Counted from the whole stretch's first letter, positions 1-63,947 are shown. The stretch: 63,947 nucleotides of DNA, filler included, from Globobulimina sp. (GCA_003354225.1; 5 parts of 5 records of this genome joined end to end with filler, not necessarily neighbours in it); one strand, 5' to 3'. Program-made: numbers and translations. Notes: generated from the sequence alone by a model not told the origin.

Positions 1-106
1 TACTAAAGTTATTTATTTTTTATGGGAGTATGAGGTATAAACACTAATTAGAAAAAAAGAGATAATTGACCTTATTGGTTTATCTTGCAATGAACATTAT
101 CCTGAT

Positions 107-661
107 TCAGGCCATTTTTGCAAAAGTAACTTTTTTCCCCTTGTGATCCCAAGTTAATTCCGTTCCAGGCTTTACTTTAACATAGTACTCGCCTTTTTCT
201 TCAAAAGTTGTAGGCATGCCTTGAATTTCGCTGTATTTTGCATGGGATTGTTTGCCAAGGTAAAAATTAAGCCCTAGGAAAAACATCCCTATACAACCCA
301 ATGCTACCATTGAAACTAAAACTTTCATTCTTATTTTACGAAATTTCTCTAGCCTTTCATGCTCCGTACCATATAATTTTTTTCTAGCTTCTTCAAATCG
401 CCTAATTACGCCATCTCCTTCTGCAACAATTTGGTTGTAAATCGCTTCTGCTCTTTCATTTTGATGAATAGCTCTATCAAGATGACCAGATGCAGCAGTA
501 GTTAATTCAGATGTGATTTTTTCTGTAGATGAGATAAATTCTTTTTGATGGTCTGCTAAATCCTTGAAAACCTCGTCAGCCTCTTCATACATTTCCTTGG
601 TTTGGTTGTGAATTGCAAATATTTCATCAACACATTCCTGCATTTTACGTATACTTGACAT
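107..661 (-). CDS. Hypothetical coiled-coil protein with C-terminal TM helix, possibly a mobilization accessory protein
   Basis: 184-aa ORF, helical N-terminus, hydrophobic segment VLVSMVALGCIGMFFLGLNFYLG, next to the mob genes. Confidence 0.55.
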   Translation of the reverse strand: MSSIRKMQECVDEIFAIHNQTKEMYEEADEVFKDLADHQKEFISSTEKITSELTTAASGHLDRAIHQNERAEAIYNQIVAEGDGVIRRFEEARKKLYGTEHERLEKFRKIRMKVLVSMVALGCIGMFFLGLNFYLGKQSHAKYSEIQGMPTTFEEKGEYYVKVKPGTELTWDHKGKKVTFAKMA

Positions 662-779
662 TTAATAATCCTTCATGAAAACACTTATTGTGCATCTCAA
701 TAGTAATAAAAACAATAAAAATTTATATGTGCTAAATAATGCTGTTATAATATCGGTCAATCGCTCATAGGGCTTATAA

Positions 780-2459
780 ATGGATTTTAACAACAACGTT
801 AGCTTAACTTTACCAGAAAGAATTGAGCTAATATGTAAATATCGTAGTCATCAATCTAAACTCTTTAGAGGTTCTTTGCCTAATGTAAGCCTTTCTGAAA
901 ACAATATGGGATGCTTGGTTTTTATAGTATTTAGCATAGTAGTTTATTTAATAATGGCCGGCATCTATCTATATGGGGAAGGGGTTTGGCAAACTTATGC
1001 AACTCCTATAGTAATTACTTGTGCTAGCATGTTTGTTATATTTATTTTAAATAAAATTAGAAAAAAGAGAAAACGTAACAAATTAGTAGGCGGTACTAGC
1101 AATTCTGTTTTATGGCTCGGTTACTCCACTGGAAAATTAGCAAACCTTTGGCATAAACCTGGGCTTGCTGCCAATCAGCATATTTCATTATCTTTAGAGG
1201 ATGCTTGCAAAAACATTTTAGTTTTAGGCGCTATTGGCTCTGGTAAAACTACCTGTGTTATGCAGCCATTATTAGCTCAAGCACTTGAGCAAGACTGGGG
1301 TGGGTTGGTTTTTGATATTAAAGGCGACTTTAAGCATGCTGTTCAAGCTATAGCAAATACTATCAGTAATAAAAAAATAACGATTATTGGCCCTAATAAC
1401 CAGCAGTTAAATTTGTTAGCAGGATTAACGCCAGAAATTGCTGCATCCTTTTTAAAATCAACCTTTTTGTTAAGCGGCCATTCTCTAGATTCTTTTTGGA
1501 TAGATACAGCAACTGAGTTATGTCGTAATTGCTTGGGATTATTACAAAATCTACCTAAGCGTTATAATCTGCTTGGTTTATATGAATATTTATTCGAGCC
1601 AGAGACAAAACAAATTATTGATGGAGAATTATTTGTTGTACAAAAACAATTAGAGCCAAAAGCCCAAAGACTATTAAAAAGCTACCAAAATTATGTTGAT
1701 AATATTTTCGATAAATTTGACGATAAAGTAAAGAGTAATGTTAAAGCCACTGTAGCACAAGTTTTATCTCCTTTTAACCATCCAGAGCTTTTAGATGCTT
1801 TCTGCTCATCAGATAATAAGTCTCTATCTATGGAAAAACTATTGGATGGCCACGTTTATTTAGTAGATATGCCCTTATCTGCTTGGGGATTAGGAGGCAA
1901 AGTGGTGTACACTTTTATTAAGCTACGTTTTTTTAATCTCATGCAACAACGTCAAGCAAAGGCTGATTTAAACCAAGACCGCCCTGTATTGTTTATGTGC
2001 GATGAATATCAAGAAATTGTTAGTGCCAATAAAGATGGCTTATCAGATTTAAATTTCTGGGATAAATCCCGCTCTAGCAAAACCATTGGTATTATTTCTT
2101 CGCAATCCATCTCTAGTTTTTATGCAGCACTTAATAACAAACATGCTGCTGATGCTCTATTACAAAATTTTTGTCAACGCATATTATTAAAAACTGACGA
2201 CCAAGCTACATTAGAATTTGCCAGTAAAATAACAGGGTATACAACAACAAAAAGACTTCATCGTAGTAAATCTAAAAGCTCAGAGTTTAATTCAACAGAA
2301 CATACTAGTGAAAGTATTATAGAAACTAAAGAGCTAATCGTTGATGCCCAATTGTTTCGCAATCTAAACCCAATGGATGCCATTGCATTTTTTACTATTA
2401 ATGGGCATAACCTAGATGATGTAGTTAGATTAATGCCAGTTTTTACCAATGAGACTTAG
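780..2459 (+). CDS. Type IV coupling protein-like ATPase (TraD/TraG/VirD4 family)
   Basis: Two N-terminal TM helices, Walker A GAIGSGKT, FDIKGD, Walker B LFMCDEYQE, convergent with relaxase. Confidence 0.85.
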   Translation: MDFNNNVSLTLPERIELICKYRSHQSKLFRGSLPNVSLSENNMGCLVFIVFSIVVYLIMAGIYLYGEGVWQTYATPIVITCASMFVIFILNKIRKKRKRNKLVGGTSNSVLWLGYSTGKLANLWHKPGLAANQHISLSLEDACKNILVLGAIGSGKTTCVMQPLLAQALEQDWGGLVFDIKGDFKHAVQAIANTISNKKITIIGPNNQQLNLLAGLTPEIAASFLKSTFLLSGHSLDSFWIDTATELCRNCLGLLQNLPKRYNLLGLYEYLFEPETKQIIDGELFVVQKQLEPKAQRLLKSYQNYVDNIFDKFDDKVKSNVKATVAQVLSPFNHPELLDAFCSSDNKSLSMEKLLDGHVYLVDMPLSAWGLGGKVVYTFIKLRFFNLMQQRQAKADLNQDRPVLFMCDEYQEIVSANKDGLSDLNFWDKSRSSKTIGIISSQSISSFYAALNNKHAADALLQNFCQRILLKTDDQATLEFASKITGYTTTKRLHRSKSKSSEFNSTEHTSESIIETKELIVDAQLFRNLNPMDAIAFFTINGHNLDDVVRLMPVFTNET

Positions 2460-5032
2460 AGACTTAATTCATAATCTATAGTTCGCTCTATTCCCTTGGT
2501 ATTTTCTATTTCTTTATTTGTTTTAATAGTAAAACTTGGCTCTTGTTCACCTGTTGAAGATTGGGATTTTTCAATTGTATACTCCTTGCCAGATGATAAA
2601 TCTTTACATATATCATTTTTTAATAGCTTAACTTGATTGCCTTGCTCTAACATACCATAGATCTCATCTCCAAGTTTAACAGTTCCTCTAAATATACCCT
2701 TATCTTGGTCTTGTAATTCAAATGAAATATTTTTTTCAAGCTTTTCATTAAGCTTATCTACATCACGACTTAATTGACGTTGCATTAATCTGCTTTTTGC
2801 ATTACTCATATCCTTTTGCGATATTTCTGGAGTTATTTCCTGCTGGCTCTGCTGTTTTTTAAAATCAACTTGATAGTCCACTGTTATATCCTTAGCTCTT
2901 TCTCGCTCAAAGGTTTGATATAATATTTCTTTATTAGCAAACTCATCCTTACTCCAAAATACATCGCAGCTATTTTTGTGGCGCGACATTGAAACATAAG
3001 CTGCATGCCTATCAAAATGCCTGGATGCTAATACATGTGATTGGTCTACTGTAGAGCCTTGATTTTTATGGATAGTAGAAGCATAACCATGGGTGATGTC
3101 TTTATAAAAATCCGTTGAGAAACTTAACACTCTATTATCATGCTTTTTATCTAGTTCAATTGTTAATTTTTCATTATCTATTGCTTTAACAGTTCCTAAT
3201 GTTCCATTACTAATAGCAAGACTTTTTTCATTACGTAAAAACATTATTCTATCTTCTATGGCAAATTCTTTACTGCCTTGTTTAGTTGAAACAGTATGTT
3301 CTTGTCCAAGTTCATCATTATTTTTGCGAATTTCGCGAGCGTTAGTATTCAACTCTTTAACATCTGCTCTGGTATAAGCTAACAGTAATTGGGTCTTATC
3401 TGGTGTATTAGAGCGTACTTCCTGCCATTGCTCTAACATTGAGGTTATGGCTTCTTTCTTTGTTACATGTTCATGAATTAAATCTTGTTGCTCATATGTT
3501 TGTATGGCTTCTCTAATATTACCTGTTGCTAAATTTTTAGTTGCCTCTTTTTGCCAATCTTCTTTTTGGCGCAGTATTACATTAAGCTCTGATGTCCCAA
3601 CCCGCTCACTAATAGCTCGAAACGGTGCGCCAGCTTCGATTGCTTGTAACTGTTGCCAATCACCAATTAAGACCAGCTTTGCTTTAGCTTCAGTCACCTC
3701 TTGCATGATTGCTGCCATCTGACGTGATGAAACCATACCAGCCTCATCTATGACAACTACATCTTTGCTAGTTAATTTTTCCCTATCATTTTCCCAATTG
3801 ATTAATCGATTAGCGATAGTGTGGCTTTCAATACCTGAATCCATCTGCAAGTCATCAGCTACTTTTTTGGTTAGTGACATGCCCTTAACATTATAACCAG
3901 CATCACTCCAAGCATTATTTGCAGCACCCAGTAGATAACTCTTACCAGTACCAGCAAAACCTACCACACAGGCTGTATCTCCGCTATTTAGGATATGTGA
4001 GTATGCTGCTTGCTGGGATTCATTGAGAGTATAATTTTTCGTTGCTTGTTTTTGGATTGTATTGCTAACAGAATGATTATTACGTTCAGAGCATTGCTCT
4101 GTTTGATAGCACATTTTACTTTCCATCTCCAGCATTTGAGCCGTACTAAACCTATTTTGATCTAGTTTATCTATACCTAGGTGTACAATATTAGAGTTTG
4201 ATTTAACTTTCTCGAATACTTCGATGAATTGCTCCCTTGAATCAGTATGTCTATTTACAAATCTTGCTATATCATCATGGGTAAATGTAGATTGTTGGCG
4301 AGTTATAGCATCTAAAGCAATTTCAGGGTCATTTAATATCCTCTGGCCATTTTCTTTAGCTATTTGTTTGTGCATTTCAAGACGGGATATATGATGACTA
4401 GCTGCTTTTGCTCCTATCTTGGTTTGTGGCTCTAAGTTAATACCCTGCTCCTCATAGGAACGATGATCTATCCTCATATCATGGCCATGTTGAGCAAGAT
4501 GTCTATTACAATCATCAGCCCATTGCATACGCCAATCCATGAGCATATCTTTGCCATTCCACTCTCTAATCTTATTGCCAAATCCTGTATCAGTAACTTC
4601 TCTAAAACTAAGCATCACATGAATGTGTGAGTTATCCTGACCACCCTTATGCCCTGTATGGATACACGTATCAGCAACCATGCCTTTATCTACAAATGTC
4701 GTTTGAATGAATTCCTTAGTTAAGGCGATATTTTGCTCATCAGTTAGTTCACGAGGTAGAGAGATATTTAATTCCCTAGCTAACTGAGAGTCTTTACGCT
4801 TTTCAATAACTTCAACATGATTCCATAGTTTAGCTCTATCTTTCATCCATTCAGGGGCATTCTCTGGTAGTAATATCTCTTGGTACATCAAATCCTGTTT
4901 CTTGGTGAAGTCATGGGTTAGTTCTGTTCTTTCATCAAGAATTTTTTCGCAAGCACGATAGGCACTAGCAGCTACACTACTACGCCCTTGGCTTCTTGAG
5001 ATGGTCTGTGCTGATAGGTGGTAAATTGCCAT
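2456..5032 (-). CDS. traA: Ti-type conjugative relaxase-helicase TraA (MobA/MobL domain + RecD-like helicase)
   Basis: N-terminal MAIYHLS...SRSQGRS...AYRA, H-x-H motif (HIHVM), IDHRSY; helicase motifs GFAGTGKS, IDEAGMV, GDWQQL, HGYASTIHKNQG. Confidence 0.93.
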   Translation of the reverse strand: MAIYHLSAQTISRSQGRSSVAASAYRACEKILDERTELTHDFTKKQDLMYQEILLPENAPEWMKDRAKLWNHVEVIEKRKDSQLARELNISLPRELTDEQNIALTKEFIQTTFVDKGMVADTCIHTGHKGGQDNSHIHVMLSFREVTDTGFGNKIREWNGKDMLMDWRMQWADDCNRHLAQHGHDMRIDHRSYEEQGINLEPQTKIGAKAASHHISRLEMHKQIAKENGQRILNDPEIALDAITRQQSTFTHDDIARFVNRHTDSREQFIEVFEKVKSNSNIVHLGIDKLDQNRFSTAQMLEMESKMCYQTEQCSERNNHSVSNTIQKQATKNYTLNESQQAAYSHILNSGDTACVVGFAGTGKSYLLGAANNAWSDAGYNVKGMSLTKKVADDLQMDSGIESHTIANRLINWENDREKLTSKDVVVIDEAGMVSSRQMAAIMQEVTEAKAKLVLIGDWQQLQAIEAGAPFRAISERVGTSELNVILRQKEDWQKEATKNLATGNIREAIQTYEQQDLIHEHVTKKEAITSMLEQWQEVRSNTPDKTQLLLAYTRADVKELNTNAREIRKNNDELGQEHTVSTKQGSKEFAIEDRIMFLRNEKSLAISNGTLGTVKAIDNEKLTIELDKKHDNRVLSFSTDFYKDITHGYASTIHKNQGSTVDQSHVLASRHFDRHAAYVSMSRHKNSCDVFWSKDEFANKEILYQTFERERAKDITVDYQVDFKKQQSQQEITPEISQKDMSNAKSRLMQRQLSRDVDKLNEKLEKNISFELQDQDKGIFRGTVKLGDEIYGMLEQGNQVKLLKNDICKDLSSGKEYTIEKSQSSTGEQEPSFTIKTNKEIENTKGIERTIDYELSL

Positions 5033-5266
5033 TACGTGTTTTGTCCTATGAATATCAAATTTAGATTCTGAGGTTCTTTCATTTATTTAGTTTCTCTATC
5101 AAGTTTTTATAATATTATTTCGAATTTCTGTATTTTAGTTATGTCTTAATACAATTCAATAATTAGCAGAATTTCCATATTTGTTTCTAAGTAGCTACTA
5201 AAAAATATTGCAAATTACGATAATATTAATATTTTACTCAATTCTTAAATCTTCATCTAAAAGCGC

Positions 5267-5296
5267 ACGTTGCGAAGCAACGTATAAGCGCGCTCT
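5267..5296 (+). promoter_or_regulatory. MOBQ-family origin of transfer (oriT/nic)
   Basis: Inverted repeat ACGTTGC-GAA-GCAACGT followed by A-TAAGCGCGCTCT, resembling the RSF1010/pTi-family core TAAGTGCGCCCT; lies between divergent traA and traD-like genes. Confidence 0.8.
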
Positions 5297-5482
5297 TCGA
5301 GAATTCTGTTGGCGTATTGTATGGCAGTGGTGGTCTGGATTCAAATCTTTATGGTCATGTGGTTTGTTGGTGTGCTATTTGGTTTTAAATTGATATAGCT
5401 TGTATGTGATTACTCACTTATTATTTGTATCTACGATTTATCTGTTGTATATTTTTGCTTGGTTAGTTATTGGAACATTGGT

Positions 5483-5734
5483 ATGGAGAATTTATCCAGA
5501 GTAGAAAAACTCAAAAAACAACGTAGTACTTTAAATGCCCGCATTCAGAAATTAGAAGCTACTGAAAAGCAGAGAGAACGCAAACAAGATACTAGGCGTA
5601 AGATTCTGGTTGGTTCTTATTATCTTGAGCAAGCTAAAAAAGATGGTTCTATAGATAGGATTAATAAGTTCATGGACGAGTTTTTAACTAGGGAAAGTGA
5701 TAGAGCTTTATTTGGATTGGATAAAGACAAATAA
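5483..5734 (+). CDS. Ti-type TraD / MobS-like mobilization accessory protein
   Basis: Motif RKQDTRRKILVG, small coiled-coil, divergent from traA across oriT; ATG 5483 preferred to TTG 5459. Confidence 0.8.
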   Translation: MENLSRVEKLKKQRSTLNARIQKLEATEKQRERKQDTRRKILVGSYYLEQAKKDGSIDRINKFMDEFLTRESDRALFGLDKDK

Positions 5735-6073
5735 TTATATGATAACAAGTTGTTATCTATTTATCTTATGGTTTAAAATACTATGCTTAATAATAGTAAT
5801 CCCAATAGAGCTAAAATTTCGGACACTTGGTAAGCATATTAGTTTGTAGAAGTATCCATATCTAATAATATCATCTAGGGTAAGCAATTAAGGCCTAGTA
5901 GCTTATCAATCTAAAAAATAAATAATTTTTATTTTTGAGACAAATTAACTACTCGCATACTTTAGCTATAAGTAGTTAATGTTAAATGGTAGAGATTTTT
6001 TGCACACCTCGTGTTTTTATTATGGGCATGCGGGACAAATTAAGGACGATAAATAGATATCTTTTTGTTTTTG

Positions 6074-6103
6074 TTGACATGTTTTAAGGTTTTGGTCGAT
6101 AAT
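6074..6103 (+). promoter_or_regulatory. Putative sigma70 promoter of parAB
   Basis: TTGACA-18 nt-GATAAT upstream of parA. Confidence 0.55.
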
Positions 6104-6175
6104 CGCGTATGTAACGCAAAATATGCACCAAGCCCGTTTTGCAGATTGTAGCAGTATTACAGGTTTTTTATTTAA

Positions 6176-7423
6176 TTGGAACAACAGATGGAAAAATATG
6201 GTTTAGGTCAATTAAATGAGCAAGGGAATCGCTTTAGTTCCCTTAAAGATCATGGATTACAAACCATTCAGCAATTAAAACAATATCTGAATCAACCTAA
6301 ATATAATAGACCATCTAAAACTTTCAAGTTAACAGAAATTATACAACTTCTTGACATCCCTAGAACCACCTTGAGAAATAAAGAAAAAGATTCTATTTTT
6401 TCCTATACCAAAGATAAGGACAACCCTAAAAAAATATATTCTATTTCTGATTTGACTGAAATTCGCAATTACTTCGGTAAAGGTTTCTATAACGGAAAAA
6501 CTATAAGACCTGAAAAAACAGATCCCCTTATTCTCTCTTTTAGCATGTTTAAAGGCGGGGTTGGAAAAACAACTCATGCTTGTCATTTAGCAGCGCATTG
6601 CGCAATTAGTGGATTAAAAACCCTGCTAGTAGATCTAGATCCACAAGCATCTTCAACTTTTATGTATGGATATGTCCCGAGTATTGATATAAGCAGCGGA
6701 AACACAATAAGAGACACATTATTAGAAGATTTTAACTTAATAAAAGAAATTATTAAACATACGCATTATGACGGTCTAGACATCATTACATCAGGTCTTG
6801 AATTGCAATCTGCCGATATTTGTCTACCTAGTGCTAATCATAATAATACCGCAACTTTAGGTGTTCCCATGCTTAGATTGAAAAAAGCTCTTGATCTTGT
6901 AAAGCAGAATTATGACATAATAATCCTTGACTGTGCACCTAATCATGCATCAGTCACTATGAATGCGCTAGCTGCTTCAGATGGTGTAATTTTACCAATA
7001 ACACCTAATATGCTTTCATATGGAAGTTCTATACATTTTATAGAGACCCTTGAAGAATTATCAGAAACTTTAGAACAATACAAAATCCAACTAGCAGAGG
7101 AACAACCAGATCACCCAGAAATACCGGTTTTATCTAAATGCATAAATAAGATATTTAGAATTTTGATCACTAACGATCCTGCTGATAGAGAATCTCAAGA
7201 CGTAAGTGCTGCCATAAGAAAGCTGTATGGTGATTTTGTTCTACCTAGACCAATGTCTAGAACTATAGCTCTTACTAGAGCATCAAATGATATTGGCCTC
7301 TTATATGATGTAAAAAAATCTGAAATTAGAGGCTCTAGAGAATCATTTGAAAGAGGCTTAGCCGCTATGAAAGCAGTTAATGACGATATTTTAACAATTT
7401 TATCAGCTATTACTAATTCTTAA
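6176..7423 (+). CDS. parA: Plasmid partition ATPase ParA/SopA (type Ia, N-terminal HTH)
   Basis: Deviant Walker A KGGVGKTT, LVDLDPQAS, IILDCAP; N-terminal extension; start may be ATG 6188. Confidence 0.92.
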   Translation: MEQQMEKYGLGQLNEQGNRFSSLKDHGLQTIQQLKQYLNQPKYNRPSKTFKLTEIIQLLDIPRTTLRNKEKDSIFSYTKDKDNPKKIYSISDLTEIRNYFGKGFYNGKTIRPEKTDPLILSFSMFKGGVGKTTHACHLAAHCAISGLKTLLVDLDPQASSTFMYGYVPSIDISSGNTIRDTLLEDFNLIKEIIKHTHYDGLDIITSGLELQSADICLPSANHNNTATLGVPMLRLKKALDLVKQNYDIIILDCAPNHASVTMNALAASDGVILPITPNMLSYGSSIHFIETLEELSETLEQYKIQLAEEQPDHPEIPVLSKCINKIFRILITNDPADRESQDVSAAIRKLYGDFVLPRPMSRTIALTRASNDIGLLYDVKKSEIRGSRESFERGLAAMKAVNDDILTILSAITNS

Positions 7424-7426
7424 CAT

Positions 7427-8344
7427 ATGAAAAATAATAAAACTGCAAAACTAAGCCCTATTCAAGCACTAACTCAAGGAGTAGTGGAAAAAAAGATTTT
7501 TCACAAATTGCATGCAAGTAATAATAGATACATTAAAGTAAACCCTAATGAATGCATACCATGGGAACTTCATGATAGAAATTCTATATGGCTAACAAAA
7601 GAAAAATGTAAGGATATTATAAACTCTATTAAACTTAACGGACAAAAAATTCCTGCACTTGCAAGAATTATTTCAGAGTCTAATAAAGCACCTATAAAAT
7701 ACGAACTTATTGCTGGGGCAAGAAGATGGTACGCCTGCTCTACCCTTGGCATACAGTTACATATAAATATAGTTGATGCTGATGATAAAGATTGCGCTAT
7801 CTTGATGCACATTGAAAATAAAGATAGAGAAGATATTTCTGATTTCGAAAGAGCTGTCAGCCTAAAAAACCAACTAAACCAGAATGTGTTCTCTACTCAA
7901 GACGAAATGTGCAAAAAATATGGCTTTAGCAAAAGTTATTTATCTAAAACCTTAAAGGCAACGAAAATTGTAGAACATGATTTTCTGAAAAAATACTTAA
8001 CAGATTTAACGTCTATTTCCATTAATAAAGCTATTTTGTTAAGCAATGCCCTAGAAAATCGTTCCCAATATGAAATTATATATAATAGAGTAAAAAATCT
8101 TAGCTCAAAAAAGATTAGTTTCTCTTCATTCTCTGCATTTGCCTCTGAGTTATTATCTGCAATAGAGCGTAGTAAAAAAGATAAATTTACACAATCATAT
8201 AAGAATAAAAAAGGGGAAAAAATCCTTGTGACTAAAGCTAATAAAAAGAGAATTGTGATAGAAATAGATAAACAGCAATTAGAACGTAACCAAAACGAAG
8301 TACGAGACTATTTAGTTAAAGCGTTCAACGATCTAACTAGTTAA
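7427..8344 (+). CDS. parB: Plasmid partition protein ParB/RepB
   Basis: GQKIPALAR, ELIAGARRWYA (GxRR box), ENKDREDIS, HTH; directly downstream of parA. Confidence 0.9.
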   Translation: MKNNKTAKLSPIQALTQGVVEKKIFHKLHASNNRYIKVNPNECIPWELHDRNSIWLTKEKCKDIINSIKLNGQKIPALARIISESNKAPIKYELIAGARRWYACSTLGIQLHINIVDADDKDCAILMHIENKDREDISDFERAVSLKNQLNQNVFSTQDEMCKKYGFSKSYLSKTLKATKIVEHDFLKKYLTDLTSISINKAILLSNALENRSQYEIIYNRVKNLSSKKISFSSFSAFASELLSAIERSKKDKFTQSYKNKKGEKILVTKANKKRIVIEIDKQQLERNQNEVRDYLVKAFNDLTS

Positions 8345-8385
8345 TTTTTCTAGCTTAGAAGAAGATTTATTTTTATAATCAATGG

Positions 8386-8417
8386 ATTACATAGTTTCCA
8401 ATTGGAAACTATGTAAT
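8386..8417. promoter_or_regulatory. Perfect 32-bp palindrome, candidate parS centromere
   Basis: ATTACATAGTTTCCAA|TTGGAAACTATGTAAT; 16-bp core GTTTCCAATTGGAAAC has the GTT..AAC form of parS sites; ~40 bp after parB. Confidence 0.65.
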
Positions 8418-8471
8418 ATATAAATCAATTAAAATGAGAAATATATATGATAAATTTGAAAGAGTAAACAA

Positions 8472-8538
8472 ATAAAAAAGCCCTAACGCAAACTAGGGCT
8501 TTAAGTTCTTAATCAGGATTAACACCCAACTTCAGCAA
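8472..8538 (-). ncRNA. Predicted counter-transcribed antisense RNA (ctRNA-like) controlling rep
   Basis: Minus-strand promoter TTGACT(8572-8567)-17 nt-TAACAT(8549-8544) and minus-strand intrinsic terminator at 8474-8502, inside the rep leader. Confidence 0.6.
8474..8502 (-). terminator. Intrinsic terminator hairpin
   Basis: Stem AAAGCCCTA/TAGGGCTTT with 8-nt loop; the A6 run on + gives a U-tract on -. Confidence 0.7.
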
Positions 8539-8561
8539 TGTTCATGTTAATCCTGATTAAG
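8508..8561. repeat. Perfect 17-bp inverted repeat in rep leader
   Basis: CTTAATCAGGATTAACA (8508-8524) / TGTTAATCCTGATTAAG (8545-8561). Confidence 0.9.
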
Positions 8562-8599
8562 GTATTAGTCAACTTTTGTCTTTAAAAAAGGAGATAAAC

Positions 8600-10006
8600 A
8601 TGACAGAAAAAGTCATTTCAAACAAAATTTGTCCTGAGAAATTGCAAAGTCTTTGGCAAGAAAAAGAATATCGTAACTTCCCTGTTGTAGTTTTAAGTTA
8701 TGTTAATAGAGATACATCTGTACCCGCTGATGCTCGAATATGTTGGTATGAGCTATTTAATATAGCATATTACAACAGTAACTGGTGTATTCAAATATCT
8801 AAGTCTGAGTTAGCTAAGATGCTTAACAAGAGTGTTCCTAGTATTGAGAGATACCTCAGTAAATTAAAGGAAGCTGGGTATATTAATATTCAAAATGTTC
8901 GAGTAAGAGGTGTTTGGTTGCCATCTAAGATAACTGTTATCGTGCCCCCTGCCTTACTCCAATTATTAGAAGCTGCGCCAGAACGAAAGAAAAGTTCTAA
9001 AGCCAAACCATTGAAGCTTGTAGTTGATAATACCACTAAATATCGTACAAATATGTTCCACGTAGAACCTGATATTAGCCAAAATACTGCTGTAGAGCCT
9101 CCGCCGCCTTATCCTCAATTATGCAGTAAGGGTATCCTCAGATCTGATGGATCTAAGAGTAATATTAATTATAATAAATTATATACTAACAACAATAGAG
9201 ATATAGATAGATCTTCAAAAGAAAATAAATCTTCTGTTGTTATTTTTGATAGAGTTAAAAAATCAGCTAACTGTCCTATAGAGGTAAAACAACACCAGGA
9301 GGTTAAATCTGATAACTTAGTTAACCAGCAACAGATACAAACTCTGGAACATAAATTAACTCCCTTGCGTCAACAACTGAAAACCCTCTCCATTGTTAAT
9401 AAAGCTAAGTTCTACAATGCGAATATGCTGTATCTGGATAATAAGCTACATGGGTTAAGATATTCTGCTGAAATAATGGCCTTAGCTGATTTGCAATACA
9501 GATTTAATGCTGGGTTGATTGTTAAAGCAGATTTGAGACAACAACAGTTGAAAACTCTAGAGGCAGAGTTAAGCTTGTTGAAGTTTGCAGAGCCTGAGTT
9601 ACATTACGGATATATGCAGGAAGATAGTTTTACAGATCAAACCATTGAAAAAAAGAGGTTGCGTATAAATGCAGTTGAGCTAGAGATTAAACAGTTATCT
9701 ATGGTTGATAAGAAAGCTGTAAATGTTAAAAGCCATGATTATTTACATGGCAAAGGGCAAAGGGAGTTCTCAGTTGAACTTAGGGATTGGCTCAATGCTC
9801 AGGTAGAGGAGATCCTTGGAACTACCGATGAAGAGAAGATATTTGAGAAAGTAAATCAAATTGCTTACCAAGTCCGTTTTGGAAATTTACAAATTAGTTA
9901 TAAAACTAATCAGGTTATGAGTGTGCGACATGGAGTGAATGTGGCTTTGATGAAATTACGAGAAGGGGAATGGAGCAAGCCTAGCAATATGCCTAAAGCT
10001 GCATAA
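8600..10006 (+). CDS. Putative plasmid replication initiator with N-terminal winged HTH
   Basis: AAGGAG RBS before ATG 8600; HTH-like ISKSELAKMLNKSVPSIERYLSKLKEAGYI; position downstream of parAB. Confidence 0.6.
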   Translation: MTEKVISNKICPEKLQSLWQEKEYRNFPVVVLSYVNRDTSVPADARICWYELFNIAYYNSNWCIQISKSELAKMLNKSVPSIERYLSKLKEAGYINIQNVRVRGVWLPSKITVIVPPALLQLLEAAPERKKSSKAKPLKLVVDNTTKYRTNMFHVEPDISQNTAVEPPPPYPQLCSKGILRSDGSKSNINYNKLYTNNNRDIDRSSKENKSSVVIFDRVKKSANCPIEVKQHQEVKSDNLVNQQQIQTLEHKLTPLRQQLKTLSIVNKAKFYNANMLYLDNKLHGLRYSAEIMALADLQYRFNAGLIVKADLRQQQLKTLEAELSLLKFAEPELHYGYMQEDSFTDQTIEKKRLRINAVELEIKQLSMVDKKAVNVKSHDYLHGKGQREFSVELRDWLNAQVEEILGTTDEEKIFEKVNQIAYQVRFGNLQISYKTNQVMSVRHGVNVALMKLREGEWSKPSNMPKAA

Positions 10007-10137
10007 TTGCTGTAACTTATTGAACAATAAAGAAAAATTGGTTTGAAAAACGGAAGTTCTTTTGATATTATACAAACTATTTTGTAGAAGTTAGCGTAAA
10101 GATCTTAGTTGGTAGCCATATCGGGTACAATATACAC

Positions 10138-11511
10138 ATGGAAATAAATATAGAACAAATAAAAGAGACTATTGCCCTCGGAGAGTCAGAGAGCGTTGAA
10201 TTTAAAACTTCATTTAACGATGAAGGACTAGAAACAATAGGGGCTTTCTCCAATGCAAATGGAGGTAAACTTATAGTTGGGGTAAATGACTTTGGCATAC
10301 CAAATGGCCTCCAGTTAGGAAAGAAAACTATAGAAGATATTGCTAATAGAATTCAGGCTGTTACTGATCCTAGACTTCAACCATCCATTAAAAATTGTCA
10401 GCTTGAAGACAATGTCATTATTATCATTCAAGTATCTCAGAACTCGGGTATACCGGTTAGCGTACGAGGCCGCTACTTTAAGCGAGTTGGTAAAACAAAC
10501 CAGAGGATGTCCCATGATGAAATTATGCAACGCCTAATTTTAGGCACAGGTAAAAGCTGGGATCTTTATTCTGTAACCAATTCTACTTTAAGCGATATTA
10601 ATTTAGATCTCTTGGATAATTTTATACATTCAAGTAATAAATTAGGGCGCAAGAATATTCCTGAATTTACCCCAAAGGATAGCTTGTTAAGAAAGCTGGA
10701 TCTTATTAGAGATGGAAATCTATCTAGAGCCGCATTACTTCTTTTTGGAACTAACATTTCTGCTAATTTCCCCTCAGCTTTTGTCAAAGTAGGGAAATTT
10801 CGTTCACTTACTACTATAGTTGATGATCGTGAGTTTTCTGGATCATTGATACAGCAACTAGATAATATAATGATATGGTTTAAAGATCGTTTAACTACTG
10901 AATTTATTATTACTGGAACACCTAAAAGAGAGGTACGCTGGGAGTATCCTCTAAGTGCTATACGAGAAGCTGTAATTAATATGCTCTGTCATAGAGATTA
11001 TTCTGATGGCGCTCACAGTCAAATTAGGCTTTATGATGATAGACTAGAGTTTTGGAACTCAGGCTCTCTCCCTTCCTCCCTTACGCCAGAATCTCTGCTT
11101 GCAGAGCATGATTCTATTCCTAGAAATCCTAAAATTGCCGATGTTTTTTTCTATATGGGATTAATTGAGAGATGGGGAAGTGGAACTGTCAGAATATCTG
11201 AAGAGCTTAAAAAAGCTGGATTACCAGAACCAGAATTTATATCTGAGTTTGGTAAATTTAAACTGATTTTTTATAAACAGGCACTATACAACAAACAATT
11301 AGAGAAATATGATTTATCTGCAAGGCAACTAAAGGCCATTGAATACGTGAAGATACAAGGCACTATTTCTAATGCTGAATATCAAAAAATCACGGGGATT
11401 TCCAAGAGTACAGCATCTAAGGAATTGAGCGAATTACTTGTTAAAGAAATACTTGTTTCCACAGTTAGTGCATCTAGAGGCAGAGGAAAAGCATATAAAT
11501 TAAAGGAATAG
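10138..11511 (+). CDS. Schlafen/AlbA_2 domain + RecG-C-like (HATPase_c_4) + C-terminal HTH protein
   Basis: GESESVEFK...AFSNANGG.LIVGV; YPLSAIREAVINMLCHRDY; RNPKIA, ERWGSG; C-terminal wHTH. Confidence 0.88.
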   Translation: MEINIEQIKETIALGESESVEFKTSFNDEGLETIGAFSNANGGKLIVGVNDFGIPNGLQLGKKTIEDIANRIQAVTDPRLQPSIKNCQLEDNVIIIIQVSQNSGIPVSVRGRYFKRVGKTNQRMSHDEIMQRLILGTGKSWDLYSVTNSTLSDINLDLLDNFIHSSNKLGRKNIPEFTPKDSLLRKLDLIRDGNLSRAALLLFGTNISANFPSAFVKVGKFRSLTTIVDDREFSGSLIQQLDNIMIWFKDRLTTEFIITGTPKREVRWEYPLSAIREAVINMLCHRDYSDGAHSQIRLYDDRLEFWNSGSLPSSLTPESLLAEHDSIPRNPKIADVFFYMGLIERWGSGTVRISEELKKAGLPEPEFISEFGKFKLIFYKQALYNKQLEKYDLSARQLKAIEYVKIQGTISNAEYQKITGISKSTASKELSELLVKEILVSTVSASRGRGKAYKLKE

Positions 11512-11553
11512 TTAATTGGGTTAATTGGCTCATAATTGGCTCATAATTGGCTT
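11512..11553 (+). repeat. Short tandem TAATTGG(CTCA) repeats
   Basis: Four TAATTGG units immediately after the stop codon. Confidence 0.7.
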
Positions 11554-11663
11554 GTATGACCGTAATTCATTGTTTTTAATGTAGTTTATCATTATTATAG
11601 ATTCTGACTATCAGAGTAATATTGACCAAATTTTAAAAAATTTAATAAACAAGGAACAATGTT

Positions 11664-11999
11664 ATGTATGTAATTAAATGGGTTATAACTCTAGCGATAT
11701 TCATTTTATTGTTAAATGTGAGTATTTATAAACTAATTAGCAATTATAATTTAAATAAAACAAATCAGGTTACTCCAGAAGCCACAATAATGACTAAAGA
11801 TATTAATTTAGACATAGATTCTTATATGGCATTTAAAAGCTCTAATAAAACAAATTCTGTTGGTACTGTTAGCAATGGTTTATTAGAATACTTAAACTCG
11901 GTATGGACACTTTTATCTATAATTGCCACTGCATTTATTCATGCAATTATAACTAGACTTATTAATAATATATTTGACAGGAAGAATAAAAAAACCTAA
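11664..11999 (+). CDS. Hypothetical small membrane protein
   Basis: AAGGA RBS, two hydrophobic segments. Confidence 0.55.
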   Translation: MYVIKWVITLAIFILLLNVSIYKLISNYNLNKTNQVTPEATIMTKDINLDIDSYMAFKSSNKTNSVGTVSNGLLEYLNSVWTLLSIIATAFIHAIITRLINNIFDRKNKKT

Positions 12000-12623
12000 A
12001 TTATTCGTATTAATTAACAATAATTATACTAAGAGAACGTGTTTCCTTATTTATATAAATAGTTTATTTTTTAAAGCTAATGTTTCAAGATCATAGAGAT
12101 ACCATTAAGCTCTAGTTCTAAACTTCCAGATAATTAGCTGCCCATAGCATTTCTTTTGCTTGCTAAAAGCAAGACTATATTTTAGCATTGATTCTTGATG
12201 CTACCAGTTAAATACCTATTAGCATCGGCGGTATTATTCCGCATTATAGGCGTGAAGCGCAGCTACTGAAATAGCTACACTCCACTGAACACAACTGACT
12301 AAACTAAGAGAGTCAATTATGTCTAAGATAATTTTACATAAATACGCATTTAAAGTCTTTGCTGATTTGAATAATTTGTTGAATTAATTTACTTAATTTT
12401 AAACAGAGAGATTCAAAATGGCACAGATACATCTGCGTTCCTTGTTTGCTCATATTTCAGAGCAAGAATATCTATTGGATAACAATAAATCATCCATGAA
12501 AAGCCCATTGTCTTCTATTGAAGGCAATAAGGCTTGTTGTCGCTTAGATATCAAGGTATTGAAAAATTATCTCCATAATGCGGAATTTTACCTTTTTATA
12601 ATCATCATAAAAAGGAGTTCACC

Positions 12624-13397
12624 ATGTCACTTAAAGAAGATTGGAACAGAGGGACAAAATTTGAGAATCATTTTAATAAACTAGCTAGAAAAGCATATCC
12701 ATTACTAGGAGAGCTAAGAAGGATAGCCATTTATGAGCTTGATAGCTCTGGACATGCCTTCTATGCGTCAAATAGACCAGATGTAGCAGAAGAGGCTCTG
12801 GACAAGAAATATTTCTTATATCAGTCTAATTGGCAATATTTAAATGAATTTAAACCTAAGATACAAACCTTCTCAACCCAGTTTGGTCATGAAGATTCAA
12901 AAATATATCAAAATAAGTTTAAATGTACTTCTGTCTATATCAGAGAACAAACTGACAAAAATACCCAATTAATAACTTTATTCAATTCAACTAACCCATT
13001 AACAATTATTGATGCTCTAGCAAATAATACAGTGTCCGTTAAAAAGCTTCTTCAATTTTTTAAAGACGAAAGTAAAGATATTATCAATTATCACAAAGAT
13101 CATAAATACAACATAGCAGCTAAAAGACCAGGATATTTTGCAAAAGAAGATAACCCATGTATCACAGAAAGAGACAAAATAAATTATTTACTCCATACCA
13201 TTGGTATATTAGACAAAGATAAAATATTAACTGAACGAGAATTTCAATGTTTACAATTGCATAGTTTAGGCAAATCAGCTAATCAGACTGGCAAAATACT
13301 TGGAATATCTAGAAGAACAGTCGAGACTTACTTTGTTAATTTAAAAAATAAATTGAAAGTTGATACTAAATCTAAATTAATTGAGGCTATAAATTAA
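12624..13397 (+). CDS. LuxR-family C-terminal HTH transcriptional regulator
   Basis: AAGGAG RBS; C-terminal LTEREFQCL...GKSANQTGKILGISRRTVETY...KNKL. Confidence 0.85.
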   Translation: MSLKEDWNRGTKFENHFNKLARKAYPLLGELRRIAIYELDSSGHAFYASNRPDVAEEALDKKYFLYQSNWQYLNEFKPKIQTFSTQFGHEDSKIYQNKFKCTSVYIREQTDKNTQLITLFNSTNPLTIIDALANNTVSVKKLLQFFKDESKDIINYHKDHKYNIAAKRPGYFAKEDNPCITERDKINYLLHTIGILDKDKILTEREFQCLQLHSLGKSANQTGKILGISRRTVETYFVNLKNKLKVDTKSKLIEAIN

Positions 13398-13581
13398 TTC
13401 TAAACATTGTTAAGCAAGAGTTGCTGATGGTTAATAGATGATAGGGTGTCGGTAATAACTAATGAAGCTAAGTAAAACTAGATGAAGCCATTGCTTTGAT
13501 TATGCTCAATAGTTAAATAATTATTGAATAGGTTAGAATATTTGTATAAATTTCATGCTTTGAATTAAATGTTAAGGGTTT

Positions 13582-13719
13582 ATGTTTTATAGAATAGGGA
13601 TATTCATCTTCCTGTTGATATCGGTAATAACTAATATTGCATTAGCAGAAGAATATTCAAAGTACTCAGCGAACATCGATTACACGCTTAAAGCAGGAAA
13701 TAGACGAGATATATCAAGG
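13582..13719 (+). CDS. Secreted/outer-membrane protein, N-terminal fragment (cut by contig end)
   Basis: Signal peptide ending ALA-EE. Confidence 0.5.
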
Positions 13720-13819
13720 NNNNNNNNNNNNNNNNNNNNNNNNNNNNNNNNNNNNNNNNNNNNTTAATTAATTAANNNNNNNNNNNNNNNNNNNNNNNNN
13801 NNNNNNNNNNNNNNNNNNN
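13720..13819. other. Artificial contig linker
   Basis: N-run + TTAATTAATTAA + N-run, 100 nt. Confidence 0.99.
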
Positions 13820-13938
13820 AAAACATGGTTTACATTTGAATCTAAAAGGATGAGATTCCATCATTTCATTATACGTAATGTTTCCATTGTCTTTCTTTGA
13901 TTCAAACAGTTTGTTACATTAATTAATTTCTTCGCAAT
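13820..13938 (+). repeat. 119-bp terminal direct repeat (copy 1)
   Basis: Identical to 26606-26724. Confidence 0.95.
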
Positions 13939-13998
13939 ATTATGCGCAAGGATCAGAGTCATCGGATTTTGTTAGGATAAGATTGTATGATTGGATAT
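13936..13998 (+). repeat. 63-bp sequence, exact inverted copy at 25675-25737 and partial direct copy at 14036-14077
   Basis: Base-by-base reverse-complement match. Confidence 0.9.
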
Positions 13999-15708
13999 GG
14001 ATGGATATGGATGGAAATAGACATGGCATCATTGAAGTCATCGGATTTTGTTAGGATAAGATTGTATGATTGGATATCAGTCGCACTGAAGAAGCAAAAA
14101 TAAAAATATGCTAGTGTACGTGGGTGAGCTATTTTGCTGCCCGTGCGTGAGACTGAGAGTGGCCTTGGGCCAGTTTGTTGAGAATTGTGTGATTTTGTTT
14201 TGATTTTCATCATATTTTATGAAACAAATGGAATGTTGTTTTCTCAATGAAGAGTTTCTGACATATATTTCTGTGCTATTGTGCGCTTATTTCTATTATA
14301 TCAAGCGAATGCTTGTTTCATCAATATGGTCATGGGATTAAAATTTAGTGAGTGCATGATACCCAATCAATTGATCACATCCCAAAAATATTATTCTCAA
14401 TATAAACACAAAAGCAGAAGTTTGTCATGTTGTCAAAATATTGGATAAACATAGAAGAAAAAGTTGTTTGGAAAAACATATGGCAGCATTTCCATTGTCC
14501 TTCAAATGATGAAATGCAGAGGCAGTGTATTCATTGTAATTGTTCCAATATTTTCCTGGTTTAGGTTTGCATTGATTTCTGTGACAAATGTCGAGGCTGT
14601 GTCATGCGTTCTGTGATGCTCTGCTCGCTCTCCGCATCATTCGTTGCCCATTGCATCTCTCAATATTTGTCGCAATAAAACCGAACAAATTATTCCGAAT
14701 TACAAAAACCATCCATATAATGATTTTCGGTTTTCGGATATAAAACATCGCAGTCAATAGCTTCGATCCTATCTTCGATACTTTTGTGTTGGTCTATTTC
14801 AAGTCATAGACACAGAAATTAAAAATATGCAACCAAACGGCCTGGTGTACGATCAAACCTTTTCTGCATTTGATACATCACTGTCATAAGGGTATAAAGC
14901 GATGGCTGAACGTAGAAATTCAATGTCAATATCGGATATCTTTTTGCAATGAATAATCGATACTTTCAACATTTCCGTGATTTTTCTCTCGAATGGTATT
15001 TGGTTTGTCTTTTTGCGATAAAATTGAGGATGTGAAATAATATACGACTTCCACTGCTCAGCCATTATAAACACAGTCAAAAAACTAGAGTCAACTGAAA
15101 CATTAACATCATGTCTTTTCGTTTCAAAGCTTATAAATGACGATCAAAGATGTCATCCATTCCGATCAACGATATCTGATGGGATCAAATGAGCAATCGA
15201 CAAACAAAACAAATGCTCGCTACGCTGTGATTCAAGAATTATACCCTCATACCAATGTGTCTGGTTTATGTAAAGCATGTTTGGTTACATTACCTGAAGA
15301 TTGGTGAAAGATACATCCCAAAACCAGGAAAGATTGGCGATCGCAAAGTTGCTCGGGCAGTTCGGGTATGTACGTGTTTGAAAGTGCAGTTTTGTAGTTT
15401 TGCAGTTTACCATAAGTCGATAACGGATTTGTATGTGTTTGCTTGACTATAAATTAATCCGAATTACAAAAACCATCCATATGATGGTTTCTGTTTTTCG
15501 GAAAAAATATACTCGTAAATGTCGTGTTTCTAATCGGAAAAAATATACTCGTGATTATATCGTGTTTCTAATCGGTGCACAAATAATATTTATTCAATAA
15601 TACTCTCATTGTTTTGGGCATAATGTTCAATTCTATGCCATTATTAATTTGGTCGAAACAGAAATGGTTCGTCATTGATTTGCTCTTTTGTTATTCGATT
15701 ATTTTAAT

Positions 15709-15960
15709 CACTGCACCGGCAAGAAGGCAATCCACAGATTATATATACAACCCATGCACTGATGATACACATTTTTTGCACCACCTCCTACATTGGTGCA
15801 AAAAAAGTGATCATTTTTTTACAGAAAGACAGGCAATCTGTGTATACCTATCGATTGGTATGATTTTTACACATTGTGCCTGATATTCGTGGATAAAAGT
15901 GTGTCCAAACACAGACTAGTTTGAGGGAGATTTTTTTATGTGGATATTGCTGGTGCGGTG
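15709..15960. mobile_element. Possible MITE with CAC-terminated 14-bp TIRs
   Basis: CACTGCACCGGCAA vs revcomp of right end CACCGCACCAGCAA (12/14), plus shared subterminal ATCCACA; no TSD seen. Confidence 0.4.
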
Positions 15961-17530
15961 AGCTGAAAGTGAGCTGAAACAGACATTGAATATGACTGAC
16001 GCATTTTGTTTGAGAGATTTGAAAAAGAAAAAGAAAAAAAATTTAAATTGGATTTGTACTCAAACAAGAAAGAGTTATTCACAAAAAAAGATTCAAAAAT
16101 GGATTGTTTGAAGAAAATGTTCAATTCTGTGCCATTATTATCCAAACAGAAATGGTTCGCCATTGATTTGCTCTTTTGTTATTCGATCATTTTAATCATT
16201 TTGGCATTGTTTTCAATCTTTGATGGCTCCATTCTGGTGTGCAAAGCGAGTGTGATTATTTTATTGTTTTGCCCAAACTATATTTACCAAAGAAATGGCG
16301 ACGCATTTGTCAATCATAGCACAGTTTGGTTGATTTGGTATTGGTACGCACTGCGATTGTTTGACATTTTTGGTAATTCGCAATTTTTTAAAACCAAATC
16401 GTATTTGTTTTGTTGCATTCATTGCGGACTTATGCGGAATATGTTTAAAGCGTCAGTCATTCCTGCTTTTGTCAATGTCTACTCTTTAATTATGTCTGTT
16501 TTAAATCTCTTATTTTTGACGCAAATCCATCCTTACATATTTTGTACGATTGTCAGCATAGATTTGAAAACAGAGATATGTTTGACTGAGATATATCCAA
16601 ATATTTAATGGAAAATGATTGAAATCATATCGTATGCGTTTTCAATCTTGTATTGTATGGATTACAGCGGTGACTTTCTGTGTAATGCCATTGGATATAG
16701 TGTGTAAATTCAGAGTATTAAATCTGATTTTGACACAAGATCTGACTGCCATTGTGTGTGAAGTGAAATGTGCAGACTTCACAAAAAAACTTTTCAAACA
16801 CACCATCCTTTCTTTTTGAACTTTTTCCAAACCGCAACGGCAATCTATAGCCCAATCGCTTCCAAATATCCTTTCTTCTTTTCGATAATTTGTCAGCCAA
16901 CTATATCACAGACAATTATAAAACTGCTCCGAACGGATTAATATTTACTGCAAATGATCGACAGCAAATCGCACTCAAACACAAAGGCGATTGCACAAAC
17001 TACAAATTATTTAAAATCGGCAATAAACAAACAAACAAAACAACAAATGCCAAAGACATTTTATTACAATTGCCAAAAATGACAAAGACCACAGACCACA
17101 CAATATTGCAAACATACTGCGCATCCAAACCGCAAACAAATGTACCAAAATGACCAAATGTGGTTGTGAATTGCCATACGAATTCGTCAGAATATCCAAT
17201 CACAAAACAAACGCAACCAAAACCAGGCAAAATATGCATTCAAAATCACGACCATTGGCTGCGCTTCACTCGTCTCCAACGCACAACAGTCACAAACTCG
17301 TCATCTCAACGCACATTCCCAATACCAATGACAAATGTCACTGCAAATTCAAACACAAATTTCCAACTCAAAATCGCAAAATAAATCGAAACAAAACCAC
17401 GCATTCAAAGCAATTCTTTCAGATTAAATGCACTCATTGTCACACATACACAAAAGAAATCGCTCAATTCAAAGCCATTCAAAAACATACGCCATTCATC
17501 GAAAGTCTGAAAACCTTACTTCACTTCACT

Positions 17531-20500
17531 TCACATGACTTTCACAGTAGTGTCAGATTCTACAGAATCAACTGATTTGTACTCAATATTGGTGCTCATT
17601 CTCTCTATAAATTCAGTCACAACATACGACCCACTGGCAGTATTCATCTTAGATTGATAACCTTCGTTTGAGGAACTAAACACACAGAGTCGAAAGTCTG
17701 GATTCACCTCGTCTAACGGCCAAACAGCACTCTCTTGATGAACCATCTTTTTCATCGAAGCGTTTTTTTGCAACTCACTCTGCACTGATTTATTTTTATC
17801 ATTGCTTGTGACTTCTGCATATTCTGCTCCTTCGCTATGCCTCTGCCTCTCTTTGACGTCTTTGTCATACTGCCATTTCTTTTCCTCGTCTATCGTCAAT
17901 CGTGTTTCATAATCTTGCTCTTTGCCTCCAGCGCAGCAATCAAATAAAAATATTCTCTATTGAAAAAATCATGAAAATATGGTTTATAAATGCATGTGTG
18001 TTTTTCAGAGATATCGTACCGGAATTTTTCGGATTTTCCCACTCACGGCAAAAATACGGTGAATTTCACTCTTTGATACTTTCTTATAATCAGAAGTCAA
18101 TATATGATGCTCGATCCCATGACAGCTATCGTACTTTTTAATATTATTTTCCAAATCAGTCGCTTTTGCCCGTAAAAACTGTAATAATTCATGTTTTTCC
18201 CAGTTTGCCCTATGTGTATTCTTATTACTCTGATTATAATCTGGGAAAACATCATAATTTAATGTCTTTCCAAAGAACTCATTTGCATTTCGTATGTCTA
18301 ACCGAATGCCTTGATCTAAATCAGAAAGAAATCCATTGATCTCAGGTGATTTAGGCTCCTGATCGTAAAATCCTATCCCAATTCGAGCACGCATTACAAA
18401 CAATAAAACGATACAAATTATATACAAACTGAATTCAATGATCGCAACTATTCGTTTGGATATTCCACGAGAGACACTCACGTTAACATCATCAATTTGA
18501 TACACATCAAATGTAATCGGAATACCAAATAATTCTGATAATAATTTTGCTGAACTGTCAATAAATTGGCTGTCTTCATCAAACAAAGCATCAATTATAT
18601 TTTGATTGGTTTCAGCGGATTCAACAGTAACACTTGTTTCTATTTCTATAATATTTTGTTCCTCGTTTTTACAATCAATAAACATCAAATTATTTCGCAA
18701 TTGTGTTTCGGGTGGAATCTGAAAGAGTCAGAAACTGAAAATTCCAATACGTAATCGAATACGGCATCAATACTGGATAGTGAATCTTCAGTGTCGTTGA
18801 TAGTTCCAAAATATTCATTGCAAACCTCAAATGATTTGGTTGTATTTGTGACATTTTATTTGTAATTCTCTCAAATTAGCTGTTTTCACAGGTTTAATCG
18901 TTGCATGTGCACAGTCTCCAGACTGATAACACCCAATGAAACACACTTTAGCATGAGTATCATTGCACTCAATTCTGTCCTCAAAAAAATTTCTTGCGCC
19001 GTTAGCGATATAAGTATCTACTGTGATATTTGTATACGAATAATTTGTGGACGGCATTTGCTTTTCAAAATCAACTCTATCTTTACCATCAGTTGAATTA
19101 TAAGCAATCACGTAATCAACACACGCTGTCGGCGAACCACTTGGTGCATTGGATGGTGCAAACGATGGTGAATATGATGGTGCAAAAGTGGGCGCACCAC
19201 TTGGAGAATATGATGGTGCGAACGATGGTGAATATGTCGGTGCAAAAGTCGGTAGAGATGTGGGACCATTGGATGGTGCAAACGATGGGGAATATGTTGG
19301 TGCAAAACTCGGCGAAACACTTGGATTTGATGTGGTTGGGTTTGTGGTGGGATCAGAGGTTGGATCAACAGTTGGTGAAGAGGTGGGAACGTCTAATTTA
19401 GTCCAATAAATGTCTCCATTAACAATCGCATATATGCGTGATTCAATGTTCAATACACAAGTTGCATGATCCCATGCTGTATCAGTTGGAAGTGATGTGT
19501 CCATGTAAATAGTATCGTTATGAGTAACATCTAACAAATGCACTCCATCAAAATGCCCAGGGGCTACACCTATAATATAAACATTTTGATCTAATGCCAC
19601 TGGTCTTACATTGCCGAGAGGTGCAATTAATGTCGCAGAAATATATGACCATGCTTTAGATTGAATAATATTGATGTTTTCAACATTGATCATAGATACC
19701 AAGGTTTGGCCCACCAAATGCATATAAATAATCGTTTATAGTAATACATCCAAACCAAGAACGAATTTGGTTCATATCAGGTCCAACAATCCAGTTCTCT
19801 GCGTTAATATCAAATATTCTAAACCATGCTTGTTTATTAACATCTGTGCCAGATGACGACCCGCCCAAAACAAACAGATATTGTCCATCTTTAGAAATTG
19901 ATAAACATGCTCTCCATCCTGCTACACTTGCATTTGTCTGATATGCAGGGTATTCCAGTAACTGTGTAGTCATATCAAATTTACCAATCTGAAAATTTTC
20001 CAAATAATATATAATTTTATTATGTTGAACATGTCGAAGACCATGGCCAGTAAATGTTGCATTGAATGAATATTCTATTGTTTGATGATTGAACATATTG
20101 AGCTGCGTTATACTATTTGCACACACTAAGAATATATTATTGGTACTGCTTTCGTACCCACAAAGAGTTGATGGTGCAGACACATTCAGAGATTGCCAAT
20201 CTTTTAATGGATAATTTGGATTTGGTCTGTCAATCTCGGTATCATTAAAATATTTGTCTTTCAAATATCCTTCAACACATTCAATTTCAGATATGTTTAA
20301 TCTATCATTGAATACTATAATCTCAGCCAATGAAAAATCATTGTTTTCAGTTTGATTACTTCTCCCATTTATGCTCAATGTCCGTACATTATTTGATGTG
20401 GTCATATTCATAGTGAGGTAATCATTTTCATTTAAATACACAGAATTGGCGCGATATACACCATTTTGCTGAGTGGATAGCACCCATGAATTACGGAAAT

Positions 20501-21093
20501 ATTCTCTGTCATTCCAAGTGCAGTATTGCCTGAATCTGTGGAAAGTATCGCTTCTTTGCTCGTTCCACTGAATTGTGCGTATGTGGACAGCGAAAAGACG
20601 GTATAATTTATCGGATTAAAATCGAAAATGAATTGGATTTGGGTTTCTGCACTGCCAAACACTGCTTTGTTACCCAAACCGGTATACAATTCATGTGAGG
20701 TACTCAAGCCATCAAACACACCCATGCCAGAGTTGTTTACAATAAAATCGACAGTATGGCTTGGGTACAGGGCGCATCATTCCAAGTTAAATTGTGTGTA
20801 AGCCACAATTTCACGCAATCTCCAACGTTAGATGGCAGATTTTTGCCACATGGATACGCTGTAGTTGGGATATCATTATTAAATCCATAATCTGTGATTG
20901 TATTATCAGTCCATTTCCACACTCCTTCATTGTCGATGTCACTTAAACCAATCCAACACTCACTTGTTAGACCCATTGATTGACAGATTAATTTCGCAGA
21001 ATACTGTTGCTGGTCACTGTGAATTGAGGCTAAGTGAGTGCCTTTTGATTTACAGAATATGCTGCTGTCTGCCCACGTAAGCGTTAGCACCAA
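17531..21093 (-). pseudogene. Fragmented C-type lectin / LamG-like / Kelch / PT-stalk / TM / caspase-like (peptidase C14) gene
   Basis: CTLD (HLASIHS, CWIGLSD, WNDAPC); Kelch (LFVLGG, LYAFGG); FAPS/PT repeats; TM IVAIIEFSLYIICIVLLFV; caspase dyad CHG...FDCCAG restored by a 63-nt GT-AG intron 18019-17957; several frameshifts. Confidence 0.75.
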
Positions 21094-21149
21094 GTGAGTG
21101 CTACAAGAGAATTGAGGCTAAGTGAGTGCCTTTTGATTCACAGAATATG

Positions 21150-22051
21150 CACCGACATTGGCACCATCGTTAGCACCAAGTAATGCTCCATCAATTGCAC
21201 CTACACAGCCACCAACACTTGCACCATCATTAGCACCCTCAATTGCACCTTCATTAGCTCCATCAATTGCACAGACATTAGCTCCAAGTATTGCACCGAC
21301 AGGGTCACCGACACCCAAATGTCATTTTGGTAAATTTAAGAGACAGATGATTGTGACTGACAAAGTTTTCCCTTTTCGGAACAATGTGTTATACGGTGGA
21401 CAATCATTTGCTTCACAGAATTGTCGCTATTTATTGACAATGCACAGAAATGGTCGTAGGTTTCGTACTGTGTCTGATGAATCTGTCACGCAATTGAAGT
21501 TATTGGAAGGCGCTATGGTTATTTATGAAGTCTCATACAAAAATGCACCAGGAATTGCGGCGTATGAATTGTGGAGAAGTGAGGCTCAGTTCAACAATAC
21601 AGAATACTCTGATAAAGAGGAGTTAATCTTGAGGTTGCAAGATGATGGTTGTTTGCAGTTGAATACTTATTTACGAAATGTAGACAGGGAAGAAAACTTG
21701 TGGTATCAATGCTTTATATTCCATCCGCCTGGCTATGATATCACAACTACAGATACCGATATGACGACCACCATTGAAATTCCTGATTTGGGGATGGAAT
21801 CAACTGAAAGTACTGTGGTTTATGCTGTGGGTGGAGGGTATAATGAGAATAATATATTTGGTACACAAGGGTCATCATCGTGGATATGGTTTTTGATAAT
21901 ATTGGGTGTTTTATTGGTGATAATCTTCTCATTTTTTGTTGGTTATAAGTTTAAGAGATATCATCGTAGTGGGGCTGCAGATCGGTTTGTAATTTCAAGT
22001 ACGATGGGGGTGACGAGTACTAATTGGAAGAATAGAGAATGGAATGGTTAG
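21150..22051 (+). pseudogene. 5'-truncated type I membrane protein: APS/APT stalk, bulb(B)-lectin-like segment, TM
   Basis: LAPS repeats, SQNCRYLLTMHRNG and LRLQDDGCLQL motifs, TM WIWFLIILGVLLVIIFSFFVG; no ATG or signal peptide. Confidence 0.55.
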
Positions 22052-22871
22052 GAATAGGACAGACAGAAGGACATAGGAAACTACTCAAACACAAATTGAA
22101 AATTGGAATATGGAAGCTGAAAGAGAGGAAATGGAGACTACAGATCAGCTTGAGCAATGGGCGATGGAAACAAATGATACAATATTGAGCAAGATGAATG
22201 AAACTGTTGAAATGCAAAATATTGAGAAGGAAAATACAGTTGACAAGCATGAGCAAATGCCACAATTCATCGAATAATGTGCAAATGCCATTAACTATTT
22301 GCCTATATGTAAATATGATATTTTATGACGCGTTTTGCTTTTGCTAATTTTTACAAAACAACATATGATTGTTGCATTGTTTAAAATGAAATATCAAAGT
22401 TTCGATAATTTGTATTCAGATTCAAAGGGAGTTTAATAGAATTTTTTTTAGTGAAGTTACATGAATTTCGCAATTAAGAACAAACAATTGCAATGTTCTA
22501 CGTTGCAATCGGTTGCATTCTAACACGTGCATTCAAACACGTGCATTCGAACAAATATATATTTGATAAAAACATTAAAAAAAAATTATACGATACTAAA
22601 CATGGATCGAAGAACTTAACAAAAAAAAGAAACAACGCAGGCCCAAATATCATGAATAACATGCAGTTTTTGAGCAACAAATATATATTCATATATCGTA
22701 TCGATGAAGTGATACAAGAAATGCTTCATAACGCATATAATCTGATTAATACTCATCTATTCATCACATTATTCGACAGCTGCGATATATGTTCATAATT
22801 TATATAATTAGTATCTATTAATAAATCTCCAACTCCTGTTCAACTCAAAATCTGAAAACATTAAATCACCA

Positions 22872-24485
22872 ATGAACTGGTATTGTTTCATCACGGGCTT
22901 CACAGCAGGAATCTGTGGTTTTATTTTCGGATACTGTGTGCAGAATCTGAAACAAAAATATTTTGCACTCGACAAAGGGATTATGGAACGAAGTAAGTTC
23001 GCAATGTATTCAAAATGGAAAGGGAAACAAGCAATGAATGCAAAGTTAAATGAAATCACACAAGTCATGAGGCAACACTTCATTCCTGAAAGCATTGCGC
23101 AATATGCAACAAATAAATCAATGCCACTTGAATCAAAGAATGAACAGGAACTGATGGCATTGTTGACAGAGTGGTCTGAGATTGAAAAAAAAACGTGGGA
23201 TGGCCGAAAAAGTTATTCATCAAGTAGAGTGTACCATGGCGCAAAAGAGTTATCTTTAATTCAAAACCGTGCATTTTCATTATTTTCATATTCAAATGCA
23301 TTTCACTGCACCGCCCATCCATTTGTCAGAAAAATGGAATCTGAGATTGTTTCGATGACAGTAACATTGTTTGGAGGTAATTGTAGAAATGGTCCCCGTG
23401 GACAATGTGGCATATTAACTACAGGTGGCACGGAATCAATCATTCTGGCATTAAGAGCTTACGTAAACTATGCAAGAAAGCACAAAAATATTCATGATCC
23501 TGAACTCATTGTTCCAAACTCAGCTCATGGAGCATTTCACAAAGGCTGCGATTTAATGAATATTAAAATTATTAGAGTGAATGTTGATGATAGTACATAC
23601 TGCGTGTCATCAAAACAAATTGAAAAATACATTACCTCACAAACAATTGCCATTATTGCTTCAGCTCCACAGTTTGCTCAGGGTGTAATGGACCCAATAA
23701 GCGACTTATCAGCACTTGCAGTAAAATATGATATCGGTTTACATATTGACTGTTGTTTGGGTAGTTTTATGTTACCAACATTAAAATTGATTGGTGGCTA
23801 TCATATTCCAGAATTTGACTTTACATTGGATGGTGTCACTTCAATATCATGTGACACACATAAATTTGGGTTTGCACCCAAGGGTACCTCAGTTGTCATG
23901 TTTAAAAATAAAGAATTGAGAAAACATGCATACTTTTGTTATCCTGATTTATCACAGGGTTTGTATGCAACTGCCACAATCGCTGGCAGTCGTTCTGGAG
24001 GTTTAGTTGCTGCAACGTGGGTGACAATGATGCATTTGGGATATTCTGGTTATGTTAAGCATTTTGAAAGAATCATGAAATCTGTTGAAATTATTAAACA
24101 AGGCTTGAGTGAAATAAAATATATTGAAATCATGGGCTATCCAGTTATGTCAATAATTGGAATGAGATTGAATCAAAAAGAATGCAATCAAATACCTGAA
24201 TTAGACATTATGAAAATATCAGCAGCAATGTCGGAAAGAGGATGGAAATTTGATCATTGCCAAAGTCCAACAAGTATTCATTTTTGTTTCACAGTGAAAA
24301 ATTGTGAAAAGCCAAATAAGTTCTTAAAAGACATGAAAGAGTCAATTAACGATGTTATGAAATCACCTGACAAATTCAAGCATTCATCGGCTCTCGTTTA
24401 TCGGAAGATACACGCAATCCCATCAAAAACATTTAAAAAAGACATTTTGGCAAGTTATTGGGATGTTATGTACGGAATTTATTGA
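22872..24485 (+). CDS. SGPL1: Sphingosine-1-phosphate lyase (PLP-dependent)
   Basis: N-terminal TM, KMESEIVSM, TTGGTESIILA, HIDCCLGSF, SISCDTHKFGFAPKG (PLP lysine), GSRSGG. Confidence 0.9.
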   Translation: MNWYCFITGFTAGICGFIFGYCVQNLKQKYFALDKGIMERSKFAMYSKWKGKQAMNAKLNEITQVMRQHFIPESIAQYATNKSMPLESKNEQELMALLTEWSEIEKKTWDGRKSYSSSRVYHGAKELSLIQNRAFSLFSYSNAFHCTAHPFVRKMESEIVSMTVTLFGGNCRNGPRGQCGILTTGGTESIILALRAYVNYARKHKNIHDPELIVPNSAHGAFHKGCDLMNIKIIRVNVDDSTYCVSSKQIEKYITSQTIAIIASAPQFAQGVMDPISDLSALAVKYDIGLHIDCCLGSFMLPTLKLIGGYHIPEFDFTLDGVTSISCDTHKFGFAPKGTSVVMFKNKELRKHAYFCYPDLSQGLYATATIAGSRSGGLVAATWVTMMHLGYSGYVKHFERIMKSVEIIKQGLSEIKYIEIMGYPVMSIIGMRLNQKECNQIPELDIMKISAAMSERGWKFDHCQSPTSIHFCFTVKNCEKPNKFLKDMKESINDVMKSPDKFKHSSALVYRKIHAIPSKTFKKDILASYWDVMYGIY

Positions 24486-24524
24486 GACAGTTTGAAAGCT
24501 GATGTTTTGTTGTTTCAAATACCA

Positions 24525-24526
24525 TT

Positions 24527-24570
<44 letters not shown>

Positions 24571-24571
24571 T
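24525..24571 (+). repeat. (TTTC)n microsatellite
   Basis: About 11-12 tandem TTTC units. Confidence 0.95.
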
Positions 24572-25822
24572 AGGTCAGTTTATTGTGCATTTTTGCTTTG
24601 AAAAAACTTCTCCCACTGCATTATCATCAATATCCATCTGACTTATTGGTGCAAAATCAACTTTTTTTGCAAGAGTAGTACATGCAAAAATTTATGGATG
24701 ACTAATTGACTATGCTTCATCTTTGGGATGTTAATATTTTGCAAAAGACATACAATGCAATAATTTTATTTGTAGCATATTCTCTTGTAGCAGTTTGTGA
24801 TACTTTGTATTCATTGAATACTCTTTTGTAGTGGTCTGTAGTTCGATCAATTCGATCAGTCCGGCCAATCAGACTCAGATATCCTCCGTAGCCAGGACTG
24901 CCTGGCGATATTAATCGTTTGAATCTTTATGGTTTTTTTAATGAAGTTAACATGAATCTCGCAATTAAAAACAAACAATGGCGATGTTCTCTGTTGCAAT
25001 CGGTTGCATTCGAACACGTTGCAGTTATTATTTCAGGGAGGTTATTTCAGGGAGGTTATTTGAACTCATCGTATACGACACTGCATTCCCAAAGTGAATA
25101 ATAGATTCAGAACATTACAATATTTATCCAATCAGCCAGACAGAGATGAATCAGCTAGTGATTTTATTGTATTTGAACTCATCGTATATGACACTGACTT
25201 ACAAAATCCAAACAATAAAACGATGTTTTTATGATTGCTATGATTGTTGGACCATAATATGTTGGACAATGAATATGTTTTTGTGTGGGATGGAGGGAAA
25301 TGTGATATGTTGGACAATGAATATGTTTTTGTTGTGGCATGTGGGAGAAGTGATCGATTCAAGTGAATGATAATATAGGAGGAGGTCTGAGGATAACAAA
25401 TAACTTATTCGTTGCATTCGTGTGTCACACAAGTGCAAATGTATGTTTGCTTTTATGATTGGCATAGAAAAAATGTATAGCGAATCAAAATGTGTGTTTG
25501 AAATGTATGTTTGCTTCCAAATTGCAAACATTGATTCACAGAATATGCTGCTGTTCGCCCCCGTAAGCGTTTCGTTGTTTCCAAAATATTGGTCGATTTC
25601 TGAAAAATTTGTATACAAAGTTTGATAATTGAAGAGTCGTCATTTAAAAGGAACACTTAACTCTTTTTTTAGCTATATCCAATCATACAATCTTATCCTA
25701 ACAAAATCCGATGACTCTGATCCTTGCGCATAATATTACGATCCATACCCAATCAAACCAATATCAAATGATAACTTTGTCTATGCTTCAGACGTTGAAA
25801 ATATGGCAATAAATTGGAATTT

Positions 25823-26295
25823 CCATTATTGACTGTTTCTGTCGTTGTGATCATTGTTTTTGTGTCTCATTTGGCTCATATTGACTGTTCGAAATTAATG
25901 CATTTGCTGATTATTCTGCCATTGTCAATCGGGAATCTTTGATTTGCTGGTTATTCCTGTGTGTTTGCCTGATTGATGGCAGTGTTTGGAATCAATATTT
26001 GAGGTTCGTGCTTTGCCATTGCTTATCCAGATTAGTGTTTAAGTTTTTCAAAATTTTCAGTGAGTAGAGCAATGGCTAGCTAAAATTAATAATATATGAA
26101 CCTCCAATATTGATTCCAAACACTGCCATCAATCAGGCAAACACACAGGAATAACCAGCAAATCAAAGATTCCCGATTGACAATGGCAGATACACAGATT
26201 ATCTCCATCAACAAATGCATTGATTTCGAACAGTCATATGAGCCAAATGAGACACAAAAACAATGACCACAACGACAAAAACATCTCAATAATGG
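25823..26295. repeat. Imperfect long inverted repeat (foldback): arms 25823-26007 and 26098-26295
   Basis: Arms are reverse complements with scattered mismatches and one indel; 90-bp spacer. Confidence 0.88.
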
Positions 26296-26605
26296 CTTGA
26301 GTTGACCAGGATCGATCCAATAGTCAAAATGGTTGTCATATTCGAATCAAACACCCCAAAATTAGTCTAGAAAGAATATCCAAACAGCTGTTTGAAAATC
26401 TTTTTTTTCTGCGACTATACTAGGATGTGATTTTAGTCGGACATCGTAGATTAATTGATCGAAGTCGGACAGCGTAGATTAATTGAGTCACAATGCGATT
26501 TTTAATTGAAAAAATTGAAAAATAGATGGCCTTTGACCATGATCAGGATGATAGAAATGATATTGTGAAGGTCATAAACAGTTCCAATCATCATAGAAGA
26601 TGGCA

Positions 26606-26724
26606 AAAACATGGTTTACATTTGAATCTAAAAGGATGAGATTCCATCATTTCATTATACGTAATGTTTCCATTGTCTTTCTTTGATTCAAACAGTTTGT
26701 TACATTAATTAATTTCTTCGCAAT
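26606..26724 (+). repeat. 119-bp terminal direct repeat (copy 2)
   Basis: Identical to 13820-13938. Confidence 0.95.
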
Positions 26725-26824
26725 NNNNNNNNNNNNNNNNNNNNNNNNNNNNNNNNNNNNNNNNNNNNTTAATTAATTAANNNNNNNNNNNNNNNNNNNN
26801 NNNNNNNNNNNNNNNNNNNNNNNN
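26725..26824. other. Artificial contig linker
   Basis: N-run + TTAATTAATTAA + N-run. Confidence 0.99.
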
Positions 26825-29800
26825 GGCGGCATAACAATACTTTTGATGGGTCCTTTACACTGACATTGTAAAGCGTGATAATCTGCAATTTCTACGCATT
26901 TATTCTTCATACATTCATTTAAATAATCTTCGACATTCTCAAAACCAATATTTCCACTCATAAATTGCATACACGATCCATCAGAATCGCTGCCGAAATA
27001 TATATTTTGCTCAATTCTTTCGGTACAATACACATCGCCAACTTTACCATCGTTGAATGTGTCGCAGCCTTCAATGGTTTCGGCAAAAAAAATGCTTCCA
27101 CTCTTTGCTGCAGCGTTGCAAATCCATCGTATGCCCGAAACTTGAGCCTTATCATTAATCCGAAAACAAGCTGCCGAACAACTGACCTCTCCGTCATATA
27201 GAATATTAAAATCATATCCATACATTTTATCCCATTTATTAAGTATGCTCACTTGACTATGATTTTTTATTTGTGCATTATAATCAGCAACGACCCACTT
27301 TCTCCAACCATTACATTGACACTCCACTGCAAACTCATCCATTCTGTCCACACAAGTCCCAGCAAGACAATCCCGCAGAAATTCTTCGTGATTTGGTAAA
27401 CATTTATGGTCCACAACCACATCCTCCATGAATTGGTCGCCACCATTCTTCAATTCTGATCCACATTTTACTGCGGGACCACTACTTTGCCCTTTATCTA
27501 TAAATCGAACACCAACTAATTCGCCATTTATTTCTTTACAACTTTGTGTGCAGTCCACCTCTCCGTTTAAACCATACAAATCCGGCTCAGTAAAACCCAT
27601 TTCCTGCTTCCAACCTCTTTGCATAGCACTGGCATAAATTGGTAGTATCCACTCACTCCATCCATATTCCTCAAATAGCTTCCTTCGCTTCTCATATTTA
27701 TCTGCAATATTGATACATTTTTGTTGTGTTTCTGCATTCTCTAAAAAGGGACTGGCTGGATCCAAATCTGTCTCTTCAATGTCATATAATTCGGGATAAC
27801 TAAACTTAATTACATCTGTCGCATTTGCTTTTGCTTTTGTTTGATTCGTATATTTATTTTTTAATTCAACATAGGTCAATTCCTGACATTTACCAGTTTC
27901 ACTTTGATTTAGTTCCAATATCTTGCCGGTTAGACATAGCTGTGCCCATTGAACCAGTTTCTTGCGTTTAATATTTGCGGATTCTTTTTTTTTATCAATC
28001 AGAGTTTGTGCCACATCTATGCCGATTCCATGACTGATAGCCATAAATATGTCGAAAGTAGGCATACTAAATGATTTTGTGTATTTGGAAGATAATGCAT
28101 TTGCTTTTACACTCAAAATATCTGTTAAATCTGCAGGTTTTTTATCGTCAGTGTCATCTGGATTGTTACTGTCCGAATTATCCACAGCCATCCTGTACCC
28201 ACCAATATTAAATTTGGCCTGTAAATAAGTAACACTTTGAGACATATCTGGTTCCATTTCATTCTCAATGGCGTTATCACCAAATCTGAACACAGCATCG
28301 CAGGAAACCTGTATCACACCATCGAGCATAGTAAATTGGCACATTATTGGTTTATGAGTATGTAACCCTTTTGGCCCCGGCGGATCGTAATTGGTGTGAT
28401 TTATTTGTGTCATTGTCAGTAATATTCCTCTGCCAAAAAATATGCCACTGCCTATAAACTTTGCCGTCTGTTTAAATCCTTGGCCATTTGGACCGGAACA
28501 CATTGCAAATATGTCATCCGCGGCGATACCCATTGTTAAGGCATACCAGTTCTGCGCACATTTTATGGCTTTCTGAGAGGAGAAAATATCCATTGATACT
28601 TTGGTAATAAAATTATGTGAATCTTCCATTTCATTGTATCGCAGTCTCCAATCATAGACTTGAAGCGTTTTAAACAAAGTGATATATAATTGATCATAAA
28701 TGAGTTCAATATTGACATTTGGCCGTATTTCTCCTTTGCATGGCAATGGATTTAAGTATTTCTCCGTCAACTCTTTAATACTTTTAATTGTTGCAAATAA
28801 TTTGAAAATGATATATCTTAATGGCCCGAAAGGATCCATATCACCGTTGATATAGAAACCAATTCGAATATCGATATTTAATAATTGCCAGATTGTAACC
28901 TGTGAAATGGAGTTAATTTCATCGCCATCGCGATAGATCTGGAAAAAATTATTTCTGTCCCAAAAAGCAAGCTGTTGGTAAGCTGTCGAATATTCACTCT
29001 GATAATTAGAAAAAATAATATTTTTGCCACGGAAATATGAAATACAAAACAATGGATTTTCTACAAAGTTTGTTGGCAGATTTTTTAAAATGTCACAGGG
29101 TGAAATCCCATTCCCTCTGCCTTCAATTTTCAATGTGATTGCCAATGAATCGGTTGTTGTATTTGCAAAATTGGAGTCTAAACCATATGCTTTTGCCCTG
29201 TCAATAACTCTTTCTTTCATTGATTTTTCCAGTGTGATAGTGTACGGCTTATAATTTGGATCACGTTGTGGCTTACTCTCTGAATAAATATATAATTTGG
29301 CATTGGGCGGAGTGGTTAGCCATGCTTCAATTTGCCAGATATAATTCAAAAATAAAATATTTCCAGAAACCATCGAATTCCATTCTTCTAAGTCGACATC
29401 AAACAATTTACCATTTTTATCGAATGTTTTTTTATTATATTTTTGCGAAATAAGTTTTATTTTTGTTTGAGTTTCTGGATTAAACCCAATGGATCAATTA
29501 TTTATAATTAATGACGATGGATTATTTGGCAAGGACTGAGAAAATAAATTCAATGTACTTTCATCCACCAAACAATCATCGATGATACATTTATTTTGAG
29601 CTGTTTCAATATGTAAAAATAATAAACATTCTGCGGCTGTTTTTGGTGCATTAATGATATCATTTATATCAAAAGTAACAATTGCAATATATTTTGTGTT
29701 TAATTCATTTTTGTTTTCATTTTCATTCCATTCTAATTTTATATGCTTTGCATAATTATTTTCTCCAAATTTATGCGATTTCATTTTAAACAGATTTAAT

Positions 29801-30663
29801 AATTTGAAATGCAGAGATTTTAGTTCTGAGGTCGCATTTTCTCGATTTTCTTGCATTAATCGTCGACGTCTTCGTGTTTTTATGTCAATGCTTCGTATTC
29901 CCATTGTAACATAATATAAATATTTGTCATATTTGAATGGTTTAATTTTAATAACAAGTCTTCGAATATCAATCTCTAAAATGGCAGCCAAATCCGACGA
30001 TAAACCACTACCAAAATTTAATAAGTTTACAGGTTTCGAATGTTGATCAAATGTAATATTAAATGCATATTCAATCGACACATTTGAAATTGGTTTATAT
30101 TCAGCTGGCAACATTTTGGTTGAATCAAATATAATTTCTGGTGATGGAAGTTTATAATTTGGTATTTTTATATTTTGTAAATATAAAATAATACCAATTA
30201 CAGAGAAAATAATGAATAATAATAAACTCATAGTGATACACATTCTGTTTTTTTTATTTTGATGACCTCCATCGATACTTATTATATTTCCATGTAAATC
30301 CGTTTGAGTCTGATTTGTATCATTCTTATTTCCGATCTTTGAATAATCAAATCCACCAAACGCATTTACCATATTTTTAAAAGCATTAAATACGACATCT
30401 GTTAATGTGGCATTGTTTTGAATGATGAAGGGGTCAATGGCATATTGTTGAGGCCATGAATCTGATGTCAATGAAGATTGACTGTTTTGTTGTATTTCAT
30501 ATTCATATGACGGAAATGAAGAGGAATCTGTTGATTTTTCATTGCCTGAAACAGATTTTGACGATAATGACACAGTATGTGCATTCACTGATTCTTCATT
30601 TATCAAACTTGTGGTTTCTTGCATTAAATCATCATCAATCAATAATTCATTCTCAGTTGCCAT
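26825..30663 (-). CDS. Large single-pass membrane protein of unknown function with Cys-rich C-terminal repeats (3' end cut by contig end)
   Basis: ORFs 29494-30663 and 26825-29406 are in one frame with one TGA between them; TM MCITMSLLLFIIFSVIGIILYL; RRRRRL furin-like site; duplicated Cys blocks. Confidence 0.7.
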
Positions 30664-30825
30664 AATTTGTGATAGTCCGACAACTTTCTAGTGCCGTTCA
30701 CTGAAAACACAAAAAAACTAAATAAAAAAAAACAATAATTTGGTATATAACAAAATAACAATAATTTTAATCATGCAAATCACAAAATACATATAAAAAG
30801 AGTAATAATACAACACGAAATCAAC

Positions 30826-33554
30826 TCATTTTGCTCCCCATTTTCTTTTCCAAGATCCAAGAAATGATTGGTGTCTCGCCAACGCAGTCGACGTATTTTT
30901 ATTAGATGCGGCATTTGGTGATCGTGACCGAAATATATTAGATGCCGGATTTGGCCGATCATTATTATTCCCATTGTTACGTATACGCGTTGATTGCGGT
31001 CGTAATATATTTCCAAATAAGTCTTTGGCCGAACTCGAGCCACTTTGGAATATTTCCCGCGGCGAACGCGACTTCCTTAACTTATTTTTATTTCCTTTCT
31101 CAGCCACACCCAACTTCTTTTTATGTTTATTTTTCAATGAATTCCTTTCCGCAGTCTTATTCTTACACTTTCTCTTCTTTTTCCTTTTCTTTTTATGATT
31201 GTGTTTGTGCGAAGGATACTTATCCCGAAACTGCATCGCAGGCAACAACAATTCGTACAAATCAAACGACGGATACTTCTGTAACAACTGCAAATTTTCA
31301 GCAAACCCACCGGCCATTAGCTGAGGCCTCACCTTATGGAGCATAGCAATCGCAAAATAACTCACAAATTCAAATCTGTCATGATCCGATAAGAAGGAGT
31401 CCCATAACCGCAGCACTTCCGGCAACTGGAACTCCATCGCCATCAACAACATTAACCAGCGCAATGCATAGAATTTCGAGTCTAAGTCTTGTTTATTTAA
31501 TAAGCTCCATAGCTCAAAATCGACTCTCTCCAACAACTCATCGAACTCATTCACAATCGCAATGATGCCCAACTGCGAATTGTCACTTTCCGCAATAAAC
31601 CTATCCGCTAAATAACTCATCAAATTCATAAAACAAAAGAAAGAGTCCGCCTCTGCGTAGCGATTATTCTCAGACGGGTCCATATTAAATATATAATAGA
31701 TGGGCGCCAACAGCTCATTCATACCCTGCACGTATTCCACCCCTTTATTCAAACGCGCATAGACACACAATATGCGAATCATGACTTGAGCGTGAATGCC
31801 GTGCTGCTTACTGTCCATTACATATCTCTCAATCCGCGCTTTCTTATTTGGATCCACTGCGCGCGAAATCGGTATGGTGCGGCTGCGGCAGTTGGCTTTG
31901 GGGAATTTAATATTTTTGGCCGCCGGCGGGGGCAAATCATTGCCATTCAGTATCGATATCATATGCGGTTTGCCATCAACACCAAACTCGCCATCCACAG
32001 AATCCACAGACTCGATATCCGATATTATCTCATCGTCGGCATTGATTTTCAATAAACTGCGCCTTTTCGGCTTTTTTTCTTGCACTGTGTCTGCTATATA
32101 TATTTAAAAACAGTGTACGTGTTTTTGCTGCGAAGGGGTATTGTCACAGTACGTGGAGCTGGGAGTGGAGCCAGTTGCGGCGTGCCGGCATCACTGTTAT
32201 TGTCAGAGGTGTCGTCGTGGCCAAGTGACTGTGAGCTGGTCATCGAATCATCGAAACTGTCCACTGAGCTCGTTTTGTGTTTGATGTTAGTTTTGCTGTT
32301 TGGTAGGCTGATTATTGGCGGCGCACTGTCCAATTTACGGTGTTTGCCATGGCCAGTCCCGTGCTGTTGGCTTAGCGCAGAGTGAGAAGTGGCAAACTTG
32401 GGCAGATTGGGCTGAGTGGGCATGGTGGAAGACATGGAGGGTGTGATTGGTGGCGGCGGTTCCGTGGAAATGTCGAATGGAAATCGATATTGTTTGCTCA
32501 TGGAGTCGGGACAGATCATGTGGTTACTTCTGAAGAATGCATACGTTTGGTGGGTGCGATGGATGTCTTTTTTGATTCTATTCCATATCTCCCAATCATC
32601 GAAGTATGTCTTCCATGGATTGTTTGGAGTTTGTGCCAATGGGTCGGGATGGTCGGTGTGCTCAAATGACAATGCTTTGGATTTGTTGTTGATCTCTTTG
32701 CCATTTATTAAGATCTTACTGTCGGTCTTTGCATGTCGAAGTTTTGTGGGTTTGGTGGCTTCTTTTTGCTCATTCAACACAATTTCATCAGATTCTGATT
32801 GATTAGTAATGCATAATTGGTCGAACATTGGAAATGACTCTGTTTCATTGTTTGCGTCCTTTGGTATTGGGGTTTCTTCCTCGTTGTCGTTGATATTGTC
32901 ATGGTTTTGTGTGTTATTTTTATTTTTTTCGGTATTGGTTATGCCCAAAACATCATCGATATCATTATCAGAATCAAATAAGCCAGGTTTTGTTTGATGG
33001 TTTTCGTCATCAGACTCTTCAAAAAATATTGATTTTTTCGAATTATTTGGTGGTGGTTGTACATGTGTTGTTTTTTTATGTTTTGTTTTTGTTTTTTCAC
33101 TTTGAAAATATGTACCACATTTGGGTTGGATTAGAGTTTGATGCGCTTCGTTGACATAATCAGAGAAGTTTGCGTCTGACTGACTCGCTGGCCGAGGAGC
33201 AGAAAATGGGCGGACTGATGGATCGGTATTGGGTGTCATTGACGTTGTAATTGGATCATTTTTCTTGTTTTTCTCATTTGTGTTATATGGTTGTCCATTA
33301 TTATATGTTTCAGGATTTTGAAATAATAAATTTATATAAAATTCATATAAATTTCGTTGTTGTTGCAAATGTGATTTCCATTCGGTTGTATTCAATGGCA
33401 AATATCCTAATAATATTTTCCAACACGTTGCTTTTATTGTATTGTTTTCGGGGATCCCTTCAAAACATAATTTTTCCAATTCATTTAAATCAATGAGTTC
33501 TTGTGATAGAATTTTACGAAATAATTCAGTCCTTATTTGGGTCATATTTAACAT
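30826..33554 (-). CDS. TBC-domain Rab GAP, TBC1D13-like; intron 32152-32094
   Basis: CFEGIPE...CWKILLGYLP, IKKDIHRT (IxxDxxR), YVQGMNELLAP (YxQ), EADSFFCF, FYALRWL, RLWD; 59-nt GT-AG intron restores frame. Confidence 0.88.
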
Positions 33555-33699
33555 TTAATATTCAAATGTCACTGTAAAAACACACCTGTTTTCTGTTCTG
33601 ACCGAGGTATTTCTCTTTTTTTGAAATATTTTTTTGTGGTCAAAGTGGAACATTATGATTTCAACCAGTAGAGCCTGAGTAATTTAGTTAGTGACGACA

Positions 33700-34980
33700 A
33701 TGGGCACTACAAATTCAACTATTTCTGGTAATAATAATATAACCGAATTGACTGTATATGGCTTTGTTAGAAGATGCCAACGGAAATATATGAATAAAAC
33801 AATCCCATTGCAGTTATTTCAACTTGTTTTTCAATATTATCAAATAGTAAATATTTATGGAATTGGTTTGAATCAATTTGGTTGTTTAGGATTGGGCTAT
33901 AAAAACATTCCAAAAGATATCAAAACATATCAAAAATTAGAATCATTGGAAAATATAATCATTTCACAGATATATAAAGGATTTCAATCGTTTTTATTTA
34001 TAAATTATCGAAATAAAATATATGTGACAGGGAATAACACTGCAAACCAATTGCAAATATCACAAAATAATGATAATAACAAAGCAATCTTACAACCGAC
34101 ATTAATGAAACATTTTGCAAAGCATTATATTTCATTCGCAAGCAACGGTATCCAGGCAAAGCATACATTCATTAAAACCTCAAATAATAAAATATTTGCA
34201 TTTGGAAACAATACATACGGTCAAATACCACAAATATCAAAGAGCACACATACTGTATTAACACCAAAGCAAATAAAATGTGAATATAATATATCAAATA
34301 TTCAATGTGGAGATAATTTTAGTTTATTTTTGGATGAATCAGGCTTTGTATATGGCTGTGGACCAAACCAATATGGTCAGATTGGCGTCGGTCCAAATAT
34401 TAAAGAAGTATCAGACTTGAAAAGGATTGATGGTTTGAGTGATATTATTGATATTCAGTGCGGCGATCAACACACATTATGCTTAAATAGCAAAGGTATA
34501 TTATTTGGATTTGGTTGCAATATTAATGGCCAGTTAGCCATTCCAAATGAAAAATTTATTTATTTACCAACAATGATTGATGTTAACAATAATAAATTAA
34601 TTCGTAATATTAAATGTGGTGCCAAACATTCCGGTGTCTTAGATTTGGATAATAATATATTTTTATTTGGTGCAAATAATGGTGGACAAGTTGGCAAATC
34701 AAGGAATGAGAGGGATATTTTTGAAGCAATCACACCGCAGAAATTAAAAGACTTAAAAATTAATAATCTGGACTGTGGCAGCAGACATACTGTGGTATTA
34801 ACAGAGGATAATAAAGTGTATACATTTGGATTCAATCAATATAAACAATGTTCAATAACCATTTCAAGTCGGTACATATTTGAACCGTATTTATTAAAAA
34901 AAGCGGAAATTGGAATTGTCAAAGGCTCAATCATACAAATTATTGCTGGATCGTATTCTACGCTGATAGTCACAAATTGA
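33700..34980 (+). CDS. RCC1-repeat protein
   Basis: Repeated G.N.YGQ.G and I.CG..H/F motifs; MG start. Confidence 0.88.
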   Translation: MGTTNSTISGNNNITELTVYGFVRRCQRKYMNKTIPLQLFQLVFQYYQIVNIYGIGLNQFGCLGLGYKNIPKDIKTYQKLESLENIIISQIYKGFQSFLFINYRNKIYVTGNNTANQLQISQNNDNNKAILQPTLMKHFAKHYISFASNGIQAKHTFIKTSNNKIFAFGNNTYGQIPQISKSTHTVLTPKQIKCEYNISNIQCGDNFSLFLDESGFVYGCGPNQYGQIGVGPNIKEVSDLKRIDGLSDIIDIQCGDQHTLCLNSKGILFGFGCNINGQLAIPNEKFIYLPTMIDVNNNKLIRNIKCGAKHSGVLDLDNNIFLFGANNGGQVGKSRNERDIFEAITPQKLKDLKINNLDCGSRHTVVLTEDNKVYTFGFNQYKQCSITISSRYIFEPYLLKKAEIGIVKGSIIQIIAGSYSTLIVTN

Positions 34981-35078
34981 GGTAACTAGTTATCTTTGCT
35001 CAACTCACTTGGAGTTAAAAAGAGTTTGAAATTAAATAATTTTGACCTACTAAATAAATATTAACAAACACAACCTTA

Positions 35079-36395
35079 TCATCGTATTGAATTTGAATCA
35101 TGCTCAGAACTTCCTTCATTTGAACTGCTTGAACCAGTTAAGCTTAATACGCAATGCGGTACAATTAGATCGCATTTTTTATATCGCATTTCTTCATCAT
35201 CCTCCAGCTCAGCATTGGTTGCGTTAATATTAACTACCATTGGCGCATCCAAATCGGTTGCAAAATTATCCAATGAAACAGCAGTAATTGGTATTACACC
35301 TTGATTATATAAGTCTGGTGCATCAGCATCAGACAATACGTTATAACCAAATATGGAAAGCTGCCCAGCTCTTTGTAAATAATCAAACGGTAATCTTGAC
35401 TCAATTTGCTTTGCATGTTTTATTAATAAAACATAATCTAAAATAATCCCAATTAATGCAATCAAAACACCGATTGGATTGAACTTCAATACTAAAAATC
35501 CAACGATTAAAAAAAATAAATAAGCTGATCGAATCAGAACTGAATTATAAATCACATTTATATATGATTTAAAGGGTAAGCGATCGTGCGAACTGTGAGA
35601 ACTGTGGCTGTCATCTAATTCTGCATCGCCATCATTTCTTTGCGAGTATTCAAGATCTTTTTGCGTAATTTTACAGCCCGTTACATAGCCTTTATATTAA
35701 TATTAATATCGGAATTATAAAAAAAAAAAATACAAAATCATATACAGTGACACAAATAAATAACCTGTGATTAAATGCATTGGCATAGCAATAACAGCAA
35801 TAATTAAAGTGATTAAAAACAACCATCCAAATAACGAGTACTTGTCATTGTATTTTTTATCATCGTCATGCAATTTAAACGCAGCAAAGGCAGTCCATAA
35901 CATTCCTGTACACATTGAATAACCCAAACCTGTGGCTGTCGATGTGATTGTATGTGCTTTGTTAATTTGATTGAGTGGATCACTGATACTGTCTCGTGAT
36001 TTTAAGGAGAAATATAACTTTAATATTTCTTCGATAAAGACATAATATGTGATTGCTACCATTATAAAAAATAAGTAGCCAACGGAATGATATATACACT
36101 GTGATACGACACATATCGAGGCTATAATCGCTAAACCAATCGATTGTGCGAATATTGATAATAAAGTAATATTAATATATCCGTGAAGGAAGGGTTTAAG
36201 AGTATGATTTAAGGAACAATGCATACGATTTTTATACCACCAACTAATAAATAGAATGAATGGGATTGAAAATAATATGGTACATAGACTAAATTGCCAA
36301 CACCAAATAAATGAGAGAAGCCATGCGATTACAAACAATACAAACCAACAATACACCCAAGGTGATAATGACCTAATTTCGTGTAGCATATTCAT
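35079..36395 (-). CDS. PrsW-like polytopic membrane protein; intron 35764-35690
   Basis: Several TM helices, FIEEILK, GLGYS, PMHLITG; 75-nt GT-AG intron joins the two ORFs in frame. Confidence 0.6.
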
Positions 36396-36478
36396 AATCA
36401 AACACAGAGGAATTCAGTAATTGCAAACGTCAGAAAAATAGTGGAGAAAGTGTTGGCTTTGGATTTTCCTTAGAGACC

Positions 36479-36733
36479 ATGTCAGACATTGTATTTACAC
36501 CAAATAAATTATCATATAAACCAAAACAATCTAAACTATGCGTAACCATTGATGACAAAGTGTGCCTATCGATTAACCGTCGCGATGAATTTGGCATTGT
36601 TCGATTTATTGGATGTCTAACTGGCAAAGGATCAGACTCATATTACTATGGCGTAGAATTAAGTAATACCATCAACCAAAACACTAATATATCAACAACA
36701 AAAAAACGAACAGGATATCGAACAAAAAAATAG
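36479..36733 (+). CDS. Short CAP-Gly-like ORF, probably truncated
   Basis: GIVRFIG...YYGVELS matches the first half of CAP-Gly; GKNDG motif absent. Confidence 0.45.
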   Translation: MSDIVFTPNKLSYKPKQSKLCVTIDDKVCLSINRRDEFGIVRFIGCLTGKGSDSYYYGVELSNTINQNTNISTTKKRTGYRTKK

Positions 36734-36754
36734 AGCAGACTAGAAATAAAAAAA

Positions 36755-37900
36755 TCATTTTGTTTGGTTTCTGTTCTGTTGTTGATCGATGTTGTTTTGA
36801 CTGATGATATTACTCTTTATCTCAATCCTCTCTTTAATCCATTCAACAGTATCAATAATACAATCAGGTTCTTCTTGATATAATGCATGTCCTCTCCCTT
36901 CATATATTTTGATTGTTTTATCAGTTTGGTGACATCCACAGTTTTCATAAAAATCTTTACTAAAATTACAGTCAGTCACTTTGTCCTCGTTTCCATGACC
37001 AATAAACAGTGGAACATTTAGTTTAACTTTGTCCCTTCCAAAACACTCCGTAACATTGAACAAATTCCATCCTGTAATCAACGACAATCGTTGTTGATAC
37101 AACAATGGATTCTCTTCAATCAGTGCTCTTAGTTCCAAATCACTTGTTAGACCCTCCGGTCCTGCTCCATTTGGTAATAATTTTGCTTTTGGGCAACATG
37201 GCAAACAGCAACATCTCAAACATGATATCGCACATTGCGGTGGTTTTGCTTCCTCTGCAATTCCAATCATCGGACAAACAGCAACTAGTCCTTTCCATTT
37301 ATTATTTGCCGATTTCAATGCAATTTTTATAGCAATAGCTCCTCCCATTGATGCTCCACTGTATTTTTTTTTAAGTTAAATTAATGTGATTTATAATTGT
37401 TTTTTTTTTGCATATATATACCTTATGAAATAATTGTTTGTTTTATGGATTGTATCAGCATAGATTTCGTGTGATTTTATGTATTTATTTATGACGTAAT
37501 CAAAAGCCCACATTCCTTCATCAACAATGTCAACATCAAAATCCTGGACATGTACAAAATCTCCATCTGATCGACCATGTCCTTTCCAATCGCACATAAA
37601 TACAACAAATCCCATTTCTGCATATTTGCAGCCAACATCATGAGTCAGCCATTCTATATTGTCCGCAAACCCGATACAATAACAAATCATTGCTTTGGCA
37701 TCTCGCGGGTTTTTCGGCTCAAATAATTTGCCAAAAAGTGATGTACCGTCTGGCTTTTTAATATATTCAGTGGTTATTTTGACTGTCGATGATTCTTTTG
37801 GAAGGAATTGATTTTCATTCAAGATTCTTCTACGTCCGGGTCCCGTATCCGTTTCTCGTGGACAATTGCATGTTTTACAGCAAGTTACGAGAGAACCCAT
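36755..37900 (-). CDS. Monoacylglycerol lipase-like alpha/beta hydrolase; intron 37421-37359
   Basis: DWKGHGRSDG; splicing gives nucleophile elbow GASMGG; HGNEDKVT, YEGRGH; MG..CC N-terminus. Confidence 0.88.
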
Positions 37901-37973
37901 TGTTTTAATAGTTAAGTTGAAAAAATAACGACGAGATTTTAGGCTTATCCTTGCGCTTCAAAGTGATGACAAT

Positions 37974-38414
37974 CTATTTATTCTCATAGATTGAGGCAAG
38001 TTGTTTGCTGCTCAGTTTTTCCTTTTTCTCATCTTTGTAAACAGGAACAATCAATTTCTGTTTGATTGCAAAATCAGCCAACATATCTTTTTTGTTATCA
38101 ACGTCCTTTGAAACATCATCAATTTGTTTGCTTAAATGGGCGCCTTGTTCCAATAATTTGGGAATTACCGTAGTTGCAGTCATTTCAACCAATACTCCAT
38201 CCACAGAATACCATGTTTTACGATCTTTTGGTACAGATTTTAATATTTCCAGAACTTGCTGGACCTCAGATTTTTTCATTTGCATTTCGGCCACACGTGT
38301 TGCTAACATTTGAACTTCTCGCTGAGCCGCAGTGAATTGTTGCACTGCTAATTGTTGCCGCACTTCCTCCTCACTTGCTATTGGGTTGGAGGCAGATTTT
38401 TGTTCCAATGCCAT
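37974..38414 (-). CDS. PFDN2: Prefoldin beta subunit, most like subunit 2
   Basis: Coiled coils flanking DRKTWYSVDGVLVEMT...VIPKL. Confidence 0.7.
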   Translation of the reverse strand: MALEQKSASNPIASEEEVRQQLAVQQFTAAQREVQMLATRVAEMQMKKSEVQQVLEILKSVPKDRKTWYSVDGVLVEMTATTVIPKLLEQGAHLSKQIDDVSKDVDNKKDMLADFAIKQKLIVPVYKDEKKEKLSSKQLASIYENK

Positions 38415-38489
38415 TGTTATTTACAGCAAAAAAGTTTCAGGGTTTGACTCTAAATAGCCATGCATGGCGCTATAAATACAGCAAACTGG

Positions 38490-39609
38490 TCAATGAAACA
38501 GTTCTTTTAGTTGATTCAAACACAATTTCGCCAAATCACGCGTTGCAAAATCAGTATCATGCGAAGTCATAGTGAACAAATTCTCGACTAAACCATTTAA
38601 TTGCGAGATAAACCAATTTTCTTCTTGTAAAATATAGGCAGGAACATGTAATAAAATGCGAGATAATACAAAAACAGCAGTTCTTCGTATTTCTTGCAGT
38701 TTGTGATGAAAATATATTGCCAAAACCAAGTCAAATATATCCTTTGCAATGGTCAGCGTATGAATGCCATACTTACCACTACACTCAATGCAACAGCCCA
38801 AAGTAAATAATATCCGAGTATGTAAGACAGGAAAATCAAACAAAAATGATTCATTATCATTATAACCATTCAATATTGGATATACAAATTGTGTCGCAAC
38901 TGTTGAAAATTTATTCTCTTTCAATGGAACATGTTTTGGTTTGGATGCCCACCGCTTTGTTTTCATTGCAATTCTCGCATCGATTATTTTCCATCTTTCC
39001 TTCTCTGCAATGGACTGATTCTGAGTAATAATCGACAAATCATTCCCATCCACCTTCATTTCATCCCCTTTATGTTTCTTCTTTCCTTTATCATCCACAC
39101 CAATACCGGTATACCTTTCATTTAATGCCGATAAATTACCCATTTCTCGAGCTGCGTCCACTAAAACAGTCAATATCTCCAACTTAACCCCGACAGACCA
39201 CTCTTTCGTATACAATTGCTGTGGTAGAAAGTGCAATATCTCAGCTGGACAGACCACAATCAATGAAACTAACGCACTTCTTTTATAAATGGCAAAATCC
39301 GCAATTTTATACTCATTTTGTAAATGCAACAATATACGGCACAATGCGACACAACAATGCTTTAAATCGGACGGATTATTTCGAATCAAAGTATGTGCCG
39401 CAACCAGTCCTGATTCTATTTTGTCTGCGTTGTCTTTGGAGTTCAATAAATCCAAACAATCTGCAATGTAGGAGGGTAAGCCTACTTTTCTTAAATCTTC
39501 TTCATCGTCGGATAATGAGTATGGCTCAAATTCACTGTCCTCGTTATTACCAGCATCATCATCGCTGTCTGTGCTCCATACATTAGCATCATCAGCGTCC
39601 TGCTCTGCA
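38490..39609 (-). CDS. TELO2: Telomere length regulation protein TEL2, C-terminal part (5' cut by contig end)
   Basis: Acidic DSDD...FEPYSLSDD, P.YIADCLDLL, LCRILLHLQN, KTKRW motifs. Confidence 0.8.
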
Positions 39610-39709
39610 NNNNNNNNNNNNNNNNNNNNNNNNNNNNNNNNNNNNNNNNNNNNTTAATTAATTAANNNNNNNNNNNNNNNNNNNNNNNNNNNNNNNNNNN
39701 NNNNNNNNN
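39610..39709. other. Artificial contig linker
   Basis: N-run + TTAATTAATTAA + N-run. Confidence 0.99.
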
Positions 39710-39716
39710 TGTATGT

Positions 39717-40523
39717 GTGTTGTTGTTGTTGTTTATTTGGTTGCATTTTCTTTTTCTATGCATTTTGTGTCAGAAAAACAACATAAATACTATGCAGAAG
39801 TCCGATTTCAGGCTCTTAGATATTGACAGTTTCTTGACTATTGCTGAGTTTTTTGGCGAAATGTCAACTGTCTCAGCAAAGTGTTTCCTAATATCGATAT
39901 CATCGGCCATCACCATCGTACGATCACAGCTTCCCCTGAATTCAACAAACATTATCGATTACAATACATCCACATCCACAGAAACTGATGCTGGACAAAC
40001 TAATAACATATTGAATGATATTAAACAATGTTTAGAATTTGGACATGAAATATTTAAAGAACGGCACAATGATACATGTTTTATAACCATTATAGTGGCA
40101 CTTGTAGTGGTTGTATTGATAATCGTCTGTTGTTGTATTTGTTTTTTTCAACATTGTCGAAACAGAGGAAAATCAAAAGAACGAAAAAAGAAACGGGATG
40201 CAAGAAAAGCAAATGCTGCAAATAAACGAAGAGAAAAGAAATATACAAAAACAAACAGCATTAACAGTGGTATTGTTCAATTGGAAGCACTTCAAAACCC
40301 AGATATTGTTTGTATATTAACTATATTTATACATATTTCATGTTTGCTATCCTTGCACGATCGATATTTGTTTCTGATAATATGTAAATTAATTAAATTG
40401 CAGGTGACGCCTGATGTAAATTATAGAGCAGAAATAGGATCCGATGAGGAAGAAGTTGGAAATGTCCAAAATGATTCTGAAGATTCAAGTTTTGTTGAAC
40501 CAGAATGCATGCCTGAAGTTTAA
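39717..40523 (+). CDS. Single-pass membrane protein, hypothetical (probable in-frame intron 40308-40403; start uncertain)
   Basis: TM FITIIVALVVVVLIIVCCCIC followed by basic tract; GT...CAG segment. Confidence 0.55.
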   Translation: MLLLLFIWLHFLFLCILCQKNNINTMQKSDFRLLDIDSFLTIAEFFGEMSTVSAKCFLISISSAITIVRSQLPLNSTNIIDYNTSTSTETDAGQTNNILNDIKQCLEFGHEIFKERHNDTCFITIIVALVVVVLIIVCCCICFFQHCRNRGKSKERKKKRDARKANAANKRREKKYTKTNSINSGIVQLEALQNPDIVCILTIFIHISCLLSLHDRYLFLIICKLIKLQVTPDVNYRAEIGSDEEEVGNVQNDSEDSSFVEPECMPEV

Positions 40524-40742
40524 ATATGGTGTAAAATGTAAATGAAGTTGTTCATTTGTGTATTTAAACATTGTGCTAAATGTACGTTTATGATCAAAGA
40601 TTTTGCATTATTCTACTAGTTCAAACAAAGGAAAACCTAGCATCAACATTGATAATCTGTGAGCCTGGAGTCAGACTTAGAACCTGACTGAATTTTGACC
40701 CACTACTACTATTGATTACTTGCTTTATTTAGTTAGTTTATT

Positions 40743-41498
40743 ATGGGTTGTTGTGCATCGCAAAGAGGTCGTGTGTATAAGTCATTGCTACAAAACAAGA
40801 ATAAAGAAACACGAGGCAATGAGGATAATGCAGCGATGTTGATCTCATATATACTACGTCAAGATGGAGATATTTATGATATGCATATACCACACTGTAT
40901 AAATTATTTATGTTTGCAATATTTTTATGAAAACACTAATGTGACATTTTATGATTATGATGGTTGCAATTCGCGCAATGTAGCTATTGGAAAGAATGGC
41001 AAACAAATAAGAGTAACATCAAACACCATCTTTATATTTAGCAATGCAGGATATGATTCAGGATATCATTGGTGGAGCGTCAAGTTATTGAATGTATACA
41101 ACTGCCAAGCTTTGGGTATCTGTGAACATAACGATTCAAGCTATAGGTACGGATATAATATATTTGATTGTGAGTTAAATAAACAATTAGGTGATAGATA
41201 TATTTATGCTGGAGATACCAACCATGGATGGATGGGTTCAACAGAAATGAGACCGTATATATTATCTGCTTCTGATAATAAATTAAAATATAATAAAAAA
41301 TTAAAATTAAAAAATAATCGATGGGAAAGTGGTGATATTATTACAGTAGAATTAAACTGCAATCATGATCCGTGGACCATTACATTTTTAAAAAATAGTC
41401 ACTATTTAGCTGATAAAATCAATATTGTTAATAAAACAATGTATTATCCTGTTTTCCAGGTTTATCAACGTGGAACTTTTCAAATTGTTGATGATTGA
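40743..41498 (+). CDS. Dually acylated SPRY/B30.2-like protein
   Basis: MGCC N-terminus; GYHWWSVK, GDIITVELN, ITFLKN, YYPVF. Confidence 0.65.
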   Translation: MGCCASQRGRVYKSLLQNKNKETRGNEDNAAMLISYILRQDGDIYDMHIPHCINYLCLQYFYENTNVTFYDYDGCNSRNVAIGKNGKQIRVTSNTIFIFSNAGYDSGYHWWSVKLLNVYNCQALGICEHNDSSYRYGYNIFDCELNKQLGDRYIYAGDTNHGWMGSTEMRPYILSASDNKLKYNKKLKLKNNRWESGDIITVELNCNHDPWTITFLKNSHYLADKINIVNKTMYYPVFQVYQRGTFQIVDD

Positions 41499-41742
41499 TA
41501 ATCACGAATTGCAAATTGTTGTTTTCTGCAGTTTTAATTTCCGCTGAGTGATTGAAATGTTTCTGTAGAAGTCCTAAAAATATTCAGTGTCATGGCATTT
41601 CACACATATTCTATTTGTTTTTTTATCGGAAAGCCCTATTCAATAATCTTAATTGTTGTTCTTCTGCCTCTAAATCAAGTGCTTAATATTTGTTTTTGTT
41701 TTTTTTTGGTTGGATTTAACAGAAACAAAAGTTTCCCCCAAC

Positions 41743-42261
41743 ATGGCAGAACAAAAGAAGGCGGAATCAAATCCGGATTGTCCAGTTATGCTTTATTACA
41801 TATTATACATTGTTTGTTGTATCATGACCGCCAGGACAAATTTTTAGCTATTTATCAATGGAAAATGCCGCATTGCTCTTCCAGTCAAAGAAGGAGCGGG
41901 TTCTTTACCATTACATATTAAAATGGGATGGGACTGGGAGTCAGATCTTGATCTTATGTATCACTTAACATTTGAAGGGCATTTATATATGGCACACAAG
42001 CCTATTTTCGCGATAGCTGTCGGATACTTATATTTGCAAAATGGCCTTCACCATGATGGTGTTTCTCATATAACAGAGGCTGTTAAAGTGAGTACGTATA
42101 AATCAAGTGATGGCAAATTAACATTTAAATTGGAACCCACCGCGGATTGGCACGCCTCATGTTTAAATATAACATTATTGGAAGGAGTCAACCATTGGCA
42201 CCAAACAGCTATGAAAACAATTAAAATGTGGGATTTTGGTCACAGCAAAAATGATTTGTAA
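41743..42261 (+). CDS. Hypothetical protein; intron 41785-41847
   Basis: MAEQKKAESNPDCP spliced in phase 0 (63-nt GT-AG) to LFINGKC...MGWDWE. Confidence 0.55.
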
Positions 42262-42326
42262 TTTTACACACAGTATATATATATTGTAATAAATGTATTT
42301 GTTCCTAAATAGTAGTGAGAGCACAT

Positions 42327-45300
42327 TCAGCCGGGGTCATAATCCGGCTCCATGCTCACCGATTGCTTAAACATCCCGGTGAGGGTATTAATTTGGTTGA
42401 ACGAAACCCCATAGGGGAAACGAAACAATTTGTATTTTGCATATTGGACAGAATTGAAATGGATTACTATTTGATTAGAATTGAGAGGGTGCGCCCTGCC
42501 AACGTCAGCTAAGGAGTCTGCAACTGCGTTGAAGGGTTGTTGTTTTGGGGTGGTGTGGGATTTGACTTTCCACAGGATTGCATTAATGGATTTGATGTAA
42601 GATTGAGTTTGAATGAAAAGATCTGAATTAATCATTTTGGTAATGTTTCTGGGTGTGGTGATTAGGGGCATGTAATTACAGAGCGAGTCTGTGAAAATCA
42701 GAACGCGTCTATGTTGGGTACTGATTTTAAGATGCTTTATTAGGAAGTTGGACTTGAGGATCGCATATAGTTCCCCAAAGTGATTAGATTGTGAGCCTAT
42801 CGGCTGAGTGTAGCAATGGATGTTATTATGGTCTTTAATAAATATCCCTATTCCAGTTAGATTGGTGTGGGGGTCATGAGAGGAGTCAGTGGCAACTATT
42901 AGATCGGTGCTGCGTATTTTGTATTTGTAGTTGTGCCACTCTGTGATGTTATCATTCCTGATGTGAAATATTATGGAATTGTTGGGGATAATGTTGTATT
43001 TCTTTCTTATTCCTGGGATTGTGGTGACAGAGTGGTTTATATTGTACACGTGATAGAGCCAGCGATGGGTCTGGGAAATGAGATTACGAAGCAAGGTATT
43101 TTTATTGGTGTTTATATTAATGGTATTGTGGTGGTATATAAATTGGTTGGTTTGTACATCATAGTAGTTTGCACCACATATAACTCTCCAGAATTGGGAT
43201 TTGTTTATGTTTACGTTTGTGCAGAGCTCAATGAGTCTTTGCATGAAAATTTGATTATGTATTTTGTCAATGGCTGCTCCATTTTTGGCGAAGGTAAAGT
43301 TGGCGTAGCTCCAGTATTCGTGTCGTAGAGTGTCGAGGGCCGGGCAAGTGACAATTAAATGTGTCTCAATTGGTTTGGCTGTTTGGTTGCCACATAGGTG
43401 GCAGAAGTTGGCTGTTTGGTTAAAGTTATAAAAAAGGGCTCTGTAATATGTTATCATTTGGTCATTGACATATTCTGCCAACTCGTTATTTTCATATATA
43501 TTCATCGGTCTGTAGTCACTGGTGATGTGATTCAGGGTTCTGAGAGGGTGATGGCGGTTTAATTTATTCACAATGTGTGTATGTTGATTGGTGACAATAA
43601 TTGGTCGTATTTGGAATGGATGGTCAACTGTGTCGAATGGGTCGATTGTGATGGGACCATTCGGAGTATGGTGTAATTGTAGAGGCAGCCATTTATTTTT
43701 GAGATTGGCATATTGTTTGTAGAGTTTATAATGATGGATATGGGGTAATTTGGTCCAGTGATGCATGTGTGAGATGTTGCCACCTCTCAAGAGTTTGTAA
43801 TAAAATACTAATTTTAGGGAAACCCAACGTTCATAAGGCGTTGGAATGCCAGCCCAAAGATAAAGCTGTTCTGGGACAAATTGTTTTATATTGGTTTGTC
43901 TTTTGATTGCTTGTAACTGCTTTTCTGTGGCTTCTTTTAGATTGATATCGTCACAATCTAGTACTTGCGCGAATATTTCGGTATATACTAAATAAAATGT
44001 TTTAAGGATTCTTATCTTGTCATCGAGCGAAATAAACTGGTGGTTAAAGTCAAGGTTGGCCAAAATGCGGGCTTTTTCATCAAGTTTTTTTAGGAACCTT
44101 CGGTTGGTGTATTGGGTCGACACCAGGTTGGTGTTGTCGTAGCTGCACAACATTGCCCCTAGATAACGAATGAATGTTGTGCAGTTTAGTCGTTCTCCAT
44201 ATAGGCTGAGTTTCAAGTGCATTACAGACGGTGCATATGTACGGTCATAACGTATATTTTCCCACATTATGGGAAATGGTTTATTTGTCAAAGAGTCATA
44301 AAATTTGGAATGCGCCAGAAATTGAGACAGAAAGCTCGATGGGATTTCGTTTTTATTATACGTTTGTATTTGATTATTTATGTTGATGCCGATAATGTTG
44401 TTATTGATAGGTTTTTGGATCAAGAGCATTGGGGCCGGAATGGTCATGTTTGTGTTCATTATTTCGTTGTATTCACATTGAATTAAGTTTCGATCATCAA
44501 TACTATACTCATTAATGTTATTCATATTTATGGAATTGTCATTGTATATTATTGAGCTGCATTTTTTATGATTAAATCGATAATTCCAACGTATACTGTG
44601 TCTCTCACACACATTTATTAGTCTTCGCAAGTCAGATATTTTGTTAGCTGCTAAAATGATGTCGTCCACGTAAAAGACGCAGGCAATTTTTTCATTCGTG
44701 TCAGGTGAATGTGCTCCTTTATTTGTGTTTTGTAGTTCGAAGATCAAGTCATTCAGGAAAGCGGCATAAAGGACCGGGGATAATACAGAGCCTTGCAAGA
44801 CTCCATTATGTAGTAAGAATTTGTTGGTTATGAACGGTATATCTCGTATTGCCGAGTGCGAGTTATTGTATATAGCTTTTAGTATTTTGCAAAGATTCAG
44901 AGGAATATTGAAGTCATTATGTAGCTTAAAGAGGAGGCCTTTGCGCCATACAGAGTCAAACGCCTTGCGGATGTCAAGTAAGGAGCAGTATAATGGGACA
45001 TTACGCATTTTTGCAGTTTCGGCAATGGCATTCAGCGCACCTATTTGTTCTGGAACACCACGTTTAGCTCTATTGCCGCCTTGTAGTATATGTAGGTTTT
45101 TGCGGAATTTATGGGAGATGTTCATTTCCCACAAAATCAATCTCTCGTAAGCTTTGAAGATGATTGGTAGGAGAGTTATGGGTCGATATTGATTTGGCGT
45201 GTTGCCATTGGGAGTTTTTAAGATTGGGATAATGGAACCGAGACGAAAGGCATATGGAATATGGAAGGTGTTGTTCCACGCATTAAATAGGATGGACAGT

Positions 45301-48300
45301 AGTTCGTTTATTTGAGAAGGGCTGGTTTTTAGGTGCACGGATTTGATACCATCGTAACCGGGGGCACTATTTTGGTTGGCATAGCCAAGCGCCATTTCAA
45401 CGGAGCTGTATTTGTTTGGTTCATCGTTAAGTGTGATTTCCATTGACTGTTTTTCATCATTTTCTTGTGTAATTGTCCTTTCTGGCAGGTATCCGGGAGT
45501 TTGTTGTTGTATATCACTTATAACAACGTCGTCGTCAGAATCATGATTGGAAGTACTTTGTGTTTCAAGTTGGTGCAAATCATTTATTAGTGGCTGTGTT
45601 GCCGGGACAAAGTGGGGGTCATAGTGGGGAACAAATGGATTTATAGTATCATTATGATGGTAAATTTCGTCTGGTGGCGTATGGATTGGTTCCAGAGGGG
45701 GAGGCACAGTATTTTGTGGAGCATCGCTGTCGTTGTCAGGGATGTTTGGAATGAATTTTATATGGTTTGGAATCTGTGTATCTAAGCTGTCATTAAAGTC
45801 ATTTATATCACGGATTTTATTGTTAGTGGTAGGGTCTGGCACAGGGCCGTTTATTTTACCAAAGAACTGGGATAACGCCACATTTTTGTCCATAATGCGA
45901 TTGTTATAATGTAAGTATGGTTCGTCTAAGATAAATGTGGTATTATTATTGTGGCGTTTGAAAGTTTTCAGTTTCTGGGAGTGATCCAAATTATCAAACT
46001 GCAGCGTGTTTCGGGTAAGTAGGTTCTGTCTATTTTGAACAAACTCATTTTCAGCATCGATTATTAATTGTTTGGCTTCTGCAGTGTTTGTGTTATCTGT
46101 GTTCATTAGGATACGTTGGCGAATATTAATTGAGATCTGTTTTTGTGTGATATTGGACCAACTGTCCATTGCATTGAAGTCACTGACACCAAATGCTTTG
46201 ATGGAGGCAAGGTGTAGAATGTACATTGCTGTTATGGAGGTGATATGGGAGAGGTATTTTAGGTGAGTTTCGTTGGTGAAACGATCTATATTCGCCGAGA
46301 ATTTCTGGAGGTGTTTTATTTTACTTTCAAGTATTTTATGGTGTATAGCTGTTAGATGGCCATTGGGTTTGTGGTGACGAAGAATGAAATGTTTGTCAAT
46401 GATTGTTGTTGTGCATTTGGTGTCATTTAAGGAGAAAATTACTGGGCGGTGATCCATGAATATCGGGTGTGTATCTACCTTCATTGTCTTTATCGAATTG
46501 AGGTTTTCTGTAATCACATAATCAATAATTGAGCCTCCATTGTTATTGATTCCTTTTGCTAGACAGGTAAGGAAATTTGGTGCAAATTGAGGGTTGGCAA
46601 TTTTTAGGTTGGTGGTATCTAACAAATTTTTCATGTATTTGTAATGAGGATTGGTGTTGTGATCCATTGTCAGTGTACCCATTCTAGCATTAAAGTCGCC
46701 GATGACGTACATATTGGTGCATTTTGGCTTATATTTATTGATGTCATTTATCAGGTTTTGGTAGAACGCTGTACTGCGCGCAATTTTGTCTGGTTTATAA
46801 GTGCGCGCATAATTTATTGCAACGTAAATAGGTTTGGTTTGGTCCTGACAGGATATTGATATCCACACTGTGTTATGCCCTCTGGTTTTATTAATAAGAT
46901 TAATTTTGTTTTTTAGTGTGGATTTATGATATATCAAAATGCCACCTACATTCTTGGGGTTGCGTGTGGTGTTTGGTGACTTATGAATGGTCAGTCGATA
47001 GCCTGGCAGATTCCAATTGGGTCGGCCAACACATCTGGTGTCTATTAGACAGATTATATCTAATTTATGGTGGATTATTAATTGTTGCATATATGGGTGC
47101 AGTTGATTTATTTTTGTTTTTGCGCTGCCGTTGATGTTCAAAAATCCGATTTTTATGTTTTTTATTTGGATTTTGGTGGCAGTGATTGGCTCAATATCTG
47201 GGGCATATATCTGCATGAATGGATATTTTAAAATGATTTGCGGGATATCTGCAACAGTGTGTTGTTTATTATTTACATGCTGTTGTATGACTTTATTGAC
47301 TAAATTATTTTTATATTCGCGCAGGTTATAGTGTCTTGTTCGTAGTTTGTTTACTGCATATTTGTACATTTGGTTGAGGGATATTATTGCATTGTTCTTG
47401 CTGTTGTTGATCCAGTTGTTTCTGTGCAGGCTATGCAATCGTATGTTTATATGGGAGTTTGTGGATTCCCAATGATTTTTTATGTCCTTTGTCTTTATAT
47501 TGGTGGGAATGAACCATTTTATGTGGTATTTATTATATTTGACAGACTGTTGTAAGATCGGAGTGTTAACAACGTACTCGTTTTTGATTATAAAATTGTA
47601 TAAACGGAGTATATTACTGGGACTTTTGTTAAAGGCATGCAACTGTTCATATCCTGTTTGTTCTACCGTTTCTTTTAAATATGGTATCTTTTTAAAACGG
47701 AGTTTAATGTTATGAGGGAAAGCGTTTTTTATGTAGAATTTAATTGGATGGTAGCGATGTTGTGGCATTCTCAAAGTGATCCACCGCAGAGATTTGTCCA
47801 TAATTATCTTAATATGTCTGTAGAACTTTCTTAATCTGTATTGATGTTTTTCAATGAATTTAAAGAGTAAATGGGTGTCCGTGTGGAGTTTGGTGCTTAT
47901 CATATAGCCACTATTGTAGCGTTCTGCAAGTGGGTGTTTAAAGTGATTGAAATAATTATAAATTGAATAACTAGTTTTTTTTGTGGTGAAATACGTGTTT
48001 GATTGTTTGATTTGTGTTTGGTGTAAAAGTGGGTCAACGCGGTGACTCATTTTTACACGGTTGATAATTATGTCATTAATTTTCAGAGAGCGACGACAGA
48101 TGATAAAATTATTAAAATTAATTGAAACGGGCACAATATCAATGGTTGTAAATGAAGAGAAAGTTGCATTTACAGCTTTGTAAATACGGGTGCCGTTATT
48201 CACACAGATTAAGGTTGAAAAAGAACAAAAAAGGGAAAAAGTAAAAATGTTGGAAAAACAAATGAAATGGAATAATAAACGTATAATAGACTGTATGATC

Positions 48301-48428
48301 GGAAGCTGACTAAACAAAAGAAATAAATATATTAAATAGGAAAGTGATTGAATTGGTTGTAAAATATTGTGGTGGATGTTGGTGCTATGAAGATAGCTGA
48401 TATTTATGGCAAGGAACACTGGGGCGTA
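42327..48428 (-). CDS. ORF2 polyprotein: N-terminal extension, APE endonuclease, RT, CCHC knuckle, RNase H (first ATG 48050)
   Basis: APE: FLNING, GDFNAR, IDY, DHRPV; RT: APGYDG, YRPITLL, LDIRKAFDSV, GVLQGSVLSP, YVDD, YLG; CHLC...H...C; RNase H: ATDSS, GELYAI, FTDS, KVKSH, NAVADSLA. Confidence 0.93.
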   Translation of the reverse strand, partial: YAPVFLAINISYLHSTNIHHNILQPIQSLSYLIYLFLLFSQLPIIQSIIRLLFHFICFSNIFTFSLFCSFSTLICVNNGTRIYKAVNATFSSFTTIDIVPVSINFNNFIICRRSLKINDIIINRVKMSHRVDPLLHQTQIKQSNTYFTTKKTSYSIYNYFNHFKHPLAERYNSGYMISTKLHTDTHLLFKFIEKHQYRLRKFYRHIKIIMDKSLRWITLRMPQHRYHPIKFYIKNAFPHNIKLRFKKIPYLKETVEQTGYEQLHAFNKSPSNILRLYNFIIKNEYVVNTPILQQSVKYNKYHIKWFIPTNIKTKDIKNHWESTNSHINIRLHSLHRNNWINNSKNNAIISLNQMYKYAVNKLRTRHYNLREYKNNLVNKVIQQHVNNKQHTVADIPQIILKYPFMQIYAPDIEPITATKIQIKNIKIGFLNINGSAKTKINQLHPYMQQLIIHHKLDIICLIDTRCVGRPNWNLPGYRLTIHKSPNTTRNPKNVGGILIYHKSTLKNKINLINKTRGHNTVWISISCQDQTKPIYVAINYARTYKPDKIARSTAFYQNLINDINKYKPKCTNMYVIGDFNARMGTLTMDHNTNPHYKYMKNLLDTTNLKIANPQFAPNFLTCLAKGINNNGGSIIDYVITENLNSIKTMKVDTHPIFMDHRPVIFSLNDTKCTTTIIDKHFILRHHKPNGHLTAIHHKILESKIKHLQKFSANIDRFTNETHLKYLSHITSITAMYILHLASIKAFGVSDFNAMDSWSNITQKQISINIRQRILMNTDNTNTAEAKQLIIDAENEFVQNRQNLLTRNTLQFDNLDHSQKLKTFKRHNNNTTFILDEPYLHYNNRIMDKNVALSQFFGKINGPVPDPTTNNKIRDINDFNDSLDTQIPNHIKFIPNIPDNDSDAPQNTVPPPLEPIHTPPDEIYHHNDTINPFVPHYDPHFVPATQPLINDLHQLETQSTSNHDSDDDVVISDIQQQTPGYLPERTITQENDEKQSMEITLNDEPNKYSSVEMALGYANQNSAPGYDGIKSVHLKTSPSQINELLSILFNAWNNTFHIPYAFRLGSIIPILKTPNGNTPNQYRPITLLPIIFKAYERLILWEMNISHKFRKNLHILQGGNRAKRGVPEQIGALNAIAETAKMRNVPLYCSLLDIRKAFDSVWRKGLLFKLHNDFNIPLNLCKILKAIYNNSHSAIRDIPFITNKFLLHNGVLQGSVLSPVLYAAFLNDLIFELQNTNKGAHSPDTNEKIACVFYVDDIILAANKISDLRRLINVCERHSIRWNYRFNHKKCSSIIYNDNSINMNNINEYSIDDRNLIQCEYNEIMNTNMTIPAPMLLIQKPINNNIIGININNQIQTYNKNEIPSSFLSQFLAHSKFYDSLTNKPFPIMWENIRYDRTYAPSVMHLKLSLYGERLNCTTFIRYLGAMLCSYDNTNLVSTQYTNRRFLKKLDEKARILANLDFNHQFISLDDKIRILKTFYLVYTEIFAQVLDCDDINLKEATEKQLQAIKRQTNIKQFVPEQLYLWAGIPTPYERWVSLKLVFYYKLLRGGNISHMHHWTKLPHIHHYKLYKQYANLKNKWLPLQLHHTPNGPITIDPFDTVDHPFQIRPIIVTNQHTHIVNKLNRHHPLRTLNHITSDYRPMNIYENNELAEYVNDQMITYYRALFYNFNQTANFCHLCGNQTAKPIETHLIVTCPALDTLRHEYWSYANFTFAKNGAAIDKIHNQIFMQRLIELCTNVNINKSQFWRVICGANYYDVQTNQFIYHHNTININTNKNTLLRNLISQTHRWLYHVYNINHSVTTIPGIRKKYNIIPNNSIIFHIRNDNITEWHNYKYKIRSTDLIVATDSSHDPHTNLTGIGIFIKDHNNIHCYTQPIGSQSNHFGELYAILKSNFLIKHLKISTQHRRVLIFTDSLCNYMPLITTPRNITKMINSDLFIQTQSYIKSINAILWKVKSHTTPKQQPFNAVADSLADVGRAHPLNSNQIVIHFNSVQYAKYKLFRFPYGVSFNQINTLTGMFKQSVSMEPDYDPG

Positions 48429-49895
48429 CTAGTTAGGGTCATTCTGATTGGATTCACTGTCTTTGTCGACGTTTGCGTCCATATTAGTGTCATCGTCAGA
48501 GTTGGCATAGTTGTTGGTGTTATCGTTGGCGTCAAAGTCGGCATTGATATCGACATTGACATTGGTGTTATTGCTGTTGTTTGTGTCTGTGTGGACACTG
48601 TACTCTTTTATCAATTTGAAATCTGAGCAAATGTCGATGCCGTGTTCCTGTTTCAACAACAATAATTTTAAGCGGTTCTCATTTAATATTAATTTGGTGA
48701 ACTCCTTGTTGACAGTCAGCGCTTTGTGGAAGAATAAGTGTGCAATGTCGTTGTCTTTAAGCAGTTGTTTGATGTCGTTATTGAATGTTAATCCTAACTG
48801 GCCCATTGTAGATAAATCGTCCCATACAATCTTCGCATTCTTGATTTTGATTCCATTAATTTTTGCAACGGCAAAGGAGTGATAAAATAAAATCAATGTT
48901 TGCTCATTCGGAGCGTTTCCTAAACCATACTGTCCCGTATAGCCGTCTTCTAATTGCGGTAAATTGATGCTACAGCCTTGACATTTTGATTTTAAATGAC
49001 CGCATCGGGGGATTATAGCAGCTCTGCGTATGTTTGACAAAATATGTGCAACGGTCTTTGCCTCCACTTGTTCTTGGGTCAATTTGTATTTTTTCGCCAA
49101 TTTGGCCTCTTCCAACTTACTTTTGAAGTATTCGCATTTGTTTCTGTCTTTGCAGAAAAGGGAGGGACAATAGTCACATCGGAGATTTTTATGCAAATTC
49201 ATTACTGTTTTGGCGACGTAGTCTTCTTTGTAGGTCTCCACGACGGTGATCACTTTGCCATTAATTATTGCGTTGTTTGATGCTAATATTATGTTTTGAT
49301 AATATTTGGTGACATCATTGAGGTCTGCAATGTCGACGCCACATAATAGGTTTCGCGCCATATTCTGGGCTGTAAATTTCCAGGAATGATGATTTGAATG
49401 CAATTGGTGTGGATGAGCAAAATTTTGTATATGGAAATCGGATTTGGACGGACACATATGATCTAACACATATTTTATCTCATGTTTATACAGAAACGGC
49501 GGCGGTTTATGTAGAGATAATATGTATTTATTTGTGATGGATGCTTTGGTGGAACAATACCATGAACGGGTCACTGTTTGGCTGGGAATTTGGACGTTTA
49601 ATTCTAAGCATTTGGGATCTGTTACGTGATAACCTAAGCGGTCCCAGAGATATTGGAGATTGATGGTCGAGCCTGCATAGCGGTTAATGGTGTCAATATT
49701 GTCTAATACTGTCATCGTAATGCATATTGCTAATTTGTTTCTGCACCAGAAATAGAATCCGGTCTTTTTGGTGTTATACGAAAACACACTGCTGCCATTA
49801 CTGGAGGCAATGTATGACGACTCCCCAATCGTTGCAATGTCATTGGCAATGAGTATGGATACTGGCTGTTTGTTATACGTGGCGTTATGAAACAA
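48429..49895 (-). CDS. ORF1 (gag-like) of the non-LTR element
   Basis: 488-codon ORF upstream of ORF2, Cys/His clusters CDYCPSLFC and CGHLKSKC, N/D-rich tail; no ATG at the 5' end. Confidence 0.7.
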   Translation of the reverse strand: MFHNATYNKQPVSILIANDIATIGESSYIASSNGSSVFSYNTKKTGFYFWCRNKLAICITMTVLDNIDTINRYAGSTINLQYLWDRLGYHVTDPKCLELNVQIPSQTVTRSWYCSTKASITNKYILSLHKPPPFLYKHEIKYVLDHMCPSKSDFHIQNFAHPHQLHSNHHSWKFTAQNMARNLLCGVDIADLNDVTKYYQNIILASNNAIINGKVITVVETYKEDYVAKTVMNLHKNLRCDYCPSLFCKDRNKCEYFKSKLEEAKLAKKYKLTQEQVEAKTVAHILSNIRRAAIIPRCGHLKSKCQGCSINLPQLEDGYTGQYGLGNAPNEQTLILFYHSFAVAKINGIKIKNAKIVWDDLSTMGQLGLTFNNDIKQLLKDNDIAHLFFHKALTVNKEFTKLILNENRLKLLLLKQEHGIDICSDFKLIKEYSVHTDTNNSNNTNVNVDINADFDANDNTNNYANSDDDTNMDANVDKDSESNQNDPN

Positions 49896-49931
49896 AAAAA
49901 CTTGGTAAAATTGGTTTTTGAGTTGGAAAAG

Positions 49932-52087
49932 ATGAGCAATGCGCGACCTCGCTCACCACCGCAACTTATGGTGAAACGGCAATTATTATTTTGTATAGGA
50001 AAATTATTAAATGTAATCAGTAGAAGGCAAAGAGACTTACGAAATAAATGTATTGATGTTCAAAAACAAATAAAAGCATTAAAAATAGATCCTCCAAATG
50101 GAGACAAATATTGGTCCATATTCCAAATGAGCTGTCAATCCCAGGTACCACCCATTGTTGAAGTGTCCTTAGACTCCATACAGAAATTAATGGCGCAATC
50201 TATCCTTACCGGACAAACGTATGCTGTCTGCACCATTTGTTCCACATCATACCATACATCACATAAATAAATGCAAATCAGTCGCGATAGGAATGGAAAA
50301 GCATTAATTGACACTATGGTGAAAACAATATGTAATTGTTGTGTAATCGAATCAGAAAAAGTACAGTTACAAATAGTAAAAGCCATACTGACCTTAGCGA
50401 CCTCGCCGACCTCTCACGTTCACGGCCAATCCCTATTAATGTGTCTCCGCGCATGTTACAATATATTTTTATCCACCAAAAACATCGATGTCCAAACCTC
50501 TGCCAAAGCCGTGCTGACCCAAATTGTTTGCGCCGTGTTTCAAAAAATGGAAAAAACGCAACAATTATCCATCAAAAAACAAACCGCCAAACACCAACGG
50601 TCTGAAACGCATTTAATGTGTCGATCGATGGTCGTTGGCCTATCCAATGAGATTGCCGTCCGACACAAATATGACACTATAATTCCGTATCAATCCACAC
50701 CGCCAATCTCCATCCAACCGGCACCAGAACAAAAGGAGCAAAAACAGCCACCAATACACACCCACAAAAGCATCAAACGTGGCAAATTCGGTTGGTGCGT
50801 ATTATGTGCCTCACCGGCAAGTCATTACTGTATACAGGTAATCCATATACGAAATACCTGACAATATCCATCCATATCCTTGCACTGTAAAACAAACAAA
50901 AAAAAGACCCGCGATCCCGTCTGCTCGTTAGATTGCAAAATGTCAAACTTAGAGCACAGCATTACTTTCCTGCGCGCACACAATGGCAATGCAAGCAGCG
51001 CCTATACCAACGCTACCATATCCCGTTTAGAATTAGCGTACAAATCCACCCTCTTAACCAACGACGGGCACATTTTATTTCGTGCCTTATGTCGCCAGGC
51101 CCACAAAACCTTGCCCACAGACAACATAATCAACATCAAAAAAGGCAGCGACAGTGGCAGCAGCATCGCCTGGTTAGATTTCAAGATCCCCCGTCTATTC
51201 GACCCGCATTCTGCCATGAAACCGTTAGCTTTGAAGTCCAAAGTCTTATCATTGGAGTTATTGCGCTTAGTCTTCAGTAACACGGGCCATACTTTTAAGT
51301 CTTCGCATCGATTCATAGACGCAGTGCGGGAGTGTTTCGTGCCCGTCGTGACTGAGAACGCGGTGAGTACCGTCGAGAACATCTTCCAATTAGCCGTCAA
51401 TATGTTTGCTTTGTTGGTGGAAGGCTACAGGAAATACCTCAAGAATGAGATTGGTGTGTTGTTAGACAACGTGTTTTTGCAAATTGCCGAGTCGCCGCAT
51501 AGCAATTTCAAACAGAAAAAAATGGCGCTGACGGTGTTTAATAAGATTTGCAGAGATCCGCAGGTTTTGATTGGTATTTTTTTAAACTATGACTGCGGCC
51601 ATCAGCATCAAAATAGATTTCAACGCATTATCGACTTATTGGAGAAAATATGTTCCGTCAAACAGGGGAATGAAGCGCATCAATCATGGTCGCCGCAGTT
51701 GGTGGAAAATGTGGAATTGCGGCGGTTAGCGATTGAGATATTGGTCAATATCATAAGATACGCCAATGAATGGGTGGTCAAAGCGAATAAAACCAACGCA
51801 CAGGTTTTTACCCTTAATATTTAATTTTTGATTGTACGTCGGGACAAACACAAATATGCTCAGGTCTATGAAGAGAAATACCACAACAAAAATATGCCGA
51901 TGCTCAATTCTGTGGCGTCAGACAGCGACCACACAGAGGATGAGCATGAAGACGACATTAAGGATATTTGCGAAGCGGATCGATTGAAATCGGAATCCGC
52001 GTCGCAACATTTACAACGCTACGAAGAGAAGAAAAAGATACAACAAAATATCTTAAACGCAGTGTTGAAATTTAACTTAAAGCCGAA
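49932..52087 (+). CDS. BIG/GBF-type Sec7 ARF-GEF, N-terminal DCB and HUS regions; multi-exon, cut by contig end
   Basis: SLDSIQKL, VQLQIVKAIL, CYNIFL, KSKVLSLELL, LKNEIGV, FLNYDC, KFNLKP; introns ~50219-50281, ~50838-50906 and from ~51804. Confidence 0.9.
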
Positions 52088-52187
52088 NNNNNNNNNNNNN
52101 NNNNNNNNNNNNNNNNNNNNNNNNNNNNNNNTTAATTAATTAANNNNNNNNNNNNNNNNNNNNNNNNNNNNNNNNNNNNNNNNNNNN
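52088..52187. other. Artificial contig linker
   Basis: N-run + TTAATTAATTAA + N-run. Confidence 0.99.
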
Positions 52188-52222
52188 TTATAAACCAATA
52201 CCCAACTATGTCATATATTCAG

Positions 52223-52272
52223 ATGCATAACTCCGAATGCAAATGCATAACTCCGAATGCATAACTCCGAAT
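52223..52272 (+). repeat. Three ATGCATAACTCCGA repeats downstream of YR
   Basis: Copies at 52223, 52243 and 52257. Confidence 0.85.
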
Positions 52273-52406
52273 ATATGCAGAGTATAAAGACCAAATACCA
52301 CTCGTTCTCCACTCGCCAATCGTTACCGACTGAGAGAGATTCAATTAGATTTATTCATAAATAAAATTAATATCAAGCAGTCAATCATTCCTACTTTCGG
52401 AATATT

Positions 52407-53573
52407 TTATAAAAGATTCGGAAAGAAGCATTTACTTTTTTTCTTTCTATAAGCACTCCATTCACAGAGTCTCCTGGTTTTTTCCTTGATGGCGTCCTTT
52501 GTCTTCTTGTTTTTGACGACCATCTTACTTAAACGTTTTTTGATAATATCCTCAAAAAATCTCGATTTAAATAAATTTAAATCTCCTAAACCTAAATCAA
52601 TCGCTATCATTTGATGTAAATGATGCGGTTCCATCTTCTTCTCATATTTTATCATTGTTTTTAAGGAGTCCCATCCGGCGATATGCATTCTATTGACTTG
52701 GGATACTCCTCTTGCTTTGGCATTAAAATTGCCACCACTCCTAAAGCCATGGGATGCCCAATCCTTTGGGTCCATGCCCACTTTGGCACAACATTCTTTT
52801 ATTTTTTTATTTAACTTTGGATAAGTTAAAAAGGTCTTATTCTTGAATAAGAATAGCCTCTGGTCCACCTCCCAACAATTTTTCCTCCATTTATATAATT
52901 TGGTCATCTCACACATGCAACAAACTTCGCCAAATTGGCATAAATGGAAGATCGGGGCTGATTGCAAGCGGCCATATTTATTCGTTTTCGAAAAATTAAA
53001 AACAAATATGGCGCTTCTGTCTGAGTCTTGGGGAATATGCGAGCCATTCTCAAAAATAATATTTCCGACTCGAAGGCCATCCAAATTTTCCCGTATGACC
53101 TCATCGCTCCTTCTCAATGTGTTATGAGATAATGTGAATACTGAGCGATAAACTTGGTTGTCAAATACATCCGGAGTCAATACTTTGTCAAACCAAAGAG
53201 CAATGATCTCCGAAGTAATTAATCTGGAGCCTGTTCCCGGAGGCTTCTCAATATCCCTTCCTTTGTACATTCCATGCAAAAAAGGCATGGCTTTCATATC
53301 AACTCTCAATGGGATGTTAAAGCTTCCAATGGCCAAATCACGGATGGCGTACGTATGGTTGCGTACTGTTTTTGAGGCCAAATCGTTAACCATAAATTTA
53401 TAAGCAGCATATAACTGCAATCTCTCTTGAGTCCAAATGAATGGATCGAAATCGTATAAATCACAAAAATTCTTCCATTGCAATTTATGTCCCGTCCATA
53501 GTTTAATGGTTTGGGCCTCTAACCTCTTTTCATTTAATTCGACGCAATAGTCCCAAAGTACTGCGAGAGAGGG
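52407..53573 (-). CDS. Tyrosine recombinase; frame opens at 53573 with no ATG, likely spliced
   Basis: Catalytic R (LRRSDE), K (SKTNKYG), HGFR (HxxR), GW, KY; N-terminal WKNFC. Confidence 0.88.
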   Translation of the reverse strand, partial: PSLAVLWDYCVELNEKRLEAQTIKLWTGHKLQWKNFCDLYDFDPFIWTQERLQLYAAYKFMVNDLASKTVRNHTYAIRDLAIGSFNIPLRVDMKAMPFLHGMYKGRDIEKPPGTGSRLITSEIIALWFDKVLTPDVFDNQVYRSVFTLSHNTLRRSDEVIRENLDGLRVGNIIFENGSHIPQDSDRSAIFVFNFSKTNKYGRLQSAPIFHLCQFGEVCCMCEMTKLYKWRKNCWEVDQRLFLFKNKTFLTYPKLNKKIKECCAKVGMDPKDWASHGFRSGGNFNAKARGVSQVNRMHIAGWDSLKTMIKYEKKMEPHHLHQMIAIDLGLGDLNLFKSRFFEDIIKKRLSKMVVKNKKTKDAIKEKTRRLCEWSAYRKKKSKCFFPNLL

Positions 53574-53691
53574 CTATATAGAGTAAAAAGCACGAGACGC
53601 AAAGTAAGTAACTCAGACTAAATAAATCAAAGTGTTTAAAAATAAAAACAAAAACTTTGTGTCAAACTCTCATGCAAGCGGTCTCTCCATG

Positions 53692-55635
53692 TCACTTTTG
53701 TGGACTTTGGGAAGGAGGTATGTATCGCTGATATTTACAACATTTATCCCATTCTCTATCACAAACAATGTGTTTTTTATGCAAAAGCAAATGCATTTTC
53801 AGTTCCCAGCATTGTAATAGCTGATCGATAATATTGTGGCAATTCGTGGGATGATGAGTTAAGTCGAAATCCAATGTATCTCTGAACGGAAGACCTCTGG
53901 AGAGGCCGTCTGCGGTGGGATTTCTAATCCCGGCCACGTGTAAACCAAAAATTAAAAATGAAGCATCCAGAGCCAAATCACAGAAAAAACGCATTAATTC
54001 TGTCAAATCTGGCCTTTTTAAGCAGGCGCATCGCTTGATGATGATATGAACGGCAGGCTTATTATCACAATAAAACAGCGCGATTTTATTACGAAGTTGA
54101 TCTACGTATAAAATCGCTGCTGCCACAACACCCAAAAGTTCCAAGAAAGTGATGTCTGGCTTAATAGGCCACATTTGGTATCTTGGGAAATTCTCCCAAA
54201 ATGCAGCAAAAAATAATCCATTTGGGACATGAACGTAACCGCCGACACCTGCTTTGGTTGCAGCATCCGTATAAATAACAATATCACATCTATCGACGAT
54301 GTTGTCTTTGGAAATGAGAAGCCACTCAAAAGGTATCTTGTTATACTTTTTGGTGCTTAAAATCCTCTGTAACGTACGCAAATCGCTCAGATTTTTGCGT
54401 GTACCTCTAACCCACGTCCGGTCGTATTTAGGTTTCCCGTTTTCGATATGGAAAGGGACGTTAATCAATAGTTCGAGAGAGCGGATGTAAGGAATGGCGT
54501 TACGGAAAACGAGTTGAACGCTCCTTACCTGACCGGAGGTGGACTGCATTCGTTTCAGAGGTATCCAGGCATTGTTCACTATGTCAATGATAGCAACAGC
54601 GATCGAAGCCAAATATTTAGATAGCCGCTTCGCTGTGACATGTAAAAGTCGGTGTTGGCAGCCAAAAATATAACCGATATAAATGAGGGAGCGTGTGGGC
54701 AATGTGATTTTTCTGGGCTGGGCTGGAATACCCAATAAATGCCACCACCATTTGGTATGTTCTAACTGTAAATAAGCCATTCTCTTTGTTTTTGCTCCTC
54801 CCATAAAATCATCCATATAATTTTTTAATAAACAGTGTCGGATATTATTCACAAACCGAACGAATATCAATTCATAGTCATTCACAAGGATCCAATTCAC
54901 GGCTTCAGCAAATTGGGAGTATAGGTTGGAGGCACTGGCCATGCCCATTGTGAGTGATATGTAAAAAAATGAAATGCCGCACATTTTTATGCCTAAATTC
55001 GGGGTGAAATCGGAACGGATCGGCACTGAGAAATAAGCCATAAAGGCATCAATTGCCCAAAGCCATTGTAAATCACATTCAATGATTGTGGAAACAATCT
55101 CTTTTATTTTTAAAAATGAAACATAAACTTCATCTTTACCAATAAAGTTATTGTATGCCGTGCCTTTGTCTAAGTTGAAAGAGAGGTTGACCAACATGCG
55201 ATATTTATCAGTTTCCAACTTGTAAAATATCGGCCAAATATGGAGTTTTACAGAACGGCCGAAGTGTTGTTGGGCGGCTTTATCACTGAAAAAAGGGCCC
55301 ATAATCCTTCGGTGACTCAACAGTTTTAACATTTTTTCTAGGCCAGCTTTTATTTCCGGAATAGAGGCTTTGTAGTTTTCAGAGGCTCCGACACAATCTA
55401 CTTCGTTGGCAGTCACCACCCAGCCGTCTCTATTGAAATTAATAACCTTTGATGCATAGGATTGGTCCGGGTGATTGCGGAGACCGTATTTCCAAGCAAT
55501 CAAATCATTAAACCAATCCTTGCGCTCTAAGATCGGTGAGGTTTTTCTTAATTTCTTAATTAGAGGCTTGATGAGGGGATGATTCAATACAAATGGATCC
55601 GTATCAAAGTATTTATCAGTGAGTAACGACGACAT
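53692..55635 (-). CDS. Reverse transcriptase + DIRS-type RNase H
   Basis: KYRMLVNLS, IDAFMAY, LTMGMASA, NYMDDF, YIGY; RNase H YTDAA, FLELLG, YCDN, HVAGIRNPTADGLSR. Confidence 0.92.
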   Translation of the reverse strand: MSSLLTDKYFDTDPFVLNHPLIKPLIKKLRKTSPILERKDWFNDLIAWKYGLRNHPDQSYASKVINFNRDGWVVTANEVDCVGASENYKASIPEIKAGLEKMLKLLSHRRIMGPFFSDKAAQQHFGRSVKLHIWPIFYKLETDKYRMLVNLSFNLDKGTAYNNFIGKDEVYVSFLKIKEIVSTIIECDLQWLWAIDAFMAYFSVPIRSDFTPNLGIKMCGISFFYISLTMGMASASNLYSQFAEAVNWILVNDYELIFVRFVNNIRHCLLKNYMDDFMGGAKTKRMAYLQLEHTKWWWHLLGIPAQPRKITLPTRSLIYIGYIFGCQHRLLHVTAKRLSKYLASIAVAIIDIVNNAWIPLKRMQSTSGQVRSVQLVFRNAIPYIRSLELLINVPFHIENGKPKYDRTWVRGTRKNLSDLRTLQRILSTKKYNKIPFEWLLISKDNIVDRCDIVIYTDAATKAGVGGYVHVPNGLFFAAFWENFPRYQMWPIKPDITFLELLGVVAAAILYVDQLRNKIALFYCDNKPAVHIIIKRCACLKRPDLTELMRFFCDLALDASFLIFGLHVAGIRNPTADGLSRGLPFRDTLDFDLTHHPTNCHNIIDQLLQCWELKMHLLLHKKHIVCDREWDKCCKYQRYIPPSQSPQK

Positions 55636-55707
55636 CAAACTAAATAAAAATACTTGACTAAAAAACTTGATTTACAAAAATGTAAACAAAAAAAACTTGA
55701 ATTACAA

Positions 55708-55899
55708 AATCTGCAAAAACTGTCCGCTCTGACAAAACGGGTGGACACTTTTTGCACTGAAACGACTCATAATCTGCAAAAACTGTCCACTCTGACAAAG
55801 CGGGTGGACACTTTTTGCACTGAAACGACTCATAATCTGCAAAAACTGTCCGCTCTGACAAAGCGGGCGGACACTTTTTGCACTGAAACGACTCATAAT
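55708..55899. repeat. Three tandem 63-bp hairpin-forming repeats
   Basis: Units start at 55708, 55771, 55834; each has TGCAAAAAcTGTCCRC...GYGGACAcTTTTTGCA. Confidence 0.95.
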
Positions 55900-56067
55900 A
55901 AAACTAGGTTATGAATAAAATGGTTTTTTTGTTTTAGCAGAGACTAAAATGAGACCAGGAGATTGCGAGAAGGAAAACGTGAATACGCAAATAAAATCAA
56001 GGACCCCAACAACGAATGAATGGGTGAGTCAAAATCGAATCAAAGAATACATTAAAACTTTGATGAG

Positions 56068-56622
56068 TCAATGTCCTTTTTGCTCCTTTCCCTTTTTCGG
56101 TCCATTATCATTCCACCAAGGATGGGTATAAACACATCCATCTCTCTTACACTCCTCTTTTTTCCTATCCACATTACAACGTCCATCGTTGCCATTGCTG
56201 AAACCTCCACGGCCTCTGCCTCTTCCTCTGCCTCTACCTCTGGCGCCTCCTCTACCTCTGGAGTTGGGAAAATAACCACCTCCATGGTTTCCACCACCAA
56301 AATTCCCGTTCTGAGGGGCGGCGTTTCCGTCGCCTCTGTTCCGTCTGGCTTTGGCATTGAAGGCGGAGTTATCTACCTTTCTCTGGATAAACTCCGGCTT
56401 CATTAAGTCACCAAAGCGGACCATCTCGGCATATTCCTGGAACGTGGTGGCGTATCTGTCCAAGCACGCGGCGTCGCAGATAGCCTGCGCCCTACCTTCG
56501 TAAAACCTGGGGGCCGAAAATAATAACAACTTCGAGATCGTTGCCATCGCGACCAAAGTATCAACGACGTGGTCGCCCCACCAACTGTTGAGCTTATCCA
56601 TCATATCGTTCAACGTCTCCAT
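56068..56622 (-). CDS. Gag C-terminal part: RGG tract and C-x8-C-x4-C-x3-H zinc finger
   Basis: RGRGGARGRGRGRGRGG then CNVDRKKEECKRDGCVYTH. Confidence 0.75.
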   Translation of the reverse strand: METLNDMMDKLNSWWGDHVVDTLVAMATISKLLLFSAPRFYEGRAQAICDAACLDRYATTFQEYAEMVRFGDLMKPEFIQRKVDNSAFNAKARRNRGDGNAAPQNGNFGGGNHGGGYFPNSRGRGGARGRGRGRGRGRGGFSNGNDGRCNVDRKKEECKRDGCVYTHPWWNDNGPKKGKEQKGH

Positions 56623-57930
56623 TAAGTCGGCAGGCCAACCTGCTTCGTCAAGTTCTTGGCGGACTTCCTGTTCGCCGTGACCGCGGCCCTCTTGACCACC
56701 TCCGTCCTCCGTAATAAAACGCCTAAAAACATCATCACCATCGAAGAATCCATGTCCGGCCGTACGAGCTTCTTGCCGGAGTCCGAGAAATTCTTGTTCC
56801 TCGCGGCTGAGAAATTCAAGAGGACCACCAAAGCCTTCTTCGTGACTTCGTCGGTGTTTTTATTTAAAATATCATGCAGGTCACCACCAGTAAGGTCCGC
56901 TGGAGCTTGCTTGATCAAAGCCTTCCTGGCGGCAGCCTTTCTCTTTTTCATCGAATAACCTTCATCATCACTCGAAGAAGAGGAGGCCTCGGACCAACGT
57001 CTCTTTCTCGACCCTGTCTTCCTCCTCTTGGTCCGCGACTGGCGGTCTTGCCTGTCCTGGGCAGCGTCGAGCAACTGCTGCTGCATAATCTGGAGGGCTA
57101 GACCCTGGTCCTTGCGCAACTGGCTCAGTCCTGCTGTGGCGTCATTGCCTTTTTTCAATAATAAAGCAAAGGCCTTCGCCATTTCATCTGACATGCCTAA
57201 CGAGGCCGCCATCGCATTAGCTTCTTCTGGCAAAATCTCTACATCCGTGTCCGGATCGCTTTCAACTGCCGGGGAAACTGCAATGCGACTGTCGTCCGAG
57301 TCACCATCCTCCACTTTGCTCTTCGCCGCCTCTTTTAAGTCCGCTTCGCGTTTCTTGCGCCTCGCTTCTTTCTCTGCGGCATTCCTCTTCGTATTCTCCA
57401 TCCATTCTACGGCCTTGGCGTGGTCTTTCTTAGCCTGCGCTTTGGCCTTCGCCTTGGCCTTCTCCTCGGCCTTCTTCTTCTTAACCTCTCTCTTCTCTCT
57501 CGCAGCCGCCACCTTTGCTGCCACTTCTTCTGCAGACAAAGCACCGTCGGCCACGACATCATCGCTTTTCTCATCTCCGTGTTTCTTCGGGGTCGCCGGA
57601 GTATCACTCTCCGCCCCCGGATGCACGAGGTCTAACTCGTCATCTCGCTCTTTGCCATCTTCCTTAGCTGGACAGCCTGGCACTTTGGCAGTTAACGCAT
57701 CCGCTAACTCCAACTCCTAAGTAGCACACAAGACACCGTCAGTACACTGTACTCGACCATGGTATCCCTGCGCGACTCGGACCCACGTCAAAGCGAAAAA
57801 CGAGGGTTACCGAGTCAGCAAACCGTGAAAGGATAAACAGAAAAATAAATAAAGCAGACCTTTTTCTTGTCCTTATTCTTCTTAGTCACCCTCGTTGTTG
57901 CCTTCTTATTCTTATTCTTCAAGTTGAGCG
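56622..57930 (-). CDS. Gag N-terminal part; Lys-rich exon down to 57860, predicted intron 57859-57717
   Basis: GC3-rich basic/acidic ORF opening directly after CTACTTAG; upstream K-rich frame ends AAG|GT in phase 0. Confidence 0.6.
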
Positions 57931-58976
57931 GGTCTTCCATCACATGCAGGAAAGCAAACATTGCAAGAAGATAAAGTGAGAATTGATATGGAATTAAAAC
58001 TAACTGAACACGAAAGAAATAGTTTAAAAAGTGATCAAGAAGTAATGTCTAAATCGTATTCAATGTTAGAAGATAATTATACATTTTCAGTGAAACAAAG
58101 TACTGATTTAAAATCAATGAATGATGACTTACAAAGCTCACTCGATACAATCTCAAACGATTTATCATTAGAAAGAGCACAAAGCAACGGTCAAAACGAA
58201 AGAATTCAGAAATTAACAAAATTTATACAAGAGTATAAAAGGACAAATAGCGAGTTAAGGAATAAAAATGAACAGCAAAACAAACAAATTACAGATTTAC
58301 AATGTCAACATCGCCAAAATCAAACTCAAGTTGAGTCTTACTGCAAATTAACATAGTTTTTGCATGTTTAATATTAAATATAATTAAAATATAAATTAAT
58401 TCAGATTGAAAGTTTAAAATGTGAGTTAGAGCAAAGAACTGATGAAATAAACAAATTACATCAAGAACTGGGAGTTGTGGGCAGTCGTTTCAGTGCAATC
58501 GGCAATACGTCTTATCGCGTACGAGCTGGTCGTGAATCTGTCAGCTATGATACCAATATATTTAGATTTAAAAGAAGAGCATCGATCGCCTCATTGATGG
58601 CAGAAACGTCACATAATTAGATAACGATTTATCTGCAAATGCCATAATGGATTCTGATGAGGAACCGCGTAAAGATGAAGTAATTGGTTTGCGTGAGTTT
58701 GTGAATGCACTTAATTTTCCAAATGTGTCTGCAGTTACAAATATTGATGAAGATTTTGAAACATTTGGGCCAAAATTGAAGGATATTGGTCATGTAAATT
58801 TAGATGGATTAAAAAGAAAACATTTTAGTTTAATGTCAGAGTTGAAAAAAGAATTGGAAGATATTTCAAATACTTTTAAAACAGATAGTTATGATTGTAA
58901 ACAAACATTAGTCAAGAAACGGAAAACTAACACGAATGTGCTTGGTTTCAATTGGTTTGGATTTTGTTTGTGGTGA
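57931..58976 (+). pseudogene. Coiled-coil protein, 5'-disrupted paralog of the 59097 gene (intron ~58330-58403)
   Basis: EDKVRIDMELKL...LKSDQEVMSKSY aligns with QDKYRVSTQLKL...LKSEQDIISKTY; shared C-terminus KHF.L..E..K.L.DISN...LVKKRK...FG.CL. Confidence 0.7.
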
Positions 58977-59096
58977 TCAAAATATGCGGTGAATGCAATG
59001 AAAATGTTTTTTGAATTGAATTTTCGTTTTAGTTGTATATGTTGTTCTGTATTTTAACTATTTTTACCGTTTTTTCAAAAAACTTTACTGTGGTCA

Positions 59097-60881
59097 ATGC
59101 AGTATCTTCCTTCACGGTCAATATCGTTAACAAGCTCGCACGGATCGGAAAGCAATTTGCCTTTCACTGATGATGGTATCCTATCAAAGATAGATATGAA
59201 ACGCTTTTTTTTCGTATGGTTCAATTCAATGTCGCCTGACAATATCTCCATCGATAAATCTCAATTTTATTTGGTTATGAATAGTATATTTCCAACATCC
59301 ATCCTCTCAGAAACGATAATATCAGATATATTTAATGAATTACTATCAAATTATGGTGATAATCATAAAAAACGTATATATTACAATCAATTCCTATCGC
59401 AACATGAAGATAGATTTACCGATATAATAATGGAATTATTACAAAACGATTCTACCATATTATCAGCACTTGAATCAGTTCCTAATGTCACCACAAATAA
59501 TCCTAACAACAACACCTTGCAACAAATACTTTATGATCAAGTTATATGTACACTTTTTTCATGGTAAAATACAACAATATAATACATGTCAGTGTAATGA
59601 GATATCAATGCTTCGGAAATGGATTATTGGCATTGGCCTTCCATCGATGACATTGCATAATGAATTATCCATTGCAAAGCAGGATAAGTATCGCGTGAGC
59701 ACACAATTAAAATTAGTTGAAGCAGAAACAAATGATTTAAAATCCGAACAAGATATAATATCTAAAACATATTCTGCATTGAATGATGATTACACACTTT
59801 CCATCAAACAAACAGCGCACTTAAAATCAATCAATAACCAATATGTTGGATACATTGATGAATTGAAATCTTCTTTGGATACAACCGCCAATGAATTAAT
59901 TTTACGTAAGCATTAATATTCAAATATATTTGTCAACTATGCGTCAAAAACACCAAATTTATAATTATTAGATCGATATTTAAAGTGTTTCTGGCAAATA
60001 TATTTGAATGTTATGTCAGAACGTCAGCTGAGTAGAAATAACGACAACACCGCCCAGCAATTAACGAAATTTATTGCAAAATATAAAAAAGCAAATTGTG
60101 AGTTAAGGAGCAAGAATCATCAGCAAAGCAAAGAAATTTCCAATTTAACAAATCAGAAAAATGAAATTGAAATTCAAGTTAAGTTATATAATGCAGTCAG
60201 ATATTATTAGTTTCCAATCTATTTTCTTCTGCTGTATTGTAGCTGGAACATGCAACAATTGAGTTATCTCAAAAAACAGCCGAAACGCAAAAATTACAGC
60301 AACAATTTGAATTGTTAACGTTACAGAATATGAGGTATAGTGTAGGCAGTTATAGTCAATATAGTGACTGTTATGAGCACGATTCACAAAAACAGTACAG
60401 AAGAAAGCGAACGTTGACATACACAAATTCAGCGATGGAAACAATTGCTACTGCATTGGGATATAATTATGCGCCAATAAAAGAAGACAGCGCCACAATG
60501 CCTTTCCCAACATTTGCTCCAACGGATACGGATAGCACTATTTCTAGGGCTAGCTCTATTTCTTTTGGTGGATTTAACAATGCATTGCATGTTTCAACGA
60601 TTTCTGCATTTACAGATATGGAGAATGAGTATAAAACGCAAGTATTTGAACCAAGTGAAAGTGGCACTGTTCGAGTTCATGAATTGAAAGGAAAAAATAA
60701 TGGGATGTTAGAGGAAGCAAAAAAGAAACATTTTAATTTACTGTTGGAGTTTCAAAAACAATTGGGAGATATTTCAAATAGTTGTAAAACATATGGTGAT
60801 GACTATAAACAATTATTGGTAAAGAAACGGAAAAGAAACATAAATGAAGAAAGTTGCAGTTTGTTTGGACTTTGTCTGTGA
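59097..60881 (+). CDS. Multi-exon coiled-coil protein with EF-hand-like N-terminus
   Basis: Successive + ORFs separated by AT-rich GT-AG gaps; paralogy with 57931-58976. Confidence 0.65.
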
Positions 60882-60970
60882 TAAAAAGTGTATATATACA
60901 GCAATATCAGTCTAAAAGAAATAACAATTATGTACATGTACACGCGTTTTGATGCTTAGTGTAGTGTTTT

Positions 60971-62355
60971 TTATGTTGTTGTCATCGCATTCACACCGAC
61001 AAGAACACTATTATCATCATCATTGCTTTCATCATTATGCATCTCGCCATGTGGACCATCCTCAGCAATGCCGGCACCATAATGTCCAATAGGCTCTCTA
61101 TGTATATTTCCTTCAACATCAGCGACAATATCACTAACTTCTGCTCCCTGAGTCACTCCTACCAAATCAACGTCGACTACAACCTCATCATCACTGTTTT
61201 CATCAATATTTTGAATCTCATCAACTTCATCATGACCATCCTCAATATCCTGATTGTCTCCTTCTCGATCTCCTACATCTATATCTTGGTTACTCTCCGG
61301 AGTTACAATATCGCCATCAATGGCATTGACCTTAATACCAGTTTTTGCTTTATTCATTAATTCGATGTCGACGTCAGCTGAGGAAATACTATTGACTCTA
61401 GAAATTGTTTTGGTTGGATCGATATCACTTAATTCATCAACAAATGTACGCACCCGTTGTTGCATAATTACTCTGAATACTAAACCCATTGCAACAAAAC
61501 AACACGAAATAATTACAACAACAATAATAATAATCCATGTTACTTGAACTCGTTTTTGAACTCTATATTTATCACTGACTGGATTCACAGACTCTGTCGT
61601 TGTGCTGCTAGCTACAACTTCTCTGTCTCCATCATGAGTGGGTACAGCTGTATTGGAGGGTGATTGTGACGGTATTTTTGACGGTATTTTTGATGGTATA
61701 TTTGAGGGTATTTTTGATGGTGTTGTTGTTGGATAAAGTGTGGGGTTTCGTGTTGGATTAAATGTTGGATTTCGTGTTGGATCACTTGGATGCGACGTTG
61801 GATGGAATGTTGGATTTTGTGTTGGATAAAGTGTTGGATTGGATGTTGGATACAGTGTTATTGCAGTAAATTGGAATGAAATAGAATCAATAACAGAAGC
61901 AGAATGTGTACTGATTCCAGTTAGATAGAAATTGGAATGGATGATCCAATCGGTATCAGTCACGGTTTTGATTGTAAAAGCATCTGTGTTGCAACTGTAC
62001 AGAGTACCATTTGATGTATGCAATCCAACAAATGTCACTAATTCAAATAATAAGCCACTGCGCCATTTCACACGATATCCATCAATATACTCACCAGGCT
62101 GTAGCATAAAGGATGAACATGCTGTTTCAATGGCATCTGAACCCATTTCAGGGAAAGTCTTTGTCGACTCATCACTGGCCATATCCTTAAATTGGATTGA
62201 TATCCCCATGATGCAATACCTGATATTCTACCTTGATCCAAATATTCAAACGGGTCGGCTAAACCACCGCTTCCTCCATAAAATTCTGTTTCAAACGTAT
62301 AAGCAATCCATGGCCATATGGAGATACTGAAGAACGGTATGAATATCCGTGACAT
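60971..62355 (-). pseudogene. Jacalin-like lectin / PT-stalk / TM protein with a frameshift near 62205
   Basis: Signal peptide, YGGSGG, LQPGEYIDG, IDSISFQF; PT repeats; TM WIIIIVVVIISCCFVAMGLVF; N-terminus in a different frame with no intron signals. Confidence 0.6.
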
Positions 62356-62397
62356 GTAGTGGATAGGGAAAAAACTTTTCAAGTGGTCAAGCTAAAA

Positions 62398-63878
62398 ATG
62401 AACAGTCCAAAGACGTTAATGTCGTCATCCGAAGAGCTGTCCAATTACAATGCAGAAGAAGCCAAAGATGAGATTAGCGACTTACTCACTCAAATCGAAG
62501 GACATGATCTATGGATCAAAGAACAATCCTCCTCCACCGAGACCCGTTTAAATGCCTTCAAGCACGCCATCAAACAATCCGACCGTTTAAAGCAAATGTT
62601 GTCCGATGAAAACCAACCAAACCAACTCTCCCAACAACAATACGAATTGATATTAGCGCTAAAAAACGATTTCCTAAAAGCAATCGCCCAAATTCAAGAC
62701 GACTTAGTGACCGCTCATCGCGGTCATGGCCAATCCTTCTCTGACTCAAAAATGCAAATTCGACAATTAACGCAGGAAAACGAGCAATTTAAATATAAAA
62801 TGCAGCAGCAAAACATGCAAATTGCACTAGACCAAGAGTCCATTAATAAATTACGTGTCGAAAATGAGCGATTGCAGCGCCTGAAAGATTTATTAATGCA
62901 GCAACAGGATGCTATGAACCAGCGGTTGTCGCAGGTAAAGGGCAAAGATGTCAAGATCAAGGAGTTGAAATTCGGGAATGAAGAGTTAAAACAGTGCATA
63001 AATATCATGAACCAAGAAAAGCAAACTTTAAACAACAATTTTAAACTACAAATCGAATCATTAAATACGAGCTGTAAGCAGTTATTGGACGAAAACAAAG
63101 CATTTAAACAAGAACATGCGCATAAAATTAGTATGCAAGCACAGACTGAGGAGTTGCGGACAAAATGCGATGAGTTTGAGGCGAAATATAATGAGTTATT
63201 GCAGGAGAATATGAATGATAATACATCGCGGCAGGAAGAGGTGATTGCGTTGGAGGAAGAGCATAATGCAAAGGTGGAGATATTGGAAGAGGATAAGGAA
63301 AAATTACAGCATCAATTTACGGTGTTGTTGCAGGAAAAAAGTGATTTACAGCAGGAATGTCAGAGTGTAATGGAGAAATATGAGAAATTGGGCAGTTTGA
63401 ATACGCAGACTATTGAAACCAATCTTGATTTGGCTTCGCAAATCGATAAATTGAAAGAGAATATGGATAAGTTGGTGTTTGAAGGGGAGAATGTGAAGAA
63501 AAATGAGTTGGATGCGGCTGTGTTGCAGTCGAAAATTGAACAATTGTCGGTGCAGATTAATGCAAAAAATAAACAGATTTCTGAGCAGCAAACGCGAGGT
63601 ATGCATACTAAGTCAGTTTGTGGTTTGAAACTGATTGTAATTGCACACCGTACACACGTACAGGCGAAGAGATGCATAATCAAAGAGAGACATTGCAACA
63701 CAAATTGCAAGAATCACAACAATCGCTATTAAATTATCAAACGCAATGTCAAGGATTAGAGACTGAATTAGCTGAAAAAAGGAATAAATATCCGTCTCCC
63801 ACAGGAAATACAGAGAATAAGCTATCAAGCGATGATTTATTGTCCTTTGTCACAATGAATAATAAATGCAGTACATAG
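62398..63878 (+). CDS. Long coiled-coil protein (intron ~63599-63663; 3' end uncertain)
   Basis: Q/E/K-rich heptad sequence; G|GTATGC...TACAG| splice. Confidence 0.7.
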
Positions 63879-63947
63879 TGTCAAAGTGAACAGAATATAC
63901 TGTGACGTGCTAGCAAAATAAGTACGGGATTATTTTTTCTCAATGAT

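Follow-up and report, generated by a model that had tools for sequence, protein, structure and literature searches.

We propose that the U-rich spacer between the two open reading frames of a young non-LTR retrotransposon is translated, most simply by leaky termination at the single in-frame UAG that precedes it. To this reading we assign a probability of only about 40%, and a restart of translation after termination is nearly as likely. According to our proposal, selection would keep the 378-nt spacer free of stops in the ORF2 frame, and ribosomes would be translating it. Most ribosomes would halt at the UAG and release the ORF1 protein, and a small fraction would read through to yield a 2462-residue ORF1-spacer-ORF2 fusion. 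Rare readthrough would thus set a low ratio of ORF2 to ORF1 product, as in Gag-Pol systems. That the spacer is translated, that it is entered by readthrough and that the fusion is functional are all points we infer from sequence.

Results

The element and its surroundings

The window, i.e. the whole stretch of 63,947 nucleotides analyzed here, is not one locus; it consists of five unrelated pieces held together by four N44-TTAATTAATTAA-N44 joints. Of these pieces, one of 12.4 kb (39710-52087) carries the element; it has no relation to the bacterial plasmid genes found at 1-13719. That it is a non-LTR element, as the original prediction held, is borne out by the Pfam domains Exo_endo_phos, RVT_1 and RNase_H and by the 12-bp target-site duplication that flanks the insertion (Table 1). 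Repeats of at least 12 nt arose by chance in 14 of 2000 shuffles and in none of 99 real-sequence control pairs. The APE-type endonuclease lies N-terminal to the reverse transcriptase in the same ORF, as in LINEs with APE, and RNase H lies C-terminal to the reverse transcriptase and a CCHC motif, as in the RNase H-bearing clades (I, Tad1, Ingi, LOA etc.). A poly(A) or simple-repeat tail was sought in the 27 nt after the TGA, and neither an A-run nor a tandem repeat was found there; tail-less LINEs that rely on a 3' stem-loop exist, and the hairpin across the ORF2 stop ranks in the top three of the element's 50-nt windows by stability. Self-BLAST against the window, which would reveal a second copy or terminal repeats, found the element alone. 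Its frame 0 contains one stop in 2541 codons, compared with 172 and 199 stops in the other frames. We conclude that the element is a two-ORF non-LTR retrotransposon, inserted recently and apparently intact, from a family that has been sampled only sparsely. Since the 12-bp duplication is perfect and the ORFs are otherwise intact, the copy is young and should mirror its active parent.

Table 1. Coordinates of the element and its features in the window, listed along the transcribed strand
Feature	Position	Strand	Description
Target-site duplication, copy at 5' side	50043..50054		12-nt exact direct repeat
Whole non-LTR retrotransposon	42300..50042	-	7743 bp; bounded by target-site duplication
5' untranslated region	49716..50042	-	327 nt
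ORF1	48429..49715	-	428 codons plus TAG; start Met 49715; coding 49715-48432
Single in-frame UAG	48429..48431	-	context AAC UAG UAC GCC CCA GUG
Spacer (linker)	48051..48428	-	126 codons, stop-free and ATG-free in frame; 41% U, 9% G
Peak of U-rich island	48213..48332	-	55% U, 74% pyrimidine; element mean 25.8% U (sd 5.3)
Hairpin with AUG 48050 in its 5' arm	48021..48058	-	-13 kcal/mol; RNA folding
First in-frame AUG after UAG	48048..48050	-	A at -3; only AUG upstream of first conserved ORF2 motif in ORF2 frame
First conserved ORF2 peptide motif, SYSIYNYFNHFKH	47934..47972	-	BLASTP similarity begins here
Predicted ORF2 N-terminal domain	47349..47909	-	two consecutive beta-alpha-beta-beta-alpha-beta (ferredoxin/RRM-like) units; predicted structure
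Met176 of ORF2 frame	47901..47903	-	sole invariant column in 18 sequences
APE-type endonuclease domain	46509..47138	-	PF03372, E = 1e-08, residues 431-640
Reverse transcriptase domain	44553..45203	-	PF00078, E = 1.1e-27, residues 1076-1292
Cys-Cys-His-Cys motif between RT and RNase H	43344..43403	-	C1676, C1679, H1690, C1695
RNase H domain	42501..42905	-	PF00075, E = 4e-06, 27.5 bits (cut-off 25.8)
Stable hairpin across ORF2 stop, near element 3' end	42313..42362	-	-18.9 kcal/mol
ORF2 stop TGA	42327..42329	-	followed by only 27 nt of 3' UTR, no poly(A)
Target-site duplication, copy at 3' side, AATAAATGTATT on + strand	42288..42299		12-nt exact direct repeat

ORF1 is held in a stop-to-stop ORF of 507 codons (48429..49952). 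Its protein has central Cys/His clusters and a tail rich in Asn and Asp; it matched no family, and its AlphaFold model was unusable (mean pLDDT 34). It has only two relatives, P0022 covering aa 49-184 and P0017 covering aa 216-389, so that the last conserved residue is aa 389; P0017 too has an Asn-rich tail and ends a few residues past the conserved part. The ORF2 frame (42327..48428, 2033 codons) encodes the APE, RT, Cys-His motif and RNase H. The solved structures nearest to the RT were R2 reverse transcriptases (E ~1e-16), and human L1 ORF2p was not among the matches at E <= 0.001. The four residues of the Cys-His motif are invariant between the element and its relative P0001. Ahead of the endonuclease, a tandem ferredoxin/RRM-like domain is confidently predicted (pLDDT 84-98 from residue 174 on); it lies outside Pfam families, no match being found there, and Foldseek returned ferredoxin-fold designs, tandem ACT and tandem RRM proteins at E 1e-4 to 1e-2 with low TM-scores.

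The stop codon and the open spacer

ORF1 ends CCT AAC TAG at 48431-48429 on the minus strand, and TAC GCC CCA GTG follows in the same frame, as originally described; the ORFs 48429..49952 and 42327..48428 abut in that one frame, with no further stop downstream. A frame count confirmed the claim that 126 codons pass without stop or ATG before the ATG at 48050, and the linker peptide quoted with it was correct. Across the 378 nt there are 0 stops in frame 0, and 8 and 9 in frames 1 and 2. Given a per-codon stop probability of 0.052 from linker composition, the chance of such openness is 0.00125, and shuffled linkers were open in 0.1% (mononucleotide) and 0.085% (63-nt blocks) of 20000 trials each. 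Moreover, when trained on ORF1 together with the core of ORF2, a codon model preferred frame 0 of the linker by 0.08-0.15 nats/codon, like known coding parts. The original suggestion that the linker is more than a plain spacer is thus upheld by its frame-specific openness, by the codon model and by open extensions at the same place in two relatives. As the linker lacks an in-frame AUG, no ordinary start is available inside it; out of frame there are two ATGs, at 48169 and 48076, and the first AUG of any frame lies 260 nt downstream of the UAG.

The composition of the linker is as unusual as its openness. Of all 120-nt windows in the 7.7-kb element, the nine richest in U fall within it, and T occupies 58 of its third codon positions where 39 are expected from element codon usage (P ~1e-4). 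Hydrophobicity across the whole frame also peaks in the linker, where the Kyte-Doolittle maximum is 1.81 and 11 windows lie at or above 1.6. Its best 19-residue sum on the Hessa scale is a marginal +1.7 kcal/mol, and AlphaFold predicts helices at 23-40 and 43-90 with pLDDT 57-80, alignment depth being absent there. The earlier claim that the peptide looks membrane-spanning is a weak one. These windows do stand out from the rest of the frame; however, the excess of T at third positions indicates that their hydrophobicity is at least partly a by-product of U-rich RNA. The hydrophobic peptide is probably in large part a consequence of that RNA, and not a selected membrane anchor.

Relatives

Relatives of the element, about 50% identical, were compared as predicted proteins only. 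ORF1 was joined to ORF2 in 0 of 144 relatives, and among 3518 candidates with lengths of 1354-4309 aa none matched the junction region. Of the relatives that have sequence upstream, the two closest, P0006 (48% identical) and P0015 (46%), are open in the ORF2 frame for ~160 and ~500 residues, respectively, before the first conserved motif. Their upstream extensions are rich in F, I and L and contain hydrophobic windows stronger than those of the linker (Kyte-Doolittle 2.64 and 2.59). BLASTP found no conservation of the linker peptide among relatives, and the two extensions could not be aligned to it. Between these two relatives and the linker, openness and composition appear to be kept, and sequence does not. 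The extensions contain 6 (P0006) and 10 (P0015) Met residues, so these relatives may start ORF2 far upstream. A more distant relative, P0025, is one predicted protein of 5035 residues with ~3170 stop-free residues before the ORF2 motif; nothing in this upstream part resembles ORF1, the best hit (E = 0.025) lying at an unrelated position.

The motif N[FY][FYN]NH[FY] occurs in 5 of 29 fetched relatives (P0006, P0015, P0025, P0033 and P0036), and conservation of the ORF2 protein begins 26 codons past the ATG at 48050. Further on, the predicted proteins of 6 of 17 relatives start exactly at the equivalent of Met176, a residue that the structure model places in the first strand of the folded N-terminal domain. 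The hairpin around AUG 48050 has z = -4.09, and none of 200 shuffles folds as well. Some six separate 50-nt windows in other parts of the element surpass it in stability, and we consequently give this hairpin modest weight.

Sequence context of the UAG

The RNA 3' of the UAG, which the original prediction had proposed to fold, was no more structured than its shuffles when folded without pseudoknots (141 nt, z = -0.10, 83 of 200 shuffles as good; 61 nt, z = -0.45). Nor was a stimulatory 3' context found, the eight bases after the UAG being pyrimidine-rich (UAG UAC GCC CC); U at +4 is not known as a leaky context. Readthrough as first suggested may operate here, with the missing stable structure and the pyrimidine-rich context counting against it. 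The size given for its product needs revision. The single frame stands, but instead of exceeding 2500 aa the fusion would count 428 + 1 + 2033 = 2462 residues from Met 49715, since the figure of 2541 includes 79 ATG-free codons upstream of that Met.

Discussion

ORF2 translation from a bicistronic LINE RNA has been settled for very few elements. L1 and SART1 have been shown to reinitiate, and for readthrough there is so far only a proposal based on Paramecium consensus sequences. The element described here is a clean test case, as it is young and intact, with one UAG only and a long spacer; the openness of this spacer is secure statistically, its peptide sequence is unconstrained and its RNA composition is extreme. 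If either readthrough or a restart close to the stop is true, a Gag-Pol-like strategy would extend to non-LTR elements outside ciliates, and selection could act on the mere translatability of a spacer.

The choice between leaky termination and a restart turns on a few observations. In favor of a leaky UAG, the stop lies within an unconserved zone that runs from ORF1 aa 389 to the first ORF2 motif; together with the end of P0017 and the lack of joined relatives, this points to an ancestral stop and argues against a private mutation. Against it, the U-rich composition gives way to the ORF norm immediately upstream of AUG 48050; this, with the A at -3, the local hairpin and the conservation that begins 26 codons on, fits that AUG as a separate start. 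A fusion would moreover carry a hydrophobic segment of ~50 residues inside a nucleic-acid-binding protein, which is awkward. The alternative, which we rate as almost as probable, is that ORF2 is a separate protein, made by ribosomes or 40S subunits that restart after terminating at the UAG. They could do so at a non-AUG codon near the stop (the first in-frame near-cognate is GUG 48419), with the spacer as a hydrophobic N-terminal extension of ORF2, or at AUG 48050, the open spacer then being what is left of such an extension. In P0006, P0015, P0033 and P0036 the predicted protein begins with Met 85-510 residues upstream of the motif, as a separate ORF2 would, and the U island stops just before AUG 48050. 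Termination-reinitiation has experimental support in other LINEs, namely SART1 and human L1, in the account of PMC5972666; in that of PMC1965478 the L1 ORF2 AUG can be replaced by sense codons, and Zorro3 needs the first ORF2 ATG. A start at 48050, however, gives no account of why 126 codons are open in this frame alone (P ~0.001), and a scanning subunit would meet the out-of-frame AUGs 48169 and 48076 on its way there. Its hairpin is not exceptional element-wide, and a restart near the stop needs no shared frame with ORF1, which would then be a 1-in-3 coincidence. On balance we retain leaky termination as the simplest reading.

The remaining explanations are all less probable. The original prediction had offered a nonsense mutation as its alternative; in this reading the family has one long ORF and our copy would be dead through a private change. 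The region from 49952 to 42330 is indeed all one frame with one stop, and P0025 is a single long protein, but we consider this quite unlikely: in none of the 144 relatives does ORF1-like sequence run into ORF2, P0025 is not similar to ORF1 in its upstream part, and P0017 ends at the equivalent place. By our estimate a random hit would fall within the 193 unconserved of 2462 codons in ~8% of cases, and it seems improbable that a young copy whose duplication is still perfect would have acquired just one nonsense change and no frameshift. Removal of the stop by splicing is very improbable. The G of the UAG opens GUACGC, a sequence similar to the 5' splice sites of the host. Excision of in-frame GU...AG candidates (33, 45, 120 and 384 nt) would connect ORF1 with the spacer or directly with ORF2; nine candidates with a length of 3n include the stop, and none of them leaves a junction stop. 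Yet GT...AG pairs are plentiful by chance, no candidate falls within the 60-69 nt of the four host introns in the window (starts GTATGC, GTAATC, GTTTTT and GTATAT), the short candidates are much more G+C-rich than these, and a LINE copied from spliced RNA would be expected, from established LINE biology, to lose the intron. Equally hard to credit is a host that reads UAG as an amino acid, making the element a single ORF. In the eukaryote-type pieces TGA ends most long ORFs, and several ORFs abut in frame across single stops; where checked, however, the latter are split by GT..AG introns of 60-69 nt. In one host ORF the DCB profile is broken by ~28 extra residues, read as an intron, and splicing of a host intron brings back a hydrolase GxSxG motif. 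Taking TAG as sense adds at most 68 codons to any host ORF and merges only the LINE ORFs, and host ORFs of 387-556 codons (Pfam domains RCC1, RabGAP-TBC, PLP decarboxylase, Tel2) are without TAG; the host code appears to be standard. Least probable of all, to the point of being negligible, is a plain non-coding spacer that is in frame and open by accident. G-poor sequence does lower the frequencies of TAG and TGA, but to the probability of openness (~0.001) a factor of 1/3 has to be applied for the frame shared with ORF1, the other two frames hold 17 stops, and relatives are open too.

Paramecium, where UGA is the only stop, appears to differ in its code from the host of our element. An in-frame stop between LINE ORFs is nevertheless already published there: for the Group 3 consensus RT21873, an "in-frame stop" is listed between ORF1 and an APE-RT ORF2 in the same frame, and Guerin et al. 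(2017) propose read-through (PMC5405496). In that listing ORF2 (1021-3720) follows directly after the stop and APE (1132-1737) begins ~37 codons on, whereas in our element a 126-codon U-rich spacer and an extra domain of ~300 residues come first; RNase H, present in our element, is not among the domains in Table S3 for RT21873 (PMC5405496). The Gag-Pol arrangement of murine leukemia virus is similar in having an in-frame UAG between a nucleic-acid-binding ORF and an enzyme ORF, with an open frame downstream, and would likewise give a low ratio of fusion to ORF1 protein. The bipartite signal that defines it is described as a purine-rich spacer of 8 nt and, after it, a pseudoknot (PMC13517186); our element, which is not an LTR element, has no purine-rich signal, and its pyrimidine-rich spacer has no significant structure. 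SART1 of Bombyx and human L1 share with it a two-ORF LINE RNA from which ORF2 is made at low level. As reported in PMC5972666, SART1 has an overlapping UAAUG and needs downstream structure, and L1 has an inter-ORF spacer of 63 nt. Our element resembles SART1 in the local RNA structure near its ORF2 start (48058-48021), but its spacer is 378 nt long, open in frame and with two out-of-frame AUGs, and at the UAG, followed by UAC, no overlapping or adjacent stop/start of the UAAUG type was found.

In composition, the spacer also recalls Rous sarcoma virus, whose RNA stability element is pyrimidine-rich and lies just 3' of the gag stop. In both cases a pyrimidine-rich element of ~400 nt comes right after the stop of the first ORF in a long polycistronic retroelement RNA; the likeness is purely compositional, and the viral element need not be open in frame. 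It could be imagined that our spacer combines two roles, shielding the RNA after the ORF1 stop like a stability element and, via UAG readthrough, serving as a membrane tether that links the ORF1 protein to an RT with a tandem RRM-like RNA-binding module of its own in a membrane-anchored ORF1-ORF2 fusion particle. Membrane-grade hydrophobic segments stand at the same position in the two closest relatives, as such a dual role would have it; we think it unlikely all the same. The tandem ferredoxin/RRM-like domain predicted in ORF2 suggests that part of the RNA-binding function, which is usually that of ORF1, resides in ORF2. Finally, the last 79 codons of the 5' UTR are open in the ORF1 frame and without ATG (P ~0.009 from composition), with 1 stop in frame 1 and 5 in frame 2.

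Results

Reading the minus strand upheld the original prediction for the junction of the element, a 7.7-kb LINE: ORF1 closes with the UAG, the ORF2 frame continues directly behind it, and the stop-to-stop ORFs 48429..49952 and 42327..48428 adjoin in one frame. The 126 codons without stop or ATG between this UAG and AUG 48050 were counted again with the same result, and the rough estimates of a 5% stop rate per codon and a chance of about 0.2% compare with computed values of 5.2% and P(open) = 0.00125. The joined product was put too long at more than 2500 residues, since from the Met of ORF1 it comes to 2462. The other two frames of the 378-nt linker contain 8 and 9 stops. With a composition of 41% T, 27.5% A and 9% G, shuffled linkers were open in 0.1% of 20000 cases (mononucleotide) and in 0.085% of 20000 when shuffled within 63-nt blocks. 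Across the full element a single stop interrupts the 2541 codons of frame 0, compared with 172 and 199 stops in the remaining frames, and within the linker frame 0 was also favoured by a codon model fitted to ORF1 plus the core of ORF2. The 79 codons preceding the first ATG of ORF1 (49716-49952, minus strand) likewise form an open, ATG-free stretch in the ORF1 frame (P about 0.009 given the composition); this is a weaker case than the linker because frame 1 has just 1 stop there.

The linker is also the U-richest part of the element, holding all nine of the top 120-nt windows (peak 55% U, mean 25.8%, sd 5.3), and the U-rich island begins directly 3' of the UAG and stops just short of AUG 48050. 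Third-position T occurs 58 times where 39 would be expected from the linker's own amino acids and the codon usage of the element (P about 1e-4), and the U-richness thus belongs to the RNA and not solely to a hydrophobic peptide. This excess at synonymous sites weakens the membrane anchor that had been proposed for the linker peptide, whereas P0006 and P0015, the two closest relatives reaching the linker region, lend it some support: their upstream extensions are rich in F, I and L and contain Kyte-Doolittle segments of 2.64 and 2.59, compared with a maximum of 1.81 in the window. An origin of the linker by nested insertion was considered and rejected, as no flanking direct repeat was found. 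Two copies of a 23-nt direct repeat (47940-47962 and 48341-48363, 83% identity) lie 401 nt apart, one coding for part of a conserved ORF2 motif and the other, in the linker, read in a different frame; AT-rich sequence may have produced this resemblance by chance, or an RNA motif may occur twice.

Comparisons with relatives were made on predicted proteins of unknown completeness. Residues of the ORF2 frame are counted from the first codon after the UAG. A word-index search returned one close ORF2 relative, P0001, with 50% identity over residues 793-2027. An exhaustive HMMER search, with a query of ORF1, the UAG (as Q) and the first 660 ORF2-frame residues, matched 144 proteins, none of which runs from ORF1 into ORF2. 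Only two of them matched ORF1, both being short fragments (P0022, aa 49-184; P0017, aa 216-389), and a second search, confined to the junction and to proteins of 1354-4309 aa, yielded no match among its 3518 candidates. In P0017 an Asn-rich tail ends the protein a few residues past the conserved part, and the same holds for the ORF1 of the window.

Conservation of the linker peptide was absent, BLASTP with P0006 and P0015 aligning only from a motif in ORF2 onward. This motif, [ST][YF][GS][IL]xN[FY][FYN]NH[FY], lies about 20 residues before Met176 (ATG 47903-47901) and is present in the window and in 5 of 29 fetched relatives. Its conservation implies that the ORF2 protein begins upstream of 47972, where the window offers AUG 48050 and no other. 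Across 18 aligned sequences, the column of Met176 alone is invariant; the predicted starts of 17 relatives fall exactly on it (6), 3-33 residues upstream (8), or further upstream in proteins with long extensions (3). In the structure model it lies in the first strand of a folded domain, and the residues immediately before it are also conserved, for which reasons the fold, rather than a role in initiation, probably accounts for its invariance. Extensions upstream of the motif keep the ORF2 frame open for about 160 residues in P0006, 500 in P0015, 3170 in P0025, 120 in P0033 and 85 in P0036, and all-against-all BLASTP detected no similarity among them.

P0025, a distant family member, is predicted as a single ORF of 5035 residues containing the ORF2 motif, APE, RT and RNase H. 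About 3170 residues precede the motif, including repeat-like Cys/Leu-rich stretches, and neither composition nor local BLAST revealed similarity between this part and the ORF1 of the window. Possible readings are a giant polyprotein, gene models fused into one, or a frame that runs on through non-coding sequence.

At the DNA level, the 424 stretches matched in an alignment-based search for related loci included no relative. With a degenerate pattern for the RT motif, whose validity was confirmed on the window, four contigs of one MAG were retrieved (JBEVXV010000080.1, JBEVXV010000946.1, JBEVXV010000577.1 and JBEVXV010000845.1). These carry a LINE-type reverse transcriptase in a bacterial record, which indicates eukaryotic DNA binned into a bacterial MAG; with just 27-29% identity over the RT they represent a different LINE and were discarded for comparison of the junction.

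Folding of the RNA 3' of the UAG, a check suggested with the original prediction, gave structures no better than shuffles (141 nt, z = -0.10; 61 nt, z = -0.45). The bases that follow the UAG are pyrimidine-rich, in contrast to the purine-rich spacer and pseudoknot of murine leukaemia virus, as described in PMC13517186, and no recognisable readthrough stimulator was found 3' of the UAG. AUG 48050 has an A at -3 and is part of a hairpin of -13 kcal/mol (z = -4.09, matched by 0 of 200 shuffles); about six structures elsewhere in the element are stronger. Before it, two out-of-frame AUGs open ORFs of 28 and 2 codons, and the first in-frame near-cognate codon past the UAG is GUG 48419.

The element is bounded by a perfect 12-bp direct repeat (42288-42299 and 50043-50054) enclosing 7743 bp. 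Direct repeats of that length arose in 14 of 2000 shuffles and in none of 99 control pairs of real sequence, and we interpret the repeat as a target-site duplication left by a recent insertion beside or in the 5' end of a Sec7-like gene. A reconstructed empty site, made by joining the two sides of the duplication, gave this gene no clean N-terminus, a result that speaks neither for nor against the duplication. Further copies of the element were not found in the window by blastn and tblastn. ORF1 received no family assignment: Pfam yielded one sub-threshold Cys-His hit, a sequence search matched no solved structure (best E = 0.071), nothing usable came from the ESM Atlas, and an AlphaFold model was discarded at a mean pLDDT of 34. 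For the N-terminal domain of ORF2 there was likewise no Pfam family or usable ESM Atlas hit, and dozens of relatives matched it in the HMMER search. AlphaFold predicts two consecutive beta-alpha-beta-beta-alpha-beta units (pLDDT 84-98), which Foldseek matched to ferredoxin-fold designs, tandem ACT and tandem RRM proteins (E 1e-4 to 1e-2, low TM-scores). On these models the likeness to RRMs is a lead only, and the domain may be an RNA-binding module inside ORF2.

Features of the element and its surroundings, with positions in the window or residues of the ORF2 frame
Feature	Position	Strand	Details
5' leader		-	327 nt, precedes ORF1
ORF1	first Met 49715, stop 48431-48429	-	428 codons, ends CCT AAC TAG
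ORF2 frame	to TGA 42329-42327	-	open 2033 codons
ORF2 N-terminal domain	47349-47909	-	about 250 residues between linker and APE
APE endonuclease	ORF2 aa 431-640
RT	ORF2 aa 1076-1292
CCHC motif	ORF2
RNase H	ORF2		PF00075, 27.5 bits
Host introns, Sec7/BIG-like gene	50219-50281 (63 nt), 50838-50906 (69 nt), 51804-51863 (60 nt)	+	GT..AG ends, interrupted Pfam domains
Host intron, hydrolase gene, another piece	about 37380-37445 (63 nt)	-	GT..AG ends, interrupted Pfam domains
Filler joints	13720-13819, 26725-26824, 39610-39709, 52088-52187		N44 + TTAATTAATTAA + N44

The window consists of five pieces of 11.8-13.7 kb with differing content, separated by four N44-TTAATTAATTAA-N44 joints, and arguments from neighbourhood are consequently invalid across the joints. 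Piece 1-13719 is bacterial and plasmid-like, encoding a type IV coupling protein, a TraA-type relaxase-helicase and ParA/ParB, together with HTH regulators, a Schlafen/AlbA_2 protein and a LuxR-type regulator. Its relaxase shares 53% identity with the one on an Aquicella lusitana plasmid and about 48% with relaxases of Legionella plasmids, while megablast against a plasmid collection returned no near-identical DNA for this piece or for the element. The plasmid-type genes first suggested a LINE within a Legionellales bacterium; this was dropped, since the pieces are separate and that of the element (39710-52087) has only eukaryote-type genes, its neighbours being a SPRY protein and a Sec7/BIG-like gene that encodes DCB and HUS domains.

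All four inferred host introns have lengths that are multiples of 3 and contain an in-frame stop, so that the exons look like abutting ORFs. Three of three in-frame introns within one gene is unusual, a count subject to ascertainment bias because the introns were noticed through being in frame. Most long ORFs of the eukaryote-type pieces (13820-63947) end in TGA despite about 36% G+C, and many of those stops probably belong to introns. A frame of 1287 codons at 26827-30687 (minus strand) has a single in-frame TGA at 29494-29496, around which no convincing intron was found, and has no Pfam match. Long overlapping ORFs on both strands, without Pfam hits, lie in a G+C-rich island at 56000-58000 (50-52%, about 35% elsewhere).

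Discussion

Between the element and its closest relatives the openness and composition of the spacer are kept and its sequence is not, which points to ribosomes crossing it; translation of the spacer, in which ribosomes would traverse it in the ORF2 frame, is what remains among the explanations, and chance openness is excluded for practical purposes. Readthrough of the UAG, to which we tentatively assign a probability of about 0.4, accounts for the frame shared by the two ORFs, for the absent AUG and for the open linker without further assumptions. Restart after termination is a documented mechanism in LINEs, namely SART1 and L1 (PMC5972666), and Zorro3 depends on the first ATG of ORF2 (PMC1965478). 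It fits the well-placed, hairpin-embedded AUG 48050 and the Met-containing extensions of the relatives. However, it leaves the openness unexplained, or else needs a non-AUG restart and a one-in-three coincidence of frame, and we rate it a little less probable than readthrough.

That the UAG arose as a nonsense mutation specific to this copy of an element built as one ORF, the alternative in the original prediction, now appears improbable: the stop falls within the unconserved 8% of the frame, the ORF1 of P0017 ends at the same place, the ORFs are joined in no relative, and the copy shows no other defect and has a perfect duplication. Only the 5035-residue ORF of P0025 keeps it alive at a low level. 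Removal of the stop by splicing is very improbable, and so is a variant code with UAG as sense. The stops of the Sec7-like and hydrolase genes lie inside GT...AG introns and hence give no sign of an unusual code; if TAG is read as sense, the LINE ORFs alone merge, the gain per host ORF being at most 68 codons.

In Arabidopsis, ATLN-type LINEs are reported to carry an amber codon that separates two ORFs of one frame. The in-frame-stop architecture is already published for a Paramecium Group 3 LINE, listed with an "in-frame stop" in Table S3 and proposed to use read-through in section 7 of PMC5405496, the only such paper that our literature search returned among the texts it covered. Compared with that LINE, the present element has a long, compositionally extreme, stop-free spacer, and its family has an extra N-terminal double domain in ORF2; the element merits a reporter assay.

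The 3' end of the element has no poly(A), with 27 nt only beyond the ORF2 stop. The most stable hairpins of the whole element (42313-42362, 42488-42542, 44138-44187, 49783-49832 and 49918-49967, minus strand; -16.5 to -19.8 kcal/mol in 50-nt windows) include two in the 5' leader and one across the ORF2 stop, close to the 3' end, which might serve as the stem recognised by the RT in a LINE lacking a tail.
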